DNA from: an uncultured Thermoplasmatales archaeon
Lineage (GTDB): Archaea; Thermoplasmatota; E2; DHVEG-1
Direction: 5' to 3'
Assembly: GCA_964648565.1 (NCBI GenBank)
Contig: CAZYLG010000001.1
Location: forward strand, 12,315-76,314
Length of the DNA stretch: 64,000 nt
In this document: in pieces, positions 1 to 64,000 of the stretch
How the letters are laid out: the number at the start of each line of letters is the position of its first letter
Position numbering within the stretch: position 1 is the stretch's first letter
Program-made: the position numbers and the translations under genes
The notes under the pieces: generated by a model
Seen by the model: the letters and a program-made list of their open reading frames with translations, nothing else
What the model was told of the DNA's origin: nothing
Databases searched by the model: none

Positions 1-46
1 AAAAAAATATTTAATTAAACAAAAGATAATCGTAGAGAGAATAAAA

Positions 47-376
47 ATGTATTATGTAATATATGACAGTGAAGACAGAATGACATTAGTTTGTACCGAC
101 AAAAAACCCGTTATAGATGAAGATGCTATAGAATTTAGTTATATATATTGGATGGGAACTCTGATTGATGACGATGAAGGTGGACGGGGTAGATTTTCTG
201 GTTCAGAAAAATTTTTTATATTAGTTGAAAGTGATGAAATAAATGAAGAAAATCTTATTGTCACACAAAATTTTGATGAAATAAAAAATAAATTTAGATT
301 GATTGCAAAACATGTTAAGAATAAAGAAGATAGCATAAAGGCTTTTTTTGAAAAGAATAAACATGGTAATCAATAA
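47..376 (+). CDS. hypothetical protein, 109 aa, acidic
   Basis: Open reading frame with ATG start and AT-rich leader. No recognisable motifs. Confidence 0.4.
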   Translation: MYYVIYDSEDRMTLVCTDKKPVIDEDAIEFSYIYWMGTLIDDDEGGRGRFSGSEKFFILVESDEINEENLIVTQNFDEIKNKFRLIAKHVKNKEDSIKAFFEKNKHGNQ

Positions 377-388
377 AAGGAGCAAAAA

Positions 389-529
389 ATGAATAAAAGC
401 GATATGATTATAAAAGCACTAACTAAATTAATAAAACAAATCAATGAGATGAAGGAAGTAATGAATACTATGTCTGAATCAATTGATTTATTGGTTAAAA
501 TAGAGACAGAACGAATCAAGGAGGATTAA
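389..529 (+). CDS. small hypothetical protein, 46 aa (MNKSDMIIKALTKLIKQINEMKEVMNTMSESIDLLVKIETERIKED), absent from the ORF track because it is under 60 aa
   Basis: ATG at 389 sits 6 nt after AAAGGAG. The stop TAA at 527..529 is followed immediately by the next ATG at 531. The product is predicted to be helical. Confidence 0.45.
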   Translation: MNKSDMIIKALTKLIKQINEMKEVMNTMSESIDLLVKIETERIKED

Positions 530-530
530 T

Positions 531-758
531 ATGCCCCATAGAATAAATAAGTTACTAAATGAAAAAGGAACAGTAAGTTCATACAACAAACAAGATGTTT
601 CTACAAGAGAATATTATTATGATCGAGAAACAACTGATAAAAAACAACAAGATGAATTTGCCGACAATTTAAAAAAATTAGATAAATTTAATGCAAAACT
701 TATTAAAGAATTAGAAAAAGGTGAAAAAGCTGATTTTAAGTTAAGTAAAGAGGAGTAA
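531..758 (+). CDS. hypothetical protein, 75 aa, charged, likely coiled coil
   Basis: AAGGAGG precedes the ATG at 531. Translationally coupled to the neighbouring genes. Confidence 0.5.
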   Translation: MPHRINKLLNEKGTVSSYNKQDVSTREYYYDRETTDKKQQDEFADNLKKLDKFNAKLIKELEKGEKADFKLSKEE

Positions 759-762
759 ATAT

Positions 763-3700
763 ATGAGTTTCCCTTCAAGTCCAGTAAATGGTCAAGTATA
801 TGGTAATTATGAATGGGACGAATCATTAGGAGCATGGAGAGATACAGGCGGGGTAGACATCCCTGGTATTTTTTATGGTATATCTACCGGTGATAGAAGT
901 TTGGCTGGAGGTGCTCTTATTCCGTTTCAAAATGTAGTTAAAGAAAGTACATATCTCACGTATGATGATATAAATAATATTATTGAAATAGGTAGAGATG
1001 GTTGGTACTATATTACCTATCATATGACTACATATATTCCATCAGGTACCGGAGATAATAATTCGTATGCTTGGTTAGAAATTGATTCTGGAGCAGGATA
1101 CGACGAAGTAGTTGGTTCCAGGGGTGGTATGTATAATGAAGATGCTTCTACCGGAACTAATAGTACTTCTGTAGAAATCTATCAATATCTTAATGAAGGA
1201 GATAAAGTTCGTCTTTTTGCTTCTCAAGATAGTGGATCACAAGCAGTATGGTTACTTGGTGGGTCCACCGCATTACTTATTAGAACAGTTGAAGGCGTAA
1301 AAGGTGAAAAAGGGGAAGTACCTGAACATGAATGGAATGGTTCTGAATTACGATTTAGAAGTTCAGACGGAACATGGGGGAGTTACACAGATTTGTCTGG
1401 ACCTCCAGGAACTCCTGGACCACAAGGACCTCAAGGACAACCAGGTTTAGCCGCGGCGTGGACAACAGGGTCATATTCATATGGAGCTCTTGTATCACAC
1501 AATGATTTATTATATATTAGTACAGAAGCCGACAATACAGATGAACCTGGTACTACAGACACCTGGAAGCAATGGAATCCAGCATTAGAAATGGATGAAA
1601 TGCCATTGGGTACTATTTTACCGTGGCATGAAAGTTTTGAAGCAATGAAAAATCCGCCACGATCTATTGGGTTCAATGGTGAATATAAAGAAAACGCTTT
1701 ACAGGATAATTCTGCAGATTTTAATACTGATGGAGTTATGGTTGGTGATATTGTAGTAAACAAAACCGATCAGATTTTTGCTAAAGTAGTAGCAAAAGTT
1801 CCGCATATGATTACATTAGATTATGATGCTTTTCCTTCAGGTGGTGAAGAATATGAAGTATATCCACAAGCAATATTACATCCAGCATTTGAGAAATGTG
1901 ATGGTCAGACATTAAATGATTCGACATCTCCTTTTGACGGAAGACAACTACCTAATACAAATTCTGCTCGAGAATTTTTACGTGGAGGAAATTTATCTGG
2001 TGTTAAAGAATCTGATGCCTTTCAGGGTCACGAACATCAAGTATCATTCTCTCAATCATCTAATACATATGATTACTACCGTGTAGATAACACGTATTTT
2101 GTACTAAGTAATGATACAGATACCGTTGGGATAAAAGACAAAAGTGGTTACGGCACCGCTAGATATGATGTAGAGACTCGACCTGTAAATATGTCTGTGA
2201 TTTATATTATTAAAGTTCGTAATATTGATAGCATAAGATTTGCTACTGAATATAAAGTTGATGGTGATAATTTTCATAGTTTTACTCCAATAACACAATT
2301 ACGACCAGATATGGAATTCCCTGTATATGATCCTATAAGTTCTACATACCAAAAAATACGTTTAGATAATTTTGTTATATCAAAACCTTATTTAAGAATA
2401 GAGGATAATAAACCATTTGGAGAACATGGTGGGGCTGTACCAACTACTGACACATGGTTTACAAGAACATTAAACACTGTTTACAACAATGAAATTAATA
2501 ATTCTGATTTAAGTGGAAGTTTGATAACGTTACCGCCAGGGAGATATTATATTCGTTGGAAAGTACCAGGAAGGGCGATATTACGTTTCACATCACGTAT
2601 TTTAGATATCACACACAATAAAGTATTAGCATCTGGTTCTAATGAATATGCACACACTGGTTATTCACATTCACTTTGGTCTACTGGTGAAACTCAAATT
2701 GAACTAAAAGAAGATACACAACTTGCTGTTCAAATGATTGCCGGGACAAATAGTGGGAATGATGATCTCGGTATTAGTATGAATGGTGACGGACTTAATG
2801 AGATAGGACATGAAACATATACTACATTTGAAGCATGGCAACTACATTCAATATCAGAAACATATTCAACTGAAACTGTAAATAATGTTAATACTGCGCC
2901 AATGTTTCATTTAAGAGAAGAATTTGAACCTGGAACTTCAAGAAATTTATCACAAAATACATGGCATACACGTGAATTAAATACCGAACGTATAAATGAA
3001 GTTTCTGGCGCGACTTCAGATTTAGAAAATCATACTATTACTTTACCTGCTGGTAGATATTATTTTGAATTTAATTGTTATTCCTATGCTACTAATGCTA
3101 ATGTATGTAGGTTACAAGATGTAACTCATAACATAACATTGATAGAAGGTTTTACAGGGTATTCTAGTACATCAACTGACGTATATATACAAGGTTCTGG
3201 AGTGGTTGAACTACTAACAGAATCAACATTGGAATTGCAACATGCATGGGATAATGATGGTGGTAATAATGAATTTGGTGTTAACACAACTAATACTATG
3301 GGACAACGACAAATTCATGCTGAACTAAAGGGGTGGCAACATAATGCGTATGAAATTACTACTACCTTAGAACAACATCAGAATATTAATACTCCACCAT
3401 TATTCCAAATTGAACATAGAACCGATGATGAAATTTCACCGACTGATACAACTAATGATCATACATGGTTACCACGTAGTCTTAATACTACAGTTATAAA
3501 CGAAACAGATGCTATATTGGGAGATAATGGAGAATTTACTCTTACTCCTGGAAAATGGTACATTGATTGGTTCGAGGTTGGTTACAGAACATATCGCTGG
3601 GCAAGTATAATCTGGGATAAAACACATGGTAAAATGGCTTTAGTTGGAGCACAAGGGTATAATCATACAAGTTATTCGGTAATGACTCATTCTAATGGAA

Positions 3701-6700
3701 GTGGGTATATAGTCGTTAATGAAGACACTACATTTCAAATGATGCATTATTCTGAAACCAGTGGAGATGATAATAGAACATGGGGATTTTCTGACGGGGA
3801 ACCGTATACTCCATATAAAATTCATGCTCAGTTAAAAGCCTGGCAAGTTAATACTTATGATATTACTATTAATAAAACAATAACAACTGAACATAATATT
3901 AATCGTCCTCCAACAATTCATATACAAGAACGACAAGCTCCTGGAGCTGATGCTGGAGGATTTCTAAATGGAAACGGTTTATGGAGTCCAAGAAGAATAA
4001 ATTCTATAGTTATTAATGAAGTAACTGGAGCTTCATTTGATTCTGTAAATTATCAACTAACTGTTCCGGTTGGTCTATACGATTTAGATTGGTGGGCGAA
4101 CGCATATGATGTTAACGGTCACAAAACGAGAATATTTGATGTCACTCATAGTATTACCATCGCTGAAGGTTCTAATGAATATGCAGATACAAGTTACCAA
4201 CATATAACTCGTTCTAGAGGCTCTTTTACCCATCAATTCACTGAAGAGACTGTTATAGAATTACAACATGCAGCAGAAAGTGAATCTGGGGATAATCATG
4301 ACCAAGGTTTTCAAATGGCTAGTAGGTTTAATCCTGTAGAATATGAATTATATGCTGAATTAAAGTTACAGCAAGTCGAAGCATTTGAAATAACTAGAAC
4401 ATTTAATATAACTACTGAAAATAATATTAATCGACCACCTAAATTCCATATCCAAGAACGTCAGCCTAATGATATTAATTCATATGAACCAGCTCCATCA
4501 ACAGACAATACATGGATAACGAGAAAAATTAATACTCATGTATTAAATGAGATTACCGGAGCTTCACTTGATGATGTTGCTCATCAATTTACATTACCTC
4601 CTGGTAAATATGACATAGATTGGAGATGCTCATTATATAATCCAGATTATTTTAATTCAAGATTATATGATGTAACCCATATGAATACAGCTATTCAGGG
4701 GTATGGATCACATAATAATGATCAACATACACTAAGTGAAGGACGTCAAACCATAGAGTTAATTGAAGAAACAACATTTGAATTACAATTTATTGTATCA
4801 GATAACGCCGAAAGTTCATGGATCGGAGGTCACCAATCTGGGAATTCACACCCGTCAATATTATATGAATTATATTCAGATATCGAAATTTTTCAAATTG
4901 AAGAACATAATATTACGATTGATCATACTATAACCACTGAACACAACAGTAATCGTCCACCCCGAGTGCATGCTCAGGAAGTATTACCATATGGTACAGG
5001 TGATAGAAATCAAGGACGAGCTGGACCATTTGATGCCAATGATACATGGACAAGAAGAAGAATAAATATGCTTCGAAGTAACGAAATTAACGGAGTATTA
5101 TTTAGTTCAGATACTGGAAAATTTATTTTTCCAGCTGGTAGATATGACGTCGATTGGTATGCAATATCATATGCAGCATATTCTCACACAACACAATTAT
5201 ATGACTCAACTCATAATGAAGTTCTTGTACAAGGTTCGATGGGGTATAATCATGCTTCGTATCCATCTAATACGTATTCTGTTGGAAGAGGATCATTTGA
5301 ATTAACAGAAGAAACTATTATAGAAATTCGTCATATAGCTGATTCAAGTTCTACAGATTCTCATGCAATGGGAGAATCATACCCTGAGAATGTCATTTCT
5401 GGGTTGGAACAACAAATATATGCTGACGTATTATTCCAGCAAACAGAGGCTCTTGAAATAGTTCAAGAATATAATATTACTCAACAACATAATATTAATT
5501 TTCCTCCAACATTGTTTATGGAGGAACGTCAACCACTTGGTACCGATGCTGGTGATATAACACCAACTTGGAGACCACGAAAATTAAATACTATAATTAA
5601 AAATGAAATTACCGGAGCATCATTAGATACTTCAATAAATTCATTTACATTACCACCTGGTAAATATTTTATCAATTCTATTGCTCCTGCAAGATATGTT
5701 GACTTACATCGTACTCGATTATTTAATGAAACAAAATTTATACAGGAATTAATTAGTGATTCAGTAGAAGGAGATAATGACCAAGGTGGAGTTAGTTTCG
5801 CGCATTTAAGTGGTTATATAGAAATATCAGAGGAAACTACATTCCAGATACAACATAAAAGTAATTACCAAAGAAACGGGGATGGAATGGGTCAATCAAC
5901 CGGTATCGATTCAACATTTTATGATGCTGGATATGAAAAATATTGTACCACATACATTCAACAAATAGAAGAATATACTGTTAACAGAGAAATAGATTTT
6001 AGAACAGAATTTAGTCTCAATTCTCCACCACTGTTTTATGCTGAATATAGAGTAGAAAATGGTCAAAATTCAGAAGAAAGTATTCCGGCCAATACATGGA
6101 CTACAAGATTCATCAACACTCCAGTTACAAATGAAATTACAGGAGCGGAATTAAATAATAATGAAATTACTCTTCCTTCTGGACTATATTGGGTAGAGTG
6201 GTCTGCATTGGCCGGAGATGTAGATAGTCATAGATCAAGATTATATGATGTAACTCATAGTAAAACGTTACTTTATGGTAATTCGATGTTTGCTGAGAAT
6301 AGTTATTGGGTTCAAAATACTAGTGATGGACAAGGTAGAATTTATCTTGATGAAGAAACTATGGTACGAATAGAACATATTATGACTCATGATGGTAGTG
6401 GATCGAGAGCCGGATATAATACTAATTTTATAAGTAGTAGTCATGAAACATATAATTGGATAAAAATTGAAGCTACTGAAATCCATGAGATAACGCGAGA
6501 ATATACTCAGTCACAGGACAACAATATTAATCGACCACCAATATTACACGTGCAACACAGAATGCCGGCTGGCCAACATGGTGGCGCACTAGGTATTCAT
6601 AATGACACATGGTATACAAGACCATTGAATACAATTGTTACTAATGAAATAGAAGAAATATCTGGTACTAGAGCGAAAGCAATTGGAACAGAAGATGTAT

Positions 6701-9700
6701 CTGGGATAATTGATTGGACAGTTAATAATGAAACATTTGATATTGAAGTAAACGGTGGAACTGTATTTACTGTTACATTCACAACTATTACAAATAGTGT
6801 TTTAGAGGTTGTTACTGTTATAAATGATGAGTTTAACAGCCAAGGACTCTCAGATGTAATTCAAGCATATGATACTGGATCTAATACAATAGAAATTAGA
6901 ACAACTGCTATTGGTTCTAATCAAACATTCACATTAATATCAGGTACTACTAACGATGCTTTAACGATATTAGGGTTAACTCCTGGTACGTATACAGGTA
7001 CAAATGTGATAGGAGGATTAAATCCATATACAAATCAATTTACATTAACTGCTGGTATATATGACATCGATTGGAAACTAAATGCATACGGTAGTAATGA
7101 TTCAAATTCACAACTATATGATGTAACTCATGGTACAGTATTATTGTCTGGATCTTCAGAATTTACAAGTACATCATATCAAGCAAGCGTTAAGACATTC
7201 GGACATGGATCATTTGAATTAACAGAAACTACTACATTGGAATTACAACAAATAGTTCAAAGCAATGCGAACACAGATTCAGTAACTGGTAATTCGACAT
7301 CAAGTTATCCGGGGCTTATCCAACATGAAATATATGGAGATGTTTTAATATCAAAGATAAATTCTTTCAATATTAATAGAGAATTTACTATATCTCAGAA
7401 TAATAATATTAATACTCCACCCATGGTGCATCTTGAAGAACGACAACCAGTCGGAACTGAATCCGGTGATTTTGAATCTGGAGTATGGAGAACAAGAAAA
7501 TTAAATACTGTTGTTACAAATGAATTACCTGGAGATTCTAGCGCCACTCCACCTATACCTCCGGCACAATTTGATGTACTAACACATACTCTTATATTAC
7601 CAGCTGGTGAATATTATGCTGATATATGGGCACCAGTATATATAGTAGATAGTCATGTCGCTCGTCTACAAGATGTATCAAACAATACTACATTATTATG
7701 GGGTACTTCAGAATTTGCTCAAGACAACTATTACGTAAGTAACTACTCACATATTAGTGGAAGATTTATATTATCTGAAGAAACATCATTACAAGTTCAA
7801 CATCAATGTCAAGTAACACGTAATAGTAACGGATTTGGTGTAGCCGCAGGAAGCTCAATATCAGGCCTCGATCATGAAACATATTCTACAGCAAAATTTT
7901 GGCAAGTTACTGCTCAAGAAGTAGTTGGACGAGAACTTACGACGATAGAAGACCATTATCGCCCTCCATTATTTTATATTACTGATCAACGTAACGGGGT
8001 TAATGGTGGTCAGGCTTTATCTGGTTGGACACAAAATATAAGAGAATTAAATGTAATACGTACAAATGAAATTAGTGGAGCATCATTGGATGTGGCAACT
8101 GATACGATTACTCTTCCAGCTGGAAAATATTATATTGAATGGTCATGTCCTGCTTATGATGTCGGGTATCATGTTAGTAGATTACATAATCTTACTGATG
8201 CACAAATTTATATGGGAGAAGTAGCTCACTCAGGTGGCACTCAAACTCGTAGTGAAGGATCAACATCGTTCGAAATAATGCATGAATGTGAATTTCAAAT
8301 TGAACATGGTGTCGAATTGGGTGGATCGAACACTCAAGAATTAGGTTCTACAGCTGGTCATGGATATGGAGATGATGTTTATACTACGATAAGAATATGG
8401 CAAACATATGCAGATACAGTTACTCGGACATTAGATTATACTCATAACGTGAATATGCCTCCATTGTTACACATGGAAAGTAGAATCAACGGAAGTGCTA
8501 CTGAAACGACCCCTTCACCAAATGCTTGGAATATAAGAGAATTAAATACTATTGTTGGTGCAAACGAAATTAGTGGAGCATCATTGGATTCTACTACACA
8601 TGAATTTACATTACCTGCAGGAATGTATATGTTTGATGTTATTGTTCCAGCATATAAAACAAATGGATGGAGATCTCGGCTCTATAATGTAACAGCAGAC
8701 ACCACAGCATTATGGGGCACTACTACATATGCTAATGCTACTGGAAATGTAGAAAATAATTCATTTATAAAAGGGCGCTTAGATCTCACAGAAGAGACGA
8801 CACTACGAATAGAATATTATATTAATAATAATGATTCTAGTGCTGCTGGAAACGGATATAATGAAACAAGTGCGATGGGTGCATCATTCTCAACATATGC
8901 CGTAGCTCTTGTGTATGCTATAGAAGTATATAATATTACAAGAGATTTAACGATAGAACAAAACATCAATATACCACCAGTATTCCACGCACGAGAAACA
9001 TATACAGGTACGAATGATTCATATGATCTAGATAATGCATGGGTAACACGACATATTAATTCAGTAGTAAGAAATGAAATTACCGATGCAGCATTAAATA
9101 CATCTGATTATCAAATTACATTACCTGCTGGGAAGTACATGATTGAATGGAAGACATACATGCTTGGACAGGGATGGGGTAAATCTCGAATTCAAAATAT
9201 AGGAACATCTACTACTATAGCAGAAGGTATAGTAGAATCTGGTGGTTCTGCTTCTACAATGAGTCCATCAAAACAAATTATAGAGTTAACTGAAACTACG
9301 ACATTAGAATTACAAAATTATGTAAGTAGCTCTGCTATTGATTTTAATTCGGATACTCCTCCAGTTCCAGGTCCGTATATTTGGGCAGAATTCTATGCTT
9401 GGCAAATCAATACATTAGAAATAAATACAACAGCAACCTATACATATGAAGCTAATACTGCTCCAACATTAATTGTAGAAGAACGTCAACCAGTCGGAAC
9501 TGAATCTGGTGATTTTACATCAGGAAGTCGACAAAGAAGAGTAATAAATTCAGTTATTATTAACGAAATTACTGGAGCTGAATTAGAATTTGATCAACCA
9601 CAAATCACCTTACCTGCTGGGCAATATGAAATATCATTTGAAGCTCAAGCATATAAAGTAGATAGGCATAAAGCATGGTTACACTCTGTAACAAGTGGTC

Positions 9701-9930
9701 TTGATCATATTGAAGGTTCGACGGAGTATGCAGGGAGCACAATTGATGTAACCACATCATCAAAAGGATTTAATAGAGTTATCTTATCACAAAATGAAAC
9801 ATTAGAATTGCAACACGAGTGTGAGACAACAAAAACAACTAATGGGCTTGGAGTCGTAAGTGGTGGTGTATTCTCAACTGTAAATCATGAATGTTATTCA
9901 AAAATAATTATTAAACGGATAGGAGATTAA
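763..9930 (+). CDS. giant fibre-like structural protein, 3055 aa. It has an N-terminal MSFPSSP..W motif, a short collagen-like G-X-Y segment, about 14 tandem ~170-aa repeats, and one inserted module shared with the 1843-aa protein.
   Basis: AGGAG 6 nt upstream of the ATG. An uninterrupted 9.2-kb ORF. Each repeat carries TWxTRxLNT..NEITGASLD..TLPxGKY.I.W..RLYDVTHN..ELQH..NINRPP.FHxQERQ. Repeat starts near nt 2452, 2957, 3462, 3978, 4508, 5041, 5563, 6093, 6603, 7482, 8020, 8522, 9038 and 9525. The collagen-like run GPPGTPGPQGPQGQPG is at 1399..1446. Confidence 0.85.
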   Translation: MSFPSSPVNGQVYGNYEWDESLGAWRDTGGVDIPGIFYGISTGDRSLAGGALIPFQNVVKESTYLTYDDINNIIEIGRDGWYYITYHMTTYIPSGTGDNNSYAWLEIDSGAGYDEVVGSRGGMYNEDASTGTNSTSVEIYQYLNEGDKVRLFASQDSGSQAVWLLGGSTALLIRTVEGVKGEKGEVPEHEWNGSELRFRSSDGTWGSYTDLSGPPGTPGPQGPQGQPGLAAAWTTGSYSYGALVSHNDLLYISTEADNTDEPGTTDTWKQWNPALEMDEMPLGTILPWHESFEAMKNPPRSIGFNGEYKENALQDNSADFNTDGVMVGDIVVNKTDQIFAKVVAKVPHMITLDYDAFPSGGEEYEVYPQAILHPAFEKCDGQTLNDSTSPFDGRQLPNTNSAREFLRGGNLSGVKESDAFQGHEHQVSFSQSSNTYDYYRVDNTYFVLSNDTDTVGIKDKSGYGTARYDVETRPVNMSVIYIIKVRNIDSIRFATEYKVDGDNFHSFTPITQLRPDMEFPVYDPISSTYQKIRLDNFVISKPYLRIEDNKPFGEHGGAVPTTDTWFTRTLNTVYNNEINNSDLSGSLITLPPGRYYIRWKVPGRAILRFTSRILDITHNKVLASGSNEYAHTGYSHSLWSTGETQIELKEDTQLAVQMIAGTNSGNDDLGISMNGDGLNEIGHETYTTFEAWQLHSISETYSTETVNNVNTAPMFHLREEFEPGTSRNLSQNTWHTRELNTERINEVSGATSDLENHTITLPAGRYYFEFNCYSYATNANVCRLQDVTHNITLIEGFTGYSSTSTDVYIQGSGVVELLTESTLELQHAWDNDGGNNEFGVNTTNTMGQRQIHAELKGWQHNAYEITTTLEQHQNINTPPLFQIEHRTDDEISPTDTTNDHTWLPRSLNTTVINETDAILGDNGEFTLTPGKWYIDWFEVGYRTYRWASIIWDKTHGKMALVGAQGYNHTSYSVMTHSNGSGYIVVNEDTTFQMMHYSETSGDDNRTWGFSDGEPYTPYKIHAQLKAWQVNTYDITINKTITTEHNINRPPTIHIQERQAPGADAGGFLNGNGLWSPRRINSIVINEVTGASFDSVNYQLTVPVGLYDLDWWANAYDVNGHKTRIFDVTHSITIAEGSNEYADTSYQHITRSRGSFTHQFTEETVIELQHAAESESGDNHDQGFQMASRFNPVEYELYAELKLQQVEAFEITRTFNITTENNINRPPKFHIQERQPNDINSYEPAPSTDNTWITRKINTHVLNEITGASLDDVAHQFTLPPGKYDIDWRCSLYNPDYFNSRLYDVTHMNTAIQGYGSHNNDQHTLSEGRQTIELIEETTFELQFIVSDNAESSWIGGHQSGNSHPSILYELYSDIEIFQIEEHNITIDHTITTEHNSNRPPRVHAQEVLPYGTGDRNQGRAGPFDANDTWTRRRINMLRSNEINGVLFSSDTGKFIFPAGRYDVDWYAISYAAYSHTTQLYDSTHNEVLVQGSMGYNHASYPSNTYSVGRGSFELTEETIIEIRHIADSSSTDSHAMGESYPENVISGLEQQIYADVLFQQTEALEIVQEYNITQQHNINFPPTLFMEERQPLGTDAGDITPTWRPRKLNTIIKNEITGASLDTSINSFTLPPGKYFINSIAPARYVDLHRTRLFNETKFIQELISDSVEGDNDQGGVSFAHLSGYIEISEETTFQIQHKSNYQRNGDGMGQSTGIDSTFYDAGYEKYCTTYIQQIEEYTVNREIDFRTEFSLNSPPLFYAEYRVENGQNSEESIPANTWTTRFINTPVTNEITGAELNNNEITLPSGLYWVEWSALAGDVDSHRSRLYDVTHSKTLLYGNSMFAENSYWVQNTSDGQGRIYLDEETMVRIEHIMTHDGSGSRAGYNTNFISSSHETYNWIKIEATEIHEITREYTQSQDNNINRPPILHVQHRMPAGQHGGALGIHNDTWYTRPLNTIVTNEIEEISGTRAKAIGTEDVSGIIDWTVNNETFDIEVNGGTVFTVTFTTITNSVLEVVTVINDEFNSQGLSDVIQAYDTGSNTIEIRTTAIGSNQTFTLISGTTNDALTILGLTPGTYTGTNVIGGLNPYTNQFTLTAGIYDIDWKLNAYGSNDSNSQLYDVTHGTVLLSGSSEFTSTSYQASVKTFGHGSFELTETTTLELQQIVQSNANTDSVTGNSTSSYPGLIQHEIYGDVLISKINSFNINREFTISQNNNINTPPMVHLEERQPVGTESGDFESGVWRTRKLNTVVTNELPGDSSATPPIPPAQFDVLTHTLILPAGEYYADIWAPVYIVDSHVARLQDVSNNTTLLWGTSEFAQDNYYVSNYSHISGRFILSEETSLQVQHQCQVTRNSNGFGVAAGSSISGLDHETYSTAKFWQVTAQEVVGRELTTIEDHYRPPLFYITDQRNGVNGGQALSGWTQNIRELNVIRTNEISGASLDVATDTITLPAGKYYIEWSCPAYDVGYHVSRLHNLTDAQIYMGEVAHSGGTQTRSEGSTSFEIMHECEFQIEHGVELGGSNTQELGSTAGHGYGDDVYTTIRIWQTYADTVTRTLDYTHNVNMPPLLHMESRINGSATETTPSPNAWNIRELNTIVGANEISGASLDSTTHEFTLPAGMYMFDVIVPAYKTNGWRSRLYNVTADTTALWGTTTYANATGNVENNSFIKGRLDLTEETTLRIEYYINNNDSSAAGNGYNETSAMGASFSTYAVALVYAIEVYNITRDLTIEQNINIPPVFHARETYTGTNDSYDLDNAWVTRHINSVVRNEITDAALNTSDYQITLPAGKYMIEWKTYMLGQGWGKSRIQNIGTSTTIAEGIVESGGSASTMSPSKQIIELTETTTLELQNYVSSSAIDFNSDTPPVPGPYIWAEFYAWQINTLEINTTATYTYEANTAPTLIVEERQPVGTESGDFTSGSRQRRVINSVIINEITGAELEFDQPQITLPAGQYEISFEAQAYKVDRHKAWLHSVTSGLDHIEGSTEYAGSTIDVTTSSKGFNRVILSQNETLELQHECETTKTTNGLGVVSGGVFSTVNHECYSKIIIKRIGD
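1399..1446 (+). repeat. collagen-like Gly-X-Y triplet run (GPPGTPGPQGPQGQPG) inside the 3055-aa ORF
   Basis: Read directly from the translation. Loose GxY triplets (GEKGEV) precede it at about 1300..1330. Confidence 0.7.
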
Positions 9931-9932
9931 TT

Positions 9933-10469
9933 ATGAAAGACGGAACTATTGTATTACAGAAAGCTAGTGGACATGCTAAAGGTTTTGAAAAATTAGTATT
10001 AGATGCTATTGTATTTTTTACTGAAAGTCCTTATGTTCATGTGTTATTATATATGGATGATGAATTTTGGGAAAGTACTATATTTATGGATGGAAAATGG
10101 CTTTTTTCTGGCGTACGAACAAGAAAAAATGTACCTCATCAGGTTGCTTTAGAACCAATAAAAGACTTAACAGCTGAAGAAAAAAAGAAAATAAAGAAAT
10201 ATATGGAAAAAATGAGGGATTATAATGTACCTTATAATTTTGCTCGTTTAGTTGCTCTCGCTGTTGTATATCCATTAAAAGGTATTTTCAAACTACTTAA
10301 TTGGGTTCCTTTTAAGGCTGAATTTTTTGGTGAAGTATGTTCTACATTTGTAGATGAAGCATATGAACAAGCTGGAAGGGATTTATTACCTAATGAAATG
10401 GAAGAATATACTGCTCCTGGTGATTTTCTAAAATTAGTGGAATTAGGAACATTTAAAAGAATTAAATAA
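9933..10469 (+). CDS. hypothetical protein, 178 aa; possible permuted papain-like (NlpC/P60/YiiX-like) amidase, a tail-associated lysin candidate
   Basis: GGAG precedes the ATG. A conserved His (HVLLYMDD) lies N-terminal to a Cys in GEVCSTFVDEAYEQAG, the arrangement seen in permuted papain-fold amidases. The similarity is weak. Confidence 0.35.
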   Translation: MKDGTIVLQKASGHAKGFEKLVLDAIVFFTESPYVHVLLYMDDEFWESTIFMDGKWLFSGVRTRKNVPHQVALEPIKDLTAEEKKKIKKYMEKMRDYNVPYNFARLVALAVVYPLKGIFKLLNWVPFKAEFFGEVCSTFVDEAYEQAGRDLLPNEMEEYTAPGDFLKLVELGTFKRIK

Positions 10470-10824
10470 ATCTCCGTAATTTTTCGGTAGCTAAGTCACC
10501 CTTAATAATACTTGCCTCATCCTCGAGAATTCGATATAATTCCTCTTGGTCTATTTTTTTGGTCTCTAACTCCACCATCTTATCAACAATGTGAGATACT
10601 TTTTCTACAGTCATATTTTTATTTTTCAACTTATTTAATTCATCACTATATTTATTCAATTTATAGTTTGTATCATACAACAATTGTTTTGCGGATAAAT
10701 AATCTACAATTAATGCTGTTATTTCATTAGTTATATCTACTTCAAGACCTTTTCTATTTTTAATAGATACTTTACCGCCCTCTCGTATCACTCTTTTTAA
10801 TTGTTTAGTAAAATTATCATTCAT
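10462..10824 (-). CDS. hypothetical coiled-coil protein, 120 aa
   Basis: ORF 2 nt downstream of the gp6-like gene on the minus strand. Its stop overlaps the convergent + gene by 8 nt. Confidence 0.45.
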   Translation of the reverse strand: MNDNFTKQLKRVIREGGKVSIKNRKGLEVDITNEITALIVDYLSAKQLLYDTNYKLNKYSDELNKLKNKNMTVEKVSHIVDKMVELETKKIDQEELYRILEDEASIIKGDLATEKLRRFI

Positions 10825-10825
10825 A

Positions 10826-13102
10826 TTATAATTCTTCGAAATATAAAATTAACCCATGTGTTTTATTTTCTATTACTTCGATACCAGACCATTCATCTTG
10901 AGCTAATACTAAAATTTCATTATATTTTGCATTAATTTGAAATTCTACGTTATCAGCTTCAATCGATGCCAATTCTGAATCAGTAATAACGTCTAGAGCA
11001 TTTTGCCGGTATGCATAATAATCTCTTCCTAGATATGTGATTTCAACTAATCGCACTCCAGGATATGACATCATATACGAACTCAATTCTGTTTTAGAAA
11101 TTGATTGCCCAAATGTTTGTTTATTAATGTTATACTGATTTCTTGTATAATTATAAATATTCTCTTTTACAGTGTTCTTCATATTCTTAAATGTATATAC
11201 TGTAGCTACAACATCATATACTCCATATCGAGCGTCTTTAATATGATTATCAACACACAACATTTTTTGATTCTTAATATATTCTAAATACATATTTTCT
11301 TCAGAAGTATTATTCGGATCCCATCCATCAGCATAGTATGTAATGACAGTTTCATCATTTGTAATATTCGAAGTAGATGTAAGAATAATTTTATTAAATT
11401 CCCAATTAATTGTATAATCACTACCTTTTGTATATTTAGTTTGCCCTGTTTTATCATATATTTCAATTGGAAAATTTGGGTATAAACTGTTTAATGAAGT
11501 GTCTAATGTAATCGCATAATCATCAACTGATGAATCATATGCGAATGTGTGAACAACATTTTGTTTATGTTCTTCCCATGTATCATCAAATACATATAAT
11601 ACCCGTAATATTGTTGGTTCTGTTTCAGATGCTGGTGATGGAATTGTACCACCATCAACTGATTGTATTCTTGAAAATGTAGATTCAGATTCATTAATTG
11701 TATAATCTGTATCTTGTATATATGAATCCATGGCTAACCAATCTGTACTTCCAGTATCATAATGAACAACATACATAGTATTACTTTTATTCATTCTATA
11801 TTTTTTTAAATAAATAGTTTGTTTAGATGGATATAATTCTATATCTTCATAATCAACAACATAATGCGGATTATATGTTTTTGATAATCTAAACAAATCA
11901 TTAAATTCTACCGGACTAGTTTCTTCATACCCTTCTCTTAACGGACAAATATAAATCCATGTATCAAGAGGCGGTAAAAAATAACCATATTCTTGAAATA
12001 TAGCTTCTGGCTCATTGTCTTTACTTACAATTGTAGCATGTAATATTGTTGGATTATTTTCTAATTTTATAATATAATCTTCATTTGTAACTGTTTTATT
12101 CGCAGTTCGAAGTTCAAGAGGTGAACGAAATTTTGCAGTTTCTAAATCTTCAGTATCAGATCCTCCTGCTGCTGATTTAGTATTAGTGAATACTAATGTA
12201 ATCCGCTCACCAGCGAGAGTATATGTTTTAGTACTGTTAATTGTATTTGCTGGAATATTCGTATTTGTACCACCACCAACTCTATATGTTACTTGTAATC
12301 GTTCTCCTTTTTTTGGAATTTCAACTAAATTTTCATGTCCATATACGATATCAACAGAATTATCATTATTAACTTCAACACGATATGGTATTGTTTTTAA
12401 TGATTCATCAACTTCATTCTGTTGGGCTTCAGGAGAAATAAATGAATCTACTTCAAGGTGTTCTTTTCCAGTAGTTAATGATGTTATTCGTATAGAACTA
12501 TCAATAATTGGATTCTGTGTAAGAGTAAACCGTTCATTATTAATACCATCTGACCATATATCATCTTCAGTGACTGTTACACCCTGATAAAACGGAACAC
12601 CACTAATATTATAAATTTTATTTGTTTCATCACCACTCTCCACATGATAAACAAAACTATAATTTGGTTTACCGTCATCTGCCATTTCTATACACTCAAA
12701 TGTTGTTATAATACCATTTTTATCAGGTACATCTAGAGTTTCTAATGGATTGAGATTAAAAGGCGGAGTCCATTTTGCTAATTTTAAATTAACACTAACT
12801 CTCGCAGCTGATGGTAGTGGTGGTTTATAATTGATTAGTTTTAATATATTAATTACACTTTCTCTTTTAGTAGCTGTGGAAATAAACATTTCTCTAGCAT
12901 ACCAATCAGTTTTTGCGGCTACTTTTTCTGCGATGTAAGCACTTAACTCCAACAACATCCTTCCAGCATTCGTTTCAAGAAAATCATTCCAATTTTCTAA
13001 ATATTCTGGGTGTTCGGTAATTGAATTTTCTACATCTGTTATAATTGTATTAAAATCTAGTTCTGTATAACTAAATTTAGGTAGCTTTACTAAATTATCC
13101 AT
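10826..13102 (-). CDS. baseplate wedge protein, T4 gp6 / Baseplate_J-like, 758 aa
   Basis: The N-terminal region (NWNDFLETNAGRMLLELSAYIAEK...FISTATKRESV...YKPPLPSAA) follows the pattern of the T4 gp6 N-terminus (W..EFLD..GSRLNVLCDLLAY...ESF..A..R.SV..GY.P.S..A). It lies in the same orientation as the gp25 homologue, separated from it only by the 533-aa endonuclease-like gene. Confidence 0.65.
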   Translation of the reverse strand: MDNLVKLPKFSYTELDFNTIITDVENSITEHPEYLENWNDFLETNAGRMLLELSAYIAEKVAAKTDWYAREMFISTATKRESVINILKLINYKPPLPSAARVSVNLKLAKWTPPFNLNPLETLDVPDKNGIITTFECIEMADDGKPNYSFVYHVESGDETNKIYNISGVPFYQGVTVTEDDIWSDGINNERFTLTQNPIIDSSIRITSLTTGKEHLEVDSFISPEAQQNEVDESLKTIPYRVEVNNDNSVDIVYGHENLVEIPKKGERLQVTYRVGGGTNTNIPANTINSTKTYTLAGERITLVFTNTKSAAGGSDTEDLETAKFRSPLELRTANKTVTNEDYIIKLENNPTILHATIVSKDNEPEAIFQEYGYFLPPLDTWIYICPLREGYEETSPVEFNDLFRLSKTYNPHYVVDYEDIELYPSKQTIYLKKYRMNKSNTMYVVHYDTGSTDWLAMDSYIQDTDYTINESESTFSRIQSVDGGTIPSPASETEPTILRVLYVFDDTWEEHKQNVVHTFAYDSSVDDYAITLDTSLNSLYPNFPIEIYDKTGQTKYTKGSDYTINWEFNKIILTSTSNITNDETVITYYADGWDPNNTSEENMYLEYIKNQKMLCVDNHIKDARYGVYDVVATVYTFKNMKNTVKENIYNYTRNQYNINKQTFGQSISKTELSSYMMSYPGVRLVEITYLGRDYYAYRQNALDVITDSELASIEADNVEFQINAKYNEILVLAQDEWSGIEVIENKTHGLILYFEEL

Positions 13103-14696
13103 TATTGTTTTCCTTTATAAATTTTATATTACCACAATCATATATTCTATACCATCCAACTTCATCCATCATTTGTTTCTCAGTTTTTTCATCAGAATAA
13201 TTATCAAAATTTTTAAGTCTTTGTTTTCTAAAATTATATCTATGGTAAAGTTTCTTTCCATTCCAATAAAAATAGTTTGGGGGTGTATGAGAATCCAATT
13301 CAAAACCCAACTGTTTGTATAAATTACCTTGACTCCACCTTCTATCAGCATAACTATAAATTTCGTTCCATTCCCAATTACGTTCAAAATGTTTAAGCAT
13401 TTTAGAAGCCAAACCTGGGGTATATGTATCTGCGGTAGTAGCAAATCTGCTCAATTCCCATACTTCATTTTTTTTCTTTTGGTTCATAAAAATTCTAGGC
13501 TTAGAGAAAGTCATAACGCCAATAAGTTTATTATCATAGAAAGCCCCTAATTTTATTCTACTTTTATCTTCTCCTTGTATGTGATATTTATTAAGAAAAC
13601 CATTTTTTATTTTTGAATCAATTTCTTTGACTATAGTTTGTCTTGCTCCAATTCTCTGAGAATTGAGACCTAAAATATTCTTTAATCTATTTTTTACAAT
13701 ATGAAACTTATCATTTATTTCATTTTCAAAAATATGAATAAGTTTTATACCTTTGTTATTACATTCCTCTGTTTTTTCTAAATGATAGTTTTTATCTTTA
13801 TATATATCAGAGTGCCAATAAAGACCATCTATTTCTATAGCTAAATTATGATCTGGAAGATAAATGTCTAATTCTTTAGGTGAAATTATTTTTCTATCAT
13901 TTTCTTTAAAAATAACACTATTTTCATTTAAAAATTCTTTAATTAATTTTTCTGTTTTAAACTTTTCACTTTTATTACAATTAGAACAAAATAATCTTTT
14001 ACCTCTTTCTAAATTTGAATAAAATACTTTCTTACATTTTTCACATTTCCATTTATATTCTTTTTTTATATTTAAATATTCATTTTCATCAAATAGAGGT
14101 ATAATATGTAAACCTAATAAATTATTGTAATAATTTGTTTTTTTAATCTTTACATTATTAGATACAACTTTTTTTTGATTCCATGGAGATTTCATTCCAT
14201 ATTTTTTTAAATTAGTTTCTTGTCTTTTAATAGTGGTTTCTTTTAATTTTGATATGTTATTTACTCCATATTTTTTAATCATACCACTTTCTCTTTTATT
14301 TTTATCTCTAAGAATATAATCAACTCCGTATTTTTTTAAATTTGTAGCTTTCGTTTTATTTTTTACATCTTTTCTTTGAGCAATATTTTCGACACCATAC
14401 TTTTGCAAATTTATTTTCTTCATTTTATCTTGAAATTCTGGATCACTTGTTTGACACCTAGCTGAGCAATATTTTCTATATCCTCTTGTAAAACCTACAA
14501 ATGAAACTTTTTTACCACAAACACATTTAGGTTTTTCTGTAATATTATTTAAAAAACAATACAAATTTTCACTTCTATTATTTGATATAAACAATTTATA
14601 ATTTTCTTCAAAAAAATCATTTGCCCTTCTAATAGTACCATTATTAGGACTATCAGTTAAAATATTTTTTAATTCAGCTTTAATTTCACTTATCAT
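13095..14696 (-). CDS. multi-domain endonuclease-like protein, 533 aa. Two zinc-ribbon motifs, an array of four (N/I)LKKYGV repeats, a Vsr/DUF559-like PD-(D/E)XK nuclease core (AIEIDGLYWHS) and a C-terminal domain of unknown function. Likely a free-standing homing endonuclease.
   Basis: Zinc ribbons CVCGKK..YCSARC and CEKCKK..FCSNCN. The KYG(V/M) motif repeats four times about 22 aa apart. IEIDG..H resembles the DUF559/Vsr endonuclease motif. The SD is weak. The gene is inserted between the gp25 and gp6 homologues. Confidence 0.55.
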   Translation of the reverse strand: MISEIKAELKNILTDSPNNGTIRRANDFFEENYKLFISNNRSENLYCFLNNITEKPKCVCGKKVSFVGFTRGYRKYCSARCQTSDPEFQDKMKKINLQKYGVENIAQRKDVKNKTKATNLKKYGVDYILRDKNKRESGMIKKYGVNNISKLKETTIKRQETNLKKYGMKSPWNQKKVVSNNVKIKKTNYYNNLLGLHIIPLFDENEYLNIKKEYKWKCEKCKKVFYSNLERGKRLFCSNCNKSEKFKTEKLIKEFLNENSVIFKENDRKIISPKELDIYLPDHNLAIEIDGLYWHSDIYKDKNYHLEKTEECNNKGIKLIHIFENEINDKFHIVKNRLKNILGLNSQRIGARQTIVKEIDSKIKNGFLNKYHIQGEDKSRIKLGAFYDNKLIGVMTFSKPRIFMNQKKKNEVWELSRFATTADTYTPGLASKMLKHFERNWEWNEIYSYADRRWSQGNLYKQLGFELDSHTPPNYFYWNGKKLYHRYNFRKQRLKNFDNYSDEKTEKQMMDEVGWYRIYDCGNIKFIKENNNG

Positions 14697-14702
14697 AATA
14701 TA

Positions 14703-15065
14703 CTATTCTTGTTTTAATACATTAAATTCTAAAAATCTTTCATCATCAGGTGTTTCTTCTTTTAATTTAAATCCTATAACAACTTTTACTTTATTTTCAT
14801 CAGCTAAATTTTCTATATTTAAATCTAATATATCGACTCTTGGTTCATATAATTCAATTTGTTCGACAATTCTATCTTTTAAGAATCCTACAGTTTCATC
14901 ATCTCCTGGCTCAAATAACATAGAATTAATACTAACTCCAAAATAAGGATTCTTCAATCGCTCATTTTCATTCGTATTAAATAAGCGGCTTATTGATTCA
15001 GAAATTAAATCATGATCTTCTTTTATAATAAAAAAATCATGTCCGTACATTGCTATACCGCGCAT
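14703..15065 (-). CDS. baseplate wedge subunit gp25-like (GPW/gp25 lysozyme-like family), 120 aa
   Basis: NPYFGVSINSMLFEPGDDETVGFLKDRIVEQIELYEPRVDILDLNI aligns with T4 gp25 SRPFDPEFGCDLSDQLFENMTPLTADTVERNIESAVRNYEPRIDKLAVNV. GGAGG lies 8 nt upstream of the ATG. Confidence 0.85.
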   Translation of the reverse strand: MRGIAMYGHDFFIIKEDHDLISESISRLFNTNENERLKNPYFGVSINSMLFEPGDDETVGFLKDRIVEQIELYEPRVDILDLNIENLADENKVKVVIGFKLKEETPDDERFLEFNVLKQE

Positions 15066-15078
15066 TACTAATCCTCCT

Positions 15079-15095
15079 GAATTTATAGTTATCTT
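15079..15095 (-). promoter_or_regulatory. promoter-like motif AAGATAACTATAAATTC (minus strand) directly upstream of the gp25 SD; contains a T4-late-like TATAAAT
   Basis: Reverse complement of the + strand gaatttatagttatctt. A variant of the + strand motif TAAGATAATATAAA[TC] found at 15276, 16947 and 49224. Confidence 0.45.
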
Positions 15096-15129
15096 TTCAT
15101 AAATTCGAATTTATTTACAATTTTTCTTA

Positions 15130-15218
15130 GTGTTCACCAGCTGAACTCAATTTTTGGCTGTTCGTGTGCTGAACCCCACTGTTCGCCAGCTGAACCCTGC
15201 TGTTCGTCTGGTGGAACC
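15130..15218. repeat. array of four GC-rich palindromic repeats (consensus CTGTTCG-N5-CTGAACC, i.e. GTTC-N7-GAAC around a central CAGCTG), phased 21 bp apart in a divergent intergenic region
   Basis: R1 15130..15146 gtgttcaccagctgaac. R2 15158..15175 ctgttcgtgtgctgaacc. R3 15179..15196 ctgttcgccagctgaacc. R4 15200..15218 ctgttcgtctggtggaacc, which has an N8 spacer. GTTC starts fall at 15132, 15160, 15181 and 15202. This is a conspicuous GC island in AT-rich DNA. Confidence 0.8.
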
Positions 15219-15275
15219 TATATAGATATAATATATAGATATATAATAAAAATATACTACTACAGGCGGTGGATG

Positions 15276-15290
15276 TAAGATAATATAAAC
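15276..15290 (+). promoter_or_regulatory. conserved motif TAAGATAATATAAAC, promoter-like and T4-late-like, 8 nt upstream of the SD of the YegP-like gene
   Basis: One of three exact copies of TAAGATAATATAAA in the window. Confidence 0.5.
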
Positions 15291-15308
15291 TATAGTATAG
15301 GAGGTAAT

Positions 15309-15650
15309 ATGGGTAAATTTGAATTATATAAAGATAAATCTGGTGAATGGAGATTTCGTCTTAAAGCTGGCAACGGTGAAATAATAGCGGATTCTGAATC
15401 ATATAAAACAGAAGTAAACTGTTTAAATGGTGTTGCTTCACTCAAGAAAAATGTTTCAGAAACTAGTGCGTTTGAACAATTTCAAGATAAAGCTGATAAA
15501 TGGAGATTTAATATAAAAGCTAAAAATGGTGAGATTATAGCTAAATCAGAGGCATATGAATCAAAAGCAATGTGTGAGCATGGTATTGAATCTGTTAAAG
15601 AAAATGCAGTAAATTCCAGAATAATTTCAGAAGGTAGATTAATAAGTTAG
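15309..15650 (+). CDS. YegP-like (DUF1508/UPF0339) tandem-domain protein, 113 aa
   Basis: Two ~50-aa repeats: KDKSGEWRFRLKAGNGEIIADSESYKTEVNCLNGVASLKKN and DKADKWRFNIKAKNGEIIAKSEAYESKAMCEHGIESVKEN. This is the diagnostic YegP architecture. AGGAGG lies 4 nt upstream of the ATG. Confidence 0.8.
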   Translation: MGKFELYKDKSGEWRFRLKAGNGEIIADSESYKTEVNCLNGVASLKKNVSETSAFEQFQDKADKWRFNIKAKNGEIIAKSEAYESKAMCEHGIESVKENAVNSRIISEGRLIS

Positions 15651-15659
15651 AGGTTATTT

Positions 15660-15956
15660 ATGAGAGGAGACTCCACTCGTTATGCTAAAAAAAATATAAA
15701 CAACAATACTAATATGGATGATAAACGTCGATTAAAAAAACCCAAAGTATCGACGATACAAAAAAAGTATTATACATCACCAAAAACTAATACTTCTCAT
15801 TCTTCATCTACGTACGATGACTTAGAAAAATATATTAATAAAGTTACTGAAAAGACTATGAAAGAATTACGAAAAGGTTGGAAGAAATCGTACTCAGAAA
15901 AGTTTCAAAATACATATCCACAACTTAGTAAAAAAAATATCAATCTTAAGATATGA
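15660..15956 (+). CDS. small basic protein, 98 aa, Lys/Arg-rich; possible nucleic-acid-binding protein
   Basis: ORF with an AGAGG-like SD. Composition only, no motif. Confidence 0.4.
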   Translation: MRGDSTRYAKKNINNNTNMDDKRRLKKPKVSTIQKKYYTSPKTNTSHSSSTYDDLEKYINKVTEKTMKELRKGWKKSYSEKFQNTYPQLSKKNINLKI

Positions 15957-15959
15957 AAT

Positions 15960-16550
15960 ATGGAAACAAATACCCATTATGCGTTAAAATTTAAAGCTCT
16001 TCAATGGCTCTATCAAGCTTGTTCTTGTAGATATATAGCATTAGAACTTCAATTTGGTAAGTATATTTTTGATGTAATTGGTTCTGACGGAAAAAATGTC
16101 TATATTATAGAAGCCAAACAATCCAAATCTGATTTTCTAAAAGACTGCAATGACCCAGATGTAATAAAAGCTAATATCGTTTCATATAAAAATCTGTTGA
16201 TAGAAACAGGAGATAAAGAATATAAAAAATTTATAGAACATGAAAGAAGTAAAAGTACTAAATTTTATGATAAAGGATTTTTAAAATTTAGTAATGAACG
16301 ATACATTATAGCACCAGATTCAGTTATTTCTGAAGATATTATCCCAGATAATTGGGGATTATTGAATGAAGAACCAAGAAAAATAAAAAAAAGTGAAATA
16401 ACACAAATTGATGTAAAATATACTAATAAAATAATTAAAGAGATAGCGAAAAAAAATACTAAAATGTATATGAAACATATAGGAGTAGATTTCGATACTA
16501 AATATCCAGTGTTTCCGTCTTGGGAGCATTATATAAAGGAGGATAGATGA
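15960..16550 (+). CDS. PD-(D/E)XK-fold nuclease-like protein, 196 aa
   Basis: FDVIGSDGKNVYIIEAKQSK gives a D..(E)xK catalytic-core pattern typical of restriction-endonuclease-like or resolvase folds. Confidence 0.45.
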   Translation: METNTHYALKFKALQWLYQACSCRYIALELQFGKYIFDVIGSDGKNVYIIEAKQSKSDFLKDCNDPDVIKANIVSYKNLLIETGDKEYKKFIEHERSKSTKFYDKGFLKFSNERYIIAPDSVISEDIIPDNWGLLNEEPRKIKKSEITQIDVKYTNKIIKEIAKKNTKMYMKHIGVDFDTKYPVFPSWEHYIKEDR

Positions 16551-16906
16551 TACGTTATATATGGCAAATCCCACAACATTTACTTGCTTTGCTTATAATA
16601 AAGATAAGCAAGGCCAATTTTAAAAAACAGTATAATCATACAAAAGTATATGTCACTGATAGAAGATTTGGTATTTCTTTAGGTAATTATATTATAGTTT
16701 ACAGGTATTCAGATAAACAATTGATGAAGCATGAATATGGACATTCTATTCAATCACTTTATTTTGGACCATTATATTTAATTATTATAGGATTACCTTC
16801 TATTATTATGAATATTTTAACACGATTAAGAATTTTAAAATTGTACAACTATTATAAAAGATGGCCAGAAAATTGGGCTGATACATTAGGTAATGTAGAT
16901 CGTTAA
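16547..16906 (+). CDS. small membrane protein with an HExxH motif (HEYGH), 119 aa; possible membrane zinc metallopeptidase-like protein
   Basis: Its ATG overlaps the upstream stop. There are two hydrophobic helices after the HEYGHSIQS motif. Confidence 0.4.
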   Translation: MIRYIWQIPQHLLALLIIKISKANFKKQYNHTKVYVTDRRFGISLGNYIIVYRYSDKQLMKHEYGHSIQSLYFGPLYLIIIGLPSIIMNILTRLRILKLYNYYKRWPENWADTLGNVDR

Positions 16907-16946
16907 AAATAAAAATTAAATTTTATAAAGAAAAATAATCTCTTAT

Positions 16947-16961
16947 TTAAGATAATATAAA
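16947..16961 (+). promoter_or_regulatory. conserved motif TAAGATAATATAAAT (contains TATAAAT), 5 nt upstream of an AAGAGG SD
   Basis: Second exact copy of the 14-mer. Confidence 0.5.
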
Positions 16962-16981
16962 TTAAGTAAGAGGTATTTTTT

Positions 16982-17410
16982 TTGAAATTTAACGAAACAC
17001 TCTCAGAATCGTTTAAAAAATATAACCTACGCTACAAAGGCACACAACCAGATTATAAAATACATGATAAAAATCCTTTTGTGCTTGCTATAGATGATAA
17101 ATACAATCCAGATGACCAAGGTAAATCAATTCTTGGTATTAATCTTAATTATTATACTGGTAATAAAAATAAATTGATTAAAAAGATAAATAAAAATGAT
17201 AATGAAGCTGGATTTAGAGGATTTGAAGGTAAATTAAAGGTTCGTAAATTTATTAATAAAGACATCGAAGAATATGAGGAAACACAGAGAAAAAAACGAT
17301 ACGATAATTTTATTAAAACTTTTCCTCATTTAGAAAAATATATACGACGATATAAATATGATGGTCCTAAAGGAACTGGTATTAAATCTAAGAAAAGAAA
17401 GATATTATGA
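16982..17410 (+). CDS. hypothetical protein, 142 aa, probable TTG start
   Basis: The first in-frame start codon after AAGAGG (16967..16972) is TTG at 16982. The product is lysine-rich. Confidence 0.45.
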   Translation: MKFNETLSESFKKYNLRYKGTQPDYKIHDKNPFVLAIDDKYNPDDQGKSILGINLNYYTGNKNKLIKKINKNDNEAGFRGFEGKLKVRKFINKDIEEYEETQRKKRYDNFIKTFPHLEKYIRRYKYDGPKGTGIKSKKRKIL

Positions 17411-17685
17411 TTAAATTAAGTAAAATAACATTTCCTACATATGTATACAGGTTCTATAAAAATAAACCAGGTGAAATATATAGAATATATAAAGGAAATG
17501 TGAATAATGGAATTCAATATAATATAAAAATTTTTACAAGTTATTGGTCTGATTCGGCACGATTTAAAAAAAATGAAGGGACAATAAAGTACAATACATT
17601 TTCACATTTTAATCATATTAATAAGATATCCATGCGTTATAAACAAAACTTAATTAGAGGTATACTTGAAAATGAGGTTTCATGA
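17407..17685 (+). CDS. hypothetical protein, 92 aa
   Basis: ATGA overlap with the upstream gene. Confidence 0.45.
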   Translation: MIKLSKITFPTYVYRFYKNKPGEIYRIYKGNVNNGIQYNIKIFTSYWSDSARFKKNEGTIKYNTFSHFNHINKISMRYKQNLIRGILENEVS

Positions 17686-18004
17686 TTTAGTAGAAGTACA
17701 ACAAAGTACAGTTCAAATATTAAACAAAATAGAAGATTATTTCAGTAAAGAAGGTCAGTTTAGGGAAATATATCCTGAGATATGGAAAAAGATTCATCAT
17801 GTGCGAAGAGAAAACTACATCTATAATAGAGGTAATAAACAATTATATGCTGTATTAGTCGTTCTACAAGATGATTTATATAATAAAGATGAGGAGAAAG
17901 TTGAGGAAACAATAAAAGATTTAGAAATTATTAAAGATAATAATGCAAGAGTAGAAAGAAATAATTTATTAATAAAAATATTAGTACCGGAGGAAACAGA
18001 GTAA
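17666..18004 (+). CDS. hypothetical protein, 112 aa; start is either TTG at 17666 or ATG at 17672
   Basis: AGAGG at 17655..17659. The gene ends 2 nt before the giant ORF. Confidence 0.45.
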   Translation: MKMRFHDLVEVQQSTVQILNKIEDYFSKEGQFREIYPEIWKKIHHVRRENYIYNRGNKQLYAVLVVLQDDLYNKDEEKVEETIKDLEIIKDNNARVERNNLLIKILVPEETE

Positions 18005-18005
18005 T

Positions 18006-21000
18006 ATGTCAATTACTAAAAAATGGTCAACTGGGCCATTAGGAAATGAATATCCAGATCATAGTGAAAGAGGAAACCCTAATACTCGTGGTTTGACTGA
18101 TAATGGTATACCAGGGGTTGAAGGTTATGTTGAAGAAGATCGTGTTGTTGCTTCAGAAGATAATCGACCATTAAAAAATTTAACTCAGAATGATCAAATA
18201 TTAGAAAACAATCTCGTTGATGTAGCATCAGAAGTTGATTATGGAGTATTAAAAGACAAATACGATGAATTTGATTTAGAAATTCAGGAATTAGATTATC
18301 ATCAAGATCCGGAGTCTGATAATCCAGATGACGTTGTTGAAATTACTCCATTACGAATTAAATCTGGTTCCTCATTTATTGATGGACAAGTAACTCGTAC
18401 CGGAAACCAACAGATTATTTATTTCTTACGTGATGACGAGTCATATTTATTTCCAGATTATGATGAACATCAAGGTGAAGTGGTTATCGAGTTGTTTGAT
18501 AAAGATTACTTCGGAGAATACAGACCTGTTTACAATACATTAGCAGAAGAGTTACCTTCGAACTTCACAGATTACGAGATTAAAATAACAAATACTGATT
18601 CTTCTGGATCATTAGAAGATAGAACATCATATTATAAAGTATATCGAGATTGGGAAGATATTGTTCCATATCCACCAGAAGAAGAATCACAATCACAGGT
18701 TCTCGATTTTGAATATGATGCGAATTATGGACAGGATTCAGAAGGTGTATGGCTCAATCCAGAGAATGATGTAATTAATATAAAAGTAAGTGACGTTGAA
18801 GTTAAAAAAAATATTCAAGTATTAGATAAACATCTTCGTCATAACGATTTTAAGTTAAATCCTTCTACTGGTAATTATGAACAAATTCTTATCACTGATG
18901 GTATTTTCTTTGACAACATTCGATGGGATACTTCAGGTGAAGTTGTTGATATACAAGATTTAGTAGTAGATAAAGATGATAATATATTTTTTATTTATGA
19001 TCCTTATAAATTAAATTTAGGTGAAATTGATACACTTTTATTATATAAATTATCTGCTGAATCAGAGCAAATAGATAATATAGAAATTACGAATATTCTT
19101 CCTACAGAAAAACCGATGCGATTAAAATTAATTGATGGTTATTTATTTGTTTTAGGTGAAGGTGCTTTAATCAAATTCTTAGATATTTATGTAAGTTCTA
19201 CTGTTAATGAATTTATTACACCACTTACTGGAGATACAACTCAAACGTTTAAAGATGTTGTAATATGGGATGATACATTGTGGATAGCATCGAATAACAC
19301 ACTATATTATACATCATGGGAAGATTTTAAAACTTCTCCACGACATGCCACTTTTACGACAATTGATTTTGCTTCGGAAATTGAATCTCAAGGTCATGCT
19401 GATACATTAGATTATATTCAAAATATATTTACTCTTAAAGGAAATTATGTTGTTGATTCATCATTAATTCATGATATTGACAATATAATAGATAATCCAT
19501 CATTTGAAGAAGGTGGGATTAATAATCCTCCTACTTCATGGGATGTAACATCAAGTTCTGGAAGTGCTACGTTAAAAGTAGCTAGTGGTAATGCACAAAT
19601 TGGTCAAATGCGAGCTGTACTTCAACCAGCTATTAATGATAATGAAATATCAGTATACCAAGATAAAAAATTCGATTTTGAAACAAGTCAAGATTATACA
19701 TTCTCTATTTATTTAAAAGCATCTACGGATACTGATGTAGATATAATACTATCAGAGTTAGATGACTCTGATGCTATAGTTGATTCTACCACTCAATCAG
19801 AAACCGTAACGGGAAATGATACATGGATTCGATTTTCAGTAACTCATACAGTAACTGATTCAACGAGTGTAAAATTACGAGTAGAAGTGAAGAAAACAGA
19901 TGTTAACGTTCTTCAATTTGACGGTGGGCAATTAGAACTTGGGGCGTCTGTCTCACAATTTGTTCATGGGTATAATTATCTGTTTATTACATTTAGAAAA
20001 AAAGATGATACAACAAATCCACCATTCGCTATTATTGATGAACGAAAAAAATATGATATCCAGTATACTCCTAATTTATATGGGAAAATTCAATCTATTA
20101 ATGATATATTAGATAGAAATCATAATGAAATTTATTTTATTGATGATAGCCATATTTATTCTATGCAACTATTAAATGATGTCGATCATTATGATAGAAT
20201 TAATATAAGTAATCTTTCATCACAATTATTTGGAGATGATTTCAGAGAGAGAGTCAAACAATTATATTCCATCGAAGAATTAAACAGTAGAATTTATATT
20301 GGTGGCACAATATTAAACAAAAATATATCATTTACTATTGATGATGGTGAGACACATACTGTAGAATTATTACATGCAAATGAAGTAACTGGTGGTGGAA
20401 GTTATTTAGATTTTCTTACAATTATTGGCGATTATAATTTTATTCAGGCAAGTGAAAATTCACCAGCAAGAGTAGAGTTTTCAAGAACAGAAGAATTGTA
20501 TGAATCACAAAATCCTACTCCGACAGAAGGATTTTATAGTGCTGAACAAATATATGCATTTGGTATACGAATTGATGACATTGAATATTTAATAAAAGTT
20601 GATTCAGCTCCCCAAGAATTTAATAGTCCATGGTCAATAGAGGACGTATACAATAAAATAGTAACACATACGACATCAGAAGGTTATGATGTATTTAGTT
20701 GGCATTTTGATAATTCTACATTGATTGTTGATGGTTTATATAGTATTGGTATGAATAAACCCACACGATATCTTCGTGGTAACATTAAAAAGATTTTCAA
20801 ACAAGAAAATGCTGAAGAAAAGGATGTTAATGAAAGACATTTATATATAGCTCGTGAAAATACAATTATTCGTTCGAAATATGATCCTAATATTAAAAAA
20901 GTAGGTGATAGTTATCCATCCGAACCAGTAGTACGAGGGTATGTAGATTCGATGGATGATTTACCATCTGATCCAGATAATAATGATGTATATTATGTTG

Positions 21001-24000
21001 AAGGATGGGGATACTTTAAATGGATAGAAAGTACAAGTGAATGGATTGATACTCACTATTTTCATAGATGGGATATATCAGATTCTAATTATGAATTAAG
21101 AGAATTCACAAAAATAGCAAATGAAACTATTACATTTAATGATACTACCCATAATAGATTATTTGTTGATATTCCAGTATCATCAGGATGTGAATTATTA
21201 ACAGGTAGTGTACGATTAAAAATAAATGATGAAACTGAATATGGATTTATAGAAGGCAAGGATTACTTTATAAACTATGAAAACAAAACAGTTATCCGAA
21301 ATGACGGTAAGAATTTACTATCTGATTCTAAATTAGAACATATCGATGACCCTTCAACACAATGGAATATATGGTCGACCCATGATGATCCAGAATTTAA
21401 TTCACTAACAAATGAATTTAATGAAATTTTTGCTGAATTCTATACGGTTAATCAAATAACAGAGTATGTCAACTTCCATCAAGTAGTCGTACCAAATACT
21501 CTTTCTGTCGGCGAAACATTCACGTTTTCAATATATGTAAAATCTAATATAGAATTTACTAGTGGTAATATCAGGTTAGCTGAACGTATTAATTCCGGAA
21601 CAAATAAAAATGATTTATCATTATTTTATGATGATTTTATTGATGGATCGACACAGACATTTTTCATTTCAAATTCAGAATTAGATATTGGTAAATGGCA
21701 TAGAATAGAGGTTACCCATACTATTCAAAATACAGAATCAGATTGTTTACGAGTAGAATTTTATTCTGCACTTAATCATCAAATATTTGTAAAAAATGCT
21801 CAATTAGAAGAAAATCCGTTTGCTACTCCGTATGTGCCTGAGGAAGGGTTTTCAAGAATTGATCCGCAAGATACTGTATATTGTGATTTTATAGAATATA
21901 AAGTATTAACAGAAGGATCAGATTATACATTTAATACTGATGATAATCGAAGAATTTGTTTATTGAATCCAATTGGAAGTAATTCAGAATTATATTTTGA
22001 TTATGAATATGAAAGAATATTTAACCCGTATAAATATGGTAATTCTCTTCCAACATTTGATGTACGATATGATAACCGTGATGATTATTTTCTTTATGAG
22101 AATAGTGGTCGTATTTGGGCGATTAACCAAATATTAGCACTTTTATCATTAGATGAAAGCTTGAATGTTTCATATAAATATCATTATCCTCGAATCGATA
22201 AAATAAAAATTAGAAATATACCTGATAAATATGGAAATTTCTTATATATTGTAAAAGGTGATTTTGATGTTGAAAATCCGTATAGTCCTGGTGATCTAGG
22301 AAATCAACGACAGGTATACGTAGATGGAGTGTATGATGTATCTATTGATGATGTTAACAATGAAGATAATGATGTATTATATGAATTAAATGTTGTGGAT
22401 TTAAATTTTAATAAAAATGATATTTATGATAGAAGAATTTTTATTGATTCTGATACGAGTCCATATTTCAGTATTTCTTTACAGAATGAAACATTAGCAT
22501 ATTTCCCATTCGTTAAAGATTTTATTTCTACAAATGGTATTCATCCATTAAATCAAATTGATGCTTCTCGTATCGTTTCAATTGTTAAAAATTATAGTAT
22601 TCAACAGAACGAAGAAGTTGGAGCATGGGGAACTGATTATCAAATGTCGTTGCGATATAAAGATGGATACCCCGAAAATATTGGTCCTTCTCTTTCTACA
22701 TTTGTTGATAATGATAATGGTAAAGATGATGATCCAGCATATGATGGTACTTCTCAACTCCTTGCATTTAAAACAATCGGAAGAGCTGTAGAAGCTATTC
22801 GAGATGAAGGAGCTCAACCAAATATAGTTATTATTTCTACTTCTACTATTACTGAAGATGTGGAAATTGATTTAACTCAAGAAATTTTAATTAAAGCTAA
22901 AACGTATACCCGTTGGAGAGGCAATTTACAAAATAGAAGTAAAATCACGTTTCAGGGTATCATATTTGAAAATTTCAACTTTTATGCGATAGCAGATTTA
23001 GATTTTTATCATTGTAATTTAGAAGATTCTTCAATTAATAATTATTATCCTCTTAATATTTCGTTATATAATTGTAAAATTTTAGATGCTACAAATACAT
23101 TTTTACGAATAAGTTCACAATTATTTCCAACTCCATTTGCACACCCATATATGAGAAATATTACAAGAGATGATGGTGTCCCTGGAAGTCCAGAATCTGT
23201 AGCGACATCTGACGGTGAGGCAATACATCCAGAGGATTTACAATATAATTTTGAATTGTTTGGTGATCCTATTGGAAATTATACAATGTATCGATGTCTC
23301 ATGAATGGTTTATCAGATGATTTAATCCATTATGATTTAACAAATACACAAGATTGGATTAGCAATTTTGATGTAGAAAAATGTACTATTGTTAACAGTA
23401 AACTTCTCTTTAAAACATCAAAACCAGGTCAATCAATTCTTTTCAATGAATGTATTGTATGGAATAACGGAGAAATACGAAGTGGAGAGAAAAAATATTT
23501 TGATTCACGATCTAACATTGAATTTTTAAATTCATTTATTGATTTTTCAGTCGATCCAGAATTAGTACCAGCTAGTGAACTGAATTTTAATCCAATTGGA
23601 GGTATTTTTGGAAGAGAAACTTGTCAATTTTCAGGACCCAATAAAGATCCTGGATTTATTAGTACTGATGAAGAAACAGAAGATTATCATCTTCGTTCAA
23701 TAGCAAAAGGATTTTTAACAGATTCTGTATGTATTGGAAAAGCATCAGACGGGAAAGATATTGGATGCTATGATGAAATTCGGGAACGAGTTGATTTAGA
23801 CGTACCTAAAAAATTTAAATCTAATTTTGCTTATATAGCAGAATCAATTCATTATCCAATAGTTGTTAATTCAGAAAAAATTACATTCACTGTTGAATTT
23901 AAGCCTACTGAAACATACAACAATACAGGAATTTTATTTGATACTCGATCGGATACTGATGATGATGATTATATTGTATTATTATACAACAATAATACTG

Positions 24001-27000
24001 GAGAGAAACGTGCTAATCTTACTCCAGATTCACAAGCTGAACCGTCTGACCCATATACATTTAAGATTATTGTTGCCAATAAATATAAAAAATATGCAGT
24101 AATATCACCATTACAAATTCTATCAGATGCTGATTATCAACAATGGCATAAGATTTCATTCACAGTAAACTATGAAAAAGCATTTAATCAGAAACCAGCA
24201 TTTGATGAAAAAGACAAATATCAGAATATTATTACATTCTATCACAATAATCAATTAGCAATAGAATCATTTATTGTTAATGATTTAAATAGAGATGAGA
24301 AAGGTGAATTAATTCTTAATGAGTTAGCACAAGGAAATGAAATTGTAGAAGGATTTAAAGAAGAAGAAACAACAAATGCTTGGAATTATAATGATATCTC
24401 ATATTATATTACTATTGGTGGTGCATTTGATCAGACTCAATTATTAAGCGGTTATTATTCAGAATTACGAATAGATAATAAATTCACCAATAGAAAAGAA
24501 TTAACATATTGGAATGACAAAGAACTTCCTTTTATTGACCCCACAAATTATATCGACCAATCTACGTTTGTTAAAACTATAGATAGTAGAATTTTAAATG
24601 AATTCTGGTCATTAAAAAATGAATATGGTATAGGAGCGAAAGGGAATACGTTTGAAGATAAAACAAGAAAAAGATTTACTTATTTAAATAGTGAATTGGT
24701 ATGGGCACTAATGGAACCAACAATGAACTATTTAGAAAATTCAGATTTTACTGAAAACGAATTTGCTCATATTATTACAGATGTCCCACCACGTTTAAAT
24801 TCAAATATTAGTAAATATATGTTTATTTCTACTACTGGTTCACGAATTGCTACTGATAATGCTCAATCTACAATTAATGATGATGCATATGGTATATCAG
24901 TTCGTTTTTTCACGGATGAAGATGACTACGCAAATGGAATGAATTTTTATTCAGCAAAAGAATTGGTAGATCATATTAATGATGAGATATTCAGAACTGA
25001 TGGTGGAACGCCAGTAAATGGGAATACATATATTAGATGTCGATTACGAAAAGACGGAAAAATTGAATTTTATACAAAAGATTGGCAAGCTACATCAATT
25101 AAAATACAATTTGAAAATTCTGGTGATCATAGAGAAATAGGATTCAATAATGATAATCCTGATTTAATTGATTGGGAATATATGGGAGAATTACAAGGTG
25201 ATGAAGCAAATGTATATTTTATCGATACATTGCGTTCTGATTCATATGTACCAGACGGATCTCCTGCATATCCATTTAAATCATTTTTCGCAGCGAAATC
25301 ACAATTAGAAGTAGGATACGTATTATATATCGCAAATGGAGAAACAAATCCAGGATCTACATATGCAGATTTTGGAATTACTACAGGTGGTGGTGGCGGA
25401 ACAGTATTATTTACTGGACGTCAAATAACGAAAACAAAAGATACAAATTTTGAGATTTTAGGTTTAGATGGTGATACGGTAGGAAGACATGAAGTATGGA
25501 ATGAGTTCGATCCATTATATACTCGTTTGTCAAATAGAAGTTGGGGTATATTAAAAAATAGGGCATTGGGTGAAGATGAAACGATAACAATTTATTTTGA
25601 AAAAATTACACAAACAGGCGGCGCTCCTATTGATTTTGTACCGGGAGAATATTATACATTTTCTATGTATGTATATAGTGAAGATGAAGTTAGTAGTGAA
25701 AAAATTAAATTTATTAAAAGAGAAAATGGTACTGAAACAGAATTCTTCTTTGATGATATAGAAAAAATATATGGTAGTTGGATGAAGTTGACAAAAACAA
25801 CATCTTTCTCATCAGATCTTCAAGCAGATATCGGTATTATAGTAAAAAGAGATATTGAATTCTATATTGATGCTGTACAGTTAGAACGATCTAAATTCTC
25901 AACTCCATATATTAAAGAAAGAAATGATAACCATGGCGTGATTGAAATTAGTAGAGCATTGGTACAAAAACAACGTGGTATCATATTTTTTAGATTTAAA
26001 CCAATTATAAATTTTGATACTGAAGATGAAATTGTACTTTTAGAAGCAGTAAAATATCAAATTGATGAAGCGGGTGATTTAGTATATAAAGAAGGAAGTG
26101 ATGTACCACTTGTAGATTGGAATCGCGGATTTAGAATATCATATTATTATGATCCAACAATTGAAAAGGGTATCATAACATTTAAAACTGATAGTCTAGT
26201 AATTAATGATACCTCGACACATAAATTTTATATCGTAGAATCATTATGGGATTACTGGCATTCAGTCGCCATCTATTATGATTATCCTACAAATAGATTT
26301 ATCTATTATTTCGATCATTTTAAGTATGATACCGAATCTGGTGCGGCAGTTCAACCATTCGCATCCAATTTTTATATTGGTCGTGATGTGCCTAAAGACT
26401 ATACATCAAGTGGATCATTTGAATGGACTGATTCTATTGGATATGACGAAACAAAAAATCGTCCTTCAGCAAACATATTGGTGAAAGATGTTATTATTAC
26501 AAATTATCCAATATCTGACAGAGAATTATCTAATTGGAAAAATATACAAGAATTTTATAAAGAGAGTTCTTATATCCATTTATTAGATTACTATCAAGAT
26601 CAAGTATTACAAAGAATCTCTAACTTAGAATTAGTATCAGAAAATACAATTGAAATTAGTAATAAAATTGACTCATTTGAACAACAAATAAATCAGTTCG
26701 AAGAAAACCTAAATAATAACGTTAATACTCAATTACCACAAATAGAAAGTGATATTGCCACAAATGCAGCAAATATAACTACAAATGCAGATGACATCGA
26801 TGTATTAGAGCTTAATGTATCAAATTTAACAGCAGAACAATCTAATCAAGATGGTAGAATTACACAAAACGAGAGTGATATTGATTACAATTATAATTTG
26901 ATTCTTGCAGAAACACAAGCGCGAATCGATGCTGACGACATTATAGTAAATAGATTAATATCAAATAACATTGGTGATGGAGCTTCAACTGTTGGAATAG

Positions 27001-28853
27001 CAGATACAAATAATCGTTTTTCAGCTACAAATGTAGAAAATGCATTGCAAGAATTGGCTGGAGTGGATAGAGATGCTACCCATACGGTAAAGGGTAATTA
27101 TGATCTTATTCAAACTAATATCACTACCCTCACAGATTTACAAGAAGATGTACAGTACGCTCTTGATGCGAATACTGGTTCTTGGACTCAAGTGAAAGCA
27201 ACAAATAATGGTTGGAATATCGCAGATCTACGAACCGATGTAACAACAAATGCTGGAGATATAACCACTAATGCGGGAGATATCGCTCAAGAAATTATTG
27301 ATAGAGCTAACGCAGATCAACAGATTAGAGATGATTTGATTTCTACTGATAATGGTAAAGGAGCTTCATTAATCGGAGTAGAAGATTCAAACGGTGTGTT
27401 AACTGAAATTAATCTCGAAGCTGCTTTATATGAAATAATTGGATCAGGAAGAACAAATCAAACAATTAAAGATAATTGGGATCTTATTCAAACCAATATA
27501 AGTGATATTACAGATATTCAAAATGATGTTTCGAATATTAATACCGATTTATTAGAAATCGGTAAAATGAAAGACGGTACTGATGGATCTACTTGGGATT
27601 CATCAATGAATCTTAAGGATCATGAGGATCGATTAGATACCGCCGAAACAAATATTAGTACAAATGCTTCGGATATCGATACGAATGAAACAGATATCGC
27701 GAATACTCTTTCTTATGCTCAAGGGGTAAGAACAGACCTAACAACTGAAATTAGTAATAGACAGCAGGGCGATCAAGATATACGAAATGATTTAGCATCT
27801 ACTTCTGCTACGAAAGGTGCTTCAATGGTTGGAGTGAAAGATGAAAATGGATATTTTACCGAGAATACAGTAGAGGAAGTGTTATCTGAATTAGATGAAA
27901 AAATACAAACATTAGAAACAAGTCTTAACTGGAAAGAACCTGTTGATACTGTCGGTGACTTACCGACAACTGGTAATGATGATGGGGATGCTCGAACTGT
28001 ATTAGATGATGGTGATGGATTTGCAGCTCAATATGTATGGAATGGAACCTCATGGGTTAAAATTGCAGATATTAATTGGGGAACTGCATCGGATATTTCA
28101 TATACTAATACGACAACAGGAATGGATGCTACAAATGTACAATCTGCTATTGATGAAGTATATGAACGTTCACAAGATCCTTCTAAAGCAGAAGATGAAG
28201 TTGAAACTACTGATTATTCATCTAGTGGTGGTCGGTATTTTTATGATATTGATCATGAATTAAATACTCAAGACGTAACAGTTATACCGATTAGTAAAAC
28301 CGATGGTAGAGTTGTAGGAGTTGATGAAATAGAAGCTGTTGATTTTAACACAACACGAGTATGGGTAACTGATAACTCCGAGGGATTAAATTTTATAGTA
28401 TTCGGGGCTGTTCATAATTATTCAAAAACTGTAGGATCGTGGACACCTTCTAGTGGCACATATTATCATACAGTTAATCATAATCTTAATTCTCAACAAT
28501 TATTATTATCGGTATTCGACTTAAGTACTGGACATAGAGTAAATCTTGATGAAATACTATTTACTGATGATAATACGATTACACTTTGGACATCAGACAA
28601 CTTATTACAAGTCAATGTCTTTGTATTAAAACGAACATCAGATACAAAAGTAAAAGATATCGATAATTGGAATCCGGTGGCTGGCATGTATGAGGCATCC
28701 ATTAAAATGCCAGAAGATTATGATGCTGTTTATCAATTTATTGATCCTTCTACTGGAAGAATTGTTGGAGTTGATGATGTATGGTTTGATGGTGATTATC
28801 TTAAAGTACGAAGTTCAGATGATTCTCGTTTACGAATGGTTATCTTAAGATAA
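18006..28853 (+). CDS. giant mosaic tail-fibre/spike protein, 3615 aa. It has CBM-like (NPSFE...) jelly-roll domains, two DUF1565-type right-handed beta-helix segments, a coiled-coil/heptad region with a threefold GAS(L/M/T)(I/V)GV repeat, one WKEPV..DLP..GD.R.VL repeat, and three C-terminal ~60-aa repeats.
   Basis: GAGGAAACAGAG then ATG. CBM-like domains sit near nt 19500, 21400 and 25550. Beta-helix starts AFKTIGRAVEAI (~22760) and YPFKSFFAAKSQ (~25270). The heptad region spans ~26620..27920. The C-terminal repeats span ~28230..28850. Confidence 0.85.
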   Translation: MSITKKWSTGPLGNEYPDHSERGNPNTRGLTDNGIPGVEGYVEEDRVVASEDNRPLKNLTQNDQILENNLVDVASEVDYGVLKDKYDEFDLEIQELDYHQDPESDNPDDVVEITPLRIKSGSSFIDGQVTRTGNQQIIYFLRDDESYLFPDYDEHQGEVVIELFDKDYFGEYRPVYNTLAEELPSNFTDYEIKITNTDSSGSLEDRTSYYKVYRDWEDIVPYPPEEESQSQVLDFEYDANYGQDSEGVWLNPENDVINIKVSDVEVKKNIQVLDKHLRHNDFKLNPSTGNYEQILITDGIFFDNIRWDTSGEVVDIQDLVVDKDDNIFFIYDPYKLNLGEIDTLLLYKLSAESEQIDNIEITNILPTEKPMRLKLIDGYLFVLGEGALIKFLDIYVSSTVNEFITPLTGDTTQTFKDVVIWDDTLWIASNNTLYYTSWEDFKTSPRHATFTTIDFASEIESQGHADTLDYIQNIFTLKGNYVVDSSLIHDIDNIIDNPSFEEGGINNPPTSWDVTSSSGSATLKVASGNAQIGQMRAVLQPAINDNEISVYQDKKFDFETSQDYTFSIYLKASTDTDVDIILSELDDSDAIVDSTTQSETVTGNDTWIRFSVTHTVTDSTSVKLRVEVKKTDVNVLQFDGGQLELGASVSQFVHGYNYLFITFRKKDDTTNPPFAIIDERKKYDIQYTPNLYGKIQSINDILDRNHNEIYFIDDSHIYSMQLLNDVDHYDRINISNLSSQLFGDDFRERVKQLYSIEELNSRIYIGGTILNKNISFTIDDGETHTVELLHANEVTGGGSYLDFLTIIGDYNFIQASENSPARVEFSRTEELYESQNPTPTEGFYSAEQIYAFGIRIDDIEYLIKVDSAPQEFNSPWSIEDVYNKIVTHTTSEGYDVFSWHFDNSTLIVDGLYSIGMNKPTRYLRGNIKKIFKQENAEEKDVNERHLYIARENTIIRSKYDPNIKKVGDSYPSEPVVRGYVDSMDDLPSDPDNNDVYYVEGWGYFKWIESTSEWIDTHYFHRWDISDSNYELREFTKIANETITFNDTTHNRLFVDIPVSSGCELLTGSVRLKINDETEYGFIEGKDYFINYENKTVIRNDGKNLLSDSKLEHIDDPSTQWNIWSTHDDPEFNSLTNEFNEIFAEFYTVNQITEYVNFHQVVVPNTLSVGETFTFSIYVKSNIEFTSGNIRLAERINSGTNKNDLSLFYDDFIDGSTQTFFISNSELDIGKWHRIEVTHTIQNTESDCLRVEFYSALNHQIFVKNAQLEENPFATPYVPEEGFSRIDPQDTVYCDFIEYKVLTEGSDYTFNTDDNRRICLLNPIGSNSELYFDYEYERIFNPYKYGNSLPTFDVRYDNRDDYFLYENSGRIWAINQILALLSLDESLNVSYKYHYPRIDKIKIRNIPDKYGNFLYIVKGDFDVENPYSPGDLGNQRQVYVDGVYDVSIDDVNNEDNDVLYELNVVDLNFNKNDIYDRRIFIDSDTSPYFSISLQNETLAYFPFVKDFISTNGIHPLNQIDASRIVSIVKNYSIQQNEEVGAWGTDYQMSLRYKDGYPENIGPSLSTFVDNDNGKDDDPAYDGTSQLLAFKTIGRAVEAIRDEGAQPNIVIISTSTITEDVEIDLTQEILIKAKTYTRWRGNLQNRSKITFQGIIFENFNFYAIADLDFYHCNLEDSSINNYYPLNISLYNCKILDATNTFLRISSQLFPTPFAHPYMRNITRDDGVPGSPESVATSDGEAIHPEDLQYNFELFGDPIGNYTMYRCLMNGLSDDLIHYDLTNTQDWISNFDVEKCTIVNSKLLFKTSKPGQSILFNECIVWNNGEIRSGEKKYFDSRSNIEFLNSFIDFSVDPELVPASELNFNPIGGIFGRETCQFSGPNKDPGFISTDEETEDYHLRSIAKGFLTDSVCIGKASDGKDIGCYDEIRERVDLDVPKKFKSNFAYIAESIHYPIVVNSEKITFTVEFKPTETYNNTGILFDTRSDTDDDDYIVLLYNNNTGEKRANLTPDSQAEPSDPYTFKIIVANKYKKYAVISPLQILSDADYQQWHKISFTVNYEKAFNQKPAFDEKDKYQNIITFYHNNQLAIESFIVNDLNRDEKGELILNELAQGNEIVEGFKEEETTNAWNYNDISYYITIGGAFDQTQLLSGYYSELRIDNKFTNRKELTYWNDKELPFIDPTNYIDQSTFVKTIDSRILNEFWSLKNEYGIGAKGNTFEDKTRKRFTYLNSELVWALMEPTMNYLENSDFTENEFAHIITDVPPRLNSNISKYMFISTTGSRIATDNAQSTINDDAYGISVRFFTDEDDYANGMNFYSAKELVDHINDEIFRTDGGTPVNGNTYIRCRLRKDGKIEFYTKDWQATSIKIQFENSGDHREIGFNNDNPDLIDWEYMGELQGDEANVYFIDTLRSDSYVPDGSPAYPFKSFFAAKSQLEVGYVLYIANGETNPGSTYADFGITTGGGGGTVLFTGRQITKTKDTNFEILGLDGDTVGRHEVWNEFDPLYTRLSNRSWGILKNRALGEDETITIYFEKITQTGGAPIDFVPGEYYTFSMYVYSEDEVSSEKIKFIKRENGTETEFFFDDIEKIYGSWMKLTKTTSFSSDLQADIGIIVKRDIEFYIDAVQLERSKFSTPYIKERNDNHGVIEISRALVQKQRGIIFFRFKPIINFDTEDEIVLLEAVKYQIDEAGDLVYKEGSDVPLVDWNRGFRISYYYDPTIEKGIITFKTDSLVINDTSTHKFYIVESLWDYWHSVAIYYDYPTNRFIYYFDHFKYDTESGAAVQPFASNFYIGRDVPKDYTSSGSFEWTDSIGYDETKNRPSANILVKDVIITNYPISDRELSNWKNIQEFYKESSYIHLLDYYQDQVLQRISNLELVSENTIEISNKIDSFEQQINQFEENLNNNVNTQLPQIESDIATNAANITTNADDIDVLELNVSNLTAEQSNQDGRITQNESDIDYNYNLILAETQARIDADDIIVNRLISNNIGDGASTVGIADTNNRFSATNVENALQELAGVDRDATHTVKGNYDLIQTNITTLTDLQEDVQYALDANTGSWTQVKATNNGWNIADLRTDVTTNAGDITTNAGDIAQEIIDRANADQQIRDDLISTDNGKGASLIGVEDSNGVLTEINLEAALYEIIGSGRTNQTIKDNWDLIQTNISDITDIQNDVSNINTDLLEIGKMKDGTDGSTWDSSMNLKDHEDRLDTAETNISTNASDIDTNETDIANTLSYAQGVRTDLTTEISNRQQGDQDIRNDLASTSATKGASMVGVKDENGYFTENTVEEVLSELDEKIQTLETSLNWKEPVDTVGDLPTTGNDDGDARTVLDDGDGFAAQYVWNGTSWVKIADINWGTASDISYTNTTTGMDATNVQSAIDEVYERSQDPSKAEDEVETTDYSSSGGRYFYDIDHELNTQDVTVIPISKTDGRVVGVDEIEAVDFNTTRVWVTDNSEGLNFIVFGAVHNYSKTVGSWTPSSGTYYHTVNHNLNSQQLLLSVFDLSTGHRVNLDEILFTDDNTITLWTSDNLLQVNVFVLKRTSDTKVKDIDNWNPVAGMYEASIKMPEDYDAVYQFIDPSTGRIVGVDDVWFDGDYLKVRSSDDSRLRMVILR

Positions 28854-28945
28854 ATTTGAGGAATAATGAAATCTAAATACATACTACCAACATTCAAGAA
28901 TTTAGATGGATATTATGTATCTCTGGTGGTTATATCAGCAAGGGT

Positions 28946-29119
28946 ATGACTATTACTAAATATGAAATTTTATATCCTTGTGAACTAGATAGAGAAACTC
29001 AAAGACGTGTGAGATTTCAAATAAAAGGAAATGGTACTTCTGTTAAAGGGACTATATTTAAGAAAGAAAAATTTCATGACTCATTAAAAGGTATATTTAA
29101 GGATCTATTTAGTGGCTAA
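28946..29119 (+). CDS. small hypothetical protein, 57 aa (MTITKYEILYPCELDRETQRRV...)
   Basis: ATG at 28946 after a weak AAGGG. Short ORF, low confidence. The shorter ORF 28866..28952 overlaps it. Confidence 0.25.
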   Translation: MTITKYEILYPCELDRETQRRVRFQIKGNGTSVKGTIFKKEKFHDSLKGIFKDLFSG

Positions 29120-29480
29120 AAGAAAGAAAATGACATTACGCCAATATTATAAGACAGAACATTGGAAAAAGTTGAGAAATAAATTAGCTTATGGTGATGA
29201 TGCACAATGTGAGATATGTGGTGCCAATAGATGGGAGAACTATAAGATAGGTCCCAAGAAAGGTCAAAGGAGGCCTAAGAGTGTTAATAAGATACATATC
29301 CATCATAAACATTATGATACCATGTTGAATGAATCAAGAAATGACGTGATGCTTCTGTGTGACTCCTGTCATAAATTTTTTCATATGTTGGAGAAGATGA
29401 GAAAAAAACATTCTATGTATGAAAAAGCATATCAGGAGTTAAAAAAGGAATCAAAATGGGAATACAAGAAGCGAAAATAA
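29112..29480 (+). CDS. HNH endonuclease, 122 aa from GTG at 29112 or 116 aa from ATG at 29130
   Basis: CEICG...HIHHKHYD...LLCDSCHKFFH matches the HNH C..C / H..H / C..CH zinc-knuckle catalytic motif. Confidence 0.7.
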   Translation: MAKRKKMTLRQYYKTEHWKKLRNKLAYGDDAQCEICGANRWENYKIGPKKGQRRPKSVNKIHIHHKHYDTMLNESRNDVMLLCDSCHKFFHMLEKMRKKHSMYEKAYQELKKESKWEYKKRK

Positions 29481-29494
29481 GAGGAAGATATTAA

Positions 29495-29845
29495 ATGAAT
29501 TGGAAAGATAAATACGATGATGTAAGTGATTTTAAAGAAGGTAGAGCTAAAGTTGAACTAAATAATAAATATGGTCATGTAGATAAAAATGGTAATGTAA
29601 CTACCCCTATTATCTATGATATAACAGGATATTTTCAGGGAGGTAGGGCCGGTGTTGAGCTAAATGACAAACAAGGGCACGTTGATAAAAATGGTAATGT
29701 AACTACTCCTATTATTTATGATAGTGTAGGAAATTTTAGAAAAGGCGAAGCTTTGGTTAGATTAAATCGTAAAGAAGGTTATGTAAATAAAAATGGCAAA
29801 GTAATAGAAGGTCACTATGATTTAATTATAGGAGTTTTTAAATGA
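29495..29845 (+). CDS. KWG/WG-repeat protein, 3 repeats, 116 aa
   Basis: Repeats of GRAKVELNNKYGHVDKNGNVTTPIIYD.. match WG_beta_rep-like repeats with W replaced by Y. AGAGGAAG precedes the ATG. Confidence 0.7.
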   Translation: MNWKDKYDDVSDFKEGRAKVELNNKYGHVDKNGNVTTPIIYDITGYFQGGRAGVELNDKQGHVDKNGNVTTPIIYDSVGNFRKGEALVRLNRKEGYVNKNGKVIEGHYDLIIGVFK

Positions 29846-30396
29846 ATTGGAAAAATAAATATGATTATGTAAGTGATTTCCAAGAAGGTAGAGCTAAGGT
29901 TCGATTAAATGGTAAACAAGGTCATGTAGACAAAGAAGGTAACATTACTACTCCTATTATTTATAATAATGTAGGATATTTCCAAGAAGGTAGAGCTAAG
30001 GTTCGATTAAATGGTAAATACGGTCATGTTGATAAAGATGGTAACATTACTACTCCTGTTATTTATAATAATATAAGTCATTTCCAAGAAGGTAGAGCTG
30101 AAGTTGTAAAAAATGGTAAATACGGTCATGTAGACAAAAATGGTAATGTGACTACTCCTATTATTTATGATCTTATAGGAAATTTTCAAGGAGGTAGAGC
30201 TATAGTTGAATTAAATAATAAACAAGGTCATGTAGACAAAAACGGTAACATTACTACTCCTATTATTTATGATAATGTAGGATATTTCCAAGAAGGTAGA
30301 GCTAGAGTTGGATTAAATGGTAAATACGGTCATGTAGACAAAAATGGTAAAGTAATAGAAGGACAGTATGATTTAATTATAGGAGTTTTTAAATGA
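29842..30396 (+). CDS. KWG/WG-repeat protein, 5 repeats, 184 aa
   Basis: ATGA overlap with the upstream paralogue. The 39-aa repeats are near-identical at the DNA level. Confidence 0.7.
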   Translation: MNWKNKYDYVSDFQEGRAKVRLNGKQGHVDKEGNITTPIIYNNVGYFQEGRAKVRLNGKYGHVDKDGNITTPVIYNNISHFQEGRAEVVKNGKYGHVDKNGNVTTPIIYDLIGNFQGGRAIVELNNKQGHVDKNGNITTPIIYDNVGYFQEGRARVGLNGKYGHVDKNGKVIEGQYDLIIGVFK

Positions 30397-30641
30397 ATTG
30401 GAAAGATAAATATGATTATGTAAGTGATTTCCAAGAAGGTAGAGCTATAGTTGTAAAAAATGGTAAATATGGTCATGTAGACAAAAACGGTAATGTAACT
30501 ACTCCTATTATTTATGATCTTATAGATCATTTTAAAGAAGGTAGAGCTGAAGTTGGATTAGATGGTAAACAAGGACATGTAGACAAAAATGGTAAAGTAA
30601 TAGAAGGTCACTATGATTTAATTATAGGAGCGTTTAAATAA
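30393..30641 (+). CDS. KWG/WG-repeat protein, 2 repeats, 82 aa
   Basis: ATGA overlap. Same N-terminal cap (MNWKDKYDYVSDFQEGRA) and C-terminal cap (GKVIEGHYDLIIG.FK) as the other two. Confidence 0.7.
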   Translation: MNWKDKYDYVSDFQEGRAIVVKNGKYGHVDKNGNVTTPIIYDLIDHFKEGRAEVGLDGKQGHVDKNGKVIEGHYDLIIGAFK

Positions 30642-30708
30642 ATTATAAAAAACCCATAAAATAGTAAAGATAAATTAATAAGATGGACTGCACACAGTTC
30701 TTCTTAAT

Positions 30709-30762
30709 GGATTGTACTATATAGGTACAAAAACTATATATTGTACTTAATAGGTACAATCC
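30709..30762. promoter_or_regulatory. two operator-like palindromic sites TTGTAC-N7-GTACAA, nested in an outer inverted repeat GGATTGTAC...GTACAATCC, upstream of the TTG-start 1843-aa gene
   Basis: Site A 30709..30730 (ggattgtactatataggtacaa). Site B 30740..30762 (attgtacttaataggtacaatcc). Centres are about 29 bp apart and about 30 nt upstream of the start codon. Confidence 0.6.
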
Positions 30763-30792
30763 AATGAGTATATCTCAATAAGGAGGCACACC

Positions 30793-33700
30793 TTGGACTG
30801 GAAAGGTAAAATTAATTTTGACAAAGCAATCACTCTCAAAGGAAAACCCCATGGTATTGATAGGGAAACTACTCTTCCTACATTCGATCAACCACAAGAT
30901 GAAGGAAGAGTTGTATTCACAGAAGATACAAAAAAATTATGGGTAGGTACTGATACAGAATGGTCAGAACTTACTCCAGGAGGTATTGGTGTTCATTATC
31001 ATGATGATGTATACTATACAGAAACCGAAATTGATGACTTTTTTGAAGGAGAATCTGGTGGTAAAAAACAAGTTGATTGGATTAATATAACAACTAAGCC
31101 AACTGAATTTACTCCAGCAGATCATGATAATACTGTACATAGTGCGACATATATTGAAGTTGACGCTGTAAATTTTACAAATTTATCAGATAACGGAGCT
31201 GTAGGTACTTCTTCTAATCAAGTTGCAGTTGGAAGTCATAATCACGACTCTTCATATGCTCCATTAAATCCACCAGCAAATTCTATAACATATGATAATA
31301 CGACATCAGGACTTTCATCTACTGATGTTCAGGGTGCTATCGATACACTAGATTTACGTATTGATTATTCAGAAAATGCTGTTGAAGGAATTTTTTGGGT
31401 TGATAACACTAGAACTGATCCATACACAGAAACAGGTAATTTGGGAAAACCATTTAAGACAATTTCAGCGGCAATCACATACATAACCACAAATCATAGT
31501 GGTAAAGGAACCATTATGTTGGCTGAATCTGAATATGATGAGACGTTTACATTAGGTCCTAAAATGTCATTAAAGGGTTTCAGTTTCACAAAAATTATTG
31601 GTTCAGATACAGTTACGATTGGAGATGGTTCCACAAACGGTTCAAATTTAATAGAAAATGTTGTGTTTGAAAAAGAAGTAATTGTTAATATGGTTGATTC
31701 AGTACGATTTTCAAATGTGACTATTCAACAAGCTGGTTTTCTTACATTAACTGCCGGAAGTATTGAAGGAGATATTTCAGTTCAAACCAATTCAACTTCA
31801 CCGGCTTTAGTTATGAATGGTGGAGTATTATTTGGATATAATAGTTCATTCACAGCTACTCAAAATAGCGTTGTTACACATAATGGTGGTGAATTAATTC
31901 TATCAAATAGTGATATTTATGGAGTTACCACAGATACAACATTAATTTCAACTTCTGGTATTGTTAATCTATCTGATACAAGAGTAATTAATGCTTCAGG
32001 ATCGGGTCCAGCACTTTCGATTAATAATGGTGCTACAGTGGGGAATCCCAATATTTTATCAAATGTATACAAGGTTGGAGCTGGTGATTCAGACACTGCT
32101 GTAACATTAATAGATGGAGTGTTTGGTGATTCTACAATTACTGGTACTGCTCAAGCGTATAGAACATCAAAAAGAATTGGGTTCGACCCATCAACATCAA
32201 CTCTTACTTCTACCACAGTTCAGGGTGCTATTGATGAATTAGCAAATTCACATTCTGATTTTCAGTTAACAACTACTATTTACGTGGATAAAGATAGAAC
32301 TGATACGTATACTCCAACTGGAGCGATTGATCGGCCATTCACGAATATTGACGATGCTATAGCAGCCGCAGAAGCTGGTGATACAATCTTTCTTTTTAAG
32401 GGTGGATATTCATCATCAGGTACAATAACTCTTCCCGATAATGTTAATCTTATTGGAATGGGACAAGGTAAATCCAATATTTATAGTCCACTAGAAACAG
32501 GTGCAAATGGAAAATGTAGATTAGAACATATTTCATTTAGAAATACATTAACAATAAATACTGAAACGTATGTAGAATATATATACGCGAATACTACTGT
32601 AACTCTTAATGCAGGACTACAAGGTGAGGGATTCTCTATTATGGTTGATAGCGGACCGGCGTTGATTATGAATTCAGGTGGAAGTACAATGACGCTTAAT
32701 ACTTTATCTACTACAGATACAAATGAATCCGCGGTAGTAATGAATGCTGGATGTGGAGTCCTCACTCTTCAAGCTGCGAAAATACAAAATAATAGTGCTA
32801 CTGAACCGGCGCTAAATTCAGATGGTGGTTCAGTAATTCTTCTTACTACATCACTAATAAATACAGGTGGTGGTCTGGCAGCTGATTTAGAAAATGAATC
32901 CACAACATCAAATCCTAATATGTTGAGTAATGTTATTCATGTTGGTGGTATGGATACTGATGCTTCACCTACAATTATTGAAGGTGTACACGGTGGCGAT
33001 CCTTCTGGTACTGCTATGGCTTTACGACCAGCCACACAAATCGGATATGATCCTACTTCTTCTGGGCTATCTCTAACGACATTAGATGTACAATCAGCAA
33101 TCGATGAAGTCGCTGGAAGTCTAGGAACAGGTTCAGCGGTCAATATATCATATAATAATACAGATTCAACATTAGATTCGGTTAATGTTAAAGAGGCACT
33201 TGATGAATTAGATGCAGAAAAAGTAGGAAGCAGTCATAATCATAATAGTCTATATTATACTCAATCACAAATAGATACCAATTATTTATCTAAATCACAA
33301 CTATCTGATGTTACTCTTCAAAACGAACGAGCGGCATATCAAGAAGTTAATCTAACTGGTCAAAATGAAAGTGATCCATCGGGTCTCACTCCAGGAGATA
33401 CATATGATTTTACAATTGATGTAGATAGTACTGGAGAACAAACATTTTCTATTACCCCAGGGGTAGCTACCGCGGGTTATCAGGAATTAGGTCTGGGCGG
33501 AGTAGATGCTGGAACTGATAGTGGGTTATCTTCAGGAATATATTACTTCAAAATAAAAGTCAATGATAATACATTAAATCAATATAGTATAGAATTGGAT
33601 CCAGCAGAAGCTGCTTCACATGTTGGAACCGAAGATTTATCATCAGGATATAATTGGGAAAATGATAATCAAGATTTTGATATTAGTGTTAACGGTGGTT

Positions 33701-36324
33701 CTTCATTCACTGTTGATCTCACTGTATCATCAACTGGACTCACCGACATCATTTCAGAAATTAATTCAGTATTCACAAGTGAGGGAGTAAATTCAGAAAT
33801 TGAAGCTTATGATGCCGGTTCAAATCATGTGGGTATTAAAACAATTGCTACTGGATCATCAGAAACATTTACATTAACCTCTGGATTAAATGATGCGTTA
33901 ACTACATTAGGAATGACTGCTGGAACATATACTGGTTCAGATGCAACAGCAGGTTATCAAGACGTGAATCTTGATGGACAAATAACAAGTTTATTAAATG
34001 AAAGTGGTTTAAGCCAAGGCAACACATATAATTTTGTTGTTAATGGTTCATCATATAATATAGATGTTTTAGGTCCAACATCTGGCTACCAAGAATTAGG
34101 ATTAAGTGGAATATCTGGAGGTGATGATAGCGGATTAACAGCAGGTACAGTATATAATTATAATATAAAAATCGATGGTGGTTCTGCAACACCTCAAACT
34201 GTTACATTGTCCACTGGTGATAAAGAAGTAACAGAAGTTACTTGTCCAGCAGATTCTTCACAATCATTAAGCGGAGCATACTGGTTACTGTATAGTGCAA
34301 ATGATGCTACTGAGTATTATGTATGGTATAGAATGCAAGAGACAGCAGCACAACCTGCTAGTCATACCGGCACAGCTGATTTATCAAGCGGTTATACAGG
34401 TTGGTCTTCTACACCAGAAGACTTTAACATCAATTATAGTGGTTCAGATTACAACATCGTACTTGATACGGACACTACTGATGTAGCAACTACTGTAACA
34501 GAAATTAATAATTCATTATCTACAGCTGGTCTATCAGGAATAGAAGCATTCGCTTCTAGTAATAATGTTGGTTTAAGAACAACAGCCGCTGGTTCAACTG
34601 AATCGTTTACTCTTTCTGCTGGAGACACGGTAGATGCATTATCTACATTAGGAATGACTGCTGGAACATATACTGGTTCAGATGCTACATATTCAACAGA
34701 TCCTGCTCCTTCTGGAAAAACCCCTCTACAAGTTAATATTAGTGAAGATGATACAGCAGATAGTGTTGCATCAGCCACACAATCAATAATTGATGGCAAT
34801 AGTAATTTTGATGCTACTGTTAGTACAAACGTGGTAACAACAACAAATGCAGATACTGGAGTGACGACTGATGCAAATGATCCTGCTTCTAATTTTACAT
34901 TTACGATAACAACACAGGGTACTAATGATTCTACTACATATAATGATTTAGTTACTGTTCTAAGTAGTGTGACAGGGGTAACCTGGTCAATAACTGGTGG
35001 TGATTTAAGAGCTACATCTGATACGACTGGAATATCTTCAACAATAGAATTAAGTGCTGGAGGATCACCAGATTTATTAGCTGCACTCGGGGCTTCATTG
35101 GAACCCTCTATGTCAGGATCTGACGGTACTGATACAACATGGGATAGTATTCTATTCGAATTAAACACAGAAACCTCAGGTATTGCTACATGGACAGAAG
35201 AAAGTGGAAATATTCGGTGTACTAATGATACCACTGGTTCGAGTTCAACGATAACACTTGCTGATGGAAGTACAAATAATTTATTTTCATCATTAAATTA
35301 CATACAAGCCACACATTTTATTAATCAAACTTCTGGAGTGGATGCACAACCGGCTAGCCATGACGGAACAGTCGATGTATCTGGTTCAATTGATTTTACA
35401 GACAAACGAGAAACATTAGTAATTAATAGCACTACAGTGACATTAGATGCAGATACAATCAATTTAACTGAAGTGATAGCTGAAGTTAATGATGCATTGA
35501 CTCCATTAAGTGATTTACAAGCTTATGATGCCGGTTCAAATCATGTGGGTATTAGAACAATTGCTACTGGATCATCAGAAACATTTACGATTAATTCAGG
35601 AGATGGTCTACTTACATTAGGGTGGACTGCTGGAACATATACAGGTGCAGATGCTACAGATACAACATGGTCTAATATTATATCACTAATGAATGCATCT
35701 ACGATATCAAGCTGTACATGGACAATTGTGAGTGGTGATGTTCGATGTACAGCAGATTTTACAGGAGATTCTTCGACTATTGATTTACAGCCAGGAGATA
35801 CAAATGATTTATACAATGCTTTAGGGGCTTCAACTCCATACGATACTGCAGTGGATGGTACTGATGCTTCAGATTTATTCAGTGATGTTTTAACACAGAT
35901 GAATAGTTCAACAACTATCGGTGTAACTTGGACATGGGAGAGTGGAAATATTAGAGCTACAAGAGATATGATCGGGTCAAGTTATTCAGTCATTATTTCT
36001 GCTGGACCATCAAATGATTTATTTTCAAATCTTAATGGATATATAGGAATCTCTTCTGCTGTATCTGGTTTAGATGAAGATACAACTACCGGTTCAGACT
36101 GGATAGGAGTAGAAGGTATAGAAGGAGTTACTCCAACTGGAAAATCTGTTGGAGATAGTGGTACACTACAGGAAGTATTAGAGGGGGTAGCAACAAAACC
36201 ACTAAGTCTCACTTCCGGCTCTCCATCAGATAGTCCTTTACCAGGAACAGCAAAATTTGATACATCAACAAATATATTATATGTTTATAATGGTACTTCT
36301 TGGGTAAGTACTACATTATCATAA
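30793..36324 (+). CDS. giant fibre/spike protein, 1843 aa, probable TTG start. Two DUF1565-type beta-helix domains. Three copies of a ~100-aa module are also present in the 3055-aa protein. Contains HxH..YYT motifs.
   Basis: AGGAGG at 30781..30786, 6 nt before the TTG. Beta-helix starts GNLGKPFKTISAAI (~31440) and AIDRPFTNIDDAIAAAEAGDTIFLF (~32320). Module copies sit near 33640..33960, 34390..34700 and 35380..35650. Confidence 0.8.
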   Translation: MDWKGKINFDKAITLKGKPHGIDRETTLPTFDQPQDEGRVVFTEDTKKLWVGTDTEWSELTPGGIGVHYHDDVYYTETEIDDFFEGESGGKKQVDWINITTKPTEFTPADHDNTVHSATYIEVDAVNFTNLSDNGAVGTSSNQVAVGSHNHDSSYAPLNPPANSITYDNTTSGLSSTDVQGAIDTLDLRIDYSENAVEGIFWVDNTRTDPYTETGNLGKPFKTISAAITYITTNHSGKGTIMLAESEYDETFTLGPKMSLKGFSFTKIIGSDTVTIGDGSTNGSNLIENVVFEKEVIVNMVDSVRFSNVTIQQAGFLTLTAGSIEGDISVQTNSTSPALVMNGGVLFGYNSSFTATQNSVVTHNGGELILSNSDIYGVTTDTTLISTSGIVNLSDTRVINASGSGPALSINNGATVGNPNILSNVYKVGAGDSDTAVTLIDGVFGDSTITGTAQAYRTSKRIGFDPSTSTLTSTTVQGAIDELANSHSDFQLTTTIYVDKDRTDTYTPTGAIDRPFTNIDDAIAAAEAGDTIFLFKGGYSSSGTITLPDNVNLIGMGQGKSNIYSPLETGANGKCRLEHISFRNTLTINTETYVEYIYANTTVTLNAGLQGEGFSIMVDSGPALIMNSGGSTMTLNTLSTTDTNESAVVMNAGCGVLTLQAAKIQNNSATEPALNSDGGSVILLTTSLINTGGGLAADLENESTTSNPNMLSNVIHVGGMDTDASPTIIEGVHGGDPSGTAMALRPATQIGYDPTSSGLSLTTLDVQSAIDEVAGSLGTGSAVNISYNNTDSTLDSVNVKEALDELDAEKVGSSHNHNSLYYTQSQIDTNYLSKSQLSDVTLQNERAAYQEVNLTGQNESDPSGLTPGDTYDFTIDVDSTGEQTFSITPGVATAGYQELGLGGVDAGTDSGLSSGIYYFKIKVNDNTLNQYSIELDPAEAASHVGTEDLSSGYNWENDNQDFDISVNGGSSFTVDLTVSSTGLTDIISEINSVFTSEGVNSEIEAYDAGSNHVGIKTIATGSSETFTLTSGLNDALTTLGMTAGTYTGSDATAGYQDVNLDGQITSLLNESGLSQGNTYNFVVNGSSYNIDVLGPTSGYQELGLSGISGGDDSGLTAGTVYNYNIKIDGGSATPQTVTLSTGDKEVTEVTCPADSSQSLSGAYWLLYSANDATEYYVWYRMQETAAQPASHTGTADLSSGYTGWSSTPEDFNINYSGSDYNIVLDTDTTDVATTVTEINNSLSTAGLSGIEAFASSNNVGLRTTAAGSTESFTLSAGDTVDALSTLGMTAGTYTGSDATYSTDPAPSGKTPLQVNISEDDTADSVASATQSIIDGNSNFDATVSTNVVTTTNADTGVTTDANDPASNFTFTITTQGTNDSTTYNDLVTVLSSVTGVTWSITGGDLRATSDTTGISSTIELSAGGSPDLLAALGASLEPSMSGSDGTDTTWDSILFELNTETSGIATWTEESGNIRCTNDTTGSSSTITLADGSTNNLFSSLNYIQATHFINQTSGVDAQPASHDGTVDVSGSIDFTDKRETLVINSTTVTLDADTINLTEVIAEVNDALTPLSDLQAYDAGSNHVGIRTIATGSSETFTINSGDGLLTLGWTAGTYTGADATDTTWSNIISLMNASTISSCTWTIVSGDVRCTADFTGDSSTIDLQPGDTNDLYNALGASTPYDTAVDGTDASDLFSDVLTQMNSSTTIGVTWTWESGNIRATRDMIGSSYSVIISAGPSNDLFSNLNGYIGISSAVSGLDEDTTTGSDWIGVEGIEGVTPTGKSVGDSGTLQEVLEGVATKPLSLTSGSPSDSPLPGTAKFDTSTNILYVYNGTSWVSTTLS

Positions 36325-36339
36325 TAGGGAGCGAAATAT

Positions 36340-39300
36340 ATGCCAAGAGATACAAATGAGAGTTCTATAAAATTAATATGGGAGAATAACCCTGATACTC
36401 CGCTAACATCCTCAGCTCTTTCTAAATCATTAGATTTTATTGCTTCATATAAAAATTATAATACAGATTATTCACCTGGAGTTCATGGTGAATTTACTCT
36501 TCTTACAATAGACCCTAACGATGCCACTCAATTGCTATTCAAACGTGGTTCCATTATACAAATTATTAATGAAGCTGAAGACGCAGGAACTCCACTCATA
36601 CCTGAAAATCAACAATATAGAATGTTTGATGTTGGTTTAGATGACATTATTATCACGTCAGAGGATACAGATGAAACACTTCCAACAAAAACAACATGGA
36701 CTGATGCATATTGGTTTGTATATATTTGTGATAGAGATGATTCGGCTATTTATGGAGAGGAATCTGGAGACGGTTATGGCGGGGGAGCTCAAATCATTAT
36801 ATCAAAACGCAACAACTACCCTGTTAACATTCAAGTACCCGGTCGTCCAAGTGATACATATACAGAAAAGGACACTCGTATTATTGGTGGATTTCAAACA
36901 AATGCTGGTAATATCATTGCCAACTCAATATGGGATATCGCTGGGTATTCAGATACAGTAAAAACAAAAAATGGATATTATGTATTAAACCCATATACGA
37001 CAGGAACCTCATATTCTTTTCGTCAAATTGATTTACGTGATCTTAATACAGATAGAAGCAACATTATTGATGGGACTCTAACAATCAATGATGATACAAT
37101 TATTAATGGAGATACAACAATATCAGGAGACATACAATTAAACAGCGATGAGTTTAATATTGACTCATCTAACGGATATATACATTATGAAGATGATGGT
37201 TCATCTGTATTATTGGAAATTAACGCTCCAACTACGTTATCTGAAACTATAACATGTAATGGTACTGTTACAATACAAAATGAGATTACTCATACTGGAA
37301 ATTATGGCATAACAGGAGATATAACACAAACTGGAGATTTATCTGTAACAGGTTCAACTACGTTAACTGGATCATTATCACAATCTAGTGGTAATGTTTC
37401 ATTTGGAGGATCAGGAGCTACTATAACAACTGCTGGTACATGGAGTCATAGTGGAAGTATAGATATTACCGGCAACCCCATAATAACCGGATCAACTACA
37501 TTAAACGGCACTGTAGTAGCAACCGCAAATTCAATTACATTGAAAAATATTGCTGATGATCTTTCTGTAGTCGTGGATAATTCATCTGATAAAATTATAT
37601 TAACAGGAGACGTGGAGATATCAGGAGATGTATATTCACATAATGGTACAGTTAGTCTTCAATCTAATGGGGATATTATTACATCAGTTCCTGGTGGAAA
37701 TACATTCAAACATTCTCAAGGATCATTTATTGTAGATAATGCAGATTTCACAGTACAACAGAATAATTCAACTCCTGTGGTTAATATCGATACTAGTGAA
37801 AAGATTACAACATTTTATGGAGATATAGTTGGAATATTAGATACTGGGAATACATTCACGCTAGAAACACCAAGTTCAGACCCAATATTTACTGTAGAGG
37901 AAGATAATGCTATATTAGAAGGGAACATGACTGTCAGAAATGATTTAACAGTAGATGGGACAATTAATGCTACTATTAGTGGTTCATCCTCTGAAGCAAC
38001 AAAATGGTCAAATACGTTAACACTACATTTTACTGATGATATGACTGGAGACGTTACATTCGATGGAAGTGAAGGCACTCTTAATGTATCTTTAACTGCC
38101 GGAAGCACAATGTATACGAAATCAGATTTAGATGGCGGGCAGTTAGATGATAGATACTATACTGAAGATGAAATTAATCCACTTGATGTATTTTCAAATC
38201 CAATCTGGAGCCCTGCTACTCCATTAGACAAACGATATTATACTAAGAATGGATTAGACACAGGACAATTAGATGGTAGATACTATAATCGTACAGATGC
38301 CGACAATGAATTCTATCCTCGTGTGGATATTATTCCAAGTAGTTCAGGACCAGGAATAGCTAGTGATTCAGATGATATGGATTGGACTGGAACAGAAATA
38401 GACTTAAGATATTATACAAAAGTCGCATTAAACCCAAATACTACTGGAGATGGAATTGGATCAGGAATCGATATAGGTGCTGCTGGTGATGGGGCGTTAG
38501 ATGATAGATACTATACTGAAACAGAAATTGTTACGAATTATTATACTAAAACAAATTTAGAAACAGAAGGTGAAGCTATAGTCCACTGGGGCAACATCAG
38601 TTTTATTCCCTATGGACAGCGAGGAAGTAGTGAGTTCATATCAAGGAATGATCATACCCACTCAATTAATTTTATTGATGCGGCAACAGAAGAATATTTA
38701 TTTGATTTACACAATGAAGAAGTAGATTGGGATTTCTCGTCTTCATTAATGGATATTAGTGTTGGGGATCTGCAATCAGAAATACAATTTTTGAGTGATG
38801 ATCCTTTAGAATATCAGGGAGTATATTTTATTCTCTATTATAATGATGGAGTAAGTACAATAGAATTTTGGTTTCAGAATAGTGGAACTCCTGCTGCCGC
38901 CCCGGACGGTACATCAACATTAGATCAAATTATTGATATCACCGGTCTAACAACAGTAACAGACATACGAGATACTGTTATTGCTGCGATTAGTGGTTTA
39001 ACTGCACCATCTCCTAATCCATTTAATGCTACAGATATTGATGATGATATAATGAGTATTACATATACTGATTTAACTACATTCGGAGATCCAGACGATT
39101 ATGTTCCTACATCATCTGATGATGGTGTTGTAGATGCATATAGAAGTTATTACGGTTCATTACACTTTGATTTGGAAAGTAATGTATATAGTAAGTCTGA
39201 AATTGATACTAATTATTATACTCAGTCTGATCTACAAACATCTGGTAGTGCTGAAGTACATTGGGGTAATATAACAACTAAGCCGACAGAATTCGCTCCA

Positions 39301-39828
39301 ACAGATCATGATAATACTGCTCATAGTGCTGTATATATTGAGGCCACAGATGTTACATATAATAATCTTAACAACAATGGAGATGTTGGTACTAGTGCCA
39401 ATCAAGTGGCTGCTGGTGATCATGATCATGATAGTGATTACTATACTGAAACAGAAACCGATTCACTATTAGCAGGAAAATCCGATACAAGTCATACTCA
39501 TCATGATTTATATTATCAAGAATCAGAATTAAATCCTGGTACATCGAGTGGACTTGCTACAGATGTTACGAATGTTACTTGGGGTACTACAGGAACACAA
39601 GATTTGTCTGGGGTATTAATTAATGATGCTGGTGGGACTACTACTTCAAATAAAAATGATGCTTCTGAGACTGATACACGTTATTATACAAAAGAGGATG
39701 TCGCTATTATTATAGATAATGTTTTACGGAATGTAGCACAACAGATTTATAATGCAGCTTCTTCTTTAGATCTTACTTTTACTAATCCTATTAATGGAAG
39801 TGGTATTAATAAAGATGGATATGCATAA
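36340..39828 (+). CDS. tail-fibre protein, 1162 aa. Its N-terminal module LIWENNPDTP..SKS is shared with the 657-aa and 1277-aa proteins. Also has a beta-helical GxxTxTG repeat and repeated D(D/G)RYYT(K/E)xE and HDHD motifs.
   Basis: GGGAG precedes the ATG. RIIGGFQTNAGNIIANSIWDIAGY is conserved in its paralogues. The segment ~39240..39440 is about 75% nt-identical to 1843-aa gene segment ~31090..31260. Confidence 0.8.
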   Translation: MPRDTNESSIKLIWENNPDTPLTSSALSKSLDFIASYKNYNTDYSPGVHGEFTLLTIDPNDATQLLFKRGSIIQIINEAEDAGTPLIPENQQYRMFDVGLDDIIITSEDTDETLPTKTTWTDAYWFVYICDRDDSAIYGEESGDGYGGGAQIIISKRNNYPVNIQVPGRPSDTYTEKDTRIIGGFQTNAGNIIANSIWDIAGYSDTVKTKNGYYVLNPYTTGTSYSFRQIDLRDLNTDRSNIIDGTLTINDDTIINGDTTISGDIQLNSDEFNIDSSNGYIHYEDDGSSVLLEINAPTTLSETITCNGTVTIQNEITHTGNYGITGDITQTGDLSVTGSTTLTGSLSQSSGNVSFGGSGATITTAGTWSHSGSIDITGNPIITGSTTLNGTVVATANSITLKNIADDLSVVVDNSSDKIILTGDVEISGDVYSHNGTVSLQSNGDIITSVPGGNTFKHSQGSFIVDNADFTVQQNNSTPVVNIDTSEKITTFYGDIVGILDTGNTFTLETPSSDPIFTVEEDNAILEGNMTVRNDLTVDGTINATISGSSSEATKWSNTLTLHFTDDMTGDVTFDGSEGTLNVSLTAGSTMYTKSDLDGGQLDDRYYTEDEINPLDVFSNPIWSPATPLDKRYYTKNGLDTGQLDGRYYNRTDADNEFYPRVDIIPSSSGPGIASDSDDMDWTGTEIDLRYYTKVALNPNTTGDGIGSGIDIGAAGDGALDDRYYTETEIVTNYYTKTNLETEGEAIVHWGNISFIPYGQRGSSEFISRNDHTHSINFIDAATEEYLFDLHNEEVDWDFSSSLMDISVGDLQSEIQFLSDDPLEYQGVYFILYYNDGVSTIEFWFQNSGTPAAAPDGTSTLDQIIDITGLTTVTDIRDTVIAAISGLTAPSPNPFNATDIDDDIMSITYTDLTTFGDPDDYVPTSSDDGVVDAYRSYYGSLHFDLESNVYSKSEIDTNYYTQSDLQTSGSAEVHWGNITTKPTEFAPTDHDNTAHSAVYIEATDVTYNNLNNNGDVGTSANQVAAGDHDHDSDYYTETETDSLLAGKSDTSHTHHDLYYQESELNPGTSSGLATDVTNVTWGTTGTQDLSGVLINDAGGTTTSNKNDASETDTRYYTKEDVAIIIDNVLRNVAQQIYNAASSLDLTFTNPINGSGINKDGYA

Positions 39829-39860
39829 AAAAAGCTCCTCGAAAGAGGAGCTCTATATAT
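39826..39860. terminator. bidirectional intrinsic terminator: AGCTCCTC-GAAA-GAGGAGCT hairpin with an A7 tract upstream and a T-rich tract downstream
   Basis: Perfect 8-bp stem 39833..39840 / 39845..39852 with a GAAA loop. On the minus strand TTTTTTT follows the stem. It lies between the convergent 1162-aa gene and the lipoprotein gene. Confidence 0.8.
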
Positions 39861-39877
39861 CATTAAATTGGTTTTAA

Positions 39878-40594
39878 TTATTGTTTAATAAATTCATGCA
39901 ATGTACTATTACCAAACTTTGTAGTATTATCGGAAACAACATCTGGATCCCAGTGAGTTTCGAATTCGAAATCATCACCTATATTTTCTTTTGTCCAAAT
40001 TTCAAATTCAGCATTTTCACCGCTTCCATTATCATTTTCTACTACTTTCCAATCAGCAAAGTTCATATCGACATCACCTAACCAATAGTTAACTCTTTGA
40101 AATCTAGCTGTACCATCAGAATTAAAAGTCCAGATATCAGTGGTAGTTTGACCACCTTCGTCGAATTCTCGTTCCCAGGTTCCATCAAGAACATCACCAT
40201 CAGATACATAAGAGTAATCATATACCTCTATAGTAACACTGTCAGTATAACCACCGTCATCAGTTTCGAATTCAATGGTTACATTCTTAACAGTATCAGT
40301 GACAGAATCATCGAATGAAATAGAATCTTCAGTTACATTAACACCCGAGGGGGCGGTGACAGTGACGTCAGTATTGTCTGCGTCATTCGGTTTAACTTTG
40401 ATTTCAATGCCTATGCTTTCATTGTCATAAGCAACCAATTTGTCTGCTACTACCGTGATGCTTTCAACATCAATGGTATCATCACCAGTATCTTCAGGCG
40501 GATCCATCGAAATATCACACCCAAACATAACAACCAACGCAACCAAAACCATCATTACAATCATCATTTTCTTCATAATCTCTAAATCCTCCAT
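39878..40594 (-). CDS. secreted lipoprotein-like acidic protein, 238 aa from the first ATG. The likely true start is the second Met at 40576, giving MKKMMIVMMVLVALVVMFGC...
   Basis: Signal peptide with KK, a hydrophobic core and Cys at position 20 (lipobox-like VMFGC). GGAGG lies 7 nt upstream of the second ATG. The mature part is rich in Asp, Thr and Glu. Its own terminator lies downstream. Confidence 0.6.
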   Translation of the reverse strand: MEDLEIMKKMMIVMMVLVALVVMFGCDISMDPPEDTGDDTIDVESITVVADKLVAYDNESIGIEIKVKPNDADNTDVTVTAPSGVNVTEDSISFDDSVTDTVKNVTIEFETDDGGYTDSVTIEVYDYSYVSDGDVLDGTWEREFDEGGQTTTDIWTFNSDGTARFQRVNYWLGDVDMNFADWKVVENDNGSGENAEFEIWTKENIGDDFEFETHWDPDVVSDNTTKFGNSTLHEFIKQ

Positions 40595-40612
40595 AGATTT
40601 AATATAATATTA

Positions 40613-40804
40613 TTATACAACAGCATCATCAACTGCTAAATTTTTTTCTTCAAAAAACTCACAAATTTTTTCTTTAGGTATATATTGTGGGTTTTCAGAT
40701 TTAAATGTACCTTCAGAATAATAACATCGTGCGTTATATATGAGAGCAGAGAATTTACATTCACGGCAAGTTTTCTTTAATAACATCAACTTTGCTTTAT
40801 TCAT
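40613..40804 (-). CDS. small Cys-containing protein, 63 aa (CRECK...C..), possibly zinc-binding
   Basis: ORF directly upstream of the lipoprotein gene on the minus strand, with the same orientation. Confidence 0.35.
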   Translation of the reverse strand: MNKAKLMLLKKTCRECKFSALIYNARCYYSEGTFKSENPQYIPKEKICEFFEEKNLAVDDAVV

Positions 40805-40901
40805 AATACTATTATACTATATATAAACTATCTGCTAAAATAATCTTAAAACATTTCAGAAAAACTACAAAGATAATTAAAAATATATACGGAGAGGAAA
40901 T

Positions 40902-42875
40902 ATGTATAATAGTGCTGGTTCACTTAAAATGTGGGAGAATAATGCCGACACTCCGATAACAGCATCAAATTTATCAAAATCAATTAATTTTCAAGCTTCT
41001 TCAAAATTCATCTATTTAACCACAGAAGAAGATGATTATGAATTATGGGCAGATGTTGTTATCACTGGAGATTTTCCATTAGAATCAGAGATATCAACTG
41101 AATGGGCGAATAAAATGGTATATAATTCAGATACAGGAGTAGCGAAAAAAGCTGTATATGATAATTCAGGATTTCAATGGCAACCTATACGAACTGAAGA
41201 TCGTTTTGATACTACAAACAGACTTTTAAAGGTTAAGGGTGGTATCCAAATTGCCATGTCGTATGTAGATAAAGACACATCTGCCCGAGTATATGAAAAC
41301 TTTGATTTTGGTTCTGATGATCAGGTTATATCATTTGATGATGTATTGAATGAAGATTTCACGTTAAGTAATTTTAATTCATATACAGTATATAATATTT
41401 ATTTAATGCATAATTTTTCATATGGAGATAATGCATATTGTAAAATTATATCTTCAGCTGACCAGACTAAAACATATTGGAAAGAAATTGCAGATAATCC
41501 GTTAAGTCCTACTGGTAATGAAGTGATCTCATATAGAAAAATCGGTGGATTCAAGACTGATTCAAATGGAGAAATCATAGAAGACTCTATATGGGATTTG
41601 TTTACATATAGAGAAGAAGTTACGGTAGAAAAGATAAATAAATATGAGGACGGTGTCGTAAGAGAAATTAATGCTAGTGATATAAATATTGTTAATGATC
41701 AACAAATATTTAATGCTACTGATGTTGAAGGAGCTATTCAAGAATCACGATTTCTATTAAATAGTATTCAAGAACAATTCTATACAAATAAAAGAATCGG
41801 AGCCAACTTAAAGTTTAGTCCTTTTAAAATAGATACATCTGGGGATTTAATTCAAACTGCGATTAACGAATTAACATTAATGATTTCCTCTGGGTATATT
41901 GATGTATTAGGAACACAAAAAGTTATTGATGATAATGTATTTCTTAATAGTTCGACTTTACCGATTAGTGTTAATGATGCTACTCCTGTAACTGGAGTGA
42001 CATTGGGTTCAGGAACAAATAAATTAGATGCTGGTATCTGGAGAGTATATTTAGATGCTTCTAATTCAATTACGTCTGGGAATATTACTATAAAAAAAGA
42101 TACTGTAGAACGTCCTCGTTTTCGTCCAGAAAATTATGGTTGGTTTGACTCATTAGGTAATCGTTGTATAGGAAAATTTAAAGTACGAGACGATAACGGT
42201 TTTTATATTGAAAAAATGTCGGTGACAGACACATTCGATCAAAATGTTCCACCTAATACCATTCATATTCATCATGGAACATTAGTACCTGATGGGTTAT
42301 TATTATGTGATGGAAAATGGCATGATGTAATAGGAATAGATAATAATGTATATAGTACATGGAGTGATTTGGTGGCCGCAGTAGGAATGGATTGGGGTGA
42401 TAGTTGGTATGAAGAAACTCCCAATTTAATGGATACATTTTTAAAGATGCCACCATTGTCATACATTAATATGAATACAGGACAAAATTTTACATTGCCT
42501 ACAGGTGGGGCAGAATCGAATGGAGGATCAGCGGATTGTGGAAGAACAGGGGGAGCAAACACTCATATTCATGAATTTCCACATCAACATGGAACTGGTA
42601 ATATTAATATTATATCCAGTGGAGCTCATCCCCAACAACATTCAGTAGCATTCAGTGGAACTACAGATTCAGTTACAGTCGAGACCGTACCATCTGGATC
42701 TACAGTCTCAGTAGAAGAACATACACATAATATGATTATAAGTGGTGGTAACCATAATCATCCTACAGAATCAGTACAAGGGAATACTGAGAGATTGGAA
42801 GATGCGGATGCAGAAACAGATTCTGCTAGTAGTTTACCACCGTATAAAGAAATGCTTTTTTGCATTAAAAAATAA
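40902..42875 (+). CDS. tail-fibre protein, 657 aa. It shares the N-terminal module MWENNADTP..SKS and the RKIGGFKTD..SIWD motif. The His-rich C-terminus has a phage-tail-collar-like motif.
   Basis: GGAGAGG precedes the ATG. C-terminus: NFTLPTGGAESNGG...HIHEFPHQH...HTHNMIISGGNHNHP. Confidence 0.75.
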   Translation: MYNSAGSLKMWENNADTPITASNLSKSINFQASSKFIYLTTEEDDYELWADVVITGDFPLESEISTEWANKMVYNSDTGVAKKAVYDNSGFQWQPIRTEDRFDTTNRLLKVKGGIQIAMSYVDKDTSARVYENFDFGSDDQVISFDDVLNEDFTLSNFNSYTVYNIYLMHNFSYGDNAYCKIISSADQTKTYWKEIADNPLSPTGNEVISYRKIGGFKTDSNGEIIEDSIWDLFTYREEVTVEKINKYEDGVVREINASDINIVNDQQIFNATDVEGAIQESRFLLNSIQEQFYTNKRIGANLKFSPFKIDTSGDLIQTAINELTLMISSGYIDVLGTQKVIDDNVFLNSSTLPISVNDATPVTGVTLGSGTNKLDAGIWRVYLDASNSITSGNITIKKDTVERPRFRPENYGWFDSLGNRCIGKFKVRDDNGFYIEKMSVTDTFDQNVPPNTIHIHHGTLVPDGLLLCDGKWHDVIGIDNNVYSTWSDLVAAVGMDWGDSWYEETPNLMDTFLKMPPLSYINMNTGQNFTLPTGGAESNGGSADCGRTGGANTHIHEFPHQHGTGNINIISSGAHPQQHSVAFSGTTDSVTVETVPSGSTVSVEEHTHNMIISGGNHNHPTESVQGNTERLEDADAETDSASSLPPYKEMLFCIKK

Positions 42876-42885
42876 GGAGGATTAT

Positions 42886-43380
42886 ATGTCATTTCCAACA
42901 TCACCTACAGATGGTGATATACATCAACAATATGTTTATAATGGTACAGTAGGAGTATGGGACAAAATGGATCCTAGTAAATATTATCCAATAGGGTTTA
43001 TATATGTTCAATTTCCTAGTCAATCATCTCCAGGAGATTTAGGATGGTATGGTACATGGACTAATGTTTCTTCAACATACGCAGGTGATTTCTTTAGGGC
43101 TGAAGGAGGAGATGCTAGTGCTTTTGGAGGTGGAGAACAATTGGATCAGATGCAAGGGCATTATCACAAACTTGGGCAATTAGGTAATCCCGATTATTAT
43201 GATGCGCGTAATTGGTGCGGTGGAAGTAGTTCTGATGAGATTGCTCCTACTAACTCAGGAGCGACTACTCAACCATTCGCTACAACTCCGTATAATGATC
43301 AAACAAATGGAGAACCTCGCACTGGATCAGAAACAAGACCAGTAAATCAAACTGTAAGAGTATGGAAGAGAACAGCGTAA
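42886..43380 (+). CDS. phage tail collar domain protein, 164 aa, with N-terminal MSFPTSPTDG motif shared with the 3055-aa protein
   Basis: The true start is the ATG at 42886, after AAGGAGG. The ORF track started at 42742 inside the upstream gene. GDFFRAEGGDASAFGGGEQLDQMQGHYH matches the tail-collar pattern ..RG....G..Q.D..Q.H.H. Confidence 0.7.
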   Translation: MSFPTSPTDGDIHQQYVYNGTVGVWDKMDPSKYYPIGFIYVQFPSQSSPGDLGWYGTWTNVSSTYAGDFFRAEGGDASAFGGGEQLDQMQGHYHKLGQLGNPDYYDARNWCGGSSSDEIAPTNSGATTQPFATTPYNDQTNGEPRTGSETRPVNQTVRVWKRTA

Positions 43381-43396
43381 TATAGAGGAGAATAAA

Positions 43397-43705
43397 ATGG
43401 TATATATACAATTATCAGAACCAATACGAGGGTATAATAAAGTAGCAGTTACCCAATTTAGTTATTTTGAACAAGCAGAATTTGGAGCAGATACATCAAT
43501 ATCATTTAAGTATATTGTATTTAAAGATGTATCCAGCGAAAGAATAGTATTATACGAAAAGGTAGTAGATATTAATGATGAATTTATTAATAGATTAAAA
43601 AATCAACAAAATAAAAATCTTTCGTCATTCGATGGATTTTGTCGTATATTATTAGAATATTTAATAGAGAACTCAATAGAAACTGGAACGTTAGAGGTAC
43701 GTTAA
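43397..43705 (+). CDS. hypothetical protein, 102 aa; possible fibre assembly or adaptor factor
   Basis: GAGGAG precedes the ATG. It sits between the collar-domain gene and the fibre gene. Confidence 0.45.
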   Translation: MVYIQLSEPIRGYNKVAVTQFSYFEQAEFGADTSISFKYIVFKDVSSERIVLYEKVVDINDEFINRLKNQQNKNLSSFDGFCRILLEYLIENSIETGTLEVR

Positions 43706-43706
43706 T

Positions 43707-46700
43707 ATGGCATCATTTAAATTATTATGGGAAAATAACCCAGACACTCCAATAGATTCTAATCGATTATCAAGTTCTATAGATTATTATTCCAAACAAT
43801 CTATTTTATACTTTGATAGTAATGAATTGGAAAGTGGAGAAGATATATTAAAATTACGAAGTAATGTAAAAGTAAATATAGAAATCCCTACTACATTATC
43901 TGCATGGGATTTTAATAATTCATTAGTTTCATATAATAGTAAATTTGCTCCAGAAGACGCAGAAAATATTATTTTTAGAGATGAATATAATAATTCTCCA
44001 GGGAGTGTTGCGATTGATGCAGCAATCGATAATGTTCTAACAAATTCAGGATTCGAGAGTGGTTTAACTGATTGGACATTTACTGATGATAATGGTTCTA
44101 TTGTTTCAGTATCCACGTCTGAATATTATCCGTCAAATCTAAGTACTCAATCTGCAGAAATAACTGTTAATTCAAGTGGAACACTTTGTGAATTATCTCG
44201 TCAATCCGATACAAGTACAGTAGTTGGAAACTATTCACTATCATTTTATTATAAAACAAGTACAGATTTATATTTACAAATTAAAACATTTAAAAATGGT
44301 AATGATAATTATTGGAATGGCAATAATTGGGTATTTTCCCAGGCATACTTTACGATGCCTTATACAGATAATCAATGGCATAGATATGAAATGCAAGAAA
44401 TCGATGTTAGTCTTATTAATTATGTAGAAATCATTTTGTATTCTGATTATCCTAATTCGACTCATTATGTTGATTCATTTCTTTTAGAATTAAAAGATTA
44501 TTGTTCATCATATTATCCAACATCTATTGGTGATTCTCTTCTCACGTACAGTAGAGATGTTATTATTCTTCGAGAAGGTTTGATTGATTTTACATTTTAT
44601 CCTAAAATAAAAGAGGATGTAACATTATTTCTAGTAAAAAGCGTAAGCGGCAACGATTTATTAAAACTTGTATTCGATGAAAGTGAAAATAAATTTGTTT
44701 TTACGATTTATGATAAAAACACATCACAAGAATTGACGTATGATATAATTTTTAATTTTGATAATATTATTGATGAATGGACAAGAGTAATAATTAGTTG
44801 GAGTGAAACACTAAAAAAAGTATACGTAAATATCGGAACATATTTACGAGAATTTGATTTACCTACTGGGTATTTTGCTGAAGATCAAAGCAATATTAGT
44901 AAAGTATATATAGGAAGTGATTCTGACGGTACTCATCTTGCTAAATCATTATTTGAATTCCTGAAATTTGACATAGAATATAAAAATTTAGATGAAATTA
45001 ATAATTTACTTCTTTATCCTTCTGAAATTAATGATAGTGATTTTAAAGTATTCGAAAATGAAAATAAATCATTAATTATTAACCATCATTTATTAGATAC
45101 TGGCACAAATTTTGCTAATAATAGAACATATTATATTTGGGTTGCAGACAATAATGACGGTGATAGTTGTGAGCTGTTGGTGTCATTGAGCGATCATAAT
45201 CCTTCTGGATATATTTGGTATCGATCACGGATTATCGGTGGATTTAGAACTGATTCAAGTAGAAATATTATAAAAAATAGTGTATGGGATATTAGTACTA
45301 AATTAACTACTAATTTACATATTGACAGATTATTAATTGGAGGAACCCGAACCCTGACAATTGATGATGTTGGAGCTGGTGAAGATCCTACTCCAGTAGA
45401 AATTAGTACTACCCCGTATGGTGATGTAAATAATGCTATTTATAATATTGACTCCTATTTCACGCGACATGTATACGGAAGAAATATTACAGATGGAAAT
45501 TTTTTAGATATTGATAATGAAAATGGATCTATAACAATAGATGATATTCATATAGATGGTCATATAATGAATTCAAATGATACAGATTTTGAGCTGTATG
45601 CTTCTGGTTCGAATACTCTTTCTTTACATTCAGATGAAATTATAATAACATCTGAGGGAACAGACGTAAAAATTGATGATATACGAATATTGAATAATAC
45701 GATATATGTGGCAAATGGGAATGATTTAATTATTAATTCAAATATTGATGATGCAACAAGTGATAATAATATTCAGGTGATTGCAAATGATGTGATAGTA
45801 GAACCTAAAAACGATTTTGTTGTCGATGCTGATAATCAGATACAATTAACTGCAGAAAATTCTATATTGATAACATCAAATACGAATAATATAGTTACGT
45901 CTTCAAACAATTTTACCGTATCGACTGATAATATTATTACTTTAGACGATATAAAAATTGATGCTAATAAAATTTATCGTGACGGAACATTAGAAGTAAT
46001 TAATATAGAATCAACTGGTAACATTAATATTAATTCATTAGACGAGAATGTAACAATAGAAGAAATCGATTTTAATGATAATAAAATTTTTCAAACAAAT
46101 GATGTTCATCGTTATATATCATTTTATGATGATGGAAGTCCTGTGGGGTTTTCAGATTCTGCAGAAAATATTGATATCGCAGCTGGTAATAAAGTAGTTA
46201 TTGATTCTCCTGTATTCCATGTTAAATCACAGGAAGTGTGGTTTGAGGCTGATTTATCTGATTTCATACGATTAGATTATATAAAAATTAATGGAAGTCA
46301 GTTGTATACTGAAACTGGATACCCTTTGAGTATATTATCACCAGAGAATATAACAATAAATTCTGGTTCTACACTGTCACTTCAAGGACCGCCTGTACAG
46401 ATTGAAAATATAACATTAACCGATAAAACACTTGAACCATTAGACGGGGCATGGACATTAGGGAATATTATACATCAAACAAATATTAAAGGTAATGGGT
46501 TTGATGTATATAGTGAAACTGGATACGTAGATTTTAGTTCAGATATACGGGTAAGTAGTGGTAGTGGTTCTATTTTAGCGAATGCTTCATCTGCTACAGA
46601 ATTTGAAACTGCTGTAGATTTAGATTTTGCTTCTACTGATACTACTCAAATGGATACATATAATCAAGTATATACATTAACAGGAACCGAAGGTACAATT

Positions 46701-47540
46701 GATGTTGATGTGACACATACTCATGATGGTCGTTATTATACTGAAACAGAGGCAGATAATAGATTCGTAAATATGAATGGTGATACGATGACTGATGATT
46801 TAAATTTTACTATTACAGCTTCTGCGACATCAAAAGGGATAACATGGACCGGATTAACTGACGAGCATAAAATTTATGTCGAGGAGACTGCGGGAGGTGA
46901 AGAAACATCATTAATTATAGAAAGTGGAAATAACGCAGGTACTGATAAAACTATTTTTAGAAATAGAGACGGAGTAGCTCCTATTGATGTATTAACATTA
47001 AACAATAATTTAGTTCATTCTCATAAAGATGTTCAAATTGGTGATTCTGGAACATTAGAATATAACCAGTCAAACCCAGTTGGAACAGAGATATTAGGGT
47101 ATAATGGTTATTTTTATGCAAACAGGGTATATAATGCTGTATGGCAAGATTTAGCCGAATGTTGGGAAAAGAATCCTCAATATACATTTGGATATAATAT
47201 TGTTGTAGTACAAACTGAACATGGAGTAAGACCATCAATGAAACGCGCAGAGAAAACAACAGTAGGAGTAATTTCTGATACATATGGTTATATTTTGAAT
47301 GCAGATAAACTTTTTGAACATGATTTAAATAAATCAGAATCTGTTCCTGTAGCGATTGCTGGTAGAGCGATTGTAGCTTATGTAGGAGATATAGCGATTG
47401 GAGATGAGGTCGTATCATATAAAAATGGTAATTCAATTAAAGCGAATATATTTGAAAAAATATGTAAGCGAGATAGGATCCTTGGAAAGGTTGATAAAAT
47501 CTTGTCTTCAAATCTGATTAAAATAAAAGTTTATGGATAA
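43707..47540 (+). CDS. tail-fibre protein, 1277 aa. It shares the N-terminal module LLWENNPDTP..SSS and has a CBM-like jelly-roll domain and a distinct C-terminal domain.
   Basis: The CBM-like domain NVLTNSGFESGLTDWTF...YVDSFLLEL sits at ~44030..44500. RIIGGFRTDSSRNIIKNSVWDIS is conserved. HTHDGRYYTETEADNRF lies near 46720. Confidence 0.8.
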   Translation: MASFKLLWENNPDTPIDSNRLSSSIDYYSKQSILYFDSNELESGEDILKLRSNVKVNIEIPTTLSAWDFNNSLVSYNSKFAPEDAENIIFRDEYNNSPGSVAIDAAIDNVLTNSGFESGLTDWTFTDDNGSIVSVSTSEYYPSNLSTQSAEITVNSSGTLCELSRQSDTSTVVGNYSLSFYYKTSTDLYLQIKTFKNGNDNYWNGNNWVFSQAYFTMPYTDNQWHRYEMQEIDVSLINYVEIILYSDYPNSTHYVDSFLLELKDYCSSYYPTSIGDSLLTYSRDVIILREGLIDFTFYPKIKEDVTLFLVKSVSGNDLLKLVFDESENKFVFTIYDKNTSQELTYDIIFNFDNIIDEWTRVIISWSETLKKVYVNIGTYLREFDLPTGYFAEDQSNISKVYIGSDSDGTHLAKSLFEFLKFDIEYKNLDEINNLLLYPSEINDSDFKVFENENKSLIINHHLLDTGTNFANNRTYYIWVADNNDGDSCELLVSLSDHNPSGYIWYRSRIIGGFRTDSSRNIIKNSVWDISTKLTTNLHIDRLLIGGTRTLTIDDVGAGEDPTPVEISTTPYGDVNNAIYNIDSYFTRHVYGRNITDGNFLDIDNENGSITIDDIHIDGHIMNSNDTDFELYASGSNTLSLHSDEIIITSEGTDVKIDDIRILNNTIYVANGNDLIINSNIDDATSDNNIQVIANDVIVEPKNDFVVDADNQIQLTAENSILITSNTNNIVTSSNNFTVSTDNIITLDDIKIDANKIYRDGTLEVINIESTGNININSLDENVTIEEIDFNDNKIFQTNDVHRYISFYDDGSPVGFSDSAENIDIAAGNKVVIDSPVFHVKSQEVWFEADLSDFIRLDYIKINGSQLYTETGYPLSILSPENITINSGSTLSLQGPPVQIENITLTDKTLEPLDGAWTLGNIIHQTNIKGNGFDVYSETGYVDFSSDIRVSSGSGSILANASSATEFETAVDLDFASTDTTQMDTYNQVYTLTGTEGTIDVDVTHTHDGRYYTETEADNRFVNMNGDTMTDDLNFTITASATSKGITWTGLTDEHKIYVEETAGGEETSLIIESGNNAGTDKTIFRNRDGVAPIDVLTLNNNLVHSHKDVQIGDSGTLEYNQSNPVGTEILGYNGYFYANRVYNAVWQDLAECWEKNPQYTFGYNIVVVQTEHGVRPSMKRAEKTTVGVISDTYGYILNADKLFEHDLNKSESVPVAIAGRAIVAYVGDIAIGDEVVSYKNGNSIKANIFEKICKRDRILGKVDKILSSNLIKIKVYG

Positions 47541-48222
47541 TGAAAAACTCGAATCTCTATTAAATGATTTTATTGAACGTTCTCGTTCAATAGAAAATAG
47601 TATTATGTCCTCACTTACTGATGCAAATTCAGATATAGAAATGGTACTGCGTGAATTATTAGTATATTTAAATTCTACGTCAAAATTTTTAGATGAAATT
47701 CAAGAAAAAATTGAATTATTTAATCAAAAGACAACACGGTTAGATAGTATACCATCTAAATTAGATTATATGGATGATAAAATTGATGTAATTTCACCTA
47801 ATAACCAACAACATATTAATGAGCAAACTAAAAAGATATTTGGTGCATTAAAAAAAATAACTGAAAATAATAATAAATTTTTAAATTTAATATTAACTCA
47901 TATTCAAGGATTAAAAGAAGATCGAAAACTATTAAACAAAATAGTTGAAACGTTATACGAAATTAATACAAAAATTGATAAAGATTATGAAGAAACTCAG
48001 AAAACACATAAAGATGTGTCAAAAAGTCAAGAGCATTTAATGCATATTATTAATAATTTTATGAATATGTCTAAAGAATCAAATCAACAAACTGTTGAAA
48101 TACAAAAAAGTGAACATGAAATACGAATAGAAAAAATTAAATTATATGGTAAATTGTTGGGATTAATTTTAGGATCTGGCGGAATATTATATTTAGTAGT
48201 AAGCAGCTTATTGGGAGGATAG
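47533..48222 (+). CDS. coiled-coil protein with a C-terminal transmembrane anchor (LLGLILGSGGILYLVVSSLLGG), 229 aa
   Basis: Its ATG overlaps the upstream stop. The heptad-rich sequence ends in a hydrophobic helix. Confidence 0.5.
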   Translation: MDNEKLESLLNDFIERSRSIENSIMSSLTDANSDIEMVLRELLVYLNSTSKFLDEIQEKIELFNQKTTRLDSIPSKLDYMDDKIDVISPNNQQHINEQTKKIFGALKKITENNNKFLNLILTHIQGLKEDRKLLNKIVETLYEINTKIDKDYEETQKTHKDVSKSQEHLMHIINNFMNMSKESNQQTVEIQKSEHEIRIEKIKLYGKLLGLILGSGGILYLVVSSLLGG

Positions 48223-48225
48223 TAA

Positions 48226-48801
48226 ATGAACAATAATCTTGAGGATATTAAAAAATCCTTTAATAAAATGAAGAATACGCTTTATACGAATACATATGAT
48301 ATTAAAAAATATGAATATACAGATATAACTAGTATTATTACCAAAGAACATAAAACTGAAGAAGACTGGAAAGTGCTGGAGAAATTTTACCATTTTATTA
48401 CAAATATTAAGAATGTCGTTGAGGATTTAGGAACTGAGATTATTAATGTTAAAAATTTAGATTTTAATAATAAGAATGAAATTGAATTATTCTCTCGTAG
48501 TATGATTGAATTAATTGATAAATTTATTGATACATTGGTGGCAATTAATGAACATTTTAGTTTTAAGAATGATGATATTAATACTCGAATGAGTGAATAT
48601 AAATTAAAATCTTTGAGAACAAAGTTTGTTCAAAAAATAAATAAATATAGAATTCAATTCGATGTTAATGCTGATAAAAGTGAAGTTGATAAAATACGAG
48701 TATTAATTAGTGATATTTTAGATGATATTATTAAGGAAACAGTGTCACTAAGAATTAAAAAATTACATGAAGTATTATCTCGACAGTTTGAGGATAAATA
48801 A
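48226..48801 (+). CDS. hypothetical protein, 191 aa
   Basis: ORF 3 nt after the upstream stop. Confidence 0.45.
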   Translation: MNNNLEDIKKSFNKMKNTLYTNTYDIKKYEYTDITSIITKEHKTEEDWKVLEKFYHFITNIKNVVEDLGTEIINVKNLDFNNKNEIELFSRSMIELIDKFIDTLVAINEHFSFKNDDINTRMSEYKLKSLRTKFVQKINKYRIQFDVNADKSEVDKIRVLISDILDDIIKETVSLRIKKLHEVLSRQFEDK

Positions 48802-49203
48802 ATGAGTTGGTTTAAAAAGCTTACTAGTTCAGTAGGTATTATTATGACTTCTTCTTCAATGACTGGTATTACATATGATGAATTAGTACGAGAATTCGGA
48901 GAACCAAATGATGTTGAAAAACATGGTAAAATAGCAACTGAAGCACGATGGAAGCTACAAATTCTCGGTACAAAAATACAAATACAAATCAATTCATCTG
49001 ATTGGTTAATGAATCATTGGCCAGAAGGAGAAAAATCTGCTCCAGTACCATCAATTGAGAATCCTAAAGTTGACGAGATTAAAATTCTAGGTGACAGAGA
49101 AAAAATCAATTTTATTCAAGAACTTATATATATGATTATAAATAATGATTATTCCTCCTCGATAACTCATCAAGCTATTAAAAAAGCGTTTACGGAAATG
49201 TAA
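48802..49203 (+). CDS. hypothetical protein, 133 aa
   Basis: Its ATG abuts the upstream stop. Confidence 0.45.
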   Translation: MSWFKKLTSSVGIIMTSSSMTGITYDELVREFGEPNDVEKHGKIATEARWKLQILGTKIQIQINSSDWLMNHWPEGEKSAPVPSIENPKVDEIKILGDREKINFIQELIYMIINNDYSSSITHQAIKKAFTEM

Positions 49204-49223
49204 TAAAAAAATCATATTATTTT

Positions 49224-49238
49224 TAAGATAATATAAAT
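49224..49238 (+). promoter_or_regulatory. third exact copy of TAAGATAATATAAAT (contains TATAAATA), abutting the ATG of the 1692-aa gene
   Basis: No SD lies between the motif and ATG 49239. Confidence 0.45.
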
Positions 49239-52200
49239 ATGATTGAAAATATTGTTATTTCTAAAATCGGTTCAGAAACATCAGACCCAGACAGAAAAAC
49301 GTACTCATCTACTCATTCTTGGGAACAAAATGGATCCAATCTTATCGTATATGTTAATAATTCGATTAAAGTAAAAGATGAAGATTATATCGTTGTTGAT
49401 GAATTTACTATTGAATTTTCTAATTCTGTTCATACATCAGATAAAATACAATTTGTTATTACTTCTGTTACTGATCCTTCAGAGTTTTTCACGTATGAAG
49501 ATCGAATCCACCAATTAGATAGGGTGGAGAAGAAACAGGAAAATAAAGTTCAAACAACAATTAATAAACGTCCAGAAGAAGAAATTTTTAATACATATCA
49601 AATTATATCTACAGAACAAATATGGGCTACCGAAGTAGCTGATACTCCTCTTCAAGCTCAACAAGATGGAGTAGCTAGATTGCGAGATAAATTTGAATTG
49701 ACAGAAGACGTCACAGTATCGGATCATAAAGGATGGTTTGCTTCTTCTACCGGATCACTAGATGGTAGAATAACAGATTGGATTCCTCCAAGTTTTGGAC
49801 AGGGATTTACTGTTCGTTTATTTGATGATGATGATACAGAAATACCGTCGTCTGATGTGATTAAATGGAAATGGGATTACGCGGCTGGATACCTTACTAT
49901 TCAAAACTCAGATCACGATTATCAACTACCTTTTCATATTTATGGATATGAATATATAGGTAAATTTGCGTCTGATAGACTTGTAACTTGGAAAGAACCT
50001 GTATTTAGTGAAGATTTTTTACCGTTATATCATAATGAAGATGGTGATATCCGGTTGGTATTAACTGAAAATCGATTTATGCGTTTCGATTCTATAGCAA
50101 ATATGTGGAGAAATTTAAATTATGGCTCTGATATTTTACGAGATCCAGTAGTTGCTGTCGGTGATTTACCGACAGAAAATAATCAGAGAGGTGATTTACG
50201 ATTAGTATTAGAAGATAGTGATTTATATTTATGGGATGATACTATTGGTGAAAGTGGAGATTGGATAATTTTAACAGGGCAATCTTTTTCTCCAGAAAAC
50301 TATTATAAACGTGATGTTTTAGACGGATTTTTAGATGACAAATCAGACATTGGACACGTTCATGATAGTTTATATTATAGAAAACCTGAAGTCGATGATT
50401 TAGTCCGATGGAGACCCTCTCGACTTTCATTTAATGATTTACCTCCGTATACAGAGAATATAGACGGTGATGTTATTCTAACTCGTGATACAAATACCAT
50501 TTATCGCTGGGTAACTGAAAACCCCAATACTGGTCAGGGGCATTGGGAACCTATAGTTCAATCTAATTTTACATGGAAAGGTCCAGTTGATCAATTGAAT
50601 GATTTACCTCCAATAGGAAATAATCCTGGTGATGTTCGTTTGGTAAGAGATGAAGAAATAGCCTATTGGTGGGACGGAACTGAATGGAAAGAATTAAAAT
50701 CAACTATTCAAGAACATGATCATGATGATGTATATATATTAAAAACAAATTTTTATTGGAAACCACCTGTTACATCTTTTGGAGATTTACCATCAGTTGA
50801 TAATAATGATGGTGATGTACGACTTACATTAGATGATAATTTAATTTATCGTTGGGATTCCTACAACTATAAATGGACGTTAATCTCATATCGTTCATCG
50901 TGGCGCTCACCAGTAGAAACATTAACGGAATTACCAAGTGATAATGATGATAATGATGTTATTTTTGTTAAAGAAACTTCTCAAGTATATTATTGGGATG
51001 AAGATGAATCTATATGGAATTCTATTGAACTAAAGGATCATAATCACGATGATGTATATTACACGCAATCAGAGATAAATGACTTATTTGATACAAGTTC
51101 TGGTCATGATCATGATGGAGTAAATTCTCGTCAGATCAATTATAATGATTTATTAAATATACCTTATTTCTATTGGAAAAATCCAGTAGTATATGATACT
51201 GATCTGCCTGCTTCTGGGAATACACCAGGAGATGCAAGAATTGTATTAAACAACAAATCAATTCATGTTTGGACCGGTACTGAGTGGTTTCTTATTGTAT
51301 CTGGTGAATTTGTTTTAGAACATGATCATGATAGTAGATACTATACAGAAACTGAAATGGATACAATCATTAATAATACAATTACCTCATTAACTGCTCA
51401 AATTGCTACAAAAGCAAATGTTATCCATGATCATGATGATATATATTATCGAAAAGATTTTATTAATACTCATATTAATGATTTTGAACAACATGAACAT
51501 GATGGTATTGATTCTAAAAGAATAAATTTTCATGATTTAGAAAATATTCCAGATTTTAGTATTAATCATGATCATGATCATCGATATTATACACAAACAG
51601 AACTTCAAACTCCCGGACAGTCATCAGTACATTTCGAAAATATTACTAATATGCCTGCTTTTACTAGTAATTGGAAAAGTCCTGTTCAAGAATATAGTGA
51701 TCTTCCAATGACTGGTAATGAAGAAGGTGATTTACGTATTGTATTGGATACAAGAGAGATTTATGAATGGGATGGTAGTGGATGGAATTACGTAGGTGTA
51801 TGGGATGTGTCTACTACATCGAACTGGAAAGATCCTGTTAACACAACTGGAGATTTACCTTTAGTTGATAATATTAATGGTGATGTACGATTAGTATTAT
51901 CAACAAATACATTTTATCGATGGAACGCTGTTCAAGAAGAATGGATAATTATTCAAGCTGCAGGAGGTGGTGGATCAGAAAACTTTTTAGAAGAAAGCAC
52001 GATTCTTGTATTCAAAAATGGAATAAATTTACAAAAAGATGAAGAGTGGGAAATATCGGGCACATCATCGATAAATTTATTAATTGATACAGAAGATCAA
52101 GACAAAATCGCTATTATTGTTTATCATAGTAATAGTAATTTTTATCGAAGATATGACTTCACATCATTCGCGTTACAGCAGTCATTTGAGATTGGAACAG

Positions 52201-54317
52201 CAAGAGTTTTCCGACAAGAAACAGTATTATCCGAAGGGCAAACTACTGTAACATTGGCATCTCCATATACAATAGGAAGTGGTGATTTGTTGATATGGTG
52301 GAATGGTTTATTACAGAAAAGAGGAGATGATTATACAGAAACTTCTCAAACGACAATAGAATTAATTGAGGAGGCAGAAGAAGATGATGTTATTATAGCA
52401 TTGATTTTTGATTCAGCCGGTGCAAATACCATTTTTACGAAAGAAGAACAGGTGGCTACACAGGATCAACAAGAATTTGAATTAGAATATACGTATAGGG
52501 TAGGACAAAATCATTTATTAGTATATCTTAATGGACAATTACAGGAGGTTGATAGTGATTATGTTGAAATTGATGTAAATACAATTGAGTTATTAGATCC
52601 TCTTGATGCTGGAGAAAAACTTACATTTATGGCATTTAATGCTGATTTTTCATCTGGTGAGGATGAGATATCTACCGCGTGCGATTTACCAATAGGAACC
52701 CCACCAGATGGTTATTGGTCAGATGGATTGTTTCCTTGGAATTCAAATACACTTACATGTGAAGCATTAGATGATATTAATGAAGCCTTAGTTGGTTTAA
52801 CGACAGACAAACCATCAACACTCGATGGAGTTGAATTAATATGTTCTGCTACGTTAAAAGAGGGTTGGATATCAGACGGTAATGTAAACACAGAAGATGG
52901 TGTTGGAATTGAGAAAAATTATCTTATACACAATGCTGTATTTGATGTATATACTCCTGATAACTCACTATTAGATGCAGATGAAGGTATGATAAAATTA
53001 CTTGTGAATGGATCAGAAGTTGATTCGTTTCATTTAGGTAATGCATTTATAGAATCAGATAGAGCAAACGATGATGGCCAATCTGCCCTTCGTTACGGAC
53101 AGATGGCATACGGAGCATTGGCAAATGTTGGTCAATCTTCAACTCATGGAGGTATACGTGATTCAGACAATGGATATATAACAGTTGTGTTTGTAACAAA
53201 ATATCAAGAATTTACAAATTGGCAATATGGAAAAATTAAAATAAATGTCGATAATTCTTTATTACAAAGTGGATATAATGAAATTCAACTTCGCCATCAA
53301 TTATCAGCAAATATAAGAAATTCAACAATATTCAAAGTGTTTTATGATGATTCTATGAATGCACCAATCGTTGATACTGATATTACTATTATAGAAGATG
53401 AATTAAATTCAAATAAATACCTATCTGGAATCAGATATTATTCTATTGGTGATATTTTTGACATATCATTTAGTATTGATAATATATTTGATTCCACATA
53501 TGTACAAGATATTATTAGTTATACATTTCCTGGTACTGATAATATCGAACTGGATGTGGATGACGGTGATTTGAGTGGTGTATCACTTATACCCCATAAA
53601 GATGATATCGTGGACTATAATGGTTTAGTAGTAATAAATGAAGTTAATGAATATTCAATTGATGCTAAAGTTGGAGTTAATTTATATTATCCATTCGGTA
53701 CGAATGGCGAATTTATTTCAGATTCATATAATATATTAATTAACACTCATCAAATTTCTTCATCGAATTTAGAAGAAAATTTTTATGACGAATATTATCG
53801 TTTACCTATAGGAAATTATGATACGATACCTAATCCAATTACTAATAATTGGAATAGTTCACAATTATTGTCTGACGGTAATGCATTGATATTCGATGGT
53901 TCTTTACAATATGCAAATATAGAATTAACTGATTATTTACCCAATCAAACTGTTGACTACACTGGATTTTCTTTAGATCAGATGTATCTGCGAGCATTTC
54001 GTCATAATGATGCCCCTCACAACAGCGGTAAAATTCTTATCGATGGAATTAGTAAAAACGACCTTCTAACCAACAAGATAATAATAGACATCAAATTACC
54101 AACTCAGACTGGTTGGTTAAATGCGAATACTCGATATGATGTGGCTTCATTTGATGGAGAGGACGGTGATGGATGTTTGGTTGATGTTGAAGATGATTTT
54201 ATTTATTATACATCGGGGGTATATTCGACGGCGTATAGTAGTAAAATGATTATAGTACGTTTAACATTACAATCAGATTCACCGTCGGTGAATAAAATTA
54301 AGTTGTTTTGGGATTAA
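49239..54317 (+). CDS. giant fibre/neck-like protein, 1692 aa. Eight copies of a ~40-aa W(K)xPV...DLP...GD.R.VL...W repeat alternate with eight HDHD..YY-type His motifs.
   Basis: W-repeat starts near 49989, 50139, 50573, 50756, 50901, 51174, 51672 and 51825. HxH motifs sit near 50357, 50716, 51040, 51100, 51322, 51427, 51492 and 51567. The N-terminal region shares PFH(I/L)YGY(E/R)YIG with the 347-aa protein. No SD was found. Confidence 0.8.
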   Translation: MIENIVISKIGSETSDPDRKTYSSTHSWEQNGSNLIVYVNNSIKVKDEDYIVVDEFTIEFSNSVHTSDKIQFVITSVTDPSEFFTYEDRIHQLDRVEKKQENKVQTTINKRPEEEIFNTYQIISTEQIWATEVADTPLQAQQDGVARLRDKFELTEDVTVSDHKGWFASSTGSLDGRITDWIPPSFGQGFTVRLFDDDDTEIPSSDVIKWKWDYAAGYLTIQNSDHDYQLPFHIYGYEYIGKFASDRLVTWKEPVFSEDFLPLYHNEDGDIRLVLTENRFMRFDSIANMWRNLNYGSDILRDPVVAVGDLPTENNQRGDLRLVLEDSDLYLWDDTIGESGDWIILTGQSFSPENYYKRDVLDGFLDDKSDIGHVHDSLYYRKPEVDDLVRWRPSRLSFNDLPPYTENIDGDVILTRDTNTIYRWVTENPNTGQGHWEPIVQSNFTWKGPVDQLNDLPPIGNNPGDVRLVRDEEIAYWWDGTEWKELKSTIQEHDHDDVYILKTNFYWKPPVTSFGDLPSVDNNDGDVRLTLDDNLIYRWDSYNYKWTLISYRSSWRSPVETLTELPSDNDDNDVIFVKETSQVYYWDEDESIWNSIELKDHNHDDVYYTQSEINDLFDTSSGHDHDGVNSRQINYNDLLNIPYFYWKNPVVYDTDLPASGNTPGDARIVLNNKSIHVWTGTEWFLIVSGEFVLEHDHDSRYYTETEMDTIINNTITSLTAQIATKANVIHDHDDIYYRKDFINTHINDFEQHEHDGIDSKRINFHDLENIPDFSINHDHDHRYYTQTELQTPGQSSVHFENITNMPAFTSNWKSPVQEYSDLPMTGNEEGDLRIVLDTREIYEWDGSGWNYVGVWDVSTTSNWKDPVNTTGDLPLVDNINGDVRLVLSTNTFYRWNAVQEEWIIIQAAGGGGSENFLEESTILVFKNGINLQKDEEWEISGTSSINLLIDTEDQDKIAIIVYHSNSNFYRRYDFTSFALQQSFEIGTARVFRQETVLSEGQTTVTLASPYTIGSGDLLIWWNGLLQKRGDDYTETSQTTIELIEEAEEDDVIIALIFDSAGANTIFTKEEQVATQDQQEFELEYTYRVGQNHLLVYLNGQLQEVDSDYVEIDVNTIELLDPLDAGEKLTFMAFNADFSSGEDEISTACDLPIGTPPDGYWSDGLFPWNSNTLTCEALDDINEALVGLTTDKPSTLDGVELICSATLKEGWISDGNVNTEDGVGIEKNYLIHNAVFDVYTPDNSLLDADEGMIKLLVNGSEVDSFHLGNAFIESDRANDDGQSALRYGQMAYGALANVGQSSTHGGIRDSDNGYITVVFVTKYQEFTNWQYGKIKINVDNSLLQSGYNEIQLRHQLSANIRNSTIFKVFYDDSMNAPIVDTDITIIEDELNSNKYLSGIRYYSIGDIFDISFSIDNIFDSTYVQDIISYTFPGTDNIELDVDDGDLSGVSLIPHKDDIVDYNGLVVINEVNEYSIDAKVGVNLYYPFGTNGEFISDSYNILINTHQISSSNLEENFYDEYYRLPIGNYDTIPNPITNNWNSSQLLSDGNALIFDGSLQYANIELTDYLPNQTVDYTGFSLDQMYLRAFRHNDAPHNSGKILIDGISKNDLLTNKIIIDIKLPTQTGWLNANTRYDVASFDGEDGDGCLVDVEDDFIYYTSGVYSTAYSSKMIIVRLTLQSDSPSVNKIKLFWD

Positions 54318-54321
54318 TACT

Positions 54322-54921
54322 ATGAGATTTAAAAAAATTAATATAGAAAACAGAAGTAATAAATATTCAGAGCAGCAGCGAGATAGTTTAATGTCGATTT
54401 CTGCTAATCTTAATAAAATTGGTGAATTTTTTGATATTCTTATTGAATTCGAGCAATCAGTTATAAAAGACATTAAAAAAGAATTAACCGATTTTTTAAA
54501 AATTAGAGAAAACAGAGAAGAAATTATCAAAGAAAATGGTAAGAAATATTATATTGACAATTTTTTTATTCCTATAGCAAATGAATTAGAATCGGCTTTA
54601 ACAATAGCGATAGAAAATTGGAATACAAATAAAAATGATTTTAATATAGAAATATTAAATGGTTTTATTAATAATTTAAAAATATTAAATAATAGTTTAA
54701 GAGAATTAAAAAAAGTTACTGGAAGTACTATTGAAACATTTGATGCTATTCAGAATTTAATTAATACATTTGGTAATTTTACAGTATATAAAGCAGTGAT
54801 ATCAGATAATAGAGCTGAAAGATTTGAAGCATTATTAATGTTACAAGACAATATTGATAATATTAATGAGTCATCTGATGATAATACAGTAAATAAAAAA
54901 TTAACTATTGATGATTTATAA
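54322..54921 (+). CDS. hypothetical protein, 199 aa
   Basis: ORF 4 nt after the upstream stop. Helical, Asn- and Ile-rich. Confidence 0.45.
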   Translation: MRFKKINIENRSNKYSEQQRDSLMSISANLNKIGEFFDILIEFEQSVIKDIKKELTDFLKIRENREEIIKENGKKYYIDNFFIPIANELESALTIAIENWNTNKNDFNIEILNGFINNLKILNNSLRELKKVTGSTIETFDAIQNLINTFGNFTVYKAVISDNRAERFEALLMLQDNIDNINESSDDNTVNKKLTIDDL

Positions 54922-54932
54922 GGAGTAAGATA

Positions 54933-55184
54933 ATGAGTCCAAAAAACAATAAAGAAGCGATTGAACATATTAATGAAATTCTTAAAAATATGAAACTTAA
55001 AAAACCTATTAGTCAAAAAAAAATTGGAATTCTTTACAGTATATTGGAGAATGATTTTGATGAAAATTTAGATAAAATAGAGAATATTTTATTAAATGAA
55101 TACAACAATTCTAATAAAAATGGCAAAATTAATTCATTGCAAGATTTATTGAATAAAAATATAGGAGAAAAATATGGCGATTGA
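54933..55184 (+). CDS. hypothetical protein, 83 aa
   Basis: AAGGAG precedes the ATG. Confidence 0.45.
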   Translation: MSPKNNKEAIEHINEILKNMKLKKPISQKKIGILYSILENDFDENLDKIENILLNEYNNSNKNGKINSLQDLLNKNIGEKYGD

Positions 55185-55410
55185 AGGACTACAATCAATA
55201 CTTGAAGCTCAACAAAAACAAAGAGATAAGTTACAGGATTCAGAATCAGATGGTCCAGATAATAATGAAGTTATTAGTATTCTTAAATTAATATTTGAAT
55301 ATATGAAAAAAAATGATTCATATATTATGGATGTTGTTAATTCATTAGCAGATAGTCATAAGGAAGTTAAAAATCAATTAGAAGAAATCAATAAAAAATT
55401 GGATAAATAA
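55174..55410 (+). CDS. hypothetical protein, 78 aa
   Basis: Overlapping coupled ORF. Confidence 0.4.
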   Translation: MAIEGLQSILEAQQKQRDKLQDSESDGPDNNEVISILKLIFEYMKKNDSYIMDVVNSLADSHKEVKNQLEEINKKLDK

Positions 55411-56453
55411 TGAATAAAGAAGATTTGTTGTATAAAAATTACAAATCAAGAGAATTTACTTCAGATGATAAAAAATGGTATGAGGAAAAAACATCCGATC
55501 CTCAACATATCCATTTTGGTAATGTTCTTCTTGATGAAATTCCAGAATCACCCCCAGCTATTACCACAGACGTAGTAGAAATTATCAGTGATCTTACTCT
55601 AACTAAAGATTTTACCACAGATGATAATAAGGCATGGTATGCATGTTCTACTCAAGGAATATTGAGTACTCGTTTATACGATTTTATACAACCAGATAAA
55701 AATAAATCGAATAAATATAATATTAAAATTTTTGATAATACAGGTATCCAATTATTAGTTGATGACATTCTATGGGACTTTGATTATCAGAATGGAATAC
55801 TTACGTTTGAAACGGATCCAACATTAGAATACGAAGCTCCTTTCCATTTATACGGGTATCGTTATATTGGTGAAAAAGCATCGAAAGAATCATTAGGTGC
55901 TCAAACATTAGATGAAGCATACAACGGTGGATCAGAAATTAATACAGACAATGGTCCCGTTATTATTACACCATCGGCTGGATCATCAGCATTAAAAATA
56001 ACATCAGTAGATTATGTACCTACAGAAGATTTAACCGGTGATGAATTAATTAACTATAAGGGTATTTTATACATCTATGACACATTTAGAAGTACATGGA
56101 TTAGTCTCGATCGTCAAACTGTCAGTTTCGGTGTTAAGAGAGCAGATGGAATATTCTTGAATTTAAGTAATTTTTCTTCGAATATGAGTGGATGGCCCGC
56201 AATACGTGATGGAATGATTTTAGGTATCACAGCCCAAGCTGCAGGGGGGTATCCCAATAAAAGAATTAAACTATTCAAAAAAGATACCCCAGGACCACTT
56301 TTTGAATTCGATTTAGATGATTTATTTTATGCGAATGGAGATATTGGTATCCCATTCGAGAAAAATGATTTAATTAAGATATTCGTGTCATCAGAATTTA
56401 GCACAGTATATAATCTTATAGTAAATATAGAAATAGGATGGAGAGCTTCTTAA
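55410..56453 (+). CDS. structural protein, 347 aa, sharing a ~80-aa domain with the N-terminus of the 1692-aa protein
   Basis: KAWYACSTQG...DFDYQNGILTFETD...PFHLYGYRYIG aligns with KGWFASSTGS...KWDYAAGYLTIQNS...PFHIYGYEYIG. Confidence 0.55.
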   Translation: MNKEDLLYKNYKSREFTSDDKKWYEEKTSDPQHIHFGNVLLDEIPESPPAITTDVVEIISDLTLTKDFTTDDNKAWYACSTQGILSTRLYDFIQPDKNKSNKYNIKIFDNTGIQLLVDDILWDFDYQNGILTFETDPTLEYEAPFHLYGYRYIGEKASKESLGAQTLDEAYNGGSEINTDNGPVIITPSAGSSALKITSVDYVPTEDLTGDELINYKGILYIYDTFRSTWISLDRQTVSFGVKRADGIFLNLSNFSSNMSGWPAIRDGMILGITAQAAGGYPNKRIKLFKKDTPGPLFEFDLDDLFYANGDIGIPFEKNDLIKIFVSSEFSTVYNLIVNIEIGWRAS

Positions 56454-56815
56454 ATGTTCAAATAATGCAATAATGTTTTTGCTTTTAAAGTAGCATAATC
56501 AGGGTATTGTTTCACATATTCACGCGCATCGAGAAAATAAAGAGCTGCTGAACTTTTAGATTTAATGTAAATCATACTCCACCAAAATCTTTCTTCATCA
56601 GACATCTCGGAATTAAATGATAAAAGTACACTTCCATTTTCACATGGAAAATCAAGTGATCCCCCAATAAAGTAACCACCAGCTTTATCGAAAAAAATGT
56701 CTTTTAATACATCTTTATGCTCACCATTGCTACGTGTCTGCATATCATAAGTATGTGTATCTTGCGCGACAGGGGTTTCATCTTTCTGAACAAAAATTTT
56801 CTTCAACAAATTCAA
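56450..56815 (-). CDS. hypothetical protein, 121 aa. The start is uncertain: the track start overlaps the CCA gene stop by 38 nt, and an internal Met at residue 25 (about 56743) would remove the overlap.
   Basis: Its stop overlaps the stop of the convergent + gene by sharing TTAA. Confidence 0.35.
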   Translation of the reverse strand: MNLLKKIFVQKDETPVAQDTHTYDMQTRSNGEHKDVLKDIFFDKAGGYFIGGSLDFPCENGSVLLSFNSEMSDEERFWWSMIYIKSKSSAALYFLDAREYVKQYPDYATLKAKTLLHYLNI

Positions 56816-58115
56816 GAACTTTCTCCTTATCTGTTAACTCATCTTCTAATTGAAGAATACGCACAGAATCTAAAATTTTTTTAAAAATAGGACCAGGTTT
56901 AAATCCTAATGTAATTAAATCATTGCCATCGATAATTGGATCTGGTAATAATGTTTCCGGGGTGTCAAATTCTTTTTGTTTTTCTCTAATAAATGTCAAC
57001 CATCCAAAAGAATCTTTGCTTTTACCAACACAATCGGCAGCACAAAGAGTCAGTAACTCTTCAATCCATTCCTCGGCAAGCAACATCCTGACAGTAGATT
57101 TTTTCATCTTTTTCACGTCATAGGGTTTCATATGATTTTTTACAAGAAACACTACCTTATCGATAAATTTATTAGAGAACTTAAAACGAGTCAAAATGTC
57201 TTCAGTAATTTCAGCTCCAACATGAGCATGCCGTTTTGAAGTGATGACTCCATCAATGATTTTAGTAGTTGAAGGTTTACCGACATCATGCAGAAGAGCA
57301 GCCCAAATTAGTTCTGTAGAACTATCTTTAGGAAGAGCTTCCATAACCTGAATTGTATGTTCAGAAACCCAAATTTCGGGATGAAATTTTTTATTTTGGC
57401 GACAGGTAAACATTACTTCGATTTCAGCAAGTACGACAAATAAAATGCCTGATTCTCTCAATAATGTAAGAGCTCGTCGAGGCTGGTGATACGAAAATAA
57501 TTTCACTAATTCATCTCTAATTCGTTCTTTTGATACAGTCATGATTTCAAGTGAATTATCACAAATAGCTTTCCATGTTTCTTCTTCAATAGAAAAACCC
57601 AATTTTACAGCAAAACGGATTGCTCTTAGAAGACGAAGTTTATCCTCTTTAATTCTTTCTTCGGGGTTGCCAATAAATCTAATTCTTCTTTCAAGTAAAT
57701 CTTCAATACCGTTTACATAATCTAATGTTTCATCTGTCATAGGATCATAAAATAAACCATTGATGGTAAAATCTCTCCTTTGAGCATCTTTTTCAGCTGT
57801 AGAAAAAGAAATAGAAGAAGGCCGTCTTCCATCTTCATATTCGATATCTGTACGGAATGTCGATACCTCAAAAGAATATCCATTCTCGATGACGTTAATA
57901 ACTCCAAAAGCCTTTCCAATGGGAACCGTTTTTTTGAAAATATGCTCAATTTCTGATGGTTTAGCTGATGTAGCAATATCAATATCAGAAGGATGCGTAC
58001 CGAATTTCATGTCTCTTACAGCACCACCAGCAATATAAGCAGTATGGCCATAATCTTTAAGAGTGGAAATAATAGATGTAGCAATCTGTAGTTCAGTCAT
58101 ATATATATTATACAT
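56778..58115 (-). CDS. cca: CCA-adding tRNA nucleotidyltransferase with a C-terminal HD domain, 445 aa
   Basis: Pol-beta head-domain motifs GGAVRD...DIDIAT and RRDFTING. HD motif LLHDVGKP. Confidence 0.8.
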   Translation of the reverse strand: MYNIYMTELQIATSIISTLKDYGHTAYIAGGAVRDMKFGTHPSDIDIATSAKPSEIEHIFKKTVPIGKAFGVINVIENGYSFEVSTFRTDIEYEDGRRPSSISFSTAEKDAQRRDFTINGLFYDPMTDETLDYVNGIEDLLERRIRFIGNPEERIKEDKLRLLRAIRFAVKLGFSIEEETWKAICDNSLEIMTVSKERIRDELVKLFSYHQPRRALTLLRESGILFVVLAEIEVMFTCRQNKKFHPEIWVSEHTIQVMEALPKDSSTELIWAALLHDVGKPSTTKIIDGVITSKRHAHVGAEITEDILTRFKFSNKFIDKVVFLVKNHMKPYDVKKMKKSTVRMLLAEEWIEELLTLCAADCVGKSKDSFGWLTFIREKQKEFDTPETLLPDPIIDGNDLITLGFKPGPIFKKILDSVRILQLEDELTDKEKVLEFVEENFCSER

Positions 58116-58136
58116 CTTTTATGACAACTGCTAAAA

Positions 58137-59039
58137 TTATCCGAATTTTTTTGTAGTATCAAAAGTAGAATGTAGTGAGGCAACCAATTCTTTTTGTTTC
58201 TCATTCAATTGCTTTGGGTATTCAATATGCACCCGTATAATCATATCTCCTCGAGTATTTTCGGCGATAGGAAATCCTTTATTTTTTATTACAAATGATT
58301 GTCCATCTTTGATACCTTCTGGTATAGAAGTTTTGATGTTCTCACCATCTATATTTTTAATAAAAATTGTATCACCAAGAAGAGCTTGTGTAAAATTAAT
58401 TGTTATTGTACATAGTAAATTATATCCATCGTATTGAAAAAATGGATGAGCTTTTAGCCGTGGATATATTTTTATATCTCCTGCCTTTCCACCGTTCATT
58501 CCATGATGGCCTTCACCTTTTAGTACAATTGGTTTATTAGGATTAAAGCCTTTTTGGATGTTTAATTTAAATGTCCTCTTTTTTTCTACTATAACTCCGT
58601 GTTCATTCTCTCTTCGGGTTATCGGAATATTCATTGATTTACCAGTAAATACATCAATAAAATCCAACCGAACTTCAATTTTAATATCTTTACCTTTTCT
58701 TTTTCTTTGAGATCCGCCCATTCCGAATGTGGTAAAAATATCTTCCCATGTGTCCGTTCCCCCTCCCCATGTGAATCTAACATTAAATCCGCCGAATGGA
58801 TCACCACCCGTAGAAGCAAAAGGATTACCACTTCCACTAAACGGGTTGGGGTTATCATATTCTTTTCGTTTTTGTTCATCAGATAGAATAGAGTACGCTT
58901 CTTGAATTTCTTTAAATTTAGTGTCATCACCCTGAGATGTATCTGGATGATATTGTTTTGAGAGTTTTCTATACGCTTTTTTTATTTCATCTTGTGAGGC
59001 ATTTTTATCTACTCCTAATATTTTATAATAATCTTTCAT
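58137..59039 (-). CDS. DnaJ/CbpA-like J-domain co-chaperone, 300 aa: J domain, G/F-rich linker and C-terminal substrate-binding domains, with no CxxCxGxG zinc finger
   Basis: [33 protein letters not shown] contains the HPD motif. Followed by a Gly/Phe-rich region. Confidence 0.8.
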
Positions 59040-59047
59040 ATAGTTAA

Positions 59048-59311
59048 CTATGCCTTATAATATTCTTCTTTTAATTGTATAGGAATTCCATTTAATGTCA
59101 TTCCATCAACTGTAATATATATTAATCGTGTCATCATTAATTCGGTTTCACCTACAGTATGATATATACTTTCATCTTCGTAGAATGCGTATGTAATAAC
59201 TCCATTTTCTTGTAATAAAAATACCTTCGTTGTATAATCAGACGACCAGAGCATACAGGTCATCGAATCTTGCAGAAATGTTTTTGCTACTAAATCATCT
59301 CGAGCTTTCAT
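59048..59311 (-). CDS. hypothetical protein, 87 aa
   Basis: ORF in an operon-like array. Confidence 0.4.
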
Positions 59312-59312
59312 T

Positions 59313-59645
59313 TTACTGTAAAAAGAATCCTTTTTCTGGAGTCCATATCCATACCTCAGTATCTGGAAGCGTGGATATTACAGTATCTTCAAAATTTTCA
59401 GCAATTTTATCTGAAAACATTCGGATAGCTTTATGAAGACCATGTGGTCCTTCTCCGGAATAACCAACTGCGAATCCTGTGGCTTCATAGGCAGTATGAT
59501 CTTTAAATATAAACGTAGTTAACATAGGAAATCCTGGTTCAATAACAACTCTTTCCAAAATTTTATTGTTGAATTGTTTTAAATTTTGAAAACTAGTTTC
59601 GGTAATTCCATCGACATCACTATTAACTACTGTATATATCATCAT
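59313..59645 (-). CDS. hypothetical protein, 110 aa
   Basis: ORF only. Confidence 0.4.
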   Translation of the reverse strand: MMIYTVVNSDVDGITETSFQNLKQFNNKILERVVIEPGFPMLTTFIFKDHTAYEATGFAVGYSGEGPHGLHKAIRMFSDKIAENFEDTVISTLPDTEVWIWTPEKGFFLQ

Positions 59646-59668
59646 TTACTCCTTTATTATAAATATGC

Positions 59669-59950
59669 TCAATCAATTCTTACTAATATAAATCTGGGTA
59701 GTTCACGTGAAGTATCAAAAATTTTACGTATATTCTCTTCATTGATATTTTTTCCTGTTAAATGTACAATGTGATCTTCTAATTGAGTAAAAGTAGCAGA
59801 AGAAACTTCATAACTTGTGATATAAAATTCTCCTATTATTCGATCCTTAATCTCTTGTACTTTTTCACCGTTAAGTAATAAAATGGCTAAATCGACTAAT
59901 TCGTCTTTACTTAATGAATTCACGTCTTTCATATAATATACCTCGGACAT
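59669..59950 (-). CDS. hypothetical protein, 93 aa
   Basis: ORF only. Confidence 0.4.
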   Translation of the reverse strand: MSEVYYMKDVNSLSKDELVDLAILLLNGEKVQEIKDRIIGEFYITSYEVSSATFTQLEDHIVHLTGKNINEENIRKIFDTSRELPRFILVRID

Positions 59951-60963
59951 TTTCTATTATTTTCAATTAATTGTTTTCTAAATTGTTTTACTTCTTCTGA
60001 ATTCCATATCTGAAAAAAATTATTTGAAAATAAAACACTAATACCATTTTTTTCTTCAAGAAATGAACATGGAAAAAACTCCCCTTTAGCATTAATGTAT
60101 GACGAGAATAATCCAGACTCACATGGCTCTACAAATTCTTCATACATCGAACGATTTTCAATATTATCTAAAAATTTATTTGCCGAACATGAATCAAATC
60201 CTATAGGGACATTATAATTAATAGCTTTATTTACGAGATGTTTAAAACTCTCTTTATTGAGAATATTATGGTTTTCTCCTCGACCTTTTTGCTTAAGAGA
60301 GAGAAAAATAATGGCGTTAACATGTTTATCATCAAACGTATTAATTAAATCAAGGGCTTTCGAATATGTTTCTTGCATGAGGGGAAAATGAATATTAATT
60401 TGTTTCATACCATTTTTATACAGTTTATCGACTAATCGGAATGTTTTTCCTTTATCATAATAAGAGATTGCTACAGCTCCAAAATATGAAGCGATTTTTC
60501 TTGCCATATCATCAGTTAATTCCTCATAACAATGCATTGTAAAATTGGGTATAATACCAGATTTTCGAGCATATTTCGCCATCTCAAAAAAATCAGGATT
60601 AGTATTAATATTCATAATTCCAAATGCAATTTGGGTTAATTGAGGCCCCATTTTATGTAATATTTCTTTAAATTCATCAAATGTCATATTATATGTTGGA
60701 TAATTTCCGTTTGATTTATAACAGAATGAACATTGTCCTTTACATCCTCCATCATAAACAAGTCTATCTTCTGGATAGTTTTCAGAATTGTGGACAGATG
60801 TGCTGATCTCGATGTCAAGTATTTCAGGTCCTATTGGAGAATAATCTGGGTCATCATCAATATCTTTACCCCAACGAATAAAAAGACCGTTGTGTTTATC
60901 AAAATTATAATTATAATTTTTACTTCGTACTATTTTTTCATCTTTAGAATTATATATCTTCAT
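59929..60963 (-). CDS. radical SAM domain protein, 344 aa, with additional C-terminal cysteines
   Basis: CKGQCSFC is the CxxxCxxC [4Fe-4S]/SAM-binding motif. C-terminal cysteines lie in VEPCESG...FPCSF...RKCPRY. Confidence 0.65.
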   Translation of the reverse strand: MKIYNSKDEKIVRSKNYNYNFDKHNGLFIRWGKDIDDDPDYSPIGPEILDIEISTSVHNSENYPEDRLVYDGGCKGQCSFCYKSNGNYPTYNMTFDEFKEILHKMGPQLTQIAFGIMNINTNPDFFEMAKYARKSGIIPNFTMHCYEELTDDMARKIASYFGAVAISYYDKGKTFRLVDKLYKNGMKQINIHFPLMQETYSKALDLINTFDDKHVNAIIFLSLKQKGRGENHNILNKESFKHLVNKAINYNVPIGFDSCSANKFLDNIENRSMYEEFVEPCESGLFSSYINAKGEFFPCSFLEEKNGISVLFSNNFFQIWNSEEVKQFRKQLIENNRKCPRYII

Positions 60964-61142
60964 TATAAACCCTTACAATAGTCAGTAAAACCCTCAAAAC
61001 ACTTTTCACGAGTTGGATAAGAGCCAATCCATTCAGTCCAAGTCTCATCTGAAAAATACCATTTATCGTTTTTCTTTATGAAATAGTCATTTGCGTTATT
61101 AGTTTTTAAAAAGAATTTCGCTATTTCAGTAGTAATATTCAT
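60963..61142 (-). CDS. small hypothetical protein, 59 aa (MNITTEIAKFFLKTNNANDYFIKKNDKWYF...), not in the ORF track
   Basis: ATGA overlap with the upstream gene and a TAATG overlap with the radical-SAM start. This is coupling geometry. Confidence 0.35.
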   Translation of the reverse strand: MNITTEIAKFFLKTNNANDYFIKKNDKWYFSDETWTEWIGSYPTREKCFEGFTDYCKGL

Positions 61143-61438
61143 CCATCAATCCATTTTTGATGCATTTTTTTCATTTCATTATACATAGAATTCAATTGAG
61201 GAACATCAATTTCTTGACGAATAAGATCATAAACAATATCAGAAACATCATCTTCATCGAGAGGTTGATCACATTCAATATTATTTACTTCTTGTCGTAA
61301 TTCTTCGAATTCTTCTCGTGATACAATATATGGTTTCACAAAACGATAAATCTTCTCACTTTCAGTTTCACCAGGAAACGCATTCGCTTTTATAGCTTCT
61401 TCAATGACATCAACTAAATTTTCCATTTTATCCTCCAT
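61139..61438 (-). CDS. hypothetical acidic protein, 99 aa
   Basis: ORF only. Confidence 0.4.
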   Translation of the reverse strand: MEDKMENLVDVIEEAIKANAFPGETESEKIYRFVKPYIVSREEFEELRQEVNNIECDQPLDEDDVSDIVYDLIRQEIDVPQLNSMYNEMKKMHQKWIDG

Positions 61439-61730
61439 TAAATAATTTTATTTCATTCATTACATCTCTTATGTCATTATCAATTAGATACCATATAAAC
61501 TTCTCTATTTCCAATAGATATCGCAATCGTACTATAGTAAAATATGCTATAATACTATTAAGAAATCCAAGTAATATAAGATTTCCTAAAAGACACAATA
61601 TACCTACAGTAATACTGCTCAAAATAGTTAAAATGTATATTGATTTGGTTAATAGCGTTTTCTGTATTTTCATTAATTTAGAATATCCAACGACATCACG
61701 AAGAATTTGTTGATTAGATTTTTTAAACAT
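61428..61730 (-). CDS. small membrane protein, 100 aa, with two predicted transmembrane helices
   Basis: Hydrophobic stretches ILTILSSITVGILCLLGNLILLGFLNSIIAYFTIV. Confidence 0.45.
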   Translation of the reverse strand: MFKKSNQQILRDVVGYSKLMKIQKTLLTKSIYILTILSSITVGILCLLGNLILLGFLNSIIAYFTIVRLRYLLEIEKFIWYLIDNDIRDVMNEIKLFNGG

Positions 61731-61777
61731 ATATCCTCCTTATCCCATCAACTTTGCTTTATTCATATTTAAGAAAT

Positions 61778-61981
61778 TCATATATTGATTATATAATAAT
61801 TGGAACCTATTATTACATCATCGATGTATACAGGAAGTTCATAAAGTACTAAACCAGTGGGAGTAATTGTGAATGAGTCGTCTCCATATAATTTTCTTTT
61901 CGCTGTTTCAGCAACTGTTTCATTTCTACATATTTCTCGAATATAACGAAATGAATCATTCCCCATTACAACTATTTTCAA
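61778..61981 (-). CDS. hypothetical protein, 67 aa
   Basis: ATGA overlap with the upstream DHH gene. Confidence 0.35.
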   Translation of the reverse strand: MKIVVMGNDSFRYIREICRNETVAETAKRKLYGDDSFTITPTGLVLYELPVYIDDVIIGSNYYIINI

Positions 61982-63009
61982 TCTCCCTCGCCTTCTTCTT
62001 CATAATTCCAATTTTCTTTTAATACATTTTTAAACATATGTTTTCGTGTTACTTTCCAGAATGCATCGGAGTTTTTATCATCTAAATCTGTATAAAAATT
62101 TAATGGAATTTTTGCTGCTCCAGCGTTAGATTTCCCGCCTCCATATTCGCCGAATAAATCTTTCATCATTTGATTTACATCTAAACTAACTAGATGAGTT
62201 CTGATTGAAACTTCTAAATATTTTTTACCGGTAATTGCGAATATGACTGCTGTTTGAACTGATTCCATTCGAGTATATTCTTCAGCCAATATTGCTATAA
62301 CATCTCGCTGATCAGTAGGTACAAGACCAATTCCTCCTACAAATACTCCATTCGCTTCTTGTGAATTTCCTTCTTCATGTAATTTAATTCTTTTATCATA
62401 TAAATATCGAGGCAATGGATAATTCATGGCTTTTTGAAGGACATCTTTATCTGCTAATTCTAATAACTCTTGATATGCTACGAAATCATTTTTAGTCATA
62501 TGCTCGCTAATTAAGTCATTTGTATCGGTTCTAATACCAAGAAGTAAAGCGGTATATACATCAGAATGTTCAGTAGATATCTCTATTTTATATTCTTTTA
62601 ATAATTCCCATACTAATGTTGCGTTGGCTCCGTAATTTACGTCAATAATTTTATTTTTTGCTTTAGAGTCACTTTTATGATGATCAATGACCAGTGATGG
62701 ATTACGTGCTATAGAATTATGTTCAGTACAATCAACACAAATTTCTATTGAATCTTCAGTTAATTTTTCTTTTTTTATAATTGGTATACTCAATAAATTA
62801 ACGATAGTTTTATTTTGTGGGTGGGAGATATCTCCAGAATATATGATTTTACAATCGTAATCATAATACTGAAGCAATAGAGCTATTCCGAGAGCTGATC
62901 CAACTGCATCTGGATCAGGAGCTGGATGTACTATGATGTTAATGTTTGGTTCTTCTATTTCTTTTAATGTTTCGAGAAAACTATCTACAATTGTTTTTTT
63001 ATTCTTCAT
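61978..63009 (-). CDS. DHH/DHHA1-family phosphoesterase, NrnA-like nanoRNase/pAp phosphatase type, 343 aa
   Basis: N-terminal HPAPDPDAVGSALG and DHH (VIDHHKS). The C-terminal DHHA1 motif is GGGKSNAGAAKI, which is GGGH..AAG-like. Confidence 0.7.
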   Translation of the reverse strand: MKNKKTIVDSFLETLKEIEEPNINIIVHPAPDPDAVGSALGIALLLQYYDYDCKIIYSGDISHPQNKTIVNLLSIPIIKKEKLTEDSIEICVDCTEHNSIARNPSLVIDHHKSDSKAKNKIIDVNYGANATLVWELLKEYKIEISTEHSDVYTALLLGIRTDTNDLISEHMTKNDFVAYQELLELADKDVLQKAMNYPLPRYLYDKRIKLHEEGNSQEANGVFVGGIGLVPTDQRDVIAILAEEYTRMESVQTAVIFAITGKKYLEVSIRTHLVSLDVNQMMKDLFGEYGGGKSNAGAAKIPLNFYTDLDDKNSDAFWKVTRKHMFKNVLKENWNYEEEGEGD

Positions 63010-63348
63010 TTATGACTCCAATGCTGTTAATACTATTGATTCGAATTCACCAGTTTTCATCAATTGTTTTACAGTAATTTTTGAAGACTTTTCAGCAACA
63101 GAATACGTTGATAATGGATCAATAGTAATTTCATATTTCCCTAATACATTATCCACCTTATAATTCTTAGGAGTAAAATATGCTTTTGCATGGAGAAATT
63201 GATGGGTATCAATGTCTGGAGTATTATATAATTTTATTCCATCCAATAGTTTCCCGCGAATAAACGGAAACATAAAAAAATCACCTACATTTACAATAAT
63301 TACTTCCATTTCTTGATTCATTTGTTGGATAAGAATATCAAATTTCAT
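63010..63348 (-). CDS. hypothetical protein, 112 aa
   Basis: ORF abutting the DHH gene. Confidence 0.4.
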   Translation of the reverse strand: MKFDILIQQMNQEMEVIIVNVGDFFMFPFIRGKLLDGIKLYNTPDIDTHQFLHAKAYFTPKNYKVDNVLGKYEITIDPLSTYSVAEKSSKITVKQLMKTGEFESIVLTALES

Positions 63349-63592
63349 TAATATCTCCTTTGAGCAGCATTTTTGCTACTTCTACTTCTATATCAATTAT
63401 CTTGTACATATCTGGGATATTATTGAGTAAAACCTTATCCTTAATCATTTTTTCTAATCGTTTCTCAGATATTGAATTTCTAAAGATATTGGCTTCTTTA
63501 TCTATTATAAACGTTTTATTTCCAATAATAATACCATATGACGGGAACTGTTTATACCCATTATAATGTGGACTAAAGTAATAATATTGCAT
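63338..63592 (-). CDS. hypothetical protein, 84 aa
   Basis: Overlapping coupled ORF. Confidence 0.4.
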   Translation of the reverse strand: MQYYYFSPHYNGYKQFPSYGIIIGNKTFIIDKEANIFRNSISEKRLEKMIKDKVLLNNIPDMYKIIDIEVEVAKMLLKGDINEI

Positions 63593-63831
63593 TAAAATCC
63601 TTTATGAGATAATAGTAATTTTGCCTTATCTGTATTCGAGGCAATAGTTATTTTCCCAGTTTGTACCATATCAAAAAACTCCTCACCATTAAGTGTTTGA
63701 GTATCACTATTAGGAATACATTTAATATATATAATGAATTCTTTTTCTCTTTTTTCGACGTTTGTCACTTTTATATATTGTACATCTTTAAGGATTCCAT
63801 TTTTCACTTTATAAATTTCAACTGGACTCAT
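63592..63831 (-). CDS. hypothetical protein, 79 aa
   Basis: AAGGAAG precedes the ATG on the minus strand. Confidence 0.4.
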   Translation of the reverse strand: MSPVEIYKVKNGILKDVQYIKVTNVEKREKEFIIYIKCIPNSDTQTLNGEEFFDMVQTGKITIASNTDKAKLLLSHKGF

Positions 63832-64000
63832 TATTTTCTTCCTTCTGAGAAAGTAGTAGTAATTTAGAAAATTCAGATGTATTTATTGCCTTCAACTTTT
63901 CATCTTCTATTGCTTTAATGAATTCAGGTATTGAGTACCACATATCTTTTTTTCTATATGAATAAGACCACCATAATCCTTTTGGGACATCATCTCTCTC
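63818..64000 (-). CDS. 3' end of a gene that starts beyond the window edge; partial, 61 aa or more (...IPEFIKAIEDEKLKAINTSEFSKLLLLSQKEENNESS)
   Basis: An open frame runs from the window edge to a TGA at 63818..63820. It overlaps the start of the next gene by 14 nt. Confidence 0.3.
   Translation of the reverse strand, partial: ERDDVPKGLWWSYSYRKKDMWYSIPEFIKAIEDEKLKAINTSEFSKLLLLSQKEENNESS

Follow-up and report, generated by a model that had tools for sequence, protein, structure and literature searches.

A candidate envelope lipoprotein encoded between tail-fibre-type genes of an uncultivated T4-like phage

Introduction

Tailed phages can carry morons, which the lambdoid literature describes as independent promoter-gene-terminator units lying between conserved genes. 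They have been characterized chiefly in temperate phages, in which the prophage expresses them. The Ltp protein of Streptococcus thermophilus phage TP-J34, an exclusion lipoprotein that acts in a Gram-positive host, is also expressed from the prophage, and it binds the tape-measure protein and blocks DNA entry. To our knowledge, lipoproteins that mask the phage receptor have so far been found mainly as the tiny Llp/Cor proteins of enterobacterial siphoviruses. Llp of phage T5 is encoded next to the receptor-binding gene, is expressed early and inactivates FhuA (PMC9586334, PMC11990801). Exclusion lipoproteins adjoin receptor-binding genes in many siphoviruses (PMC9586334, PMC11990801), and the mature proteins of the Llp/Cor family are small, about 60-80 aa, with a conserved intramolecular disulphide (PMC9586334).

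Here we analyze a lipoprotein gene in an uncultivated phage of low GC content, a T4-like myovirus whose baseplate is of the T4 type. The window, that is, the whole stretch of DNA that we analyzed, is 64 kb long. Our leading interpretation, to which we assign a probability of roughly 0.4, is that the gene, transcribed independently, could specify an envelope lipoprotein which keeps phages from adsorbing through the receptor of the neighboring fibre, by analogy with T5 Llp.

Results

A minus-strand gene within a plus-strand structural block

The structural genes of the phage form a 41-kb plus-strand block, which is interrupted by the minus-strand lipoprotein gene at 39878-40576. The genes and the ribosome-binding site of this region are as follows.

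36340-39828, plus strand: gene for a putative fibre-type protein of 1162 aa.
39878..40576, minus strand: lipoprotein gene, 232 codons plus the stop at 39878-39880, delimited by the public gene call (232 aa), the Shine-Dalgarno sequence, the lipobox rule and the codon score.
40588..40592, minus strand: Shine-Dalgarno sequence GGAGG, 11 nt ahead of the ATG at 40576; GGAGGATTT is conserved upstream of the homologue on contig L002.
40613..40804, minus strand: 63-aa ORF of uncertain coding status, with Cys at 13, 16, 27 and 48.

An initial annotation of this DNA had described a pair of minus-strand ORFs amid the plus-strand block, and we confirmed both (39878..40594 and 40613..40804). If one counts minus-strand ORFs that are at least 90 aa long, or that lie in a gap whatever their length, these two are the only ones within 15309-56453 outside larger plus-strand ORFs. 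The lipoprotein gene lies 49 nt from the stop codon of the fibre-type gene, and the small ORF lies 97 nt from the next fibre-type gene. The surroundings had also been described as fibre genes; the lipoprotein gene does sit between fibre-type genes, but the two immediate neighbors match no family and their identity is putative.

The lipoprotein reading frame remains open to an ATG at 40594. The probable start is the ATG at 40576 (MKK...), which is favored because GGAGG precedes it at 40588-40592, because GGAGGATTT and a spacing of about 10 nt are kept in the L002 homologue, and because the public calls give 232 aa. GGAGG or AGGAG sites precede most genes of the window. The codon score of the lipoprotein gene is 0.589, against a phage mean of 0.585. 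We found no tRNA genes in the 64-kb window, and no repeats tie the cassette to DNA elsewhere in it. The 30-50 kb interval contains no template/variable repeat pair such as a diversity-generating retroelement would have.

The two ORFs had been interpreted as a two-gene unit. Both exist, but coding evidence for the small ORF is weak and the lipoprotein has a promoter-like site of its own. The 63-aa ORF has no Shine-Dalgarno sequence, contains no hydrophobic segment, and is absent upstream of the L002 lipoprotein homologue. Its codon score is 0.204; true windows of 63 codons have their 5th percentile at 0.299, and 24% of spurious ORFs score as high as this ORF. No homologues were found, the best tblastn matches (E 0.3-0.5) being not significant. 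The sequence may represent a leaderless small gene or merely the leader of the lipoprotein transcript, and it is probably not an essential part of the unit.

Signal peptide and domain architecture of the lipoprotein

The protein can be divided into three parts.

40517..40576, minus strand: signal peptide MKKMMIVMMVLVALVVMFGC, with the PS51257 pattern, the Cys20 codon at 40517-40519 and Asp at +2.
40217..40474, minus strand: N-terminal domain, approximately residues 35-120, a putative divergent member of the bacterial Ig-like group 2 (Big_2) domains, with an acidic DPPED linker ahead of it.
39881..40201, minus strand: C-terminal domain, approximately residues 126-232, a predicted beta meander with no family or fold match.

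The PROSITE PS51257 rule specifies K/R in the first 7 residues, an uncharged hydrophobic stretch, and [LIVMFWSTAG]2-[LIVMFYSTAGCQ]-[AGS]-C with the Cys at 15-35. MKKMMIVMMVLVALVVMFGC has two K within the first 7 residues, six uncharged residues and VMFGC ending at Cys20 (match string VLVALVVMFGC), in agreement with the lipoprotein-type signal peptide first proposed, and no other real ORF of the 64 kb satisfies the rule. The strongest Kyte-Doolittle window of the protein (3.15) covers residues 4-18, and there is no second hydrophobic segment or C-terminal membrane helix. The sequence strongly indicates that the protein should be exported, lipidated on Cys20 and anchored in the envelope.

The mature part comprises 212 aa, and the acidic, Asp/Thr-rich character noted at the outset is plain from its composition: 34 Asp, 24 Thr, and 53 acidic versus 11 basic residues, with a pI of about 3.5. 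The lipidated residue is its sole Cys, leaving no pair for a disulphide. The strongly indicated layout is a lipid anchor, an acidic Pro-containing linker, a Big_2 Ig-like spacer and a C-terminal beta domain of about 100 aa. In a profile-profile comparison, the N-domain family profile matched Big_2 repeats with 97.9% probability (E 4.4e-13), and the repeats used in that comparison score PF02368 strongly. A Pfam scan of the phage lipoprotein itself gave no Big_2 (PF02368) match. We regard the N-domain as a predicted, remote Big_2 member. For the C-domain, strands were predicted with a pLDDT of 57-74 over residues 130-180 and 48 overall. Because the structure models are poor (pLDDT 42 and 48), they allow no argument from fold.

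Candidate transcription signals flanking the gene

Three candidate transcription signals accompany the gene on its own strand.

39831..39854, minus strand: intrinsic terminator with a 10-bp stem, a 4-nt loop and U7, 3 nt past the stop of the convergent fibre gene.
40612..40639, minus strand: proximal promoter-like site TTAGCAGTTG-N10-TGTATAAT (TTAGCA-N16-TATAAT), directly upstream of the lipoprotein Shine-Dalgarno sequence and inside the 3' end of the small ORF.
40811..40838, minus strand: distal promoter-like site TTAGCA-N16-TATAAT, in the 97-bp AT-rich gap, with a -10 box that ends 6 nt before the small-ORF ATG.

A strong terminator had been predicted here, and the 59-nt stretch that contains it (39822-39880) folds at -16.7 kcal/mol (z = -4.3). 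No other perfect GC-rich hairpin of 7 bp or more followed by a T-run occurs in the 64-kb window, and this terminator is the only canonical one there. Its stem is conserved base for base in L002, where the loop is GAAA versus TTTC here. Rfam returned only sub-threshold matches over the cassette, driven by the terminator.

The promoter-like sites are consensus matches only. The exact form TTAGCA-N16-TATAAT was found three times versus 0.16 expected, and none of 100 shuffles reached three. Two copies lie in the cassette and one in the minus-strand non-structural block, where the 10 + 8 bases of the proximal site recur at 58107-58134. The AT-rich promoter region originally assigned to the unit is upheld in part: the intergenic stretch 40805-40901 is 19.6% GC and contains one of these sites, but in DNA this rich in AT, sigma-70-like sites as a class are no commoner than expected by chance, and only the exact form is enriched. 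Because the second site is directly upstream of the Shine-Dalgarno sequence, the lipoprotein gene can form a transcription unit by itself. The T4 late-promoter word TATAAATA was not enriched, and thus late promoters offer no argument about timing.

Relatives of the lipoprotein and its linkage to a fibre tip

We searched for relatives of both ORFs and of the neighboring genes. Scans of the lipoprotein and the 63-aa ORF against Pfam, PHROGs, PADLOC and NCBIfam gave nothing usable, and a PDB sequence-profile search returned nothing. By tblastn/blastn, the lipoprotein, the 7.5-kb region, the 657-aa neighboring fibre and two proteins from the flanks of L002 had no match in 50,697 phage records. Similarity to Llp/Cor was absent from these phage records by tblastn and from PHROG, Pfam and PADLOC families at E up to 1. 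With the family scans and the phage tblastn empty, the initial statement that the protein has no recognizable relation to known exclusion proteins is borne out. Scans of IMG/VR with the lipoprotein, the 657-aa fibre, the fibre tip, the baseplate protein and two conserved DNA words detected no relatives. A genome scan returned generic Big_2 proteins only, and we found no close relatives of the phage.

A word-indexed search of 5.8 billion proteins returned the query itself alone for the lipoprotein. For the fibre tip, the same search identified P0010 as the sole homologue. When the C-domain was searched with HMMER against 1.84 billion cluster representatives, one relative was obtained, P0004 on contig L002 (39% identity over 98 aa). 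P0004 and P0010 are adjacent on L002, in convergent orientation and with an identical terminator stem between them. The part of the fibre gene involved is its 3' end.

39376..39828, plus strand: C-terminal 150 aa of the fibre-type protein (residues 1013-1162), which on L002 again accompany the C-domain of the lipoprotein.

The fibre tip is 68% identical in amino-acid sequence to the L002 copy (E 3e-63). At the DNA level, identity is 88-93% over windows spanning 39567-39716 and about 55% in the last 30 codons. These 150 aa may bind a receptor. A JGI metagenome scan with a fibre-tip alignment picked up the generic GDHDHD/YYTETE fibre repeat, with no match covering the tip, and no lipoprotein relative was present at the loci that it matched.

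The remainder of both genes and all flanks differ between the window and L002, and the contigs are otherwise unrelated. L002 is a 5-kb Logan contig in which the GC content jumps from about 32% to 40-53%, and it may derive from a phage, a bacterium or a chimera. Because the shared DNA is a single contiguous stretch of about 1.2 kb, it constitutes one case of linkage rather than independent replication. This linkage is a single historical event, and the coupling could be physical rather than functional.

Composition and alternative explanations

The lipoprotein gene has a GC3 of 0.28, compared with a mean of 0.155 (sd 0.026, max 0.233, n=119) for 232-codon windows of the phage, and the GC3 of the N-domain (0.305) exceeds that of all 293 same-size phage windows. 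Because its GC3 is above every same-size window of the long phage genes, the gene looks like a moron of foreign origin, a self-contained unit between two tail-fibre-type genes with its own terminator and promoter-like sites. The two domains differ in their closest relatives and in GC3, so that the gene is itself a mosaic. There is no lipoprotein paralogue in the window, and therefore the gene was not derived from the phage's own fibres.

These features raise the possibility of a generic moron. It would encode a surface or envelope lipoprotein that was captured from a bacterium and whose function is unconnected with the fibre, for example envelope remodeling, adhesion or the exclusion of phages unrelated to this one; the gap would be a tolerated insertion site. 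The foreign GC3, the separate terminator, the bacterial chromosomal relatives and the mosaic structure fit this explanation, as does the fact that Big_2 domains are generic surface modules, and the fibre-tip linkage is a single contiguous block. However, the sole other C-domain copy among 1.84 billion representatives is again tail to tail with the sole other fibre tip, in replaced surroundings, and an indifferent passenger is not expected to keep its fibre-tip partner at about 39% identity. We consider the generic moron possible, though doubtful.

The few relatives of the lipoprotein are bacterial chromosomal lipoproteins with FFGC or FSAC lipoboxes, encoded beside the PADLOC defence candidate PDC-S01 (E 1.7e-148) and toxin-antitoxin genes. 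Between the signal peptide and the mature part, their genes carry a poly-C tract of C7, C8 or C9, a variation typically seen in contingency genes that encode exposed surface structures. The phage copy itself is always in frame. These relatives could be phase-variable surface lipoproteins that phages use as receptors. The phage variant would then be a homologue or decoy of the receptor, which takes the place of the host receptor, competes with it or binds fibre tips directly, instead of masking some other receptor. Yet any fibre-binding protein displayed by the infected cell would capture progeny, and the phase-variable relatives do not share the fibre-linked C-domain. Moreover, phase variation is deduced from assemblies alone and could be explained by homopolymer error. 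We regard a decoy as improbable.

Could the gene be an evolutionary leftover that hitch-hiked into the phage and has no role in its life cycle? It is an orphan with very few relatives, and we found no close relatives of the phage that would show conservation. Nevertheless, the 232-codon ORF is intact and comes with a Shine-Dalgarno sequence, a lipobox and a terminator; in overall codon score it equals the phage genes. The diverged L002 copy is intact too. That both copies retain the ORF, Shine-Dalgarno sequence, signal peptide and lipobox at only about 39% identity argues for a maintained function, and we give little credence to a leftover.

A role in lysis as an outer-membrane spanin subunit or unimolecular spanin, suggested by the lipobox because outer-membrane subunits are phage lipoproteins, is very improbable and was rejected on size and the missing partner: the mature part has 212 aa and two folded beta domains versus the usual 40-60 aa, no partner with an N-terminal membrane helix was found (the 63-aa ORF has no hydrophobic segment), the C-terminal membrane helix that a unimolecular spanin needs is lacking, no endolysin or holin gene lies nearby, and no PHROG spanin matched.

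Discussion

If the lipoprotein blocks adsorption through the receptor of its fibre neighbor, as we tentatively favor, host RNA polymerase would transcribe the gene from the sigma-70-like sites, whether or not the fibre genes are being transcribed. During infection, the C-domain would engage or mask the envelope receptor used by the neighboring fibre tip, and later-arriving phages as well as released progeny would then fail to adsorb productively. The principle would be that of T5 Llp and Cor, put into effect by a protein that is much larger and unrelated to them. The fibre tip and the lipoprotein C-domain would travel as one linked module.

A broader and unlikely extension is that the fibre tip and C-domain form a portable module of specificity plus self-exclusion, which phages would exchange as a single DNA segment. 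The lipoprotein would then be the founder of a new exclusion family, built from a lipid anchor, an Ig spacer and a variable head, and tied to phase-variable bacterial surface lipoproteins beside defence genes, so that one family would control adsorption for bacteria and for a T4-type phage.

The significance of the locus depends on which explanation holds. If a two-domain lipoprotein likewise masks the receptor in a T4-type myovirus whose host is a different, low-GC one, then the strategy has arisen more than once. A convergent lipoprotein gene that shares a terminator with a fibre tip would be a genomic signature for pairs of receptors and receptor-binding proteins in uncultivated phages, and the phase-variable bacterial relatives would be candidates for host-side control of adsorption. 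If the gene is only a passenger moron, it is of minor interest.

The initial annotation drew a parallel with T5 Llp. This parallel is strengthened by L002, on which the C-domain and fibre tip recur together, convergent and with the same terminator, but it does not extend to an Llp/Cor-type protein. Membership of the Llp/Cor family is ruled out by the 212-aa size of the mature part (versus about 60 aa there), the missing Cys pair for the conserved disulphide and the lack of sequence similarity. The predicted two-domain Big_2 plus beta architecture also differs, and the carrier is a myovirus with a T4-type baseplate rather than a siphovirus. As in T5 (Llp) and in T1, phi80 and N15 (Cor), however, a phage lipoprotein gene with its own transcription signals lies beside a putative receptor-recognition gene, and the proposed role would likewise be to inactivate the phage's own receptor, preventing superinfection and loss of progeny.

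Other known systems share different features with this locus. The gene resembles morons in its promoter-like sites, strong terminator, antisense orientation to the block and atypical synonymous-site composition. Unlike typical morons, it is carried by a T4-type phage, and nothing in the window indicates lysogeny. Ltp is likewise a phage lipoprotein anchored in the membrane; it exceeds 100 aa and combines a linker with folded domains outside the cell. Should the host lack an outer membrane, Ltp would be the closer analogue. Nonetheless, the two proteins have no sequence similarity, and the gene described here is linked to a fibre tip. The bacterial Big_2 lipoproteins (the P0003, P0008 and P0013 family) differ from the phage copy in being chromosomal, in DNA of about 46% GC (L003), with the poly-C interruption, different C-terminal domains and no adjacent fibre genes. 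They are nevertheless true homologues that have the same type of lipobox, the PPED linker and the Ig-like domain in common with the phage protein, at an identity of 35-40%.

A minus-strand lipoprotein gene with a private terminator and promoter-like sites

The initial annotation placed two minus-strand ORFs inside a plus-strand fibre array, and both are present. Within the 41-kb block, counting ORFs of 90 aa or more and, in gaps, those of any length, a lipoprotein gene (39878-40576) and, 5' of it, a 63-aa ORF (40613-40804) are the only minus-strand ORFs outside the plus-strand ORFs. That description was largely correct, but needs correcting for the start codon, the small ORF, which is doubtful, and a second promoter-like site. 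The lipoprotein probably starts at the ATG at 40576, because GGAGG is located 11 nt upstream, the arrangement is conserved on L002, a 5-kb Logan contig carrying a homologue (where GGAGGATTT is kept with equal spacing), and public gene calls also give a protein of 232 aa. GGAGG/AGGAG ribosome-binding sites precede most genes in the window. The proposed lipoprotein-type signal peptide fits PROSITE rule PS51257, its Cys being residue 20; among the real ORFs of the 64 kb it alone does so, and the protein has no further hydrophobic segment. Its 212-aa mature part is indeed acidic and Asp/Thr-rich (pI ~3.5, 34 Asp, 24 Thr).

The strong terminator that had been predicted corresponds to a hairpin at 39831-39854 whose 10-bp stem is followed, on the lipoprotein's strand, by U7. 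The 59-nt stretch containing it (39822-39880) has a folding energy of -16.7 kcal/mol (z = -4.3), and in our scan of both strands it was the window's only perfect GC-rich hairpin with 7 bp or more and a trailing T-run. The 97-bp gap proposed as an AT-rich promoter region has 19.6% GC and holds a TTAGCA-N16-TATAAT site. Taken together, sigma-70-like matches do not exceed their frequency in shuffled sequence, but this exact string occurs three times in the window against 0.16 expected, a count reached in 0 of 100 shuffles:

40838-40811, minus strand: distal site, in the 97-bp gap
40639-40612, minus strand: proximal site, immediately 5' of the lipoprotein's ribosome-binding site
58134-58107, minus strand: third site, in the non-structural block

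The proximal and third sites also have TTAGCAGTTG...TGTATAAT in common. The third overlaps the annotated start codon of a tRNA nucleotidyltransferase gene (56778-58115), so one of the two, start or promoter, may be miscalled.

A promoter-like site of its own precedes the lipoprotein gene, so the claimed two-gene unit is not established. The 63-aa ORF contains 4 Cys and lacks a ribosome-binding site; its ATG comes 6 nt after the end of the distal -10 box. Its codon score (0.204) is the highest among its six frames, falls below the 5th percentile (0.299) of genuine 63-codon windows and is matched by 24% of spurious ORFs. We found no homologue: the best tblastn match, to the start of T7-like primase genes, was not significant (E 0.3-0.5), and nothing similar lies 5' of the L002 homologue. 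The ORF is unproven as a gene, and may be a leaderless small gene or the mere leader of a longer transcript.

The lipoprotein belongs to a small bacterial family

The lipoprotein had no family match in Pfam, PHROGs, PADLOC or NCBIfam and no match in phage genomes, and a word-indexed search of 5.8 billion proteins returned only the protein itself. An exhaustive HMMER search of 1.84 billion cluster representatives yielded a handful of relatives, to which a profile search contributed one more, and every one is a lipoprotein. Residues 35-125 share 35-40% identity with three of them (P0003, P0008 and P0013) and have a more distant resemblance to genuine Big_2 lipoproteins; Big_2 repeats aligned to the profile of this domain with 97.9% probability. 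For residues 134-231 the sole relative is P0004, the L002 homologue (39% identity over 98 aa). The N-terminus of P0004 is MKNKTITIVLTLCLGFMFFGC, signal peptides ending in SFFGC or LIFSAC lie 5' of the other three, and a PPED linker after the Cys is common to the phage protein and its relatives. The predicted architecture is accordingly a lipid anchor, then an acidic/Pro linker, an Ig-like spacer and, last, a C-terminal domain that varies. Structure models had low pLDDT (42 and 48) and fold searches gave no match. We conclude that this is a remote Big_2-domain protein, truly homologous to a small family of bacterial lipoproteins that has no name.

The overall codon score of the gene equals the phage-gene mean (0.589 and 0.585). 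Its GC3 is 0.28, against a mean of 0.155 (sd 0.026, max 0.233) in same-size windows of long phage genes (n=119), and that of the Ig-like domain (0.305) exceeds all 293 same-size windows. Relatives of this domain sit in bacterial chromosomal contexts; one such contig, L003, has 46% GC, and the window 31%. PIN/PhD toxin-antitoxin genes neighbour the relatives in L003 and L012, a PIN_2 gene lies near those in L004 and L005, and an AAA_14/DUF4143 ATPase near those in L003 and L004. The L003 neighbourhood resembles a defence island:

L003 5461-6822, minus strand: AAA_14/DUF4143 ATPase, matching PADLOC defence candidate PDC-S01 (E 1.7e-148)

A PIN/PhD pair lies between this ATPase and the lipoprotein relative (8069-8461). 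In each of the four relatives from bacteria or metagenomes, a frame break separates the signal peptide from the mature Ig-domain part; it falls in a poly-C tract directly after the lipobox Cys codon:

L003 8089-8110: C8
L004 3439-3461: C9
L005 176-198: C9
L012 1111-1131: C7

The pattern suggests either slipped-strand phase variation, with a surface lipoprotein switched "off" in all four assemblies, or homopolymer error; the phage gene lacks any such tract. Given its foreign GC3, the bacterial contexts of its relatives, the private terminator and the promoter-like sites, the gene presents the classic picture of a moron, and structurally it is one.

The gene is linked to a fibre tip on a second contig

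We found no close relative of the phage in GenBank phages or IMG/VR. The plus-strand block (15309-56453) holds very large ORFs of up to 3615 aa, three of which (starts 36340, 40902 and 43707) have an N-terminal K(L/M)xWENNxDTP motif in common. Structural genes with family matches include:

10826-13102, minus strand: gp6-type baseplate wedge gene (PHROG 219, E 2e-26)
43707-47540, plus strand: 1277-aa fibre with an Mtd second domain (PF21916, E 3.6e-8)
start 49239, plus-strand block: 1692-aa ORF with a tail-fibre PHROG match

The shared motif, the Mtd second domain and the tail-fibre match make "fibre array" a reasonable label for the block; the two genes flanking the lipoprotein unit have no direct family match, and for them we infer it. 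Bordetella phage BPP-1 has the Mtd second domain in its variable receptor-binding protein. In the window we saw no template/variable repeat pair between 30 and 50 kb and no reverse transcriptase among the ORFs scanned. Elsewhere, a 102-nt unit is repeated in tandem or nearly so at 30009-30650 (copies 72-84% identical), across the end of ORF 29842-30396 and the gap that precedes a 1843-aa ORF. A 533-aa protein (13095-14696, minus strand) adjoining the wedge gene combines DUF7487, Mom-family and Vsr-like endonuclease matches (PHROG 3339 "homing endonuclease", E 1e-127). The non-structural block (56778-63348, minus strand) encodes a DnaJ/CbpA-type chaperone, a DHH phosphoesterase, a CCA-adding tRNA nucleotidyltransferase with an HD domain, and a radical-SAM/SPASM protein with 43% identity to proteins of Klebsiella T4-like phages.

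On L002, immediately downstream of the P0004 gene and convergent with it, lies a 256-aa ORF. Over their final 150 aa, its product and a 1162-aa fibre-type protein of the window share 68% identity (E 3e-63), and the gene for the latter is exactly the one convergent with the phage lipoprotein. The 256-aa ORF is the only true fibre-tip homologue in the 5.8-billion-protein search; two other matches share just a generic HxH/YYTETE fibre repeat. DNA alignment revealed one contiguous shared block of ~1.2 kb and no other window-like sequence on L002. Fibre windows spanning 39567-39716 are 88-93% identical, and the last 30 fibre codons ~55%. The terminator stem is identical base for base, while its loop, on the lipoprotein's strand, reads TTTC in the window (39841-39844) and GAAA on L002 (2273-2276), mutual reverse complements, and looks flipped. 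The next 40 nt past the hairpin are almost unchanged; identity across the lipoprotein coding region is 45-65%, with similarity fading at the domain boundary near residue 130. The distal ends of the two convergent genes thus stayed together while the fibre's first ~1000 aa, the lipoprotein N-domain, the upstream region and all flanking genes were replaced. On L002, GC rises from ~32% (up to 3.3 kb) to 40-53% at a second lipoprotein, so this contig may be a phage-bacterium junction or a chimera. The high-GC part carries this FGE-sulfatase lipoprotein and a membrane-protein fragment. The second lipoprotein (3292-4464, minus strand; LLLMTAC lipobox, Asn-rich C-terminus) lies directly upstream of the short fibre-like gene, the 256-aa ORF; variable proteins of diversity-generating retroelements also use the FGE-sulfatase fold.

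Possible function and comparison with known exclusion lipoproteins

The sequence bears out an export and lipidation signal, two predicted beta-rich domains, a private terminator, foreign composition and conserved adjacency to a fibre C-terminus. Superinfection exclusion, as first suggested, is plausible and somewhat strengthened by the L002 linkage, but unproven. Host polymerase would transcribe the gene independently of the fibre genes, the product would be anchored in the envelope, and its C-domain would act on the receptor of the adjacent fibre, so that later phages, and progeny meeting debris, would adsorb less. We give this reading, which follows the way T5 Llp works, a probability of roughly 40%. 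Linked fibre tip and lipoprotein are what a functional pair would look like, as with a receptor-binding protein and Llp; the linkage, one block in one other contig, is one historical event. A passenger moron bearing no relation to the fibre is somewhat less likely. We consider it improbable that the protein is a receptor homologue or decoy, and equally so that the gene, intact in both copies, is a functionless leftover. A spanin-type lysis protein is very unlikely given the size of the protein, the lack of a partner gene or C-terminal helix, and a neighbourhood devoid of lysis genes.

T5 Llp acts on FhuA, is encoded beside pb5 and is expressed early, and many small siphoviruses encode related lipoproteins beside their receptor-binding genes (PMC9586334, PMC11990801). 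As initially stated of known exclusion proteins, the phage lipoprotein has no sequence similarity to Llp or to Cor of T1, phi80 and N15. Its mature part is 212 aa rather than ~60, and it lacks the disulphide pair of that family (PMC9586334), of which it is not a member. The likeness to Llp and Cor would be one of shared working principle, within the proposed model only.

Follow-up and report, generated by a model that had tools for sequence, protein, structure and literature searches.

A 1692-aa protein built from W-domains and His-x-His phage tail repeat units, probably a tail fibre from a huge phage with a contractile tail

The 64,000-nucleotide window treated here, that is, the whole stretch of DNA that was analysed, encodes a 1692-aa protein that probably serves a huge, contractile-tailed phage as a modular tail or side fibre. 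As a modular fibre it is well preserved and fairly ordinary, built from two widespread modules, the W-domain (or W-repeat) and a unit centred on a His-x-His (HxH) pair. Both modules are very common in fibres and poorly catalogued (>3000 representative proteins match a profile of the repeat region), and the analysis provides a first domain map (Table 1) for a conserved and previously unannotated family of ~1700-aa huge-phage proteins. The understanding of phage fibre function is unchanged by the result.

Table 1. Positions in the window of the 1692-aa gene, its modules and related features
Feature	Position	Strand	Evidence
Lone additional W-repeat in 3615-aa ORF (18006..28853)	27927..28064	+	hmmsearch E 2e-13, 44 bits
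14-mer TAAGATAATATAAA, possible phage promoter	49224..49237	+	Abuts ATG directly; no SD
ORF, 1692 aa, modular protein of tail-fibre type	49239..54317	+	ORF listing; 36 full-length homologues
First 'NG...DY' beta-domain repeat, aa 1-90	49239..49508	+	BLASTP to copies at aa 990-1140, E 1.8e-9 and 8.8e-4
phrog_9417 domain, aa 92-245, probable attachment domain	49512..49973	+	PHROG E 3.1e-11
W-repeats 1-2, aa 248-347 (248-296, 297-347)	49980..50279	+	HMM domains; pLDDT ~70-80; three-stranded sheet per unit
HxH unit 1, PTR type, aa 368-388, KSDIGHVHDSLYYRKPEVDDL	50340..50402	+	PTR-unit HMM 26 bits; H373, H375 and Y379 invariant in 34 homologues
W-repeats 3-4, aa 388-489 (388-442, 443-489)	50400..50705	+	HMM domains; phrog_3904 'tail fiber protein' match at aa 444-488
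HxH unit 2, aa 493-506, HDHDDVYILKTNFY	50715..50756	+	H493 and H495 each in 31/34 homologues
W-repeats 5-6, aa 504-599 (504-552, 553-599)	50748..51035	+	HMM domains
HxH units 3 (PTR type, aa 601) and 4 (GHxHDGxNS..I.Y.DL.NIP type, aa 623)	51039..51164	+	Unit 3, PTR-unit HMM 16 bits; His in 29-33/34 homologues
W-repeat 7, aa 643-689	51165..51305	+	HMM domain; pLDDT ~81-89, the most confident repeat
HxH units 5-8, aa 695, 730, 752, 777; also holds VHFENITNMP motif	51321..51656	+	PTR-unit HMM matches; seven of eight His columns in 30-34/34 homologues, H754 in 25/34
W-repeats 8-9, aa 809-908 (809-855, 860-908)	51663..51962	+	HMM domains
Three further 'NG...DY' beta-domain repeats, aa 915-1140	51981..52658	+	Internal BLASTP E 1.5e-11; phrog_25416
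C-terminal all-beta sandwich array, aa 1141-1692 (~550-558 aa)	52659..54314	+	AlphaFold2 pLDDT 89.2, pTM 0.71
347-aa ORF with phrog_9417 N-terminal domain	55410..56453	+	PHROG E 1.6e-12

The reading frame given in a preliminary description of this DNA was confirmed by the ORF listing. Its full-length homologues, all metagenomic, are 35–59% identical to it and keep its N-terminus, M1 included. The relatives' contigs, up to 732 kb in length (a contig of that size carries one homologue), are densely packed with small ORFs without known function and share the gene order of the window. When the whole protein was searched by tblastn against 50,697 phage records, only short pieces were matched, each at most 10% of the query, in four records from three phages, so that isolated phages in this collection lack the family. 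A Pfam scan of the entire protein gave zero matches at E ≤ 1, and scans of seven sub-fragments gave nothing meaningful at E ≤ 10, in both cases with the PTR family included. Sequence searches of the PDB with the protein, with profiles of the repeat region and the C-terminal region, and with a PTR-rich relative found no relevant chain; the W-repeat profile alone gave a relevant match, 7CHU.

Eight W-repeats had been counted in the preliminary description, which could not place them in a known family. HMM searches instead delimit nine, of ~45–50 aa each, two of them degenerate at the WKxPV start (RDPV and WRPSRL), and all nine positions are present in nearly all of 34 aligned homologues. The beta-rich character ascribed to the repeat agrees with a monomer model, in which it is predicted as a beta-rich ~45-aa domain with pLDDT 70–89, and the extra copy that had been noticed at ~27929 in the 3615-aa gene was recovered by the HMM, from whose training it had been left out. 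Pairs like repeats 8–9 are matched in many unrelated proteins.

As for its placement, Pfam scans indeed turned up no family for the W-repeat, but relatives can be named. A PHROG family of tail fibre proteins (phrog_3904) matches the 1692-aa protein at E 4.6e-8; the W-domain HMM finds seven domains in gp308, annotated as a tail fibre, of the Erwinia jumbo phage vB_EamM_Deimos-Minion; and Foldseek superimposes the repeat on the N-terminal domain of 7CHU (probability 1.00, rmsd 2.4 Å, 55 columns, 25% identity), a putative tailspike of Geobacillus virus E2, GVE2 (PMC11126041). The hmmsearch match of the W-repeat profile to 7CHU (E 0.04) is borderline by itself. This tailspike N-terminus is the only genuine PDB fold match. 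The W-domain has one solved example, in which it is unannotated as such, and no Pfam family.

The GVE2 tailspike (ORF18) shares with the W-repeat the ~45-aa pattern W..PV.....(L/I)......GD..(V).......Y.(W/Y).(G).W, at residues ~5–52 of 7CHU, and the predicted fold, but it has a single N-terminal copy, followed by a neck and a beta-helix, whereas the 1692-aa protein has nine copies and no beta-helix depolymerase. In gp308 and its Agricanvirus relatives, a bead module LPxxGxxGDxYxV....YVWDGxxW likewise occurs seven times and alternates with a trimer-forming spacer, in what is the tail fibre of a jumbo myophage. There, however, the spacer is a collagen triple helix (PF01391) with no HxH, the modules are without the leading WKxPV strand, and overall similarity to the 1692-aa protein is weak (tblastn E 0.02–0.5).

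Other matches of the repeat were set aside. Kelch and WD beta-propellers, the top Foldseek PDB matches of the repeat-region model, have rmsd >20 Å and probability ~0.1 and were rejected as repeat-on-repeat artefacts, as were weak profile matches to tectonin and alpha-fucosidase. Two W-only relatives (P0051 and P0057) have marginal matches to Pfam PFU with zero individually significant stretches, which we take to be scores summed over repeats. A protein-database search with the 47-column W-repeat profile gave nothing, because E-values scaled to 5.8 billion sequences ask too much of a profile of this length.

The HxH motifs between the W-domains stand at aa 373, 493, 601, 623, 695, 730, 752 and 777, eight in number as had been described; counted with overlaps, HxH occurs 9 times against 0.89 expected, a roughly tenfold excess, and none of 5000 shuffles has more than 6. 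Rather than alternating strictly with the W-repeats, as the preliminary description had it, they follow the order W W H W W H W W H H W H H H H W W. The H(D/N)HDxxYY block ascribed to every copy holds at six sites, which are of the type HxHDxxYY(T/R)(K/E)xE(I/V)D, but those at aa 623 and 752 belong to a separate unit, GHxHDG(V/I)(N/D)SxxIx(Y/F)xDLxNIP. It had been considered that the histidines might vary among homologues; they are conserved, 15 of the 16 columns being kept in 29–34 of 34 homologues and the remaining one, H754, in 25. The best-conserved residues of the unit are both histidines of the pair and the first tyrosine. In the monomer model the HxH segments have pLDDT <50, as would be expected if they needed partner chains; between units 5 and 6 a 23-residue helix is predicted (model residues 465–487), with pLDDT <50 elsewhere there.

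A profile of the repeat-region family matches 3104 representative proteins, many with 10–21 matched stretches on HxH units. Two of these (P0043 and P0045) pass Pfam PF12789, PTR (50.6 and 31.7 bits), exactly on their HxHDDxYYTExEVD stretches, and the former also bears a phage tail Collar domain; among proteins of this type there are PHROG matches to families of the 'long tail fiber protein distal subunit' (phrog 28169 and 21722). An HMM prepared from 111 PTR units scores the 1692-aa protein at 72.4 bits over five units, where the highest of 200 shuffled sequences reaches 6.0, and by hmmscan the protein itself falls below the PF12789 gathering score (27 bits). By sequence, then, the HxHDxxYY unit is the repeat of PF12789, 'Phage tail repeat like'. 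The preliminary description had allowed that its repeat might map to a Pfam family of described function; the HxHDxxYY unit does map to a Pfam family, but PF12789 comes without a described mechanism. The shared unit is xxKAxxxHxHDDRYYTExEVDxxL; PTR proteins and the PHROG families above differ in arrangement, with the unit in tandem at a 24–35-aa period and in up to 27 copies in other large proteins, whereas here it occurs singly or in small clusters between W-domains.

The region downstream of the W-repeats had been described as free of repeats. It holds three copies (aa 915–1140) of a second repeat of ~75 aa (L.VY.NG.LQ...DY.E...TIEL), a fourth lying at the N-terminus (aa 1–90). Within this region, aa 961–1130 match ORF152 of Bacillus phage 0305phi8-36, a virion structural protein (tblastn E 3e-9), and phrog_25416, 'virion structural protein', filed under head and packaging, matches part of the protein. 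The query gives no match to Pfam PF13799 (DUF4183) for this NG...DY domain; a homologue (P0036) has a precomputed one. The phrog_9417 domain that follows the first copy is 31% identical (E 2e-19) to that of the 347-aa protein encoded downstream. This suggests that the shorter gene encodes a second, short fibre probably mounted at the same attachment site, and the pairing of the two gene types recurs in a relative (L002).

The C-terminal array is probably the host-binding part. In structure searches of BFVD its matches are uncharacterised proteins from the jumbo phages CcrColossus (K4JVS8), Atu_ph07 and PTm1 (E 1e-29 to 1e-19), and in those of the PDB they are generic Ig-like adhesin arrays only. 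The jumbo phage proteins share the ~550-aa beta-sandwich array architecture (Foldseek TM up to 0.65) but are 600–1240 aa long and 14–18% identical. The gene has no DNA-level tandem repeats, so its repeats are old; recent repeat expansion was rejected on this ground and because the nine positions are orthologous across homologues.

In the same window are a baseplate wedge gene (phrog_219, E 2e-26), a gene for a 3055-aa tail fibre (phrog_24210, E 5e-131) and other giant ORFs, and the gene order around the 1692-aa ORF is kept in relative L002; these PHROG assignments and the synteny place the gene in a tail/baseplate module. We consider it quite unlikely that the protein is instead a surface fibre sited elsewhere (a head fibre, neck whisker or decoration adhesin), perhaps monomeric. 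Such a site would suit the likeness to ORF152 and phrog_25416, the C-terminal Ig-like arrays, which are similar to the stalks of adhesins and fold without partner chains, and a faint Phage_head_fibr match of a protein near the gene in L002; but the gene sits among those for the baseplate wedge and tail fibres, W-domains and PTR units occur in proteins whose annotations are tail fibre, long tail fibre distal subunit or tail collar, and the sole solved W-like domain comes from a trimeric tailspike. Matches annotated as tail fibre (phrog_3904 and gp308) are confined to the repeat modules.

The window also encodes DnaJ and a CCA-adding enzyme, which, together with the homologue on the 732-kb contig and a C-terminus like the Ig-like arrays of bacterial adhesins, could indicate a cellular (bacterial) surface adhesin borne by a chromosome or mobile element rather than a phage protein. 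This reading is highly improbable: DnaJ and tRNA nucleotidyltransferase have phage families too, the window has homing-endonuclease PHROG matches besides those to the baseplate wedge and tail fibres, the relatives carry dense small ORFs of unknown function, and it is phage proteins that match the C-terminus best in structure.

For the tail or side fibre that we prefer, we infer an architecture in which the first NG...DY domain and the phrog_9417 domain would dock on the baseplate or an adaptor. From there would extend a ~660-aa shaft whose nine independently folding ~45-aa W-domains, each a short strand, a turn and a three-stranded antiparallel sheet, would form beads, with the eight PTR-type HxH units and short helices placed between them. 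Three NG...DY domains would follow the shaft, and the 550-aa beta-sandwich array would lie distally and bind the host. The HxH units would most likely keep three chains in register, and the short helices after each could pack as three-helix segments. The C-terminal array and W-domains also fold confidently as a single chain in the models, which is compatible with a non-intertwined or monomeric beads-on-a-string protein.

In trimeric fibres and spikes such as T4 gp37, Bas63, P2 gpV and Sf14, HxH motifs form metal sites, and His pairs spaced i, i+2 about a three-fold axis make up established Fe or Zn sites (PMC11705849, PMC12609058, PMC11821841). By analogy, one His pair per chain might contribute to an axial six-histidine Fe2+ or Zn2+ site of the kind present in T4 gp37 and spike tips, and we give metal binding by the HxH units slightly less than an even chance. 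The T4 gp37 needle and the spike tips (P2 gpV, Mu gp45, Bas63 and Sf14) have in common with the 1692-aa protein conserved His-x-His pairs, with an octahedral metal proposed on the three-fold axis, but no sequence homology was detected and the flanks here are D..YY..E.D. In the gp37 needle the chain runs back on itself to build a six-stranded barrel; the 1692-aa protein gives no hint of this.

Of the metal-binding type of HxH proposed in the preliminary description, the conserved histidines are supported, and the tie to T4 gp37 and gp12 is not: searches of the PDB with the protein, the repeat-region profile and a PTR protein found no homology at E ≤ 1 to those metal sites or to any other solved metal-binding fibre (a match to an snRNP within that threshold is irrelevant). 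The units might instead be purely structural, through aromatic or hydrogen-bond packing, or serve as a pH sensor, with no metal. That the conserved D, YY and E(I/V)D tail differs from the GxHxH context of gp37, whose sites have no counterpart to the D and YY, agrees with such a role, as do the lack of homology to solved metal-binding fibres and of a solved PTR-repeat structure in the PDB searches; against it, both histidines of each pair are, with the first tyrosine, the best conserved of the unit, and pairs so spaced on a three-fold axis are a known recipe for Fe or Zn (PMC11705849, PMC12609058, PMC11821841). On balance we think a metal-free role somewhat unlikely. The conserved histidines fit trimer sites stapled by metal, of which T4 gp37 is an example, but do not prove them. 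If the HxH units bind Fe or Zn, there would be 8 sites per trimer, which bears on the idea of environmental trace metal in phage tails.

More speculative, and in our judgement rather doubtful, is that the PTR unit, alone or with the W-domain, defines a structurally unsolved shaft fold of axial six-histidine clamps and three-helix segments, with W triplets as lectin-like beads. If true, the shaft would be a multivalent, metal-loaded adhesin and, as metagenomes contain proteins of this sort by the thousand, phage particles would hold a large pool of protein-bound metal that has gone unrecognised.

At the start of the gene, the absence of a Shine–Dalgarno sequence (SD) and the presence of an adjoining conserved 14-mer, both pointed out previously, were borne out: the ATG has no GGAG-like SD ahead of it, and TAAGATAATATAAA has three exact copies in the window (four matches at ≤1 mismatch against 0.54 expected). 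A sigma-70 consensus scan gave no promoter match at this 14-mer. It is possibly a phage promoter, which at this gene would yield a leaderless or near-leaderless mRNA; the remaining two copies lie ~20–30 nt upstream of an SD and start codon.

Beside further giant ORFs of 3055, 3615, 1843, 1277 and 1162 aa, the window (31% G+C) encodes a 1692-aa protein that is unannotated, previously undescribed and built from recognisable phage-fibre modules. Metagenomes and assemblies supplied 36 homologues (35–59% identity, nearly all full length), none of which carries a name, on contigs reaching 732,019 bp. Among 50,697 deposited phage records there is no close whole-protein relative, and the matches are short pieces, none spanning more than 10% of the protein. 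We consider it likely that the protein is a modular phage tail or side fibre.

Features of the 1692-aa protein and its surroundings (nt, window coordinates; aa, residues of the 1692-aa protein)
Feature	Position	Strand	Evidence or remark
ORF, 1692 aa	49239..54317	+	ORF listing
W-repeats 1–9	aa 248-296, 297-347, 388-442, 443-489, 504-552, 553-599, 643-689, 809-855, 860-908		HMM
Extra W-repeat in 3615-aa ORF	27927..28064		HMM, E 2e-13, copy outside training set
HxH sites, eight	aa 373, 493, 601, 623, 695, 730, 752, 777		
Second repeat, ~75 aa, L.VY.NG.LQ...DY.E...TIEL, three copies	aa 915-1140 (51981..52658)	+	
Fourth copy, L.VY.NG.LQ...DY beta-domain	aa 1-90 (49239..49508)	+	
14-mer TAAGATAATATAAA, three exact copies	15276..15289, 16948..16961, 49224..49237	+	
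Tail fibre protein, 3055 aa	763..9930	+	phrog_24210, 9 stretches, E 5e-131
Baseplate wedge subunit	10826..13102	-	phrog_219, E 2e-26
HNH/homing endonuclease	13095..14696	-	phrog_3339, E 1e-127
1277-aa ORF	43707..47540	+	Mtd second domain, PF21916, E 3.6e-8
347-aa ORF	55410..56453	+	N-terminal 158 aa 31% identical (E 2e-19) to aa 90-245; phrog_9417
CCA-adding tRNA nucleotidyltransferase and DnaJ chaperone	56778..59039	-	adjoin fibre genes

The preliminary description saw eight tryptophan-rich W-repeats alternating with eight His-x-His (HxH) motifs. An HMM built from the W-repeats finds nine; the lower count is explained by two copies that begin with RDPV and WRPSRL in place of a literal WKxPV. 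The same HMM bears out the further copy reported in the 3615-aa gene. All nine positions are found in nearly all of 34 aligned homologues, so the architecture is fixed and predates the family. The eight HxH sites were all located; counted with overlaps, HxH occurs 9 times against 0.89 expected (maximum 6 in 5000 shuffles), always within aa 373-781. The two motifs are interspersed without strict alternation, in the order W W H W W H W W H H W H H H H W W. The H(D/N)HDxxYY block described for every site holds for six of the eight, as HxHDxxYY(T/R)(K/E)xE(I/V)D, but sites 623 and 752 form a separate unit, GHxHDG(V/I)(N/D)SxxIx(Y/F)xDLxNIP. No tandem repeats were found at the DNA level. Histidines not conserved in homologues would have refuted that description, but they are conserved: both are kept in 29–34 of 34 at seven sites, and the eighth site retains H752 in all 34 and H754 in 25. 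The D after HxH and the YY pair are largely conserved too.

Pfam has no model for the W-repeat, which had been thought unplaceable, yet it can be placed. A profile of 71 copies finds the N-terminus of PDB 7CHU (residues 5-52, E 0.04), with an alignment that we find convincing: RWLNPVATFADIATTYPNPQHGDTVMVTDDGENSGSVYRYENGQWNLT. In an AlphaFold2 model of aa 240-915 each W-repeat has pLDDT 70–89 and comprises a short strand, a turn and a three-stranded antiparallel sheet, for which Foldseek returns 7chu_A as the sole genuine match in the PDB (probability 1.00, rmsd 2.4 Å, 55 columns, 25% identity); propeller matches ranked above it have rmsd >20 Å and are artefacts. The protein in 7CHU, ORF18 of Geobacillus virus E2, is cited as that phage's putative tailspike (PMC11126041). 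The repeat also matches phrog_3904, ‘tail fiber protein’, and is present seven times in gp308 of the Erwinia jumbo phage Deimos-Minion, annotated as a tail fibre protein, where the modules, unlike ours, lack the first strand and have collagen triple-helix repeats in between. An assignment to PFU (PF09070) was rejected: the W-domain-only proteins P0051 and P0057 reach its gathering threshold of 26.2 bits (30.0 and 26.5) with zero individually significant stretches, and these scores probably arise by summation over W-repeats, not from true homology.

Run against 1.84 billion representative proteins, a repeat-region profile matched 3104 of them at E<=0.001, of which 596 reach E<=1e-10; in many of these proteins 10–21 stretches are matched, lying on HxH units. 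Of the 142 listed matches that the first homologue search had not already returned, 84 contain HxH units without W-domains, 31 W-domains without HxH units, and 8 two or more of each; since proteins with either module alone exist, the two are independent and mobile. Some of the matched proteins, P0043, P0045 and P0089 among them, are for the most part tandem arrays of the unit xxKAxxxHxHDDRYYTExEVDxxL, and the first two of those named pass PF12789 (PTR, ‘Phage tail repeat like’) exactly on these stretches; P0043 also bears a phage tail Collar domain. The 1692-aa protein itself falls under the Pfam threshold for PF12789, and an HMM of 111 PTR units gives it 72.4 bits over five units against at most 6.0 for 200 shuffles, from which the HxHDxxYY block is a PTR unit. 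Judged by these matches the unit is widespread, and PHROG matches of HxH-unit proteins include ‘long tail fiber protein distal subunit’ families.

Residues 92-245 match phrog_9417, as does the 347-aa ORF, which is probably a second, short fibre with the same attachment domain. Sharing of one attachment domain by two fibres is frequent in phages. The region after the W-repeats and HxH sites, previously taken to be repeat-free, carries three overlooked ~75-aa repeats; aa 961-1130 are similar to ORF152, a virion structural protein of Bacillus phage 0305phi8-36, and through homologue P0036 the repeat may be related to DUF4183. For the last 558 aa a confident model was obtained, all beta (pLDDT 89.2, pTM 0.71). 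Its PDB matches are limited to tandem Ig-like adhesin arrays of a generic kind; among predicted viral structures it matches uncharacterised proteins of CcrColossus, Atu_ph07 and PTm1, all jumbo phages (E 1e-29 to 1e-19).

In such a fibre the N-terminal part would dock, W-domain beads with HxH/PTR units and short helices between them would form the shaft, and the distal beta-sandwich array would touch the host. In trimeric fibres and spikes (the T4 gp37 needle, Bas63 fibres, P2/Mu/Sf14 spike tips) HxH pairs on the three-fold axis hold Fe or Zn (PMC11705849, PMC12609058, PMC11821841). The conserved His pairs may bind metal likewise, at a little under even chances, and would then keep three chains in register. 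Sequence searches detected neither homology to the T4 gp37 and gp12 metal sites nor a solved structure bearing the PTR/HxH repeat. The AlphaFold2 monomer model gives the HxH segments pLDDT <50; it places short helices after the motifs and one of 23 residues between units 5 and 6. The Erwinia fibres have collagen segments where our protein has HxH units, which supports trimer formation as the spacer's job; that the protein trimerises and binds metal and a receptor is what we infer. Confident folding of the W-domains and C-terminus as a single chain leaves room for a non-intertwined, even monomeric fibre, and it is conceivable, if improbable, that the protein is a head or neck fibre instead.

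The tail or side fibre that we favour lies in what, to judge from its genes, is the tail-fibre region of a huge contractile-tailed phage. The endonuclease gene lies directly upstream of the baseplate wedge gene, with an 8-nt overlap. The 1277-aa ORF may be a receptor-binding protein of diversity-generating-retroelement type. DNA 14-mers such as AAGAAGGTAGAGCT recur 5–7 times in the window, possibly within the 3055-aa or another giant ORF. No tRNA genes were found in the 64 kb. Local gene order is retained in a relative's locus (JGI 3300082197, contig Ga0673036_0000002) carrying homologue P0033 (39% identity), with an Mtd_N protein upstream and, two genes downstream, a ~350-aa gene (15350..16426 of that locus) in the relative position of the 347-aa ORF. 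That 732,019-bp contig, densely packed with small ORFs of unknown function, would be among the largest phage genomes known if it were a complete phage genome.

The annotated start is supported by conservation of M1 and the rest of the N-terminus among the homologues. As described earlier, there is no SD before the ATG, many neighbouring genes having GGAG-type sites, and an exact copy of a promoter-like 14-mer directly adjoins it. The other two copies of TAAGATAATATAAA are followed ~20–30 nt downstream by an SD and start codon. A sigma-70 scan did not flag the 14-mer, a candidate phage-specific promoter; as a promoter element it would make the mRNA leaderless or nearly so.

Follow-up and report, generated by a model that had tools for sequence, protein, structure and literature searches.

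A predicted CCA-adding tRNA nucleotidyltransferase with a fused HD(IG) domain in an uncultured large phage and its possible part in tRNA 3′-end repair

The enzymes with an HD(IG) domain that are annotated as CCA tRNA nucleotidyltransferase in genome assemblies of Verrucomicrobiota, Acidobacteriota and Omnitrophota are proteins of ~435-450 aa composed of a head, a neck with an RNA-binding domain, the HD(IG) domain and a tail. Rv3907c from Mycobacterium tuberculosis is a characterised example of the HDIG type, and both a CCA-adding activity and an HD-dependent phosphatase activity were demonstrated for it (PMC10673834). The CCA-adding enzyme of Escherichia coli also combines the head with an HD domain, and an HD-dependent phosphatase activity was demonstrated for it as well (PMC10673834); the 2′,3′-cyclic phosphodiesterase activity goes back to Yakunin 2004, as cited in PMC10673834.

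Phage homologues are collected in PHROG 2244, whose members include Tunturiibacter phage Tunturi_5 gp279 and proteins from Mycobacterium phage Phabba, Halogranum tailed virus 1, and many Vibrio, Escherichia, Erwinia and Klebsiella phages; the family occurs widely among large phages. The phage tRNA nucleotidyltransferase was put forward earlier, in comparative work, as an RNA-repair component (PMC7824862), and the repair idea for phage CCA enzymes has been published (Iyer et al. 2021). The T4 Pnkp and Rnl1 pair and the RlaP/ligase modules follow the same logic, with phage enzymes that heal RNA ends after host nucleases have cut tRNAs and make these tRNAs whole again. Those systems ligate breaks in the anticodon loop, whereas a CCA/HD enzyme would rebuild the 3′ tail without a ligase. 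Such genes are timely, since bacterial immunity was recognised in 2026 to attack the 3′ tails of tRNAs directly (Cas12a3, Cas13-CASK). Cas12a3 clips the CCA tails of tRNAs, cutting at 2-4 nt inward from the 3′ end, as far as the discriminator base, and viral resistance was described as "yet unknown" (PMC12851939). RsCas13-CASK clips CCA tails and leaves 2′,3′-cyclic phosphate ends, and a Cas13 variant frees the CCA trinucleotide, which then serves as a signal. Phage enzymes that unite CCA addition and HD end healing are widespread, and they are obvious candidates for resistance to tRNA-tail cleavage.

The window analysed here is a stretch of 64 kb out of a source contig of 117,045 bp. Short Logan contigs of 16.6, 3.5 and 3.6 kb matched by protein and extend this sequence by ~1.4 kb; exact-pattern scans of viral and genome contig collections gave no match. 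The ORF at 56778-58115 is complete, starts with ATG, and encodes a protein which, judged by its sequence, is a class II tRNA nucleotidyltransferase of the CCA-adding type with a fused HD(IG) phosphohydrolase domain (Table 1). The original prediction considered the gene to be phage-encoded, and this was borne out: neighbouring ORFs match baseplate-wedge and tail-fibre PHROGs, and a distant similarity to gp6-like baseplate proteins of myoviruses was detected in the window. These matches support a phage setting. Genes for a DnaJ protein, a DHH phosphoesterase (DHH/DHHA1) and a radical SAM protein are located nearby. As had been stated before, the window contains no tRNA gene detectable with ARAGORN, and Rfam gave nothing at gathering score across the whole 64 kb. 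No homologue of an RNA ligase, RlaP or a kinase, the repair partners of the T4-like and RlaP systems, was found in the 64-kb window, and the Pfam matches of the neighbouring genes include none. Promoter and terminator scans between 55 and 64 kb returned sites no more numerous than in shuffled sequence.

Table 1. Predicted features of the CCA/HD gene and the adjoining small ORF (positions in the window; aa, residues of the 445-aa protein).
Feature	Position	Strand	Evidence
Complete CCA/HD ORF, 445 aa	56778..58115	-	ORF call, Pfam, NCBIfam, PHROG, PDB, AlphaFold2, Foldseek
Head, catalytic Pol-beta nucleotidyltransferase domain, aa 26-146	57678..58040	-	Pfam PF01743, 1MIV alignment, motifs, conservation
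Motif A GGAVRD, aa 30-35	58011-58028	-	Motif scan
DIDIAT, aa 44-49, DxD carboxylates D44/D46	57969-57986	-	Motif scan
E83 in FEVSTFR, third catalytic carboxylate	within head domain	-	Motif scan, conservation
Flexible loop, aa ~89-104	within head, between motifs A and B	-	1MIV alignment
Motif B RRDFTING, aa 113-120	57756-57779	-	Motif scan
Neck region: motif D, PolyA_pol_RNAbd, motif E	57417..57647	-	Pfam, motif scan
Motif D EDKLR, aa 157-161	57633-57647	-	Motif scan
PolyA_pol_RNAbd domain, aa 173-233	within neck region	-	Pfam
Motif E ERIRDELVKLF, aa 197-207, CCA-type ERxxxExxxhh signature	57495-57527	-	Motif scan; definition in PMC10673834
HD(IG) phosphohydrolase domain, aa 245-361	57033..57383	-	Pfam HD, TIGR00277, conserved ligands, 3WFO homology
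LLHDVGKP, aa 274-281, contains H276-D277	57273-57296	-	Motif scan
C-terminal tail, aa 362-445, helical, part of tRNA_NucTran2_2	56781..57032	-	Pfam, AlphaFold2 model
Small conserved ORF immediately downstream, 97 aa from ATG	56450..56743	-	Homologues at the same viral position

The class II head motifs GGAVRD, DIDIAT and RRDFTING and the HD motif LLHDVGKP, on which the original prediction was based, are all present, far beyond chance, and alignment revealed that the catalytic residues D44 and D46 are present and conserved. The domain assignment was indicated by Pfam for the head (PF01743 PolyA_pol, e-value 6e-36, 124 bits with the cut-off 23), PolyA_pol_RNAbd (4e-18), tRNA_NucTran2_2 (3e-6) and HD (PF01966, 6e-10, 39.8 bits with the cut-off 22), and by TIGR00277 for HDIG (34.2 bits with the cut-off 27.6). 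PHROG 2244, named "tRNA nucleotidyltransferase", aligns aa 24-425 with positions 3-386 of its 392 (5.2e-76). The best match by sequence is PDB 1MIV, the CCA-adding enzyme of Bacillus stearothermophilus (2e-48), which covers the head and the neck; the C-terminal half of 1MIV shows no significant sequence match to the phage HD region (the second stretch reaches 0.9 bits). The same protein is the best structural match over the full length (E 2e-22, TM 0.74/0.83) when the AlphaFold2 model (pLDDT 94.8, pTM 0.90) is used as the Foldseek query, and every one of the top 46 Foldseek matches belongs to the class II tRNA nucleotidyltransferases or to the poly(A) polymerases of that class.

The head aligns with 1MIV with only a single one-residue gap, and the RRD residues of motif B, which in this class recognise ribose, and the EDxxR residues of motif D, which serve as an amino-acid template for CTP/ATP, are placed on R110-R111-D112 and E153-D154..R157 of 1MIV, respectively. 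The flexible loop (aa 89-104, TDIEYEDGRRPSSISF) aligns to the loop of 1MIV gap-free, and the local fall of pLDDT to 79 is consistent with mobility. The columns of motif A are invariant or nearly so across the homologues. Among 124 columns conserved at 90% or more, the phage protein agrees with the homologues at 114, including every catalytic position, and it has the catalytic, templating and HD ligand residues in common with the bacterial CCA-adding enzymes with an HD(IG) domain. It is very probably an active CCA-adding/HD enzyme, although the catalytic activities and the in vivo substrate are predictions.

None of the NCBIfam equivalog cut-offs is reached. The best model is the Bacillus-type NF009814 (261.3 bits with the cut-off 290); TIGR02692 gives 216 bits with the cut-off 439, and the E. 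coli-type NF008137 gives 141 bits with the cut-off 451. The earlier description of the protein as "E. coli-type" is thus appropriate for the domain architecture, a head and an HD domain with aa 26-365 aligned to positions 3-349 of NF008137, but not for the sequence: the phage protein is not an orthologue of E. coli Cca, and its head and neck are nearer to the Bacillus type.

The HD domain is homologous to the HD region of PDB 3WFO. Its ligand set consists of H245, H253, H276-D277, H296, H328 and D361, and K280 is also present and likewise invariant in homologues. These ligands are invariant in 119 database homologues and in all 79 viral homologues, and their retention in the viral copies points to selection on the HD domain in phages. 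By analogy with the work on the E. coli and M. tuberculosis enzymes, the phage HD domain would have 2′,3′-cyclic phosphodiesterase activity. The conserved motif HPEGD, which comes before the first ligand in CCA-type HD domains and is found in the bacterial enzymes from Verrucomicrobiota, Acidobacteriota and Omnitrophota, reads HPEIW in the phage protein (aa 245-249; G248I and D249W). Columns 248 and 249 are conserved at 99% and 96%, respectively, among the closest database homologues; position 249 varies among the 79 viral copies, of which 39 have D, 25 have T and 10 have N. The sub-threshold NCBIfam scores count against the explanation preferred below, and HPEIW in place of HPEGD may do so too.

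The gene is real and belongs to a widespread and already named phage gene family. Phage copies are common: GenBank has at least 500 phage records of them, including at least 49 from Escherichia, 38 from Klebsiella and 89 from Vibrio phages, and IMG/VR has at least 533 contigs, which were counted with an alignment query, as a single-sequence query of IMG/VR gave no close relative. The novelty implied by the original prediction was overstated, since, in addition, PMC7824862 had raised counter-defence for phage CCA enzymes before. There is nothing out of the ordinary about this particular gene. Its sequence places it in a divergent clade seen only in metagenomes: the identity to any GenBank phage copy is 38.8% at most, megablast with 14 kb of sequence surrounding the gene gave no match among GenBank phages, and the closest relatives (50-54% identity) are on virus-like contigs. 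The neighbours of the best cultured-phage homologue, Tunturi_5 gp279, are uninformative. Among cellular proteins, the nearest are CCA-adding enzymes that carry an HD domain, from assemblies of Verrucomicrobiota, Acidobacteriota and Omnitrophota (42-49% identity). The DNA around the phage gene has ~31-34% GC, against a median of 58% at the cellular loci, and the GC content of the gene itself matches that of the phage. A recent capture from a host was considered and set aside: the identity profile is flat (50-54% for viruses, 42-49% for several bacterial phyla), the GC is phage-like, and neither a donor nor a host can be inferred from these two features.

The viral homologues are physically linked to genes for the RNA-repair nucleotidyltransferase RlaP and for Rnl1, Rnl2-like ligases and RtcB. 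In the relative L009 (49.5% identity), a metallophosphatase-like ORF is followed in order by an AAA_33 kinase, the CCA/HD gene, RlaP, Rnl1, an RNA ligase and tRNA-Lys(UUU). The metallophosphatase-like ORF has no Pfam match of its own, and its cluster-mate in L005 belongs to PF00149. RlaP is unable to use 3′-phosphorylated ends (PMC12776372), and an adjoining phosphoesterase therefore makes functional sense. Some RNA-repair-type neighbour is present in 23 of the 70 distinct viral loci; RlaP is found in 15 of the 70, and in 11 of these it is less than 1 kb away on the same strand. Of 87 viral loci, 15 have RlaP within 3 kb, whereas of 80 cellular loci just 1 does (Fisher p = 3e-4). The comparison thus yields two testable observations, the presence of the HD ligands in every viral copy examined and the frequent adjacency of RlaP to viral, but not to cellular, copies. 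The tRNA genes near the viral homologues are of two kinds. Genes without an encoded CCA lie beside the CCA/HD gene in L009/L010 (tRNA-Lys UUU and tRNA-Met, checked on the sequence itself), L088 (15 genes), L036, L090 and part of L016. In L021, L035, L073 and L084, essentially all nearby tRNA genes encode CCA, and the enzyme is thus not needed there for maturation. No tRNA gene lies within 10 kb of the CCA/HD gene in the closest relatives L004, L006, L018 and L026.

The original prediction offered either support for phage tRNAs or repair of host tRNAs. The related viral loci support both roles, tRNA maturation and RNA repair, while nothing in the window itself links the gene to defence. In the explanation preferred here, the gene encodes a bifunctional tRNA 3′-end maintenance enzyme of an uncultured large myovirus. 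The head and the neck would add C74, C75 and A76, without a template, to tRNAs missing all or part of CCA, with D44, D46 and E83 as the probable catalytic carboxylates, D158 and R161 of EDxxR as the probable templating residues, and the flexible loop permitting the switch to A addition. The HD(IG) domain would act as a metal-dependent phosphoesterase and clear 2′,3′-cyclic, 3′- or 2′-phosphates that block the 3′-OH. The enzyme would keep the tRNA pool chargeable during infection, and its main selective benefit would be to mend tRNA 3′ ends damaged by host toxin or defence RNases, with the completion of phage tRNA transcripts without an encoded CCA as a compatible second use. To this explanation as a whole, an active CCA/HD enzyme with repair as the main benefit, we assign a probability of about 0.5; the choice of repair as the main benefit, considered separately, is tentative and falls a little short of even odds. 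The window, as described above, lacks tRNA genes as well as genes for an RNA ligase, RlaP or a kinase, which counts against the repair role. To our knowledge, every bacterium has its own CCA enzyme, and the need for a phage copy is therefore not obvious.

An enzyme that is not CCA-adding at all, namely a poly(A) polymerase, a CC-adding or an A-adding enzyme, or one that tails RNA other than tRNA, would agree with the name "poly(A) polymerase" given by JGI to many close homologues and with the 216 bits for the pcnB subfamily model TIGR01942, and sequence cannot prove specificity within the class II enzymes. Nevertheless, a poly(A) polymerase, a CC-adding enzyme and an A-adding enzyme were each rejected on signature motifs. 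The pattern [LIV][LIV]G[RK][RK]Fx[LIV]h[HQL][LIV], which we take to be the bacterial poly(A) polymerase signature of Martin and Keller 2004, has no match in the protein. The use of this signature as a criterion is mentioned in PMC10673834. In A-adding enzymes a small residue replaces the first E of motif E (ERxxxExxxhh), and CC-adding enzymes carry a deletion of the flexible loop that lies between motifs A and B (PMC10673834); in the phage protein, ERxxxExxxhh is present, the motif scan found no match to the A-adding variant, and the loop is retained. Both the top-scoring NCBIfam model and the closest structure represent CCA-adding enzymes, and the E. coli poly(A) polymerase is without an HD domain, unlike the E. 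coli CCA-adding enzyme (PMC10673834). With these features, a function other than CCA addition is very improbable. A possible but doubtful alternative concerns the substrate: the enzyme may mainly mature CCA-less tRNAs of the phage encoded elsewhere, freeing phage translation from the CCA-adding capacity of the host. In the literature, large phages rich in tRNA genes are associated with tRNA nucleotidyltransferase genes, the window covers only 64 kb of a 117-kb contig, and the CCA-less tRNA genes described above adjoin the gene in several relatives. Against it stand the window and the four closest relatives, which are devoid of tRNA genes in the ranges given, and the four loci whose nearby tRNA genes encode CCA. 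Maturation also leaves unexplained the conservation of the HD ligands in 79 of 79 viral copies and the virus-specific linkage to RlaP, and the host enzyme would normally perform it.

Bacterial CCA enzymes mend the routine turnover of tRNA 3′ ends, and the phage copy may be a general booster of this repair during host shut-off and exonuclease nibbling, with neither a specific enemy nor phage tRNAs involved. For such routine CCA-end repair, PMC12851939 cites Wellner et al. 2018. The location of the gene among "housekeeping-like" auxiliaries (DnaJ, DHH phosphoesterase, radical SAM), not in a repair cluster, favours a booster, but a host with its own enzyme would leave little benefit to be gained, and a booster does not account for the virus-specific placement of the relatives' genes beside RlaP and RNA ligases, which makes this account quite improbable. 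At the other extreme, the enzyme could be a dedicated countermeasure of the phage against immune nucleases that clip tRNA tails (Cas12a3, Cas13 with CASK, HEPN-type toxins). The HD domain would heal 2′,3′-cyclic phosphates left at N73 by metal-independent nucleases and the head would rebuild CCA; the nearby DHH/DHHA1 phosphoesterase might help and could degrade short RNA products, and the conserved small downstream ORF may act together with the enzyme. If true, translation would be restored, and the question of viral resistance to tail cleavage raised in the Cas12a3 paper would be answered. The Cas12a3 cut can reach the discriminator, and a discriminator once lost is beyond the reach of a CCA-adding enzyme, which argues against repair; experimental proof of a phage CCA enzyme countering a defence was not found in the literature reviewed. 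An anti-defence role is plausible, and the enzyme may have a counter-defence effect, but dedication to such nucleases is unlikely.

The small downstream ORF is possibly a partner of the CCA/HD gene. As called, it has 121 aa from a TTG at 56815 and overlaps the CCA gene by 38 nt. It has no Pfam or PHROG match, and a word-indexed search returned only the ORF itself. A phmmer search of 1.84 billion representatives recognised about ten homologues, all of them small and unannotated; further matches to long repetitive proteins look spurious. Homologues of the small ORF are located at the same position in the viral loci L006, L018/L019 and L026.

The CCA/HD gene encodes a 445-aa protein, starts with ATG, and lies exactly where it was originally predicted (see the table). 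All the motifs read in that prediction, GGAVRD (residues 30-35), DIDIAT (44-49), RRDFTING (113-120), and LLHDVGKP (274-281), were recovered. The protein matches the Pfam families PolyA_pol (head; 6e-36), PolyA_pol_RNAbd (4e-18), HD (6e-10), and tRNA_NucTran2_2 (3e-6), all above their gathering scores, as well as PHROG 2244 "tRNA nucleotidyltransferase" (5e-76) and the structure of the Bacillus stearothermophilus CCA-adding enzyme (PDB 1MIV, 2e-48). These profile matches are far above chance level. The features defining class II tRNA nucleotidyltransferases are complete: motif A with DxD, E83 in FEVSTFR, motif B RRD, and motif D EDKLR. The DxD carboxylates of motif A, the catalytic Asp residues whose absence would have spoken against the prediction, are present in both the 1MIV alignment and the motif scan.

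Three criteria that distinguish CCA-adding enzymes from their relatives were taken from a study of the Mycobacterium tuberculosis CCA enzyme (PMC10673834). The motif scan found motif E of the CCA type (ERIRDELVKLF), and neither the A-adding variant of this motif nor the bacterial poly(A) polymerase signature was matched in the protein. The flexible loop, which is lost by CC-adding enzymes according to the same study, aligns without deletion to the loop of 1MIV. Together, the type of motif E, the intact loop, and the lack of the poly(A) polymerase signature indicate a full CCA-adding enzyme. The AlphaFold2 model (alignment depth of 84 homologues) is of very high confidence, with a mean pLDDT of 94.8 and a pTM of 0.90. 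Its best whole-chain match in PDB is 1MIV (TM 0.74/0.83), and no protein other than class II tRNA nucleotidyltransferases and poly(A) polymerases occurs among the first 46 structural matches.

The description of the enzyme as E. coli-type holds for the domain architecture only; the corresponding equivalog NF008137 requires 451 bits, and the protein reaches 141. Among NCBIfam models, the highest score is to the Bacillus-type NF009814, whose cut-off of 290 bits is also missed (261 bits); an actinobacterial CCA model and then the pcnB subfamily come next. The closest cellular relatives, with 42-49% identity, are CCA+HD enzymes in genome assemblies of Verrucomicrobiota (Spartobacteria, Terrimicrobiaceae, and Chthoniobacterales), Omnitrophota, Acidobacteriota, and Planctomycetota, several of which are annotated as CCA tRNA nucleotidyltransferase.

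The C-terminal half is an HDIG-type HD domain (PF01966, 39.8 bits; TIGR00277, 34.2 bits with the cut-off 27.6), and the only solved structures with sequence similarity to it are 3WFO-3WFS, a class II enzyme sharing the HD region. The ligand set is complete (H245, H253, H276-D277, H296, H328, and D361). In an alignment of 119 database homologues, 124 columns are at least 90% conserved, and the phage protein differs at 10 of them; eight of these changes are conservative or away from catalytic positions. The two notable ones, G248I and D249W, are within the HPEGD motif that immediately precedes the first HD ligand. Viral contigs supplied 79 homologues, in which the position of D249W is variable (D in 39, T in 25, N in 10). 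Every HD ligand is conserved in all 79, which argues that selection maintains this domain in phages. No signs of decay were seen in the window copy. Phosphohydrolase activity was demonstrated experimentally for the E. coli CCA enzyme (Yakunin 2004, as cited in PMC10673834) and for the HDIG-type enzyme of M. tuberculosis, where H298A abolished it (PMC10673834); the conserved ligands suggest that the window protein may have the same activity. Both the CCA-adding part and the HD phosphoesterase of this protein are predicted to be active, with a probability of roughly 0.9, and a wholly different specificity is very improbable.

That the gene is phage-encoded was borne out by nearby ORFs matching baseplate-wedge and tail-fibre PHROGs. 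The gp6-like baseplate protein shows ~25% identity to T4-like cyanophages, Sinorhizobium phages, and others, and the GC content is uniformly ~25-37% across the window. Near-identical DNA was not found among GenBank phages. An identical CCA/HD protein is on record in one NCBI contig (117,045 bp) and one Logan assembly, and the next best proteins show 50-54% identity. A neighbour-joining tree places the window protein inside a 15-member clade. All clade members or immediate neighbours with readable context (proteins P0002, P0005, P0010, P0064, and P0028) are on virus-like contigs with many small unannotated ORFs and genes for HNH, WGR, 5'-3' exonuclease, SbcC-like ATPase, ThyX, DnaB, and tail-fibre-like proteins. 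Tail-fibre-like proteins are common to the window and the related viral loci L004, L006, L018/L019, and L026, and a homologue of the small ORF following the CCA/HD gene is found at the same position in L006, L018/L019, and L026. These contexts and common genes indicate that the gene is settled in a phage lineage and was not acquired recently.

Phage copies of the CCA/HD gene are generally common: at least 500 GenBank phage records have a tblastn match, and at least 533 IMG/VR viral contigs were confirmed by pattern scan. Among the matches listed are 89 Vibrio, 49 Escherichia, 43 Erwinia, and 38 Klebsiella phage records; the best homologue among them is from Tunturiibacter phage Tunturi_5 (38.8%), and none exceeds 39% identity. 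The window copy is a new, divergent representative of a phage gene family that is known and already has a name.

Of 90 related viral loci collected, 87 were analysed; merging their CCA proteins at >=90% identity left 70 distinct ones. The commonest neighbours not confined to one lineage are RNA-repair genes, and at least one neighbour of this type is present in 23 of the 70 distinct loci. The RNA-repair nucleotidyltransferase RlaP (PF10127; members verified) is found in 15, in 11 of which it is on the same strand less than 1 kb from the CCA/HD gene; verified RtcB is found in six, a metallophosphatase-like family in five, Rnl2-like ligase in four, and Rnl1 in three. The representative of the metallophosphatase-like family has no Pfam match, and its L005 member is recorded as PF00149. 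The distance between RlaP and the CCA gene is at most 3 kb in 15 of 87 viral loci versus one of 80 cellular CCA loci from GTDB genomes (Fisher p = 3e-4). The RlaP-adjoining viral loci are L009/L010, L015, L022, L029-L031, L034, L036, L039, L046, L065, L074, L082, L083, and L085. The clearest repair cluster is at 3688-12004 of L009 (also in L010), whose CCA protein is 49.5% identical to the window protein. Its order is metallophosphatase-like protein, AAA_33 P-loop kinase, CCA/HD, RlaP, Rnl1, RNA ligase, and tRNA-Lys(UUU), with tRNA-Met slightly beyond; neither tRNA gene encodes CCA. RlaP extends the 3'-OH ends of cleaved tRNAs by one or two nucleotides and is inactive on 3'-phosphorylated ends (PMC12776372), so an adjoining HD phosphoesterase would help RlaP. 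The adjacency and the L009 cluster suggest that the HD domain may provide 3'-end healing for repair by RlaP and ligase.

During infection, the protein would act as a tRNA 3'-end maintenance enzyme, in which the HD domain would remove 2',3'-cyclic or 3'(2')-phosphates from tRNA ends and the head domain would restore C74-C75-A76. The selective benefit is tentatively placed in the repair of nuclease-damaged tRNA ends. The idea had been put forward before: in Iyer et al. 2021, the CCA-adding enzyme ranks second in frequency among the nucleotide-restoring enzymes of jumbo-phage RNA-repair systems, and HD-like phosphatases are mentioned as well (PMC7824862). What is newer since then is suitable enemy nucleases. 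A Cas13 cuts tRNA tails and frees a 5'-OH CCA trinucleotide messenger (bioRxiv 10.64898/2026.08.25.746378); because the cut is metal-independent, the tRNA body should carry a 2',3'-cyclic phosphate. Cas12a3 also cuts CCA tails. Its cuts often extend past CCA up to the discriminator base (PMC12851939), and a lost discriminator base cannot be restored by a CCA enzyme. Inside the 64-kb window, nothing links the gene to defence, and no published test of any phage CCA enzyme against a defence was found in the literature examined.

The original prediction also named support for phage tRNAs, noting correctly that the window has none (ARAGORN finds 0 across 64 kb; no Rfam family reaches its gathering score). 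Of the 90 related viral loci, 16 have tRNA genes no more than 10 kb from the CCA/HD gene. The tRNA genes of L009/L010 (read directly), L088, L036, and most of those of L090 do not encode CCA, which is consistent with the completion of such tRNAs by the enzyme. The enzyme is nevertheless kept where nearby tRNA genes nearly all encode CCA (L021, 11/11; L035, 22/23; L073, 10/10; L084, about 25/26), that is, even where maturation does not need it, and this fits the repair of damaged ends. Completion of phage tRNAs is rated an unlikely main benefit, and a generic boost of end repair an improbable one, though all three benefits are compatible with one another. The split into two groups probably reflects the tRNA gene style of the hosts, and is a potential means to tell a maturation role from a repair role.

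In the window, the CCA/HD gene sits within a tightly packed minus-strand block converging on the tail-fibre module, in the order DHH/DHHA1 phosphoesterase, small ORFs, radical SAM/SPASM protein, small ORFs, DnaJ-like protein, CCA/HD, and small conserved ORF. Homologues of RNA ligase, RlaP, polynucleotide kinase, or phosphatase were not found within the 64 kb.

Features of the window, with the CCA/HD gene and its surroundings
Feature	Position	Strand	Length (aa)	Remark
Large ORF	763-9930	+		
533-aa ORF	13095-14696	-	533	between baseplate-wedge gene and 120-aa ORF
Large ORF	18006-28853	+		
Large ORF	30793-36324	+		
Large ORF	36340-39828	+		
Large ORF	43707-47540	+		
Large ORF	49239-54317	+		
Last gene of tail-fibre module	55410-56453	+		
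Small conserved ORF	56450-56743, called as 56450-56815	-	97-121	directly downstream of CCA/HD gene
CCA/HD gene	56778-58115	-	445	
DnaJ-like co-chaperone	58137-59039	-	300	J domain and DnaJ C-terminal domain; directly upstream of CCA/HD gene
Radical SAM/SPASM protein	59929-60963	-		phrog_7293, 1.8e-80
DHH/DHHA1 phosphoesterase	61978-63009	-	343	same block, ~3.9 kb upstream of CCA/HD gene

No Pfam or PHROG family matches the small downstream ORF, and a search of 1.84 billion representative proteins gave only ~10 small homologues; its product may act together with the CCA/HD enzyme. The ORF converges with the last gene of the tail-fibre module, their stop codons overlapping by 4 nt, and no terminator-like site was found between the two opposed blocks. 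The DnaJ-like protein scores 245 bits to TIGR02349, under the cut-off of that model; in L007, a J-domain-only protein is encoded 2 kb away from the CCA gene. Radical SAM/SPASM proteins recur no more than 10 kb from CCA/HD in four distinct viral loci, with copies in L009 (14363-15373; 37% identity to the window protein over the full length), L014, and L020. The DHH/DHHA1 protein matches Mn-pyrophosphatase and NrnA models of NCBIfam weakly. It also matches positions 85-284 of NF041569, an 880-aa "A-adding tRNA nucleotidyltransferase" model, positions 469-697 of which match the head of the CCA/HD protein; the model thus contains a DHH-like region as well as the head of a class II nucleotidyltransferase. 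The DHH/DHHA1 protein could be a candidate for action on short RNA products.

The window gene is unsurprising to a specialist, its functional hypothesis being already published, and cultured phages carrying homologues are better test systems than the window phage. The virus-specific adjacency of RlaP, the universal HD ligands of viral copies, and the small downstream ORF may prove of greater use than this gene.

The six very large ORFs of the window (1162-3615 aa) are all on the plus strand. Twelve repeats in the 3055-aa ORF match phrog_24210, a tail-fibre family, the 1277-aa ORF has an mtd_2nd (major tropism determinant) domain, and the 3615-aa ORF is almost without recognisable family. The 533-aa ORF matches PHROGs labelled "homing endonuclease" (1e-127) and "HNH endonuclease" (5e-99); the site is unusual for an endonuclease gene, and the PHROG annotation may be wrong.

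Follow-up and report, generated by a model that had tools for sequence, protein, structure and literature searches.

The 64,000-nucleotide stretch of DNA analysed here (the window) belongs to a tailed phage and encodes a DHH/DHHA1 phosphoesterase that, to judge from its conserved motifs and modelled fold, is catalytically competent, divalent-metal-dependent and of the NrnA/TM1595/GdpP fold type. By sequence it belongs to a separate subfamily, which comprises about 566 cluster representatives and diverges from canonical NrnA. In 15 of 21 distinct phage loci the gene for this protein lies within 10 kb of a tRNA gene, a CCA-adding enzyme, a HAD_SAK phosphatase or an RNA ligase/kinase, and the best explanation, put forward tentatively, is that the enzyme hydrolyses short RNA or RNA termini within a huge-phage island of tRNA and RNA-repair genes.

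That the gene is phage-borne, as had been proposed in a preliminary description made from the letters alone, is borne out by tail-fibre and baseplate-wedge PHROG matches in the window. Relatives of the gene occur on IMG/VR viral contigs, and two of these loci also carry Gp23-type capsid and sheath genes. A giant eukaryotic virus had been considered, prompted by a eukaryote-type topoisomerase IB on a related contig, but the presence of baseplate, tail-fibre, sheath and Gp23 genes led to its rejection. When 20 kb of the window was compared by megablast with 50,697 phage records, nothing was returned, and tblastn against the same records found relatives of the DHH protein in six only, all below 28% identity; the phage is known from metagenomes only, and the subfamily is without a relative in cultured phages.

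The gene is part of a densely packed block (Table 1) in which every gap is at most 47 nt and most genes overlap. No terminator-like site was found on the minus strand of the block, which is probably a single transcription unit; promoter-like and terminator-like sites were not commoner than in shuffled sequence. The CCA enzyme, DnaJ and radical SAM neighbours named in the preliminary description are all present and lie on the same strand as the DHH gene. The CCA enzyme is identified by a PHROG tRNA nucleotidyltransferase match (E 5e-76) and by 261 bits to the NCBIfam CCA model, and is a candidate functional partner of the DHH protein. The radical SAM/SPASM gene adjoins the DHH gene in L007 and in L002/L003, being recurrent among the closer relatives, and its product has no sequence match in the PDB; a homologue in Klebsiella phage KP15 is surrounded by hypothetical genes. 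The small ORFs that flank the DHH gene (112 and 67 aa) are not kept beside it in other loci. No tRNA gene, HAD_SAK gene or RNA ligase was found in the window, and an Rfam scan of the window detected no structured RNA.

Table 1. Features of the DHH gene and its block, with positions in the window
Feature	Position	Strand	Basis and remarks
Co-directional block of 15 tightly packed genes, including those for the DHH protein, radical SAM/SPASM protein, DnaJ and CCA enzyme	56450..63831	-	
CCA-adding tRNA nucleotidyltransferase with HD domain, 3.9 kb downstream of the DHH gene	56778..58115	-	Pfam PolyA_pol, PolyA_pol_RNAbd, HD, tRNA_NucTran2_2
DnaJ	58137..59039	-	Pfam
Radical SAM/SPASM protein	59929..60963	-	Pfam; phrog_7293
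DHH/DHHA1 phosphoesterase gene, 343 aa, ATG start, complete	61978..63009	-	ORF list
DHHA1 domain, putative substrate-binding, residues 235-307	62089..62307	-	PF02272, E 1.3e-6, 29.3 bits, cut-off 25.9
Degenerate GGGH motif GGGKSNAGAAKI, residues 290-301, K293 in place of histidine	62107..62142	-	G291, G292 invariant
Motif IV GIRTDT, residues 158-163	62521..62538	-	D162, T163 invariant
DHH catalytic domain, residues 22-159	62533..62946	-	PF01368, E 1.6e-10, 41.8 bits, cut-off 28.1
Motif III DHH, residues 109-111, catalytic signature	62677..62685	-	D109, H110, H111 invariant
Motif II CVDCT, residues 91-95	62725..62739	-	D93 invariant
Motif GDISHPQNKT, residues 59-68, loop after DHH-domain strand 2	62806..62835	-	
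Motif I HPAPDPDAVGS, residues 28-38, metal-ligand aspartates	62896..62928	-	P31, D32, P33, D34 invariant

The proposed two-domain architecture is upheld by several lines of evidence. Both Pfam domains score above their cut-offs, the metal motifs are invariant, and a confident AlphaFold model (mean pLDDT 91.6), consisting of two lobes joined by a linker, fits solved enzymes of the fold. In an alignment of 40 homologues, on which all statements of residue conservation here are based, the metal-ligand set D32, D34, D93, D109, H110, H111 and D162 is present in 40 of 40, and R247, T253 and R270 of the DHHA1 domain are likewise invariant. The margin of the DHHA1 score is small, and many homologues give only a weak or faint match to this domain. 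The closest structural match reported by Foldseek is to TM1595 (E 3.5e-21, TM 0.65-0.70), and the model also resembles GdpP and NrnA (E ~1e-21) and Rv2837c. With 360 homologues in one database and, in a second, 566 cluster representatives at E<=1e-30, a model of this quality and fold matches to solved enzymes at E ~1e-21, the family stands far above chance.

Comparison with the stand-alone enzymes of this fold, namely Bacillus subtilis NrnA, Staphylococcus aureus Pde2, Rv2837c/CnpB of Mycobacterium tuberculosis, TM1595 of Thermotoga maritima, the RecJ-like protein of Deinococcus radiodurans and DhhP of Borrelia burgdorferi, reveals a similar size (~320-340 aa), the same DHH-linker-DHHA1 fold (Foldseek E 1e-17 to 1e-21, TM 0.6-0.7) and all four DHH metal motifs intact, yet an identity of only 15-19%. 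The assignment to an NrnA/GdpP type made beforehand therefore holds for the stand-alone fold and its catalytic motifs but not for canonical NrnA: the NCBIfam NrnA equivalog NF053633 scores 30.4 bits against a cut-off of 350, and the GGGH-x-x-ASG motif of NrnA is replaced by GGGKSNAGAA. Of the two strings quoted in that assignment, VIDHHKS is found at residues 107-113 and the DHHA1 string at residues 290-301 (Table 1), but the latter carries GGGK and not the canonical GGGH. In NrnA the GGGH histidine contacts the phosphodiester backbone of the substrate (PMC5593865). The RxRxR patch is also missing, R270 alone being present, in the context E-V-S-I-R; since this patch is specific to Bacillus-type NrnA, its loss does not exclude membership of a wider NrnA-like group, and R270, the lone arginine of this DHHA1 beta-strand, is conserved in RecJ too.

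What sets the subfamily apart from the nanoRNases is an additional conserved motif, GEISHPQNKT, which reads GDISHPQNKT in the phage protein and in which N66 is invariant and G59, S62, H63, P64, Q65 and T68 are kept in at least 90% of the 40 homologues; from the topology of the fold, this loop may lie near the active site. At the fourth position of the GGGH motif, the aligned homologues and the closest cellular clade have K, T, S or R, but in no case H. Both traits are common to cellular relatives in Myxococcota, Acidobacteriota and Ca. Uabimicrobium, and a related motif, GEISHQENK, is found in fusion proteins of Archaeoglobales. The only fusion partner in the family is TrkA-N, in those Archaeoglobales relatives, which keep GGH, and one member has a disordered extension at its N terminus; no family member was found fused to a domain of RNA repair or defence. 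No PHROG family matches the DHH protein, and neither does any PADLOC entry. Around 56 cellular relatives, synteny is kept within phyla only and the neighbours are housekeeping genes (MurJ, TPR proteins, PilZ, GH3, an MBL hydrolase and sirohaem synthase), with neither tRNA genes nor repair genes near these 56 loci, so that cellular synteny gives no clue to function.

Two activities suggested by distant members of the superfamily fit the protein poorly. A pyrophosphatase, exopolyphosphatase or other non-nucleic-acid phosphoesterase, clearing for example the PPi released by aminoacylation, CCA addition or transcription, is brought to mind by the highest NCBIfam score, 38.4 bits to family II Mn-dependent pyrophosphatase, and by profile matches to several family II enzymes (E ~1e-11 to 1e-12); these matches are, however, confined to the DHH lobe, DHHA1 and not DHHA2 forms the C-terminal lobe, agreement of the folds is poor (TM ~0.47, rmsd >12 A) and the score is far under the family cut-off of 283, all of which makes this role extremely improbable. 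Hardly more probable is a RecJ-like exonuclease for single-stranded DNA that would serve phage replication, recombination or the degradation of host DNA. The top BFVD structural match is annotated as RecJ, NrnA-like enzymes are able to digest short single-stranded DNA (PMC11229311), and in L101 the gene is placed between those for RecA, a 5′-3′ flap exonuclease and DNA polymerase III alpha. Such a replication context is nevertheless seen in one of the 21 loci, the extra domains of RecJ are absent from a 343-aa protein that consists of DHH and DHHA1 only (RecJ having ~550 aa or more), and the matches to nanoRNase and phosphodiesterase folds (E 1e-21) surpass that to the viral RecJ (E 3e-10, TM 0.45). 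The DHH phosphodiesterases noted earlier in jumbo phages (Iyer et al. 2021) and other viral DHH proteins, those of Pseudomonas phage PaBG, Bacillus phage Hakuna, Erwinia phage PhiEaH1 and Klosneuvirus, are of similar size but show remote structural likeness (best BFVD E 3e-10, TM <=0.47) and represent a separate DHH lineage.

The genomic context of the phage genes is dominated by tRNA and RNA repair. In six of 20 distinct loci the DHH gene has a tRNA gene 16-601 nt upstream, within arrays of up to 19 tRNAs. Against a conservative null drawn within each locus, and thus against a background that is not genome-wide, gaps of at most 100 nt between the DHH gene and a tRNA gene were observed in four loci where 0.86 were expected (P ~0.004), and gaps of at most 650 nt in six where 1.9 were expected (P ~0.001). 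Since L001 and L004 are syntenic, as are L010 and L102, this adjacency corresponds to about four independent lineages. Most tRNA genes of L001, L004 and L017 are without an encoded CCA, and these tRNAs thus need 3′ processing and CCA addition. A CCA enzyme is found within 10 kb of the DHH gene in the window, in L006 and in L020, the DHH protein of the last being 31% identical to that of the window, and in L016 an RNA ligase, ThiF and an HD/P-loop kinase are encoded directly upstream. Among 144 neighbouring proteins the Pfam family that recurs most is PF18143 (HAD domain in Swiss Army Knife RNA repair proteins), whose genes here encode stand-alone phosphatases and are situated 0.7-1.2 kb from the DHH gene in L009, L012 and L017 and 4.5 kb from it in L103.

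These associations have their limits. Six of the 21 phage loci display none of them. The best 80 of 361 IMG/VR CCA loci have one contig in common with the 17 DHH contigs, which shows that many phages with a CCA enzyme are without this DHH gene, a comparison that does not address the converse. Other themes recur as well: replication and recombination genes in L101, NADAR and ADP-ribosylglycohydrolase in L102, and NUDIX, NAD salvage and thymidylate synthase genes elsewhere. This variety implies that the island may be a mere collecting place for auxiliary genes.

Solved relatives suggest, by analogy, a scheme for the action of the enzyme. The DHH lobe would hold a two-metal centre formed by D32, D34, D93, D109-H110-H111 and D162, to which the mobile DHHA1 lobe, by way of R247, R270 and G-G-G-K293, would present a short phosphorylated nucleotide. 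Candidate substrates are nanoRNAs, tRNA 3′ trailers or damaged CCA ends, leader and spacer fragments from the processing of tRNA arrays and, possibly, 3′-phosphate ends. Trimmed ends might then be supplied to the CCA-adding and RNA-repair enzymes of the phage, and nucleotides returned to the pool. The fold, the intact active-site motifs, membership of the subfamily and the gene associations are established; the substrate, the polarity of cleavage and the partnership with the CCA enzyme we infer. Trimming or recycling of RNA and tRNA ends is likelier than destruction of immune signals because the relatives sit in tRNA, CCA and RNA-repair clusters, and plain nucleotide recycling, which the preliminary description had kept as a fallback, is closer to the best-supported reading than the depletion of signals that it favoured.

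More specifically, the protein could be a dedicated tRNA-end nuclease or phosphatase that trims the 3′ trailers or damaged CCA ends, or heals the 3′-phosphates, of phage and host tRNAs and so makes the substrate of the CCA enzyme. It would then be the free-standing counterpart of a module of A-adding enzymes and part of a toolkit against defences directed at tRNA, although in this narrow form the proposal is doubtful. Against a role at tRNA ends stands the preference of characterised NrnA-type enzymes for substrates of 2-5 nt, not for RNA of tRNA size. Along NCBIfam NF041569 (A-adding tRNA nucleotidyltransferase, 880 aa) the DHH ORF corresponds to positions 85-284 and the CCA enzyme to positions 469-697; in the enzymes of that family DHH/DHHA1 is fused N-terminally to a class II nucleotidyltransferase, whereas here the two are separate genes 3.9 kb apart in one block. 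The match of the DHH ORF (22.6 bits, E 2.7e-5, cut-off 1440) is no stronger than those to NrnA or to pyrophosphatases, and because the similarity is so weak this likeness is an analogy of association and not evidence of orthology. An N-terminal DHH/DHHA1 extension of unknown function is described for bacterial A-adding enzymes and for Acanthamoeba Ntr4 (PMC7947759).

A generic salvage enzyme, a nanoRNase or pAp phosphatase that would take oligonucleotides from host and phage RNA, and short DNA ones, all the way to mononucleotides with no tie to tRNA, would feed the replication and transcription of a very large genome. Family members are named nanoRNase/pAp phosphatase or NrnA by JGI and PGAP, the fold resembles nanoRNases, the housekeeping surroundings of the cellular relatives fit such an enzyme, and several loci contain genes for thymidylate synthase, DHFR, adenylate kinase, IMPDH, NUDIX or ribonucleotide reductase. 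Salvage would, however, leave both the adjacency to tRNA genes and the repeated proximity of HAD_SAK, CCA and RNA-ligase genes unexplained; the NrnA equivalog score, the absent GGGH histidine and the absent RxRxR patch speak against it, and hosts normally own a nanoRNase. On balance it is an unlikely account.

The idea put forward at the outset, that the enzyme depletes the signalling nucleotides of CBASS, Pycsar or type III systems or their linear breakdown products, receives no specific support from this analysis. In a fuller form, the enzyme would hydrolyse cyclic di- or oligonucleotides of CBASS or type III CRISPR, their linear products (pApA, pGpG) or non-canonical signals such as SAM-AMP, and would so blunt the signalling of abortive infection. 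Among solved proteins, only the catalytic domain of the c-di-AMP phosphodiesterase GdpP gives a profile match over the full length (9n0l, E 6.6e-14; 5xsi, E 5.7e-13); GdpP is also among the top fold matches, and its S-x-R-S and GGG segments align with those of the phage protein. GdpP nevertheless keeps GGGH, and its N-terminal transmembrane helices, PAS domain and degenerate GGDEF domain are absent here. Two CRISPR-associated enzymes that also possess DHH/DHHA1 act on signals: NrN of Bacteroides fragilis degrades SAM-AMP (PMC10600005), and Sulfolobus MAD is reported to hydrolyse cA4. In the 21 phage loci there are, in contrast, no CorA or cas neighbours, and the phage protein has no membrane association; the lack of a PADLOC v2 defence-protein match must be read with the qualification that this release may not include NrN or MAD models. 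The fold cannot settle the substrate, as NrN shows: this DHH enzyme acts on SAM-AMP and leaves pApA and cA2-6 uncleaved (PMC10600005).

A role in countering nucleotide signals has been predicted for jumbo-phage DHH enzymes (Iyer et al. 2021, PMC7824862), and some of the neighbourhoods would suit it: in L102 the NADAR and ADP-ribosylglycohydrolase genes stand beside the DHH gene with overlapping stop and start codons, and in other loci NUDIX, an HD_4 alarmone hydrolase, NAPRTase and NAD synthase are encoded nearby. The GGGK change and the extra SHPQN motif are likewise compatible with an unusual substrate. Against such a role, genes known to counter CBASS, Pycsar or type III systems do not recur beside the DHH gene in the phage loci examined; the closest cellular relatives, which carry the same motifs, are found in housekeeping contexts (MurJ, TPR, PilZ) and not in defence islands; and the PADLOC and PHROG searches gave no match. 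The known viral signal-degrading enzymes Acb1, Apyc1 and AcrIII-1 have 2H, metallo-beta-lactamase and DUF1874 folds, respectively, and share neither fold nor homology with the phage protein. Solved relatives of the DHH/DHHA1 fold prefer linear di- and trinucleotides and short oligonucleotides (PMC11229311, PMC5593865), the stand-alone enzymes generally favouring linear over cyclic dinucleotides (PMC11229311), and a literature search found no experimental report of a phage DHH enzyme acting on immune signals. With the dominant context being tRNA and RNA repair, degradation of signals is improbable, and hydrolysis of short RNA or RNA termini is preferred, at the tentative strength given above.

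The large tRNA arrays, CCA-adding enzymes and RNA-repair genes of huge phages are thought to sustain translation when hosts attack tRNA, and a DHH/DHHA1 enzyme placed within tRNA arrays would add an uncharacterised step to this toolkit. The fusion of DHH/DHHA1 to A-adding enzymes has been known since 2001 with no function assigned, and a role at tRNA ends could explain this module in some bacterial A-adding enzymes. Were signal degradation true instead, it would be the first case of a phage anti-CBASS or anti-type III enzyme with the DHH fold. Because the subfamily is large, missing from phage protein-family catalogues and altered at a motif that contacts the substrate, the characterisation of one member would annotate many genes.

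The gene under study encodes a protein with both DHH and DHHA1 domains, each above its Pfam cut-off (see table), and the motif strings quoted for it in the preliminary description were found. The neighbours named there, genes for a CCA-adding tRNA nucleotidyltransferase (CCA enzyme), a radical SAM protein and a DnaJ, are indeed present and all share the strand of the DHH gene, which belongs to a co-directional block of 15 genes with no terminator-like sites on its minus strand. The phage origin also holds, and the window is that of a tailed phage: its 3055-aa protein has hits to PHROGs for tail fibres, and a further protein resembles a subunit of the baseplate wedge. No DNA-level similarity between the window and deposited phages was found. 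Relatives are encoded on viral contigs in IMG/VR, the longest 476 kb, and on one JGI contig of 732 kb, and Gp23-type capsid and tail-sheath genes are present at two related loci.

Features of the window and of related phage loci (L002, L003, L016, L102)
Feature	Location	Strand	Remarks
Giant ORF, 3055 aa	window 763-9930	plus	phrog_24210 (tail fibre) matched in nine separate stretches; DUF5013 segment
533-aa protein	window 13095-14696	minus	homing/HNH endonuclease PHROGs; DUF7487, Mom-family and Vsr-like segments
Giant ORF, 3615 aa	window 18006-28853	plus	
Co-directional 15-gene block including DHH	window 63831 down to 56450	minus	gaps all <=47 nt, overlaps in most
Class II CCA-adding enzyme with HD domain	window 56778-58115	minus	
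DnaJ, 300 aa	window 58137-59039	minus	
Radical SAM/SPASM protein	window 59929-60963	minus	phrog_7293
DHH ORF	window 61978-63009	minus	ATG start, 343 aa
DHH domain	residues 22-159		N-terminal; Pfam, E 1.6e-10, 41.8 bits vs cut-off 28.1
DHHA1 domain (C-terminal)	residues 235-307		Pfam, E 1.3e-6, 29.3 bits vs cut-off 25.9
Split radical SAM homologue	L002 5776-7882; L003 5777-7882		N-terminal 171-aa and C-terminal 241-aa ORFs
Eukaryote-type topoisomerase IB	L002 99-1829; L003 419-2149		Topoisom_I_N, Topoisom_I, Topo_C_assoc
RNA ligase, ThiF-family protein, HD-phosphatase/kinase fusion	L016 3971-6496		compact cassette; PF09414, AAA_33
DHH, NADAR, ADP-ribosylglycohydrolase	L102 10001-12365		consecutive, stop/start codons overlapping

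Several other genes deserve mention in their own right. The repeated phrog_24210 matches and the DUF5013 segment of the 3055-aa ORF suggest a tail fibre of highly repetitive make-up, and the 533-aa protein, whose gene adjoins that of the baseplate wedge, shows an unusual domain combination. In the DnaJ both the J domain and the C-terminal domain are recognised, but the DnaJ model aligns as two separate stretches, the central zinc-finger region being absent; the protein scores well against the model for CbpA, a curved DNA-binding protein. The radical SAM/SPASM protein falls in a PHROG with no assigned function and matches no PDB entry by sequence. Its homologues, about 43% identical and every one annotated hypothetical (for example, KP15 gp135), are known from 172 T4-like phages in culture, whose hosts include Klebsiella, Enterobacter and Cronobacter. 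Its gene stays near DHH in the window, L007 and L002/L003 despite inverted gene order. In L002/L003 it is split around a DUF7487 endonuclease-like gene and followed by a SufBD Fe-S assembly gene, an arrangement that may reflect a homing-endonuclease insertion or an intron; the huge-phage-like contig concerned (93-268 kb) also carries a topoisomerase IB.

Invariant motifs, together with a confident model that matches solved DHH/DHHA1 enzymes, establish the fold and show that the catalytic centre is intact. Among 40 aligned homologues (36-77% identical), the metal-binding motifs P31-D32-P33-D34, D93, D109-H110-H111 and D162-T163 are invariant, as are R247, T253, R270, G291 and G292 in the DHHA1 lobe. 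The AlphaFold model built from this alignment (mean pLDDT 91.6) matches stand-alone DHH/DHHA1 phosphodiesterases and nanoRNases, including TM1595, the GdpP catalytic domain, DhhP, a D. radiodurans RecJ-like protein, NrnA/Pde2 and Rv2837c, with E-values of 1e-17 to 3.5e-21 and TM-scores of 0.6-0.7. That the phage enzyme acts as a RecJ-like DNA exonuclease is very unlikely. Family II pyrophosphatases fit the model much more poorly (TM about 0.47), and a pyrophosphatase is highly improbable. The family profile is about equidistant from these enzymes (1e-11 to 1e-12), from NrnA (1e-12, DHH lobe only) and from GdpP (6.6e-14, the sole full-length match).

The NrnA/GdpP-type identity proposed earlier stands for the fold and the metal-binding motifs. 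The protein is, however, no canonical NrnA: it scores 30 bits against the NCBIfam NrnA equivalog, whose cut-off is 350. Solved relatives share only 15-19% sequence identity with it, and single-sequence PDB matches are weak (best E 2.5e-5). In B. subtilis NrnA, the histidine of the DHHA1 GGGH motif touches the substrate phosphodiester backbone while glycine carbonyls hold the base (PMC5593865). This histidine is missing throughout the aligned subfamily, being replaced by lysine (GGGK) in the window protein and by T, S or R in others; the Bacillus RxRxR patch described in the same work is absent except for R270. The subfamily has an extra conserved motif, G-E/D-I-S-H-P-Q-N-K-T, at residues 59-68.

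The preliminary description also suggested that the protein could deplete nucleotides used in immune signalling. This is plausible in principle, in that GdpP is the closest full-length profile match, type III systems have DHH enzymes that break down cA4 and SAM-AMP, and at L102 the DHH gene is arranged operon-like with NADAR and ADP-ribosylglycohydrolase genes. However, the same prediction has been published before, no specific support for it was found here, including in PHROG, PADLOC and the literature on phage DHH proteins, and the fold cannot identify the substrate, since NrN is strictly specific for SAM-AMP over pApA and cA2-6; we consider such a role unlikely. The L102 trio, near which IF3, PhoH-PIN, RecD-like helicase and NUDIX genes are found, may form an ADP-ribosylation-reversal module linked to DHH.

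The subfamily is a large one: one database yielded 360 homologues and a second 566 cluster representatives at E<=1e-30. No PHROG family matches it, relatives occur in only six of 50,697 phage records (each <28% identity), and even the best match to a predicted viral structure is a distant one (E 3e-10, TM 0.45). Cellular relatives at 30-38% identity are found in Myxococcota, Acidobacteriota/Holophagae and two complete Ca. Uabimicrobium chromosomes, in housekeeping surroundings (MurJ, TPR proteins, PilZ, GH3); one is labelled NrnA by PGAP. These relatives have ISHPQN[KR]T as well as a G-G-K that lacks the histidine, and the phage genes are therefore a branch of an old, uncharacterised cellular subfamily. 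'GGH' is kept in a more distant Desulfobacterales/Planctomycetota group and in Archaeoglobales TrkA-N fusion proteins. In the latter and related metagenome proteins (P0206, P0220, P0243, P0224), annotated 'potassium transporter TrkA', an N-terminal RCK-type nucleotide-binding TrkA-N domain is fused to DHH/DHHA1, a combination that may represent a ligand-regulated phosphodiesterase. Phage-like DHH genes (36-38% identity) also lie on three MAG contigs of 24-108 kb labelled Promethearchaeota and Woesearchaeota (L104-L106), which may be viral sequences that were binned with archaeal genomes. Overall, this DHH/DHHA1 subfamily is distinct, widespread and uncharacterised, and its substrate-binding motif is altered, although the kind of enzyme is itself known.

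Immediate DHH neighbours differ among the 21 distinct phage loci compared (the window, L001-L020 minus duplicates, and L101-L103), yet a tRNA and RNA-repair theme predominates: in 15 of them a tRNA, CCA, HAD_SAK or RNA ligase/kinase gene lies within 10 kb. A CCA enzyme gene is that close in the window, L006 and L020 (DHH 31% identical to that of the window), and in L016 (33% identical) an RNA ligase, a ThiF-like protein and an HD-phosphatase/P-loop kinase fusion are encoded directly upstream, the ThiF member being unexpected for an RNA-repair cassette. PF18143 (HAD_SAK_2), the HAD phosphatase family of 'Swiss Army Knife' RNA repair proteins, is the commonest recurring Pfam family among 144 neighbouring proteins bulk-scanned, at 0.7-1.2 kb from DHH in L009, L012 and L017 and 4.5 kb in L103; this stand-alone HAD was assigned 3′-phosphate removal in jumbo-phage RNA repair by Iyer et al. 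(PMC7824862). Genes for IF3, an aminoacyl-tRNA synthetase, peptide deformylase and PhoH-PIN are also found nearby.

At six loci a tRNA gene, from arrays of up to 19, is directly upstream of DHH, with gaps of 25 (L001), 94 (L004), 601 (L010), 49 (L017), 378 (L102) and 16 nt (L103). Against a conservative null of random genes from the same 20-kb loci, gaps <=100 nt were observed at four loci (expected 0.86, P about 0.004) and gaps <=650 nt at six (expected 1.9, P about 0.001). Because L001/L004 and L010/L102 share synteny, this adjacency represents about four independent lineages. Cellular relatives have no such linkage, with one tRNA gene over 27 loci. An encoded 3′ CCA is scarce in the arrays of L001 (1/8), L004 (0/14) and L017 (2/19) and usual in those of L010 (8/8), L102 (2/3) and L103 (14/15). 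Several tandem tRNA duplicates occur in these arrays (Phe x2, Lys x3, Glu/Pro x3). In phage T4, tRNAs without an encoded CCA must be trimmed at the 3′ end by a nuclease of the host, RNase BN, before CCA can be added.

The explanation we tentatively prefer, while short of calling it probable, is an active metal-dependent phosphoesterase, part of the huge-phage tRNA and RNA-repair island, whose targets would be short RNAs or the ends of RNA. The protein could cut back the 3′ trailers or the damaged CCA ends of tRNAs or, alternatively, clear small fragments freed during tRNA-array processing or remove 3′ phosphates; its products would become substrates for the CCA enzyme, a putative partner, and nucleotides for the pool. 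A precedent is offered by the NCBIfam model of A-adding tRNA nucleotidyltransferase (880 aa), in which positions 85-284 match the DHH ORF and 469-697 the window CCA enzyme. An N-terminal extension of the DHH/DHHA1 type is known from A-adding enzymes of bacteria and from Acanthamoeba Ntr4; its function is described as 'not clarified yet' (PMC7947759). Against this explanation stand the weak similarity of that module to the window DHH, the window itself, in which no tRNA, HAD_SAK or RNA ligase gene was found, the six loci with none of these associations, and other neighbour themes, as nucleotide, NAD and replication genes also recur near DHH. Generic nucleotide salvage, which the preliminary description had allowed for, is unlikely. 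Of the new results, the most informative is that these genes are embedded in phage islands for tRNAs and RNA repair, which provides a testable alternative to the anti-signalling idea.
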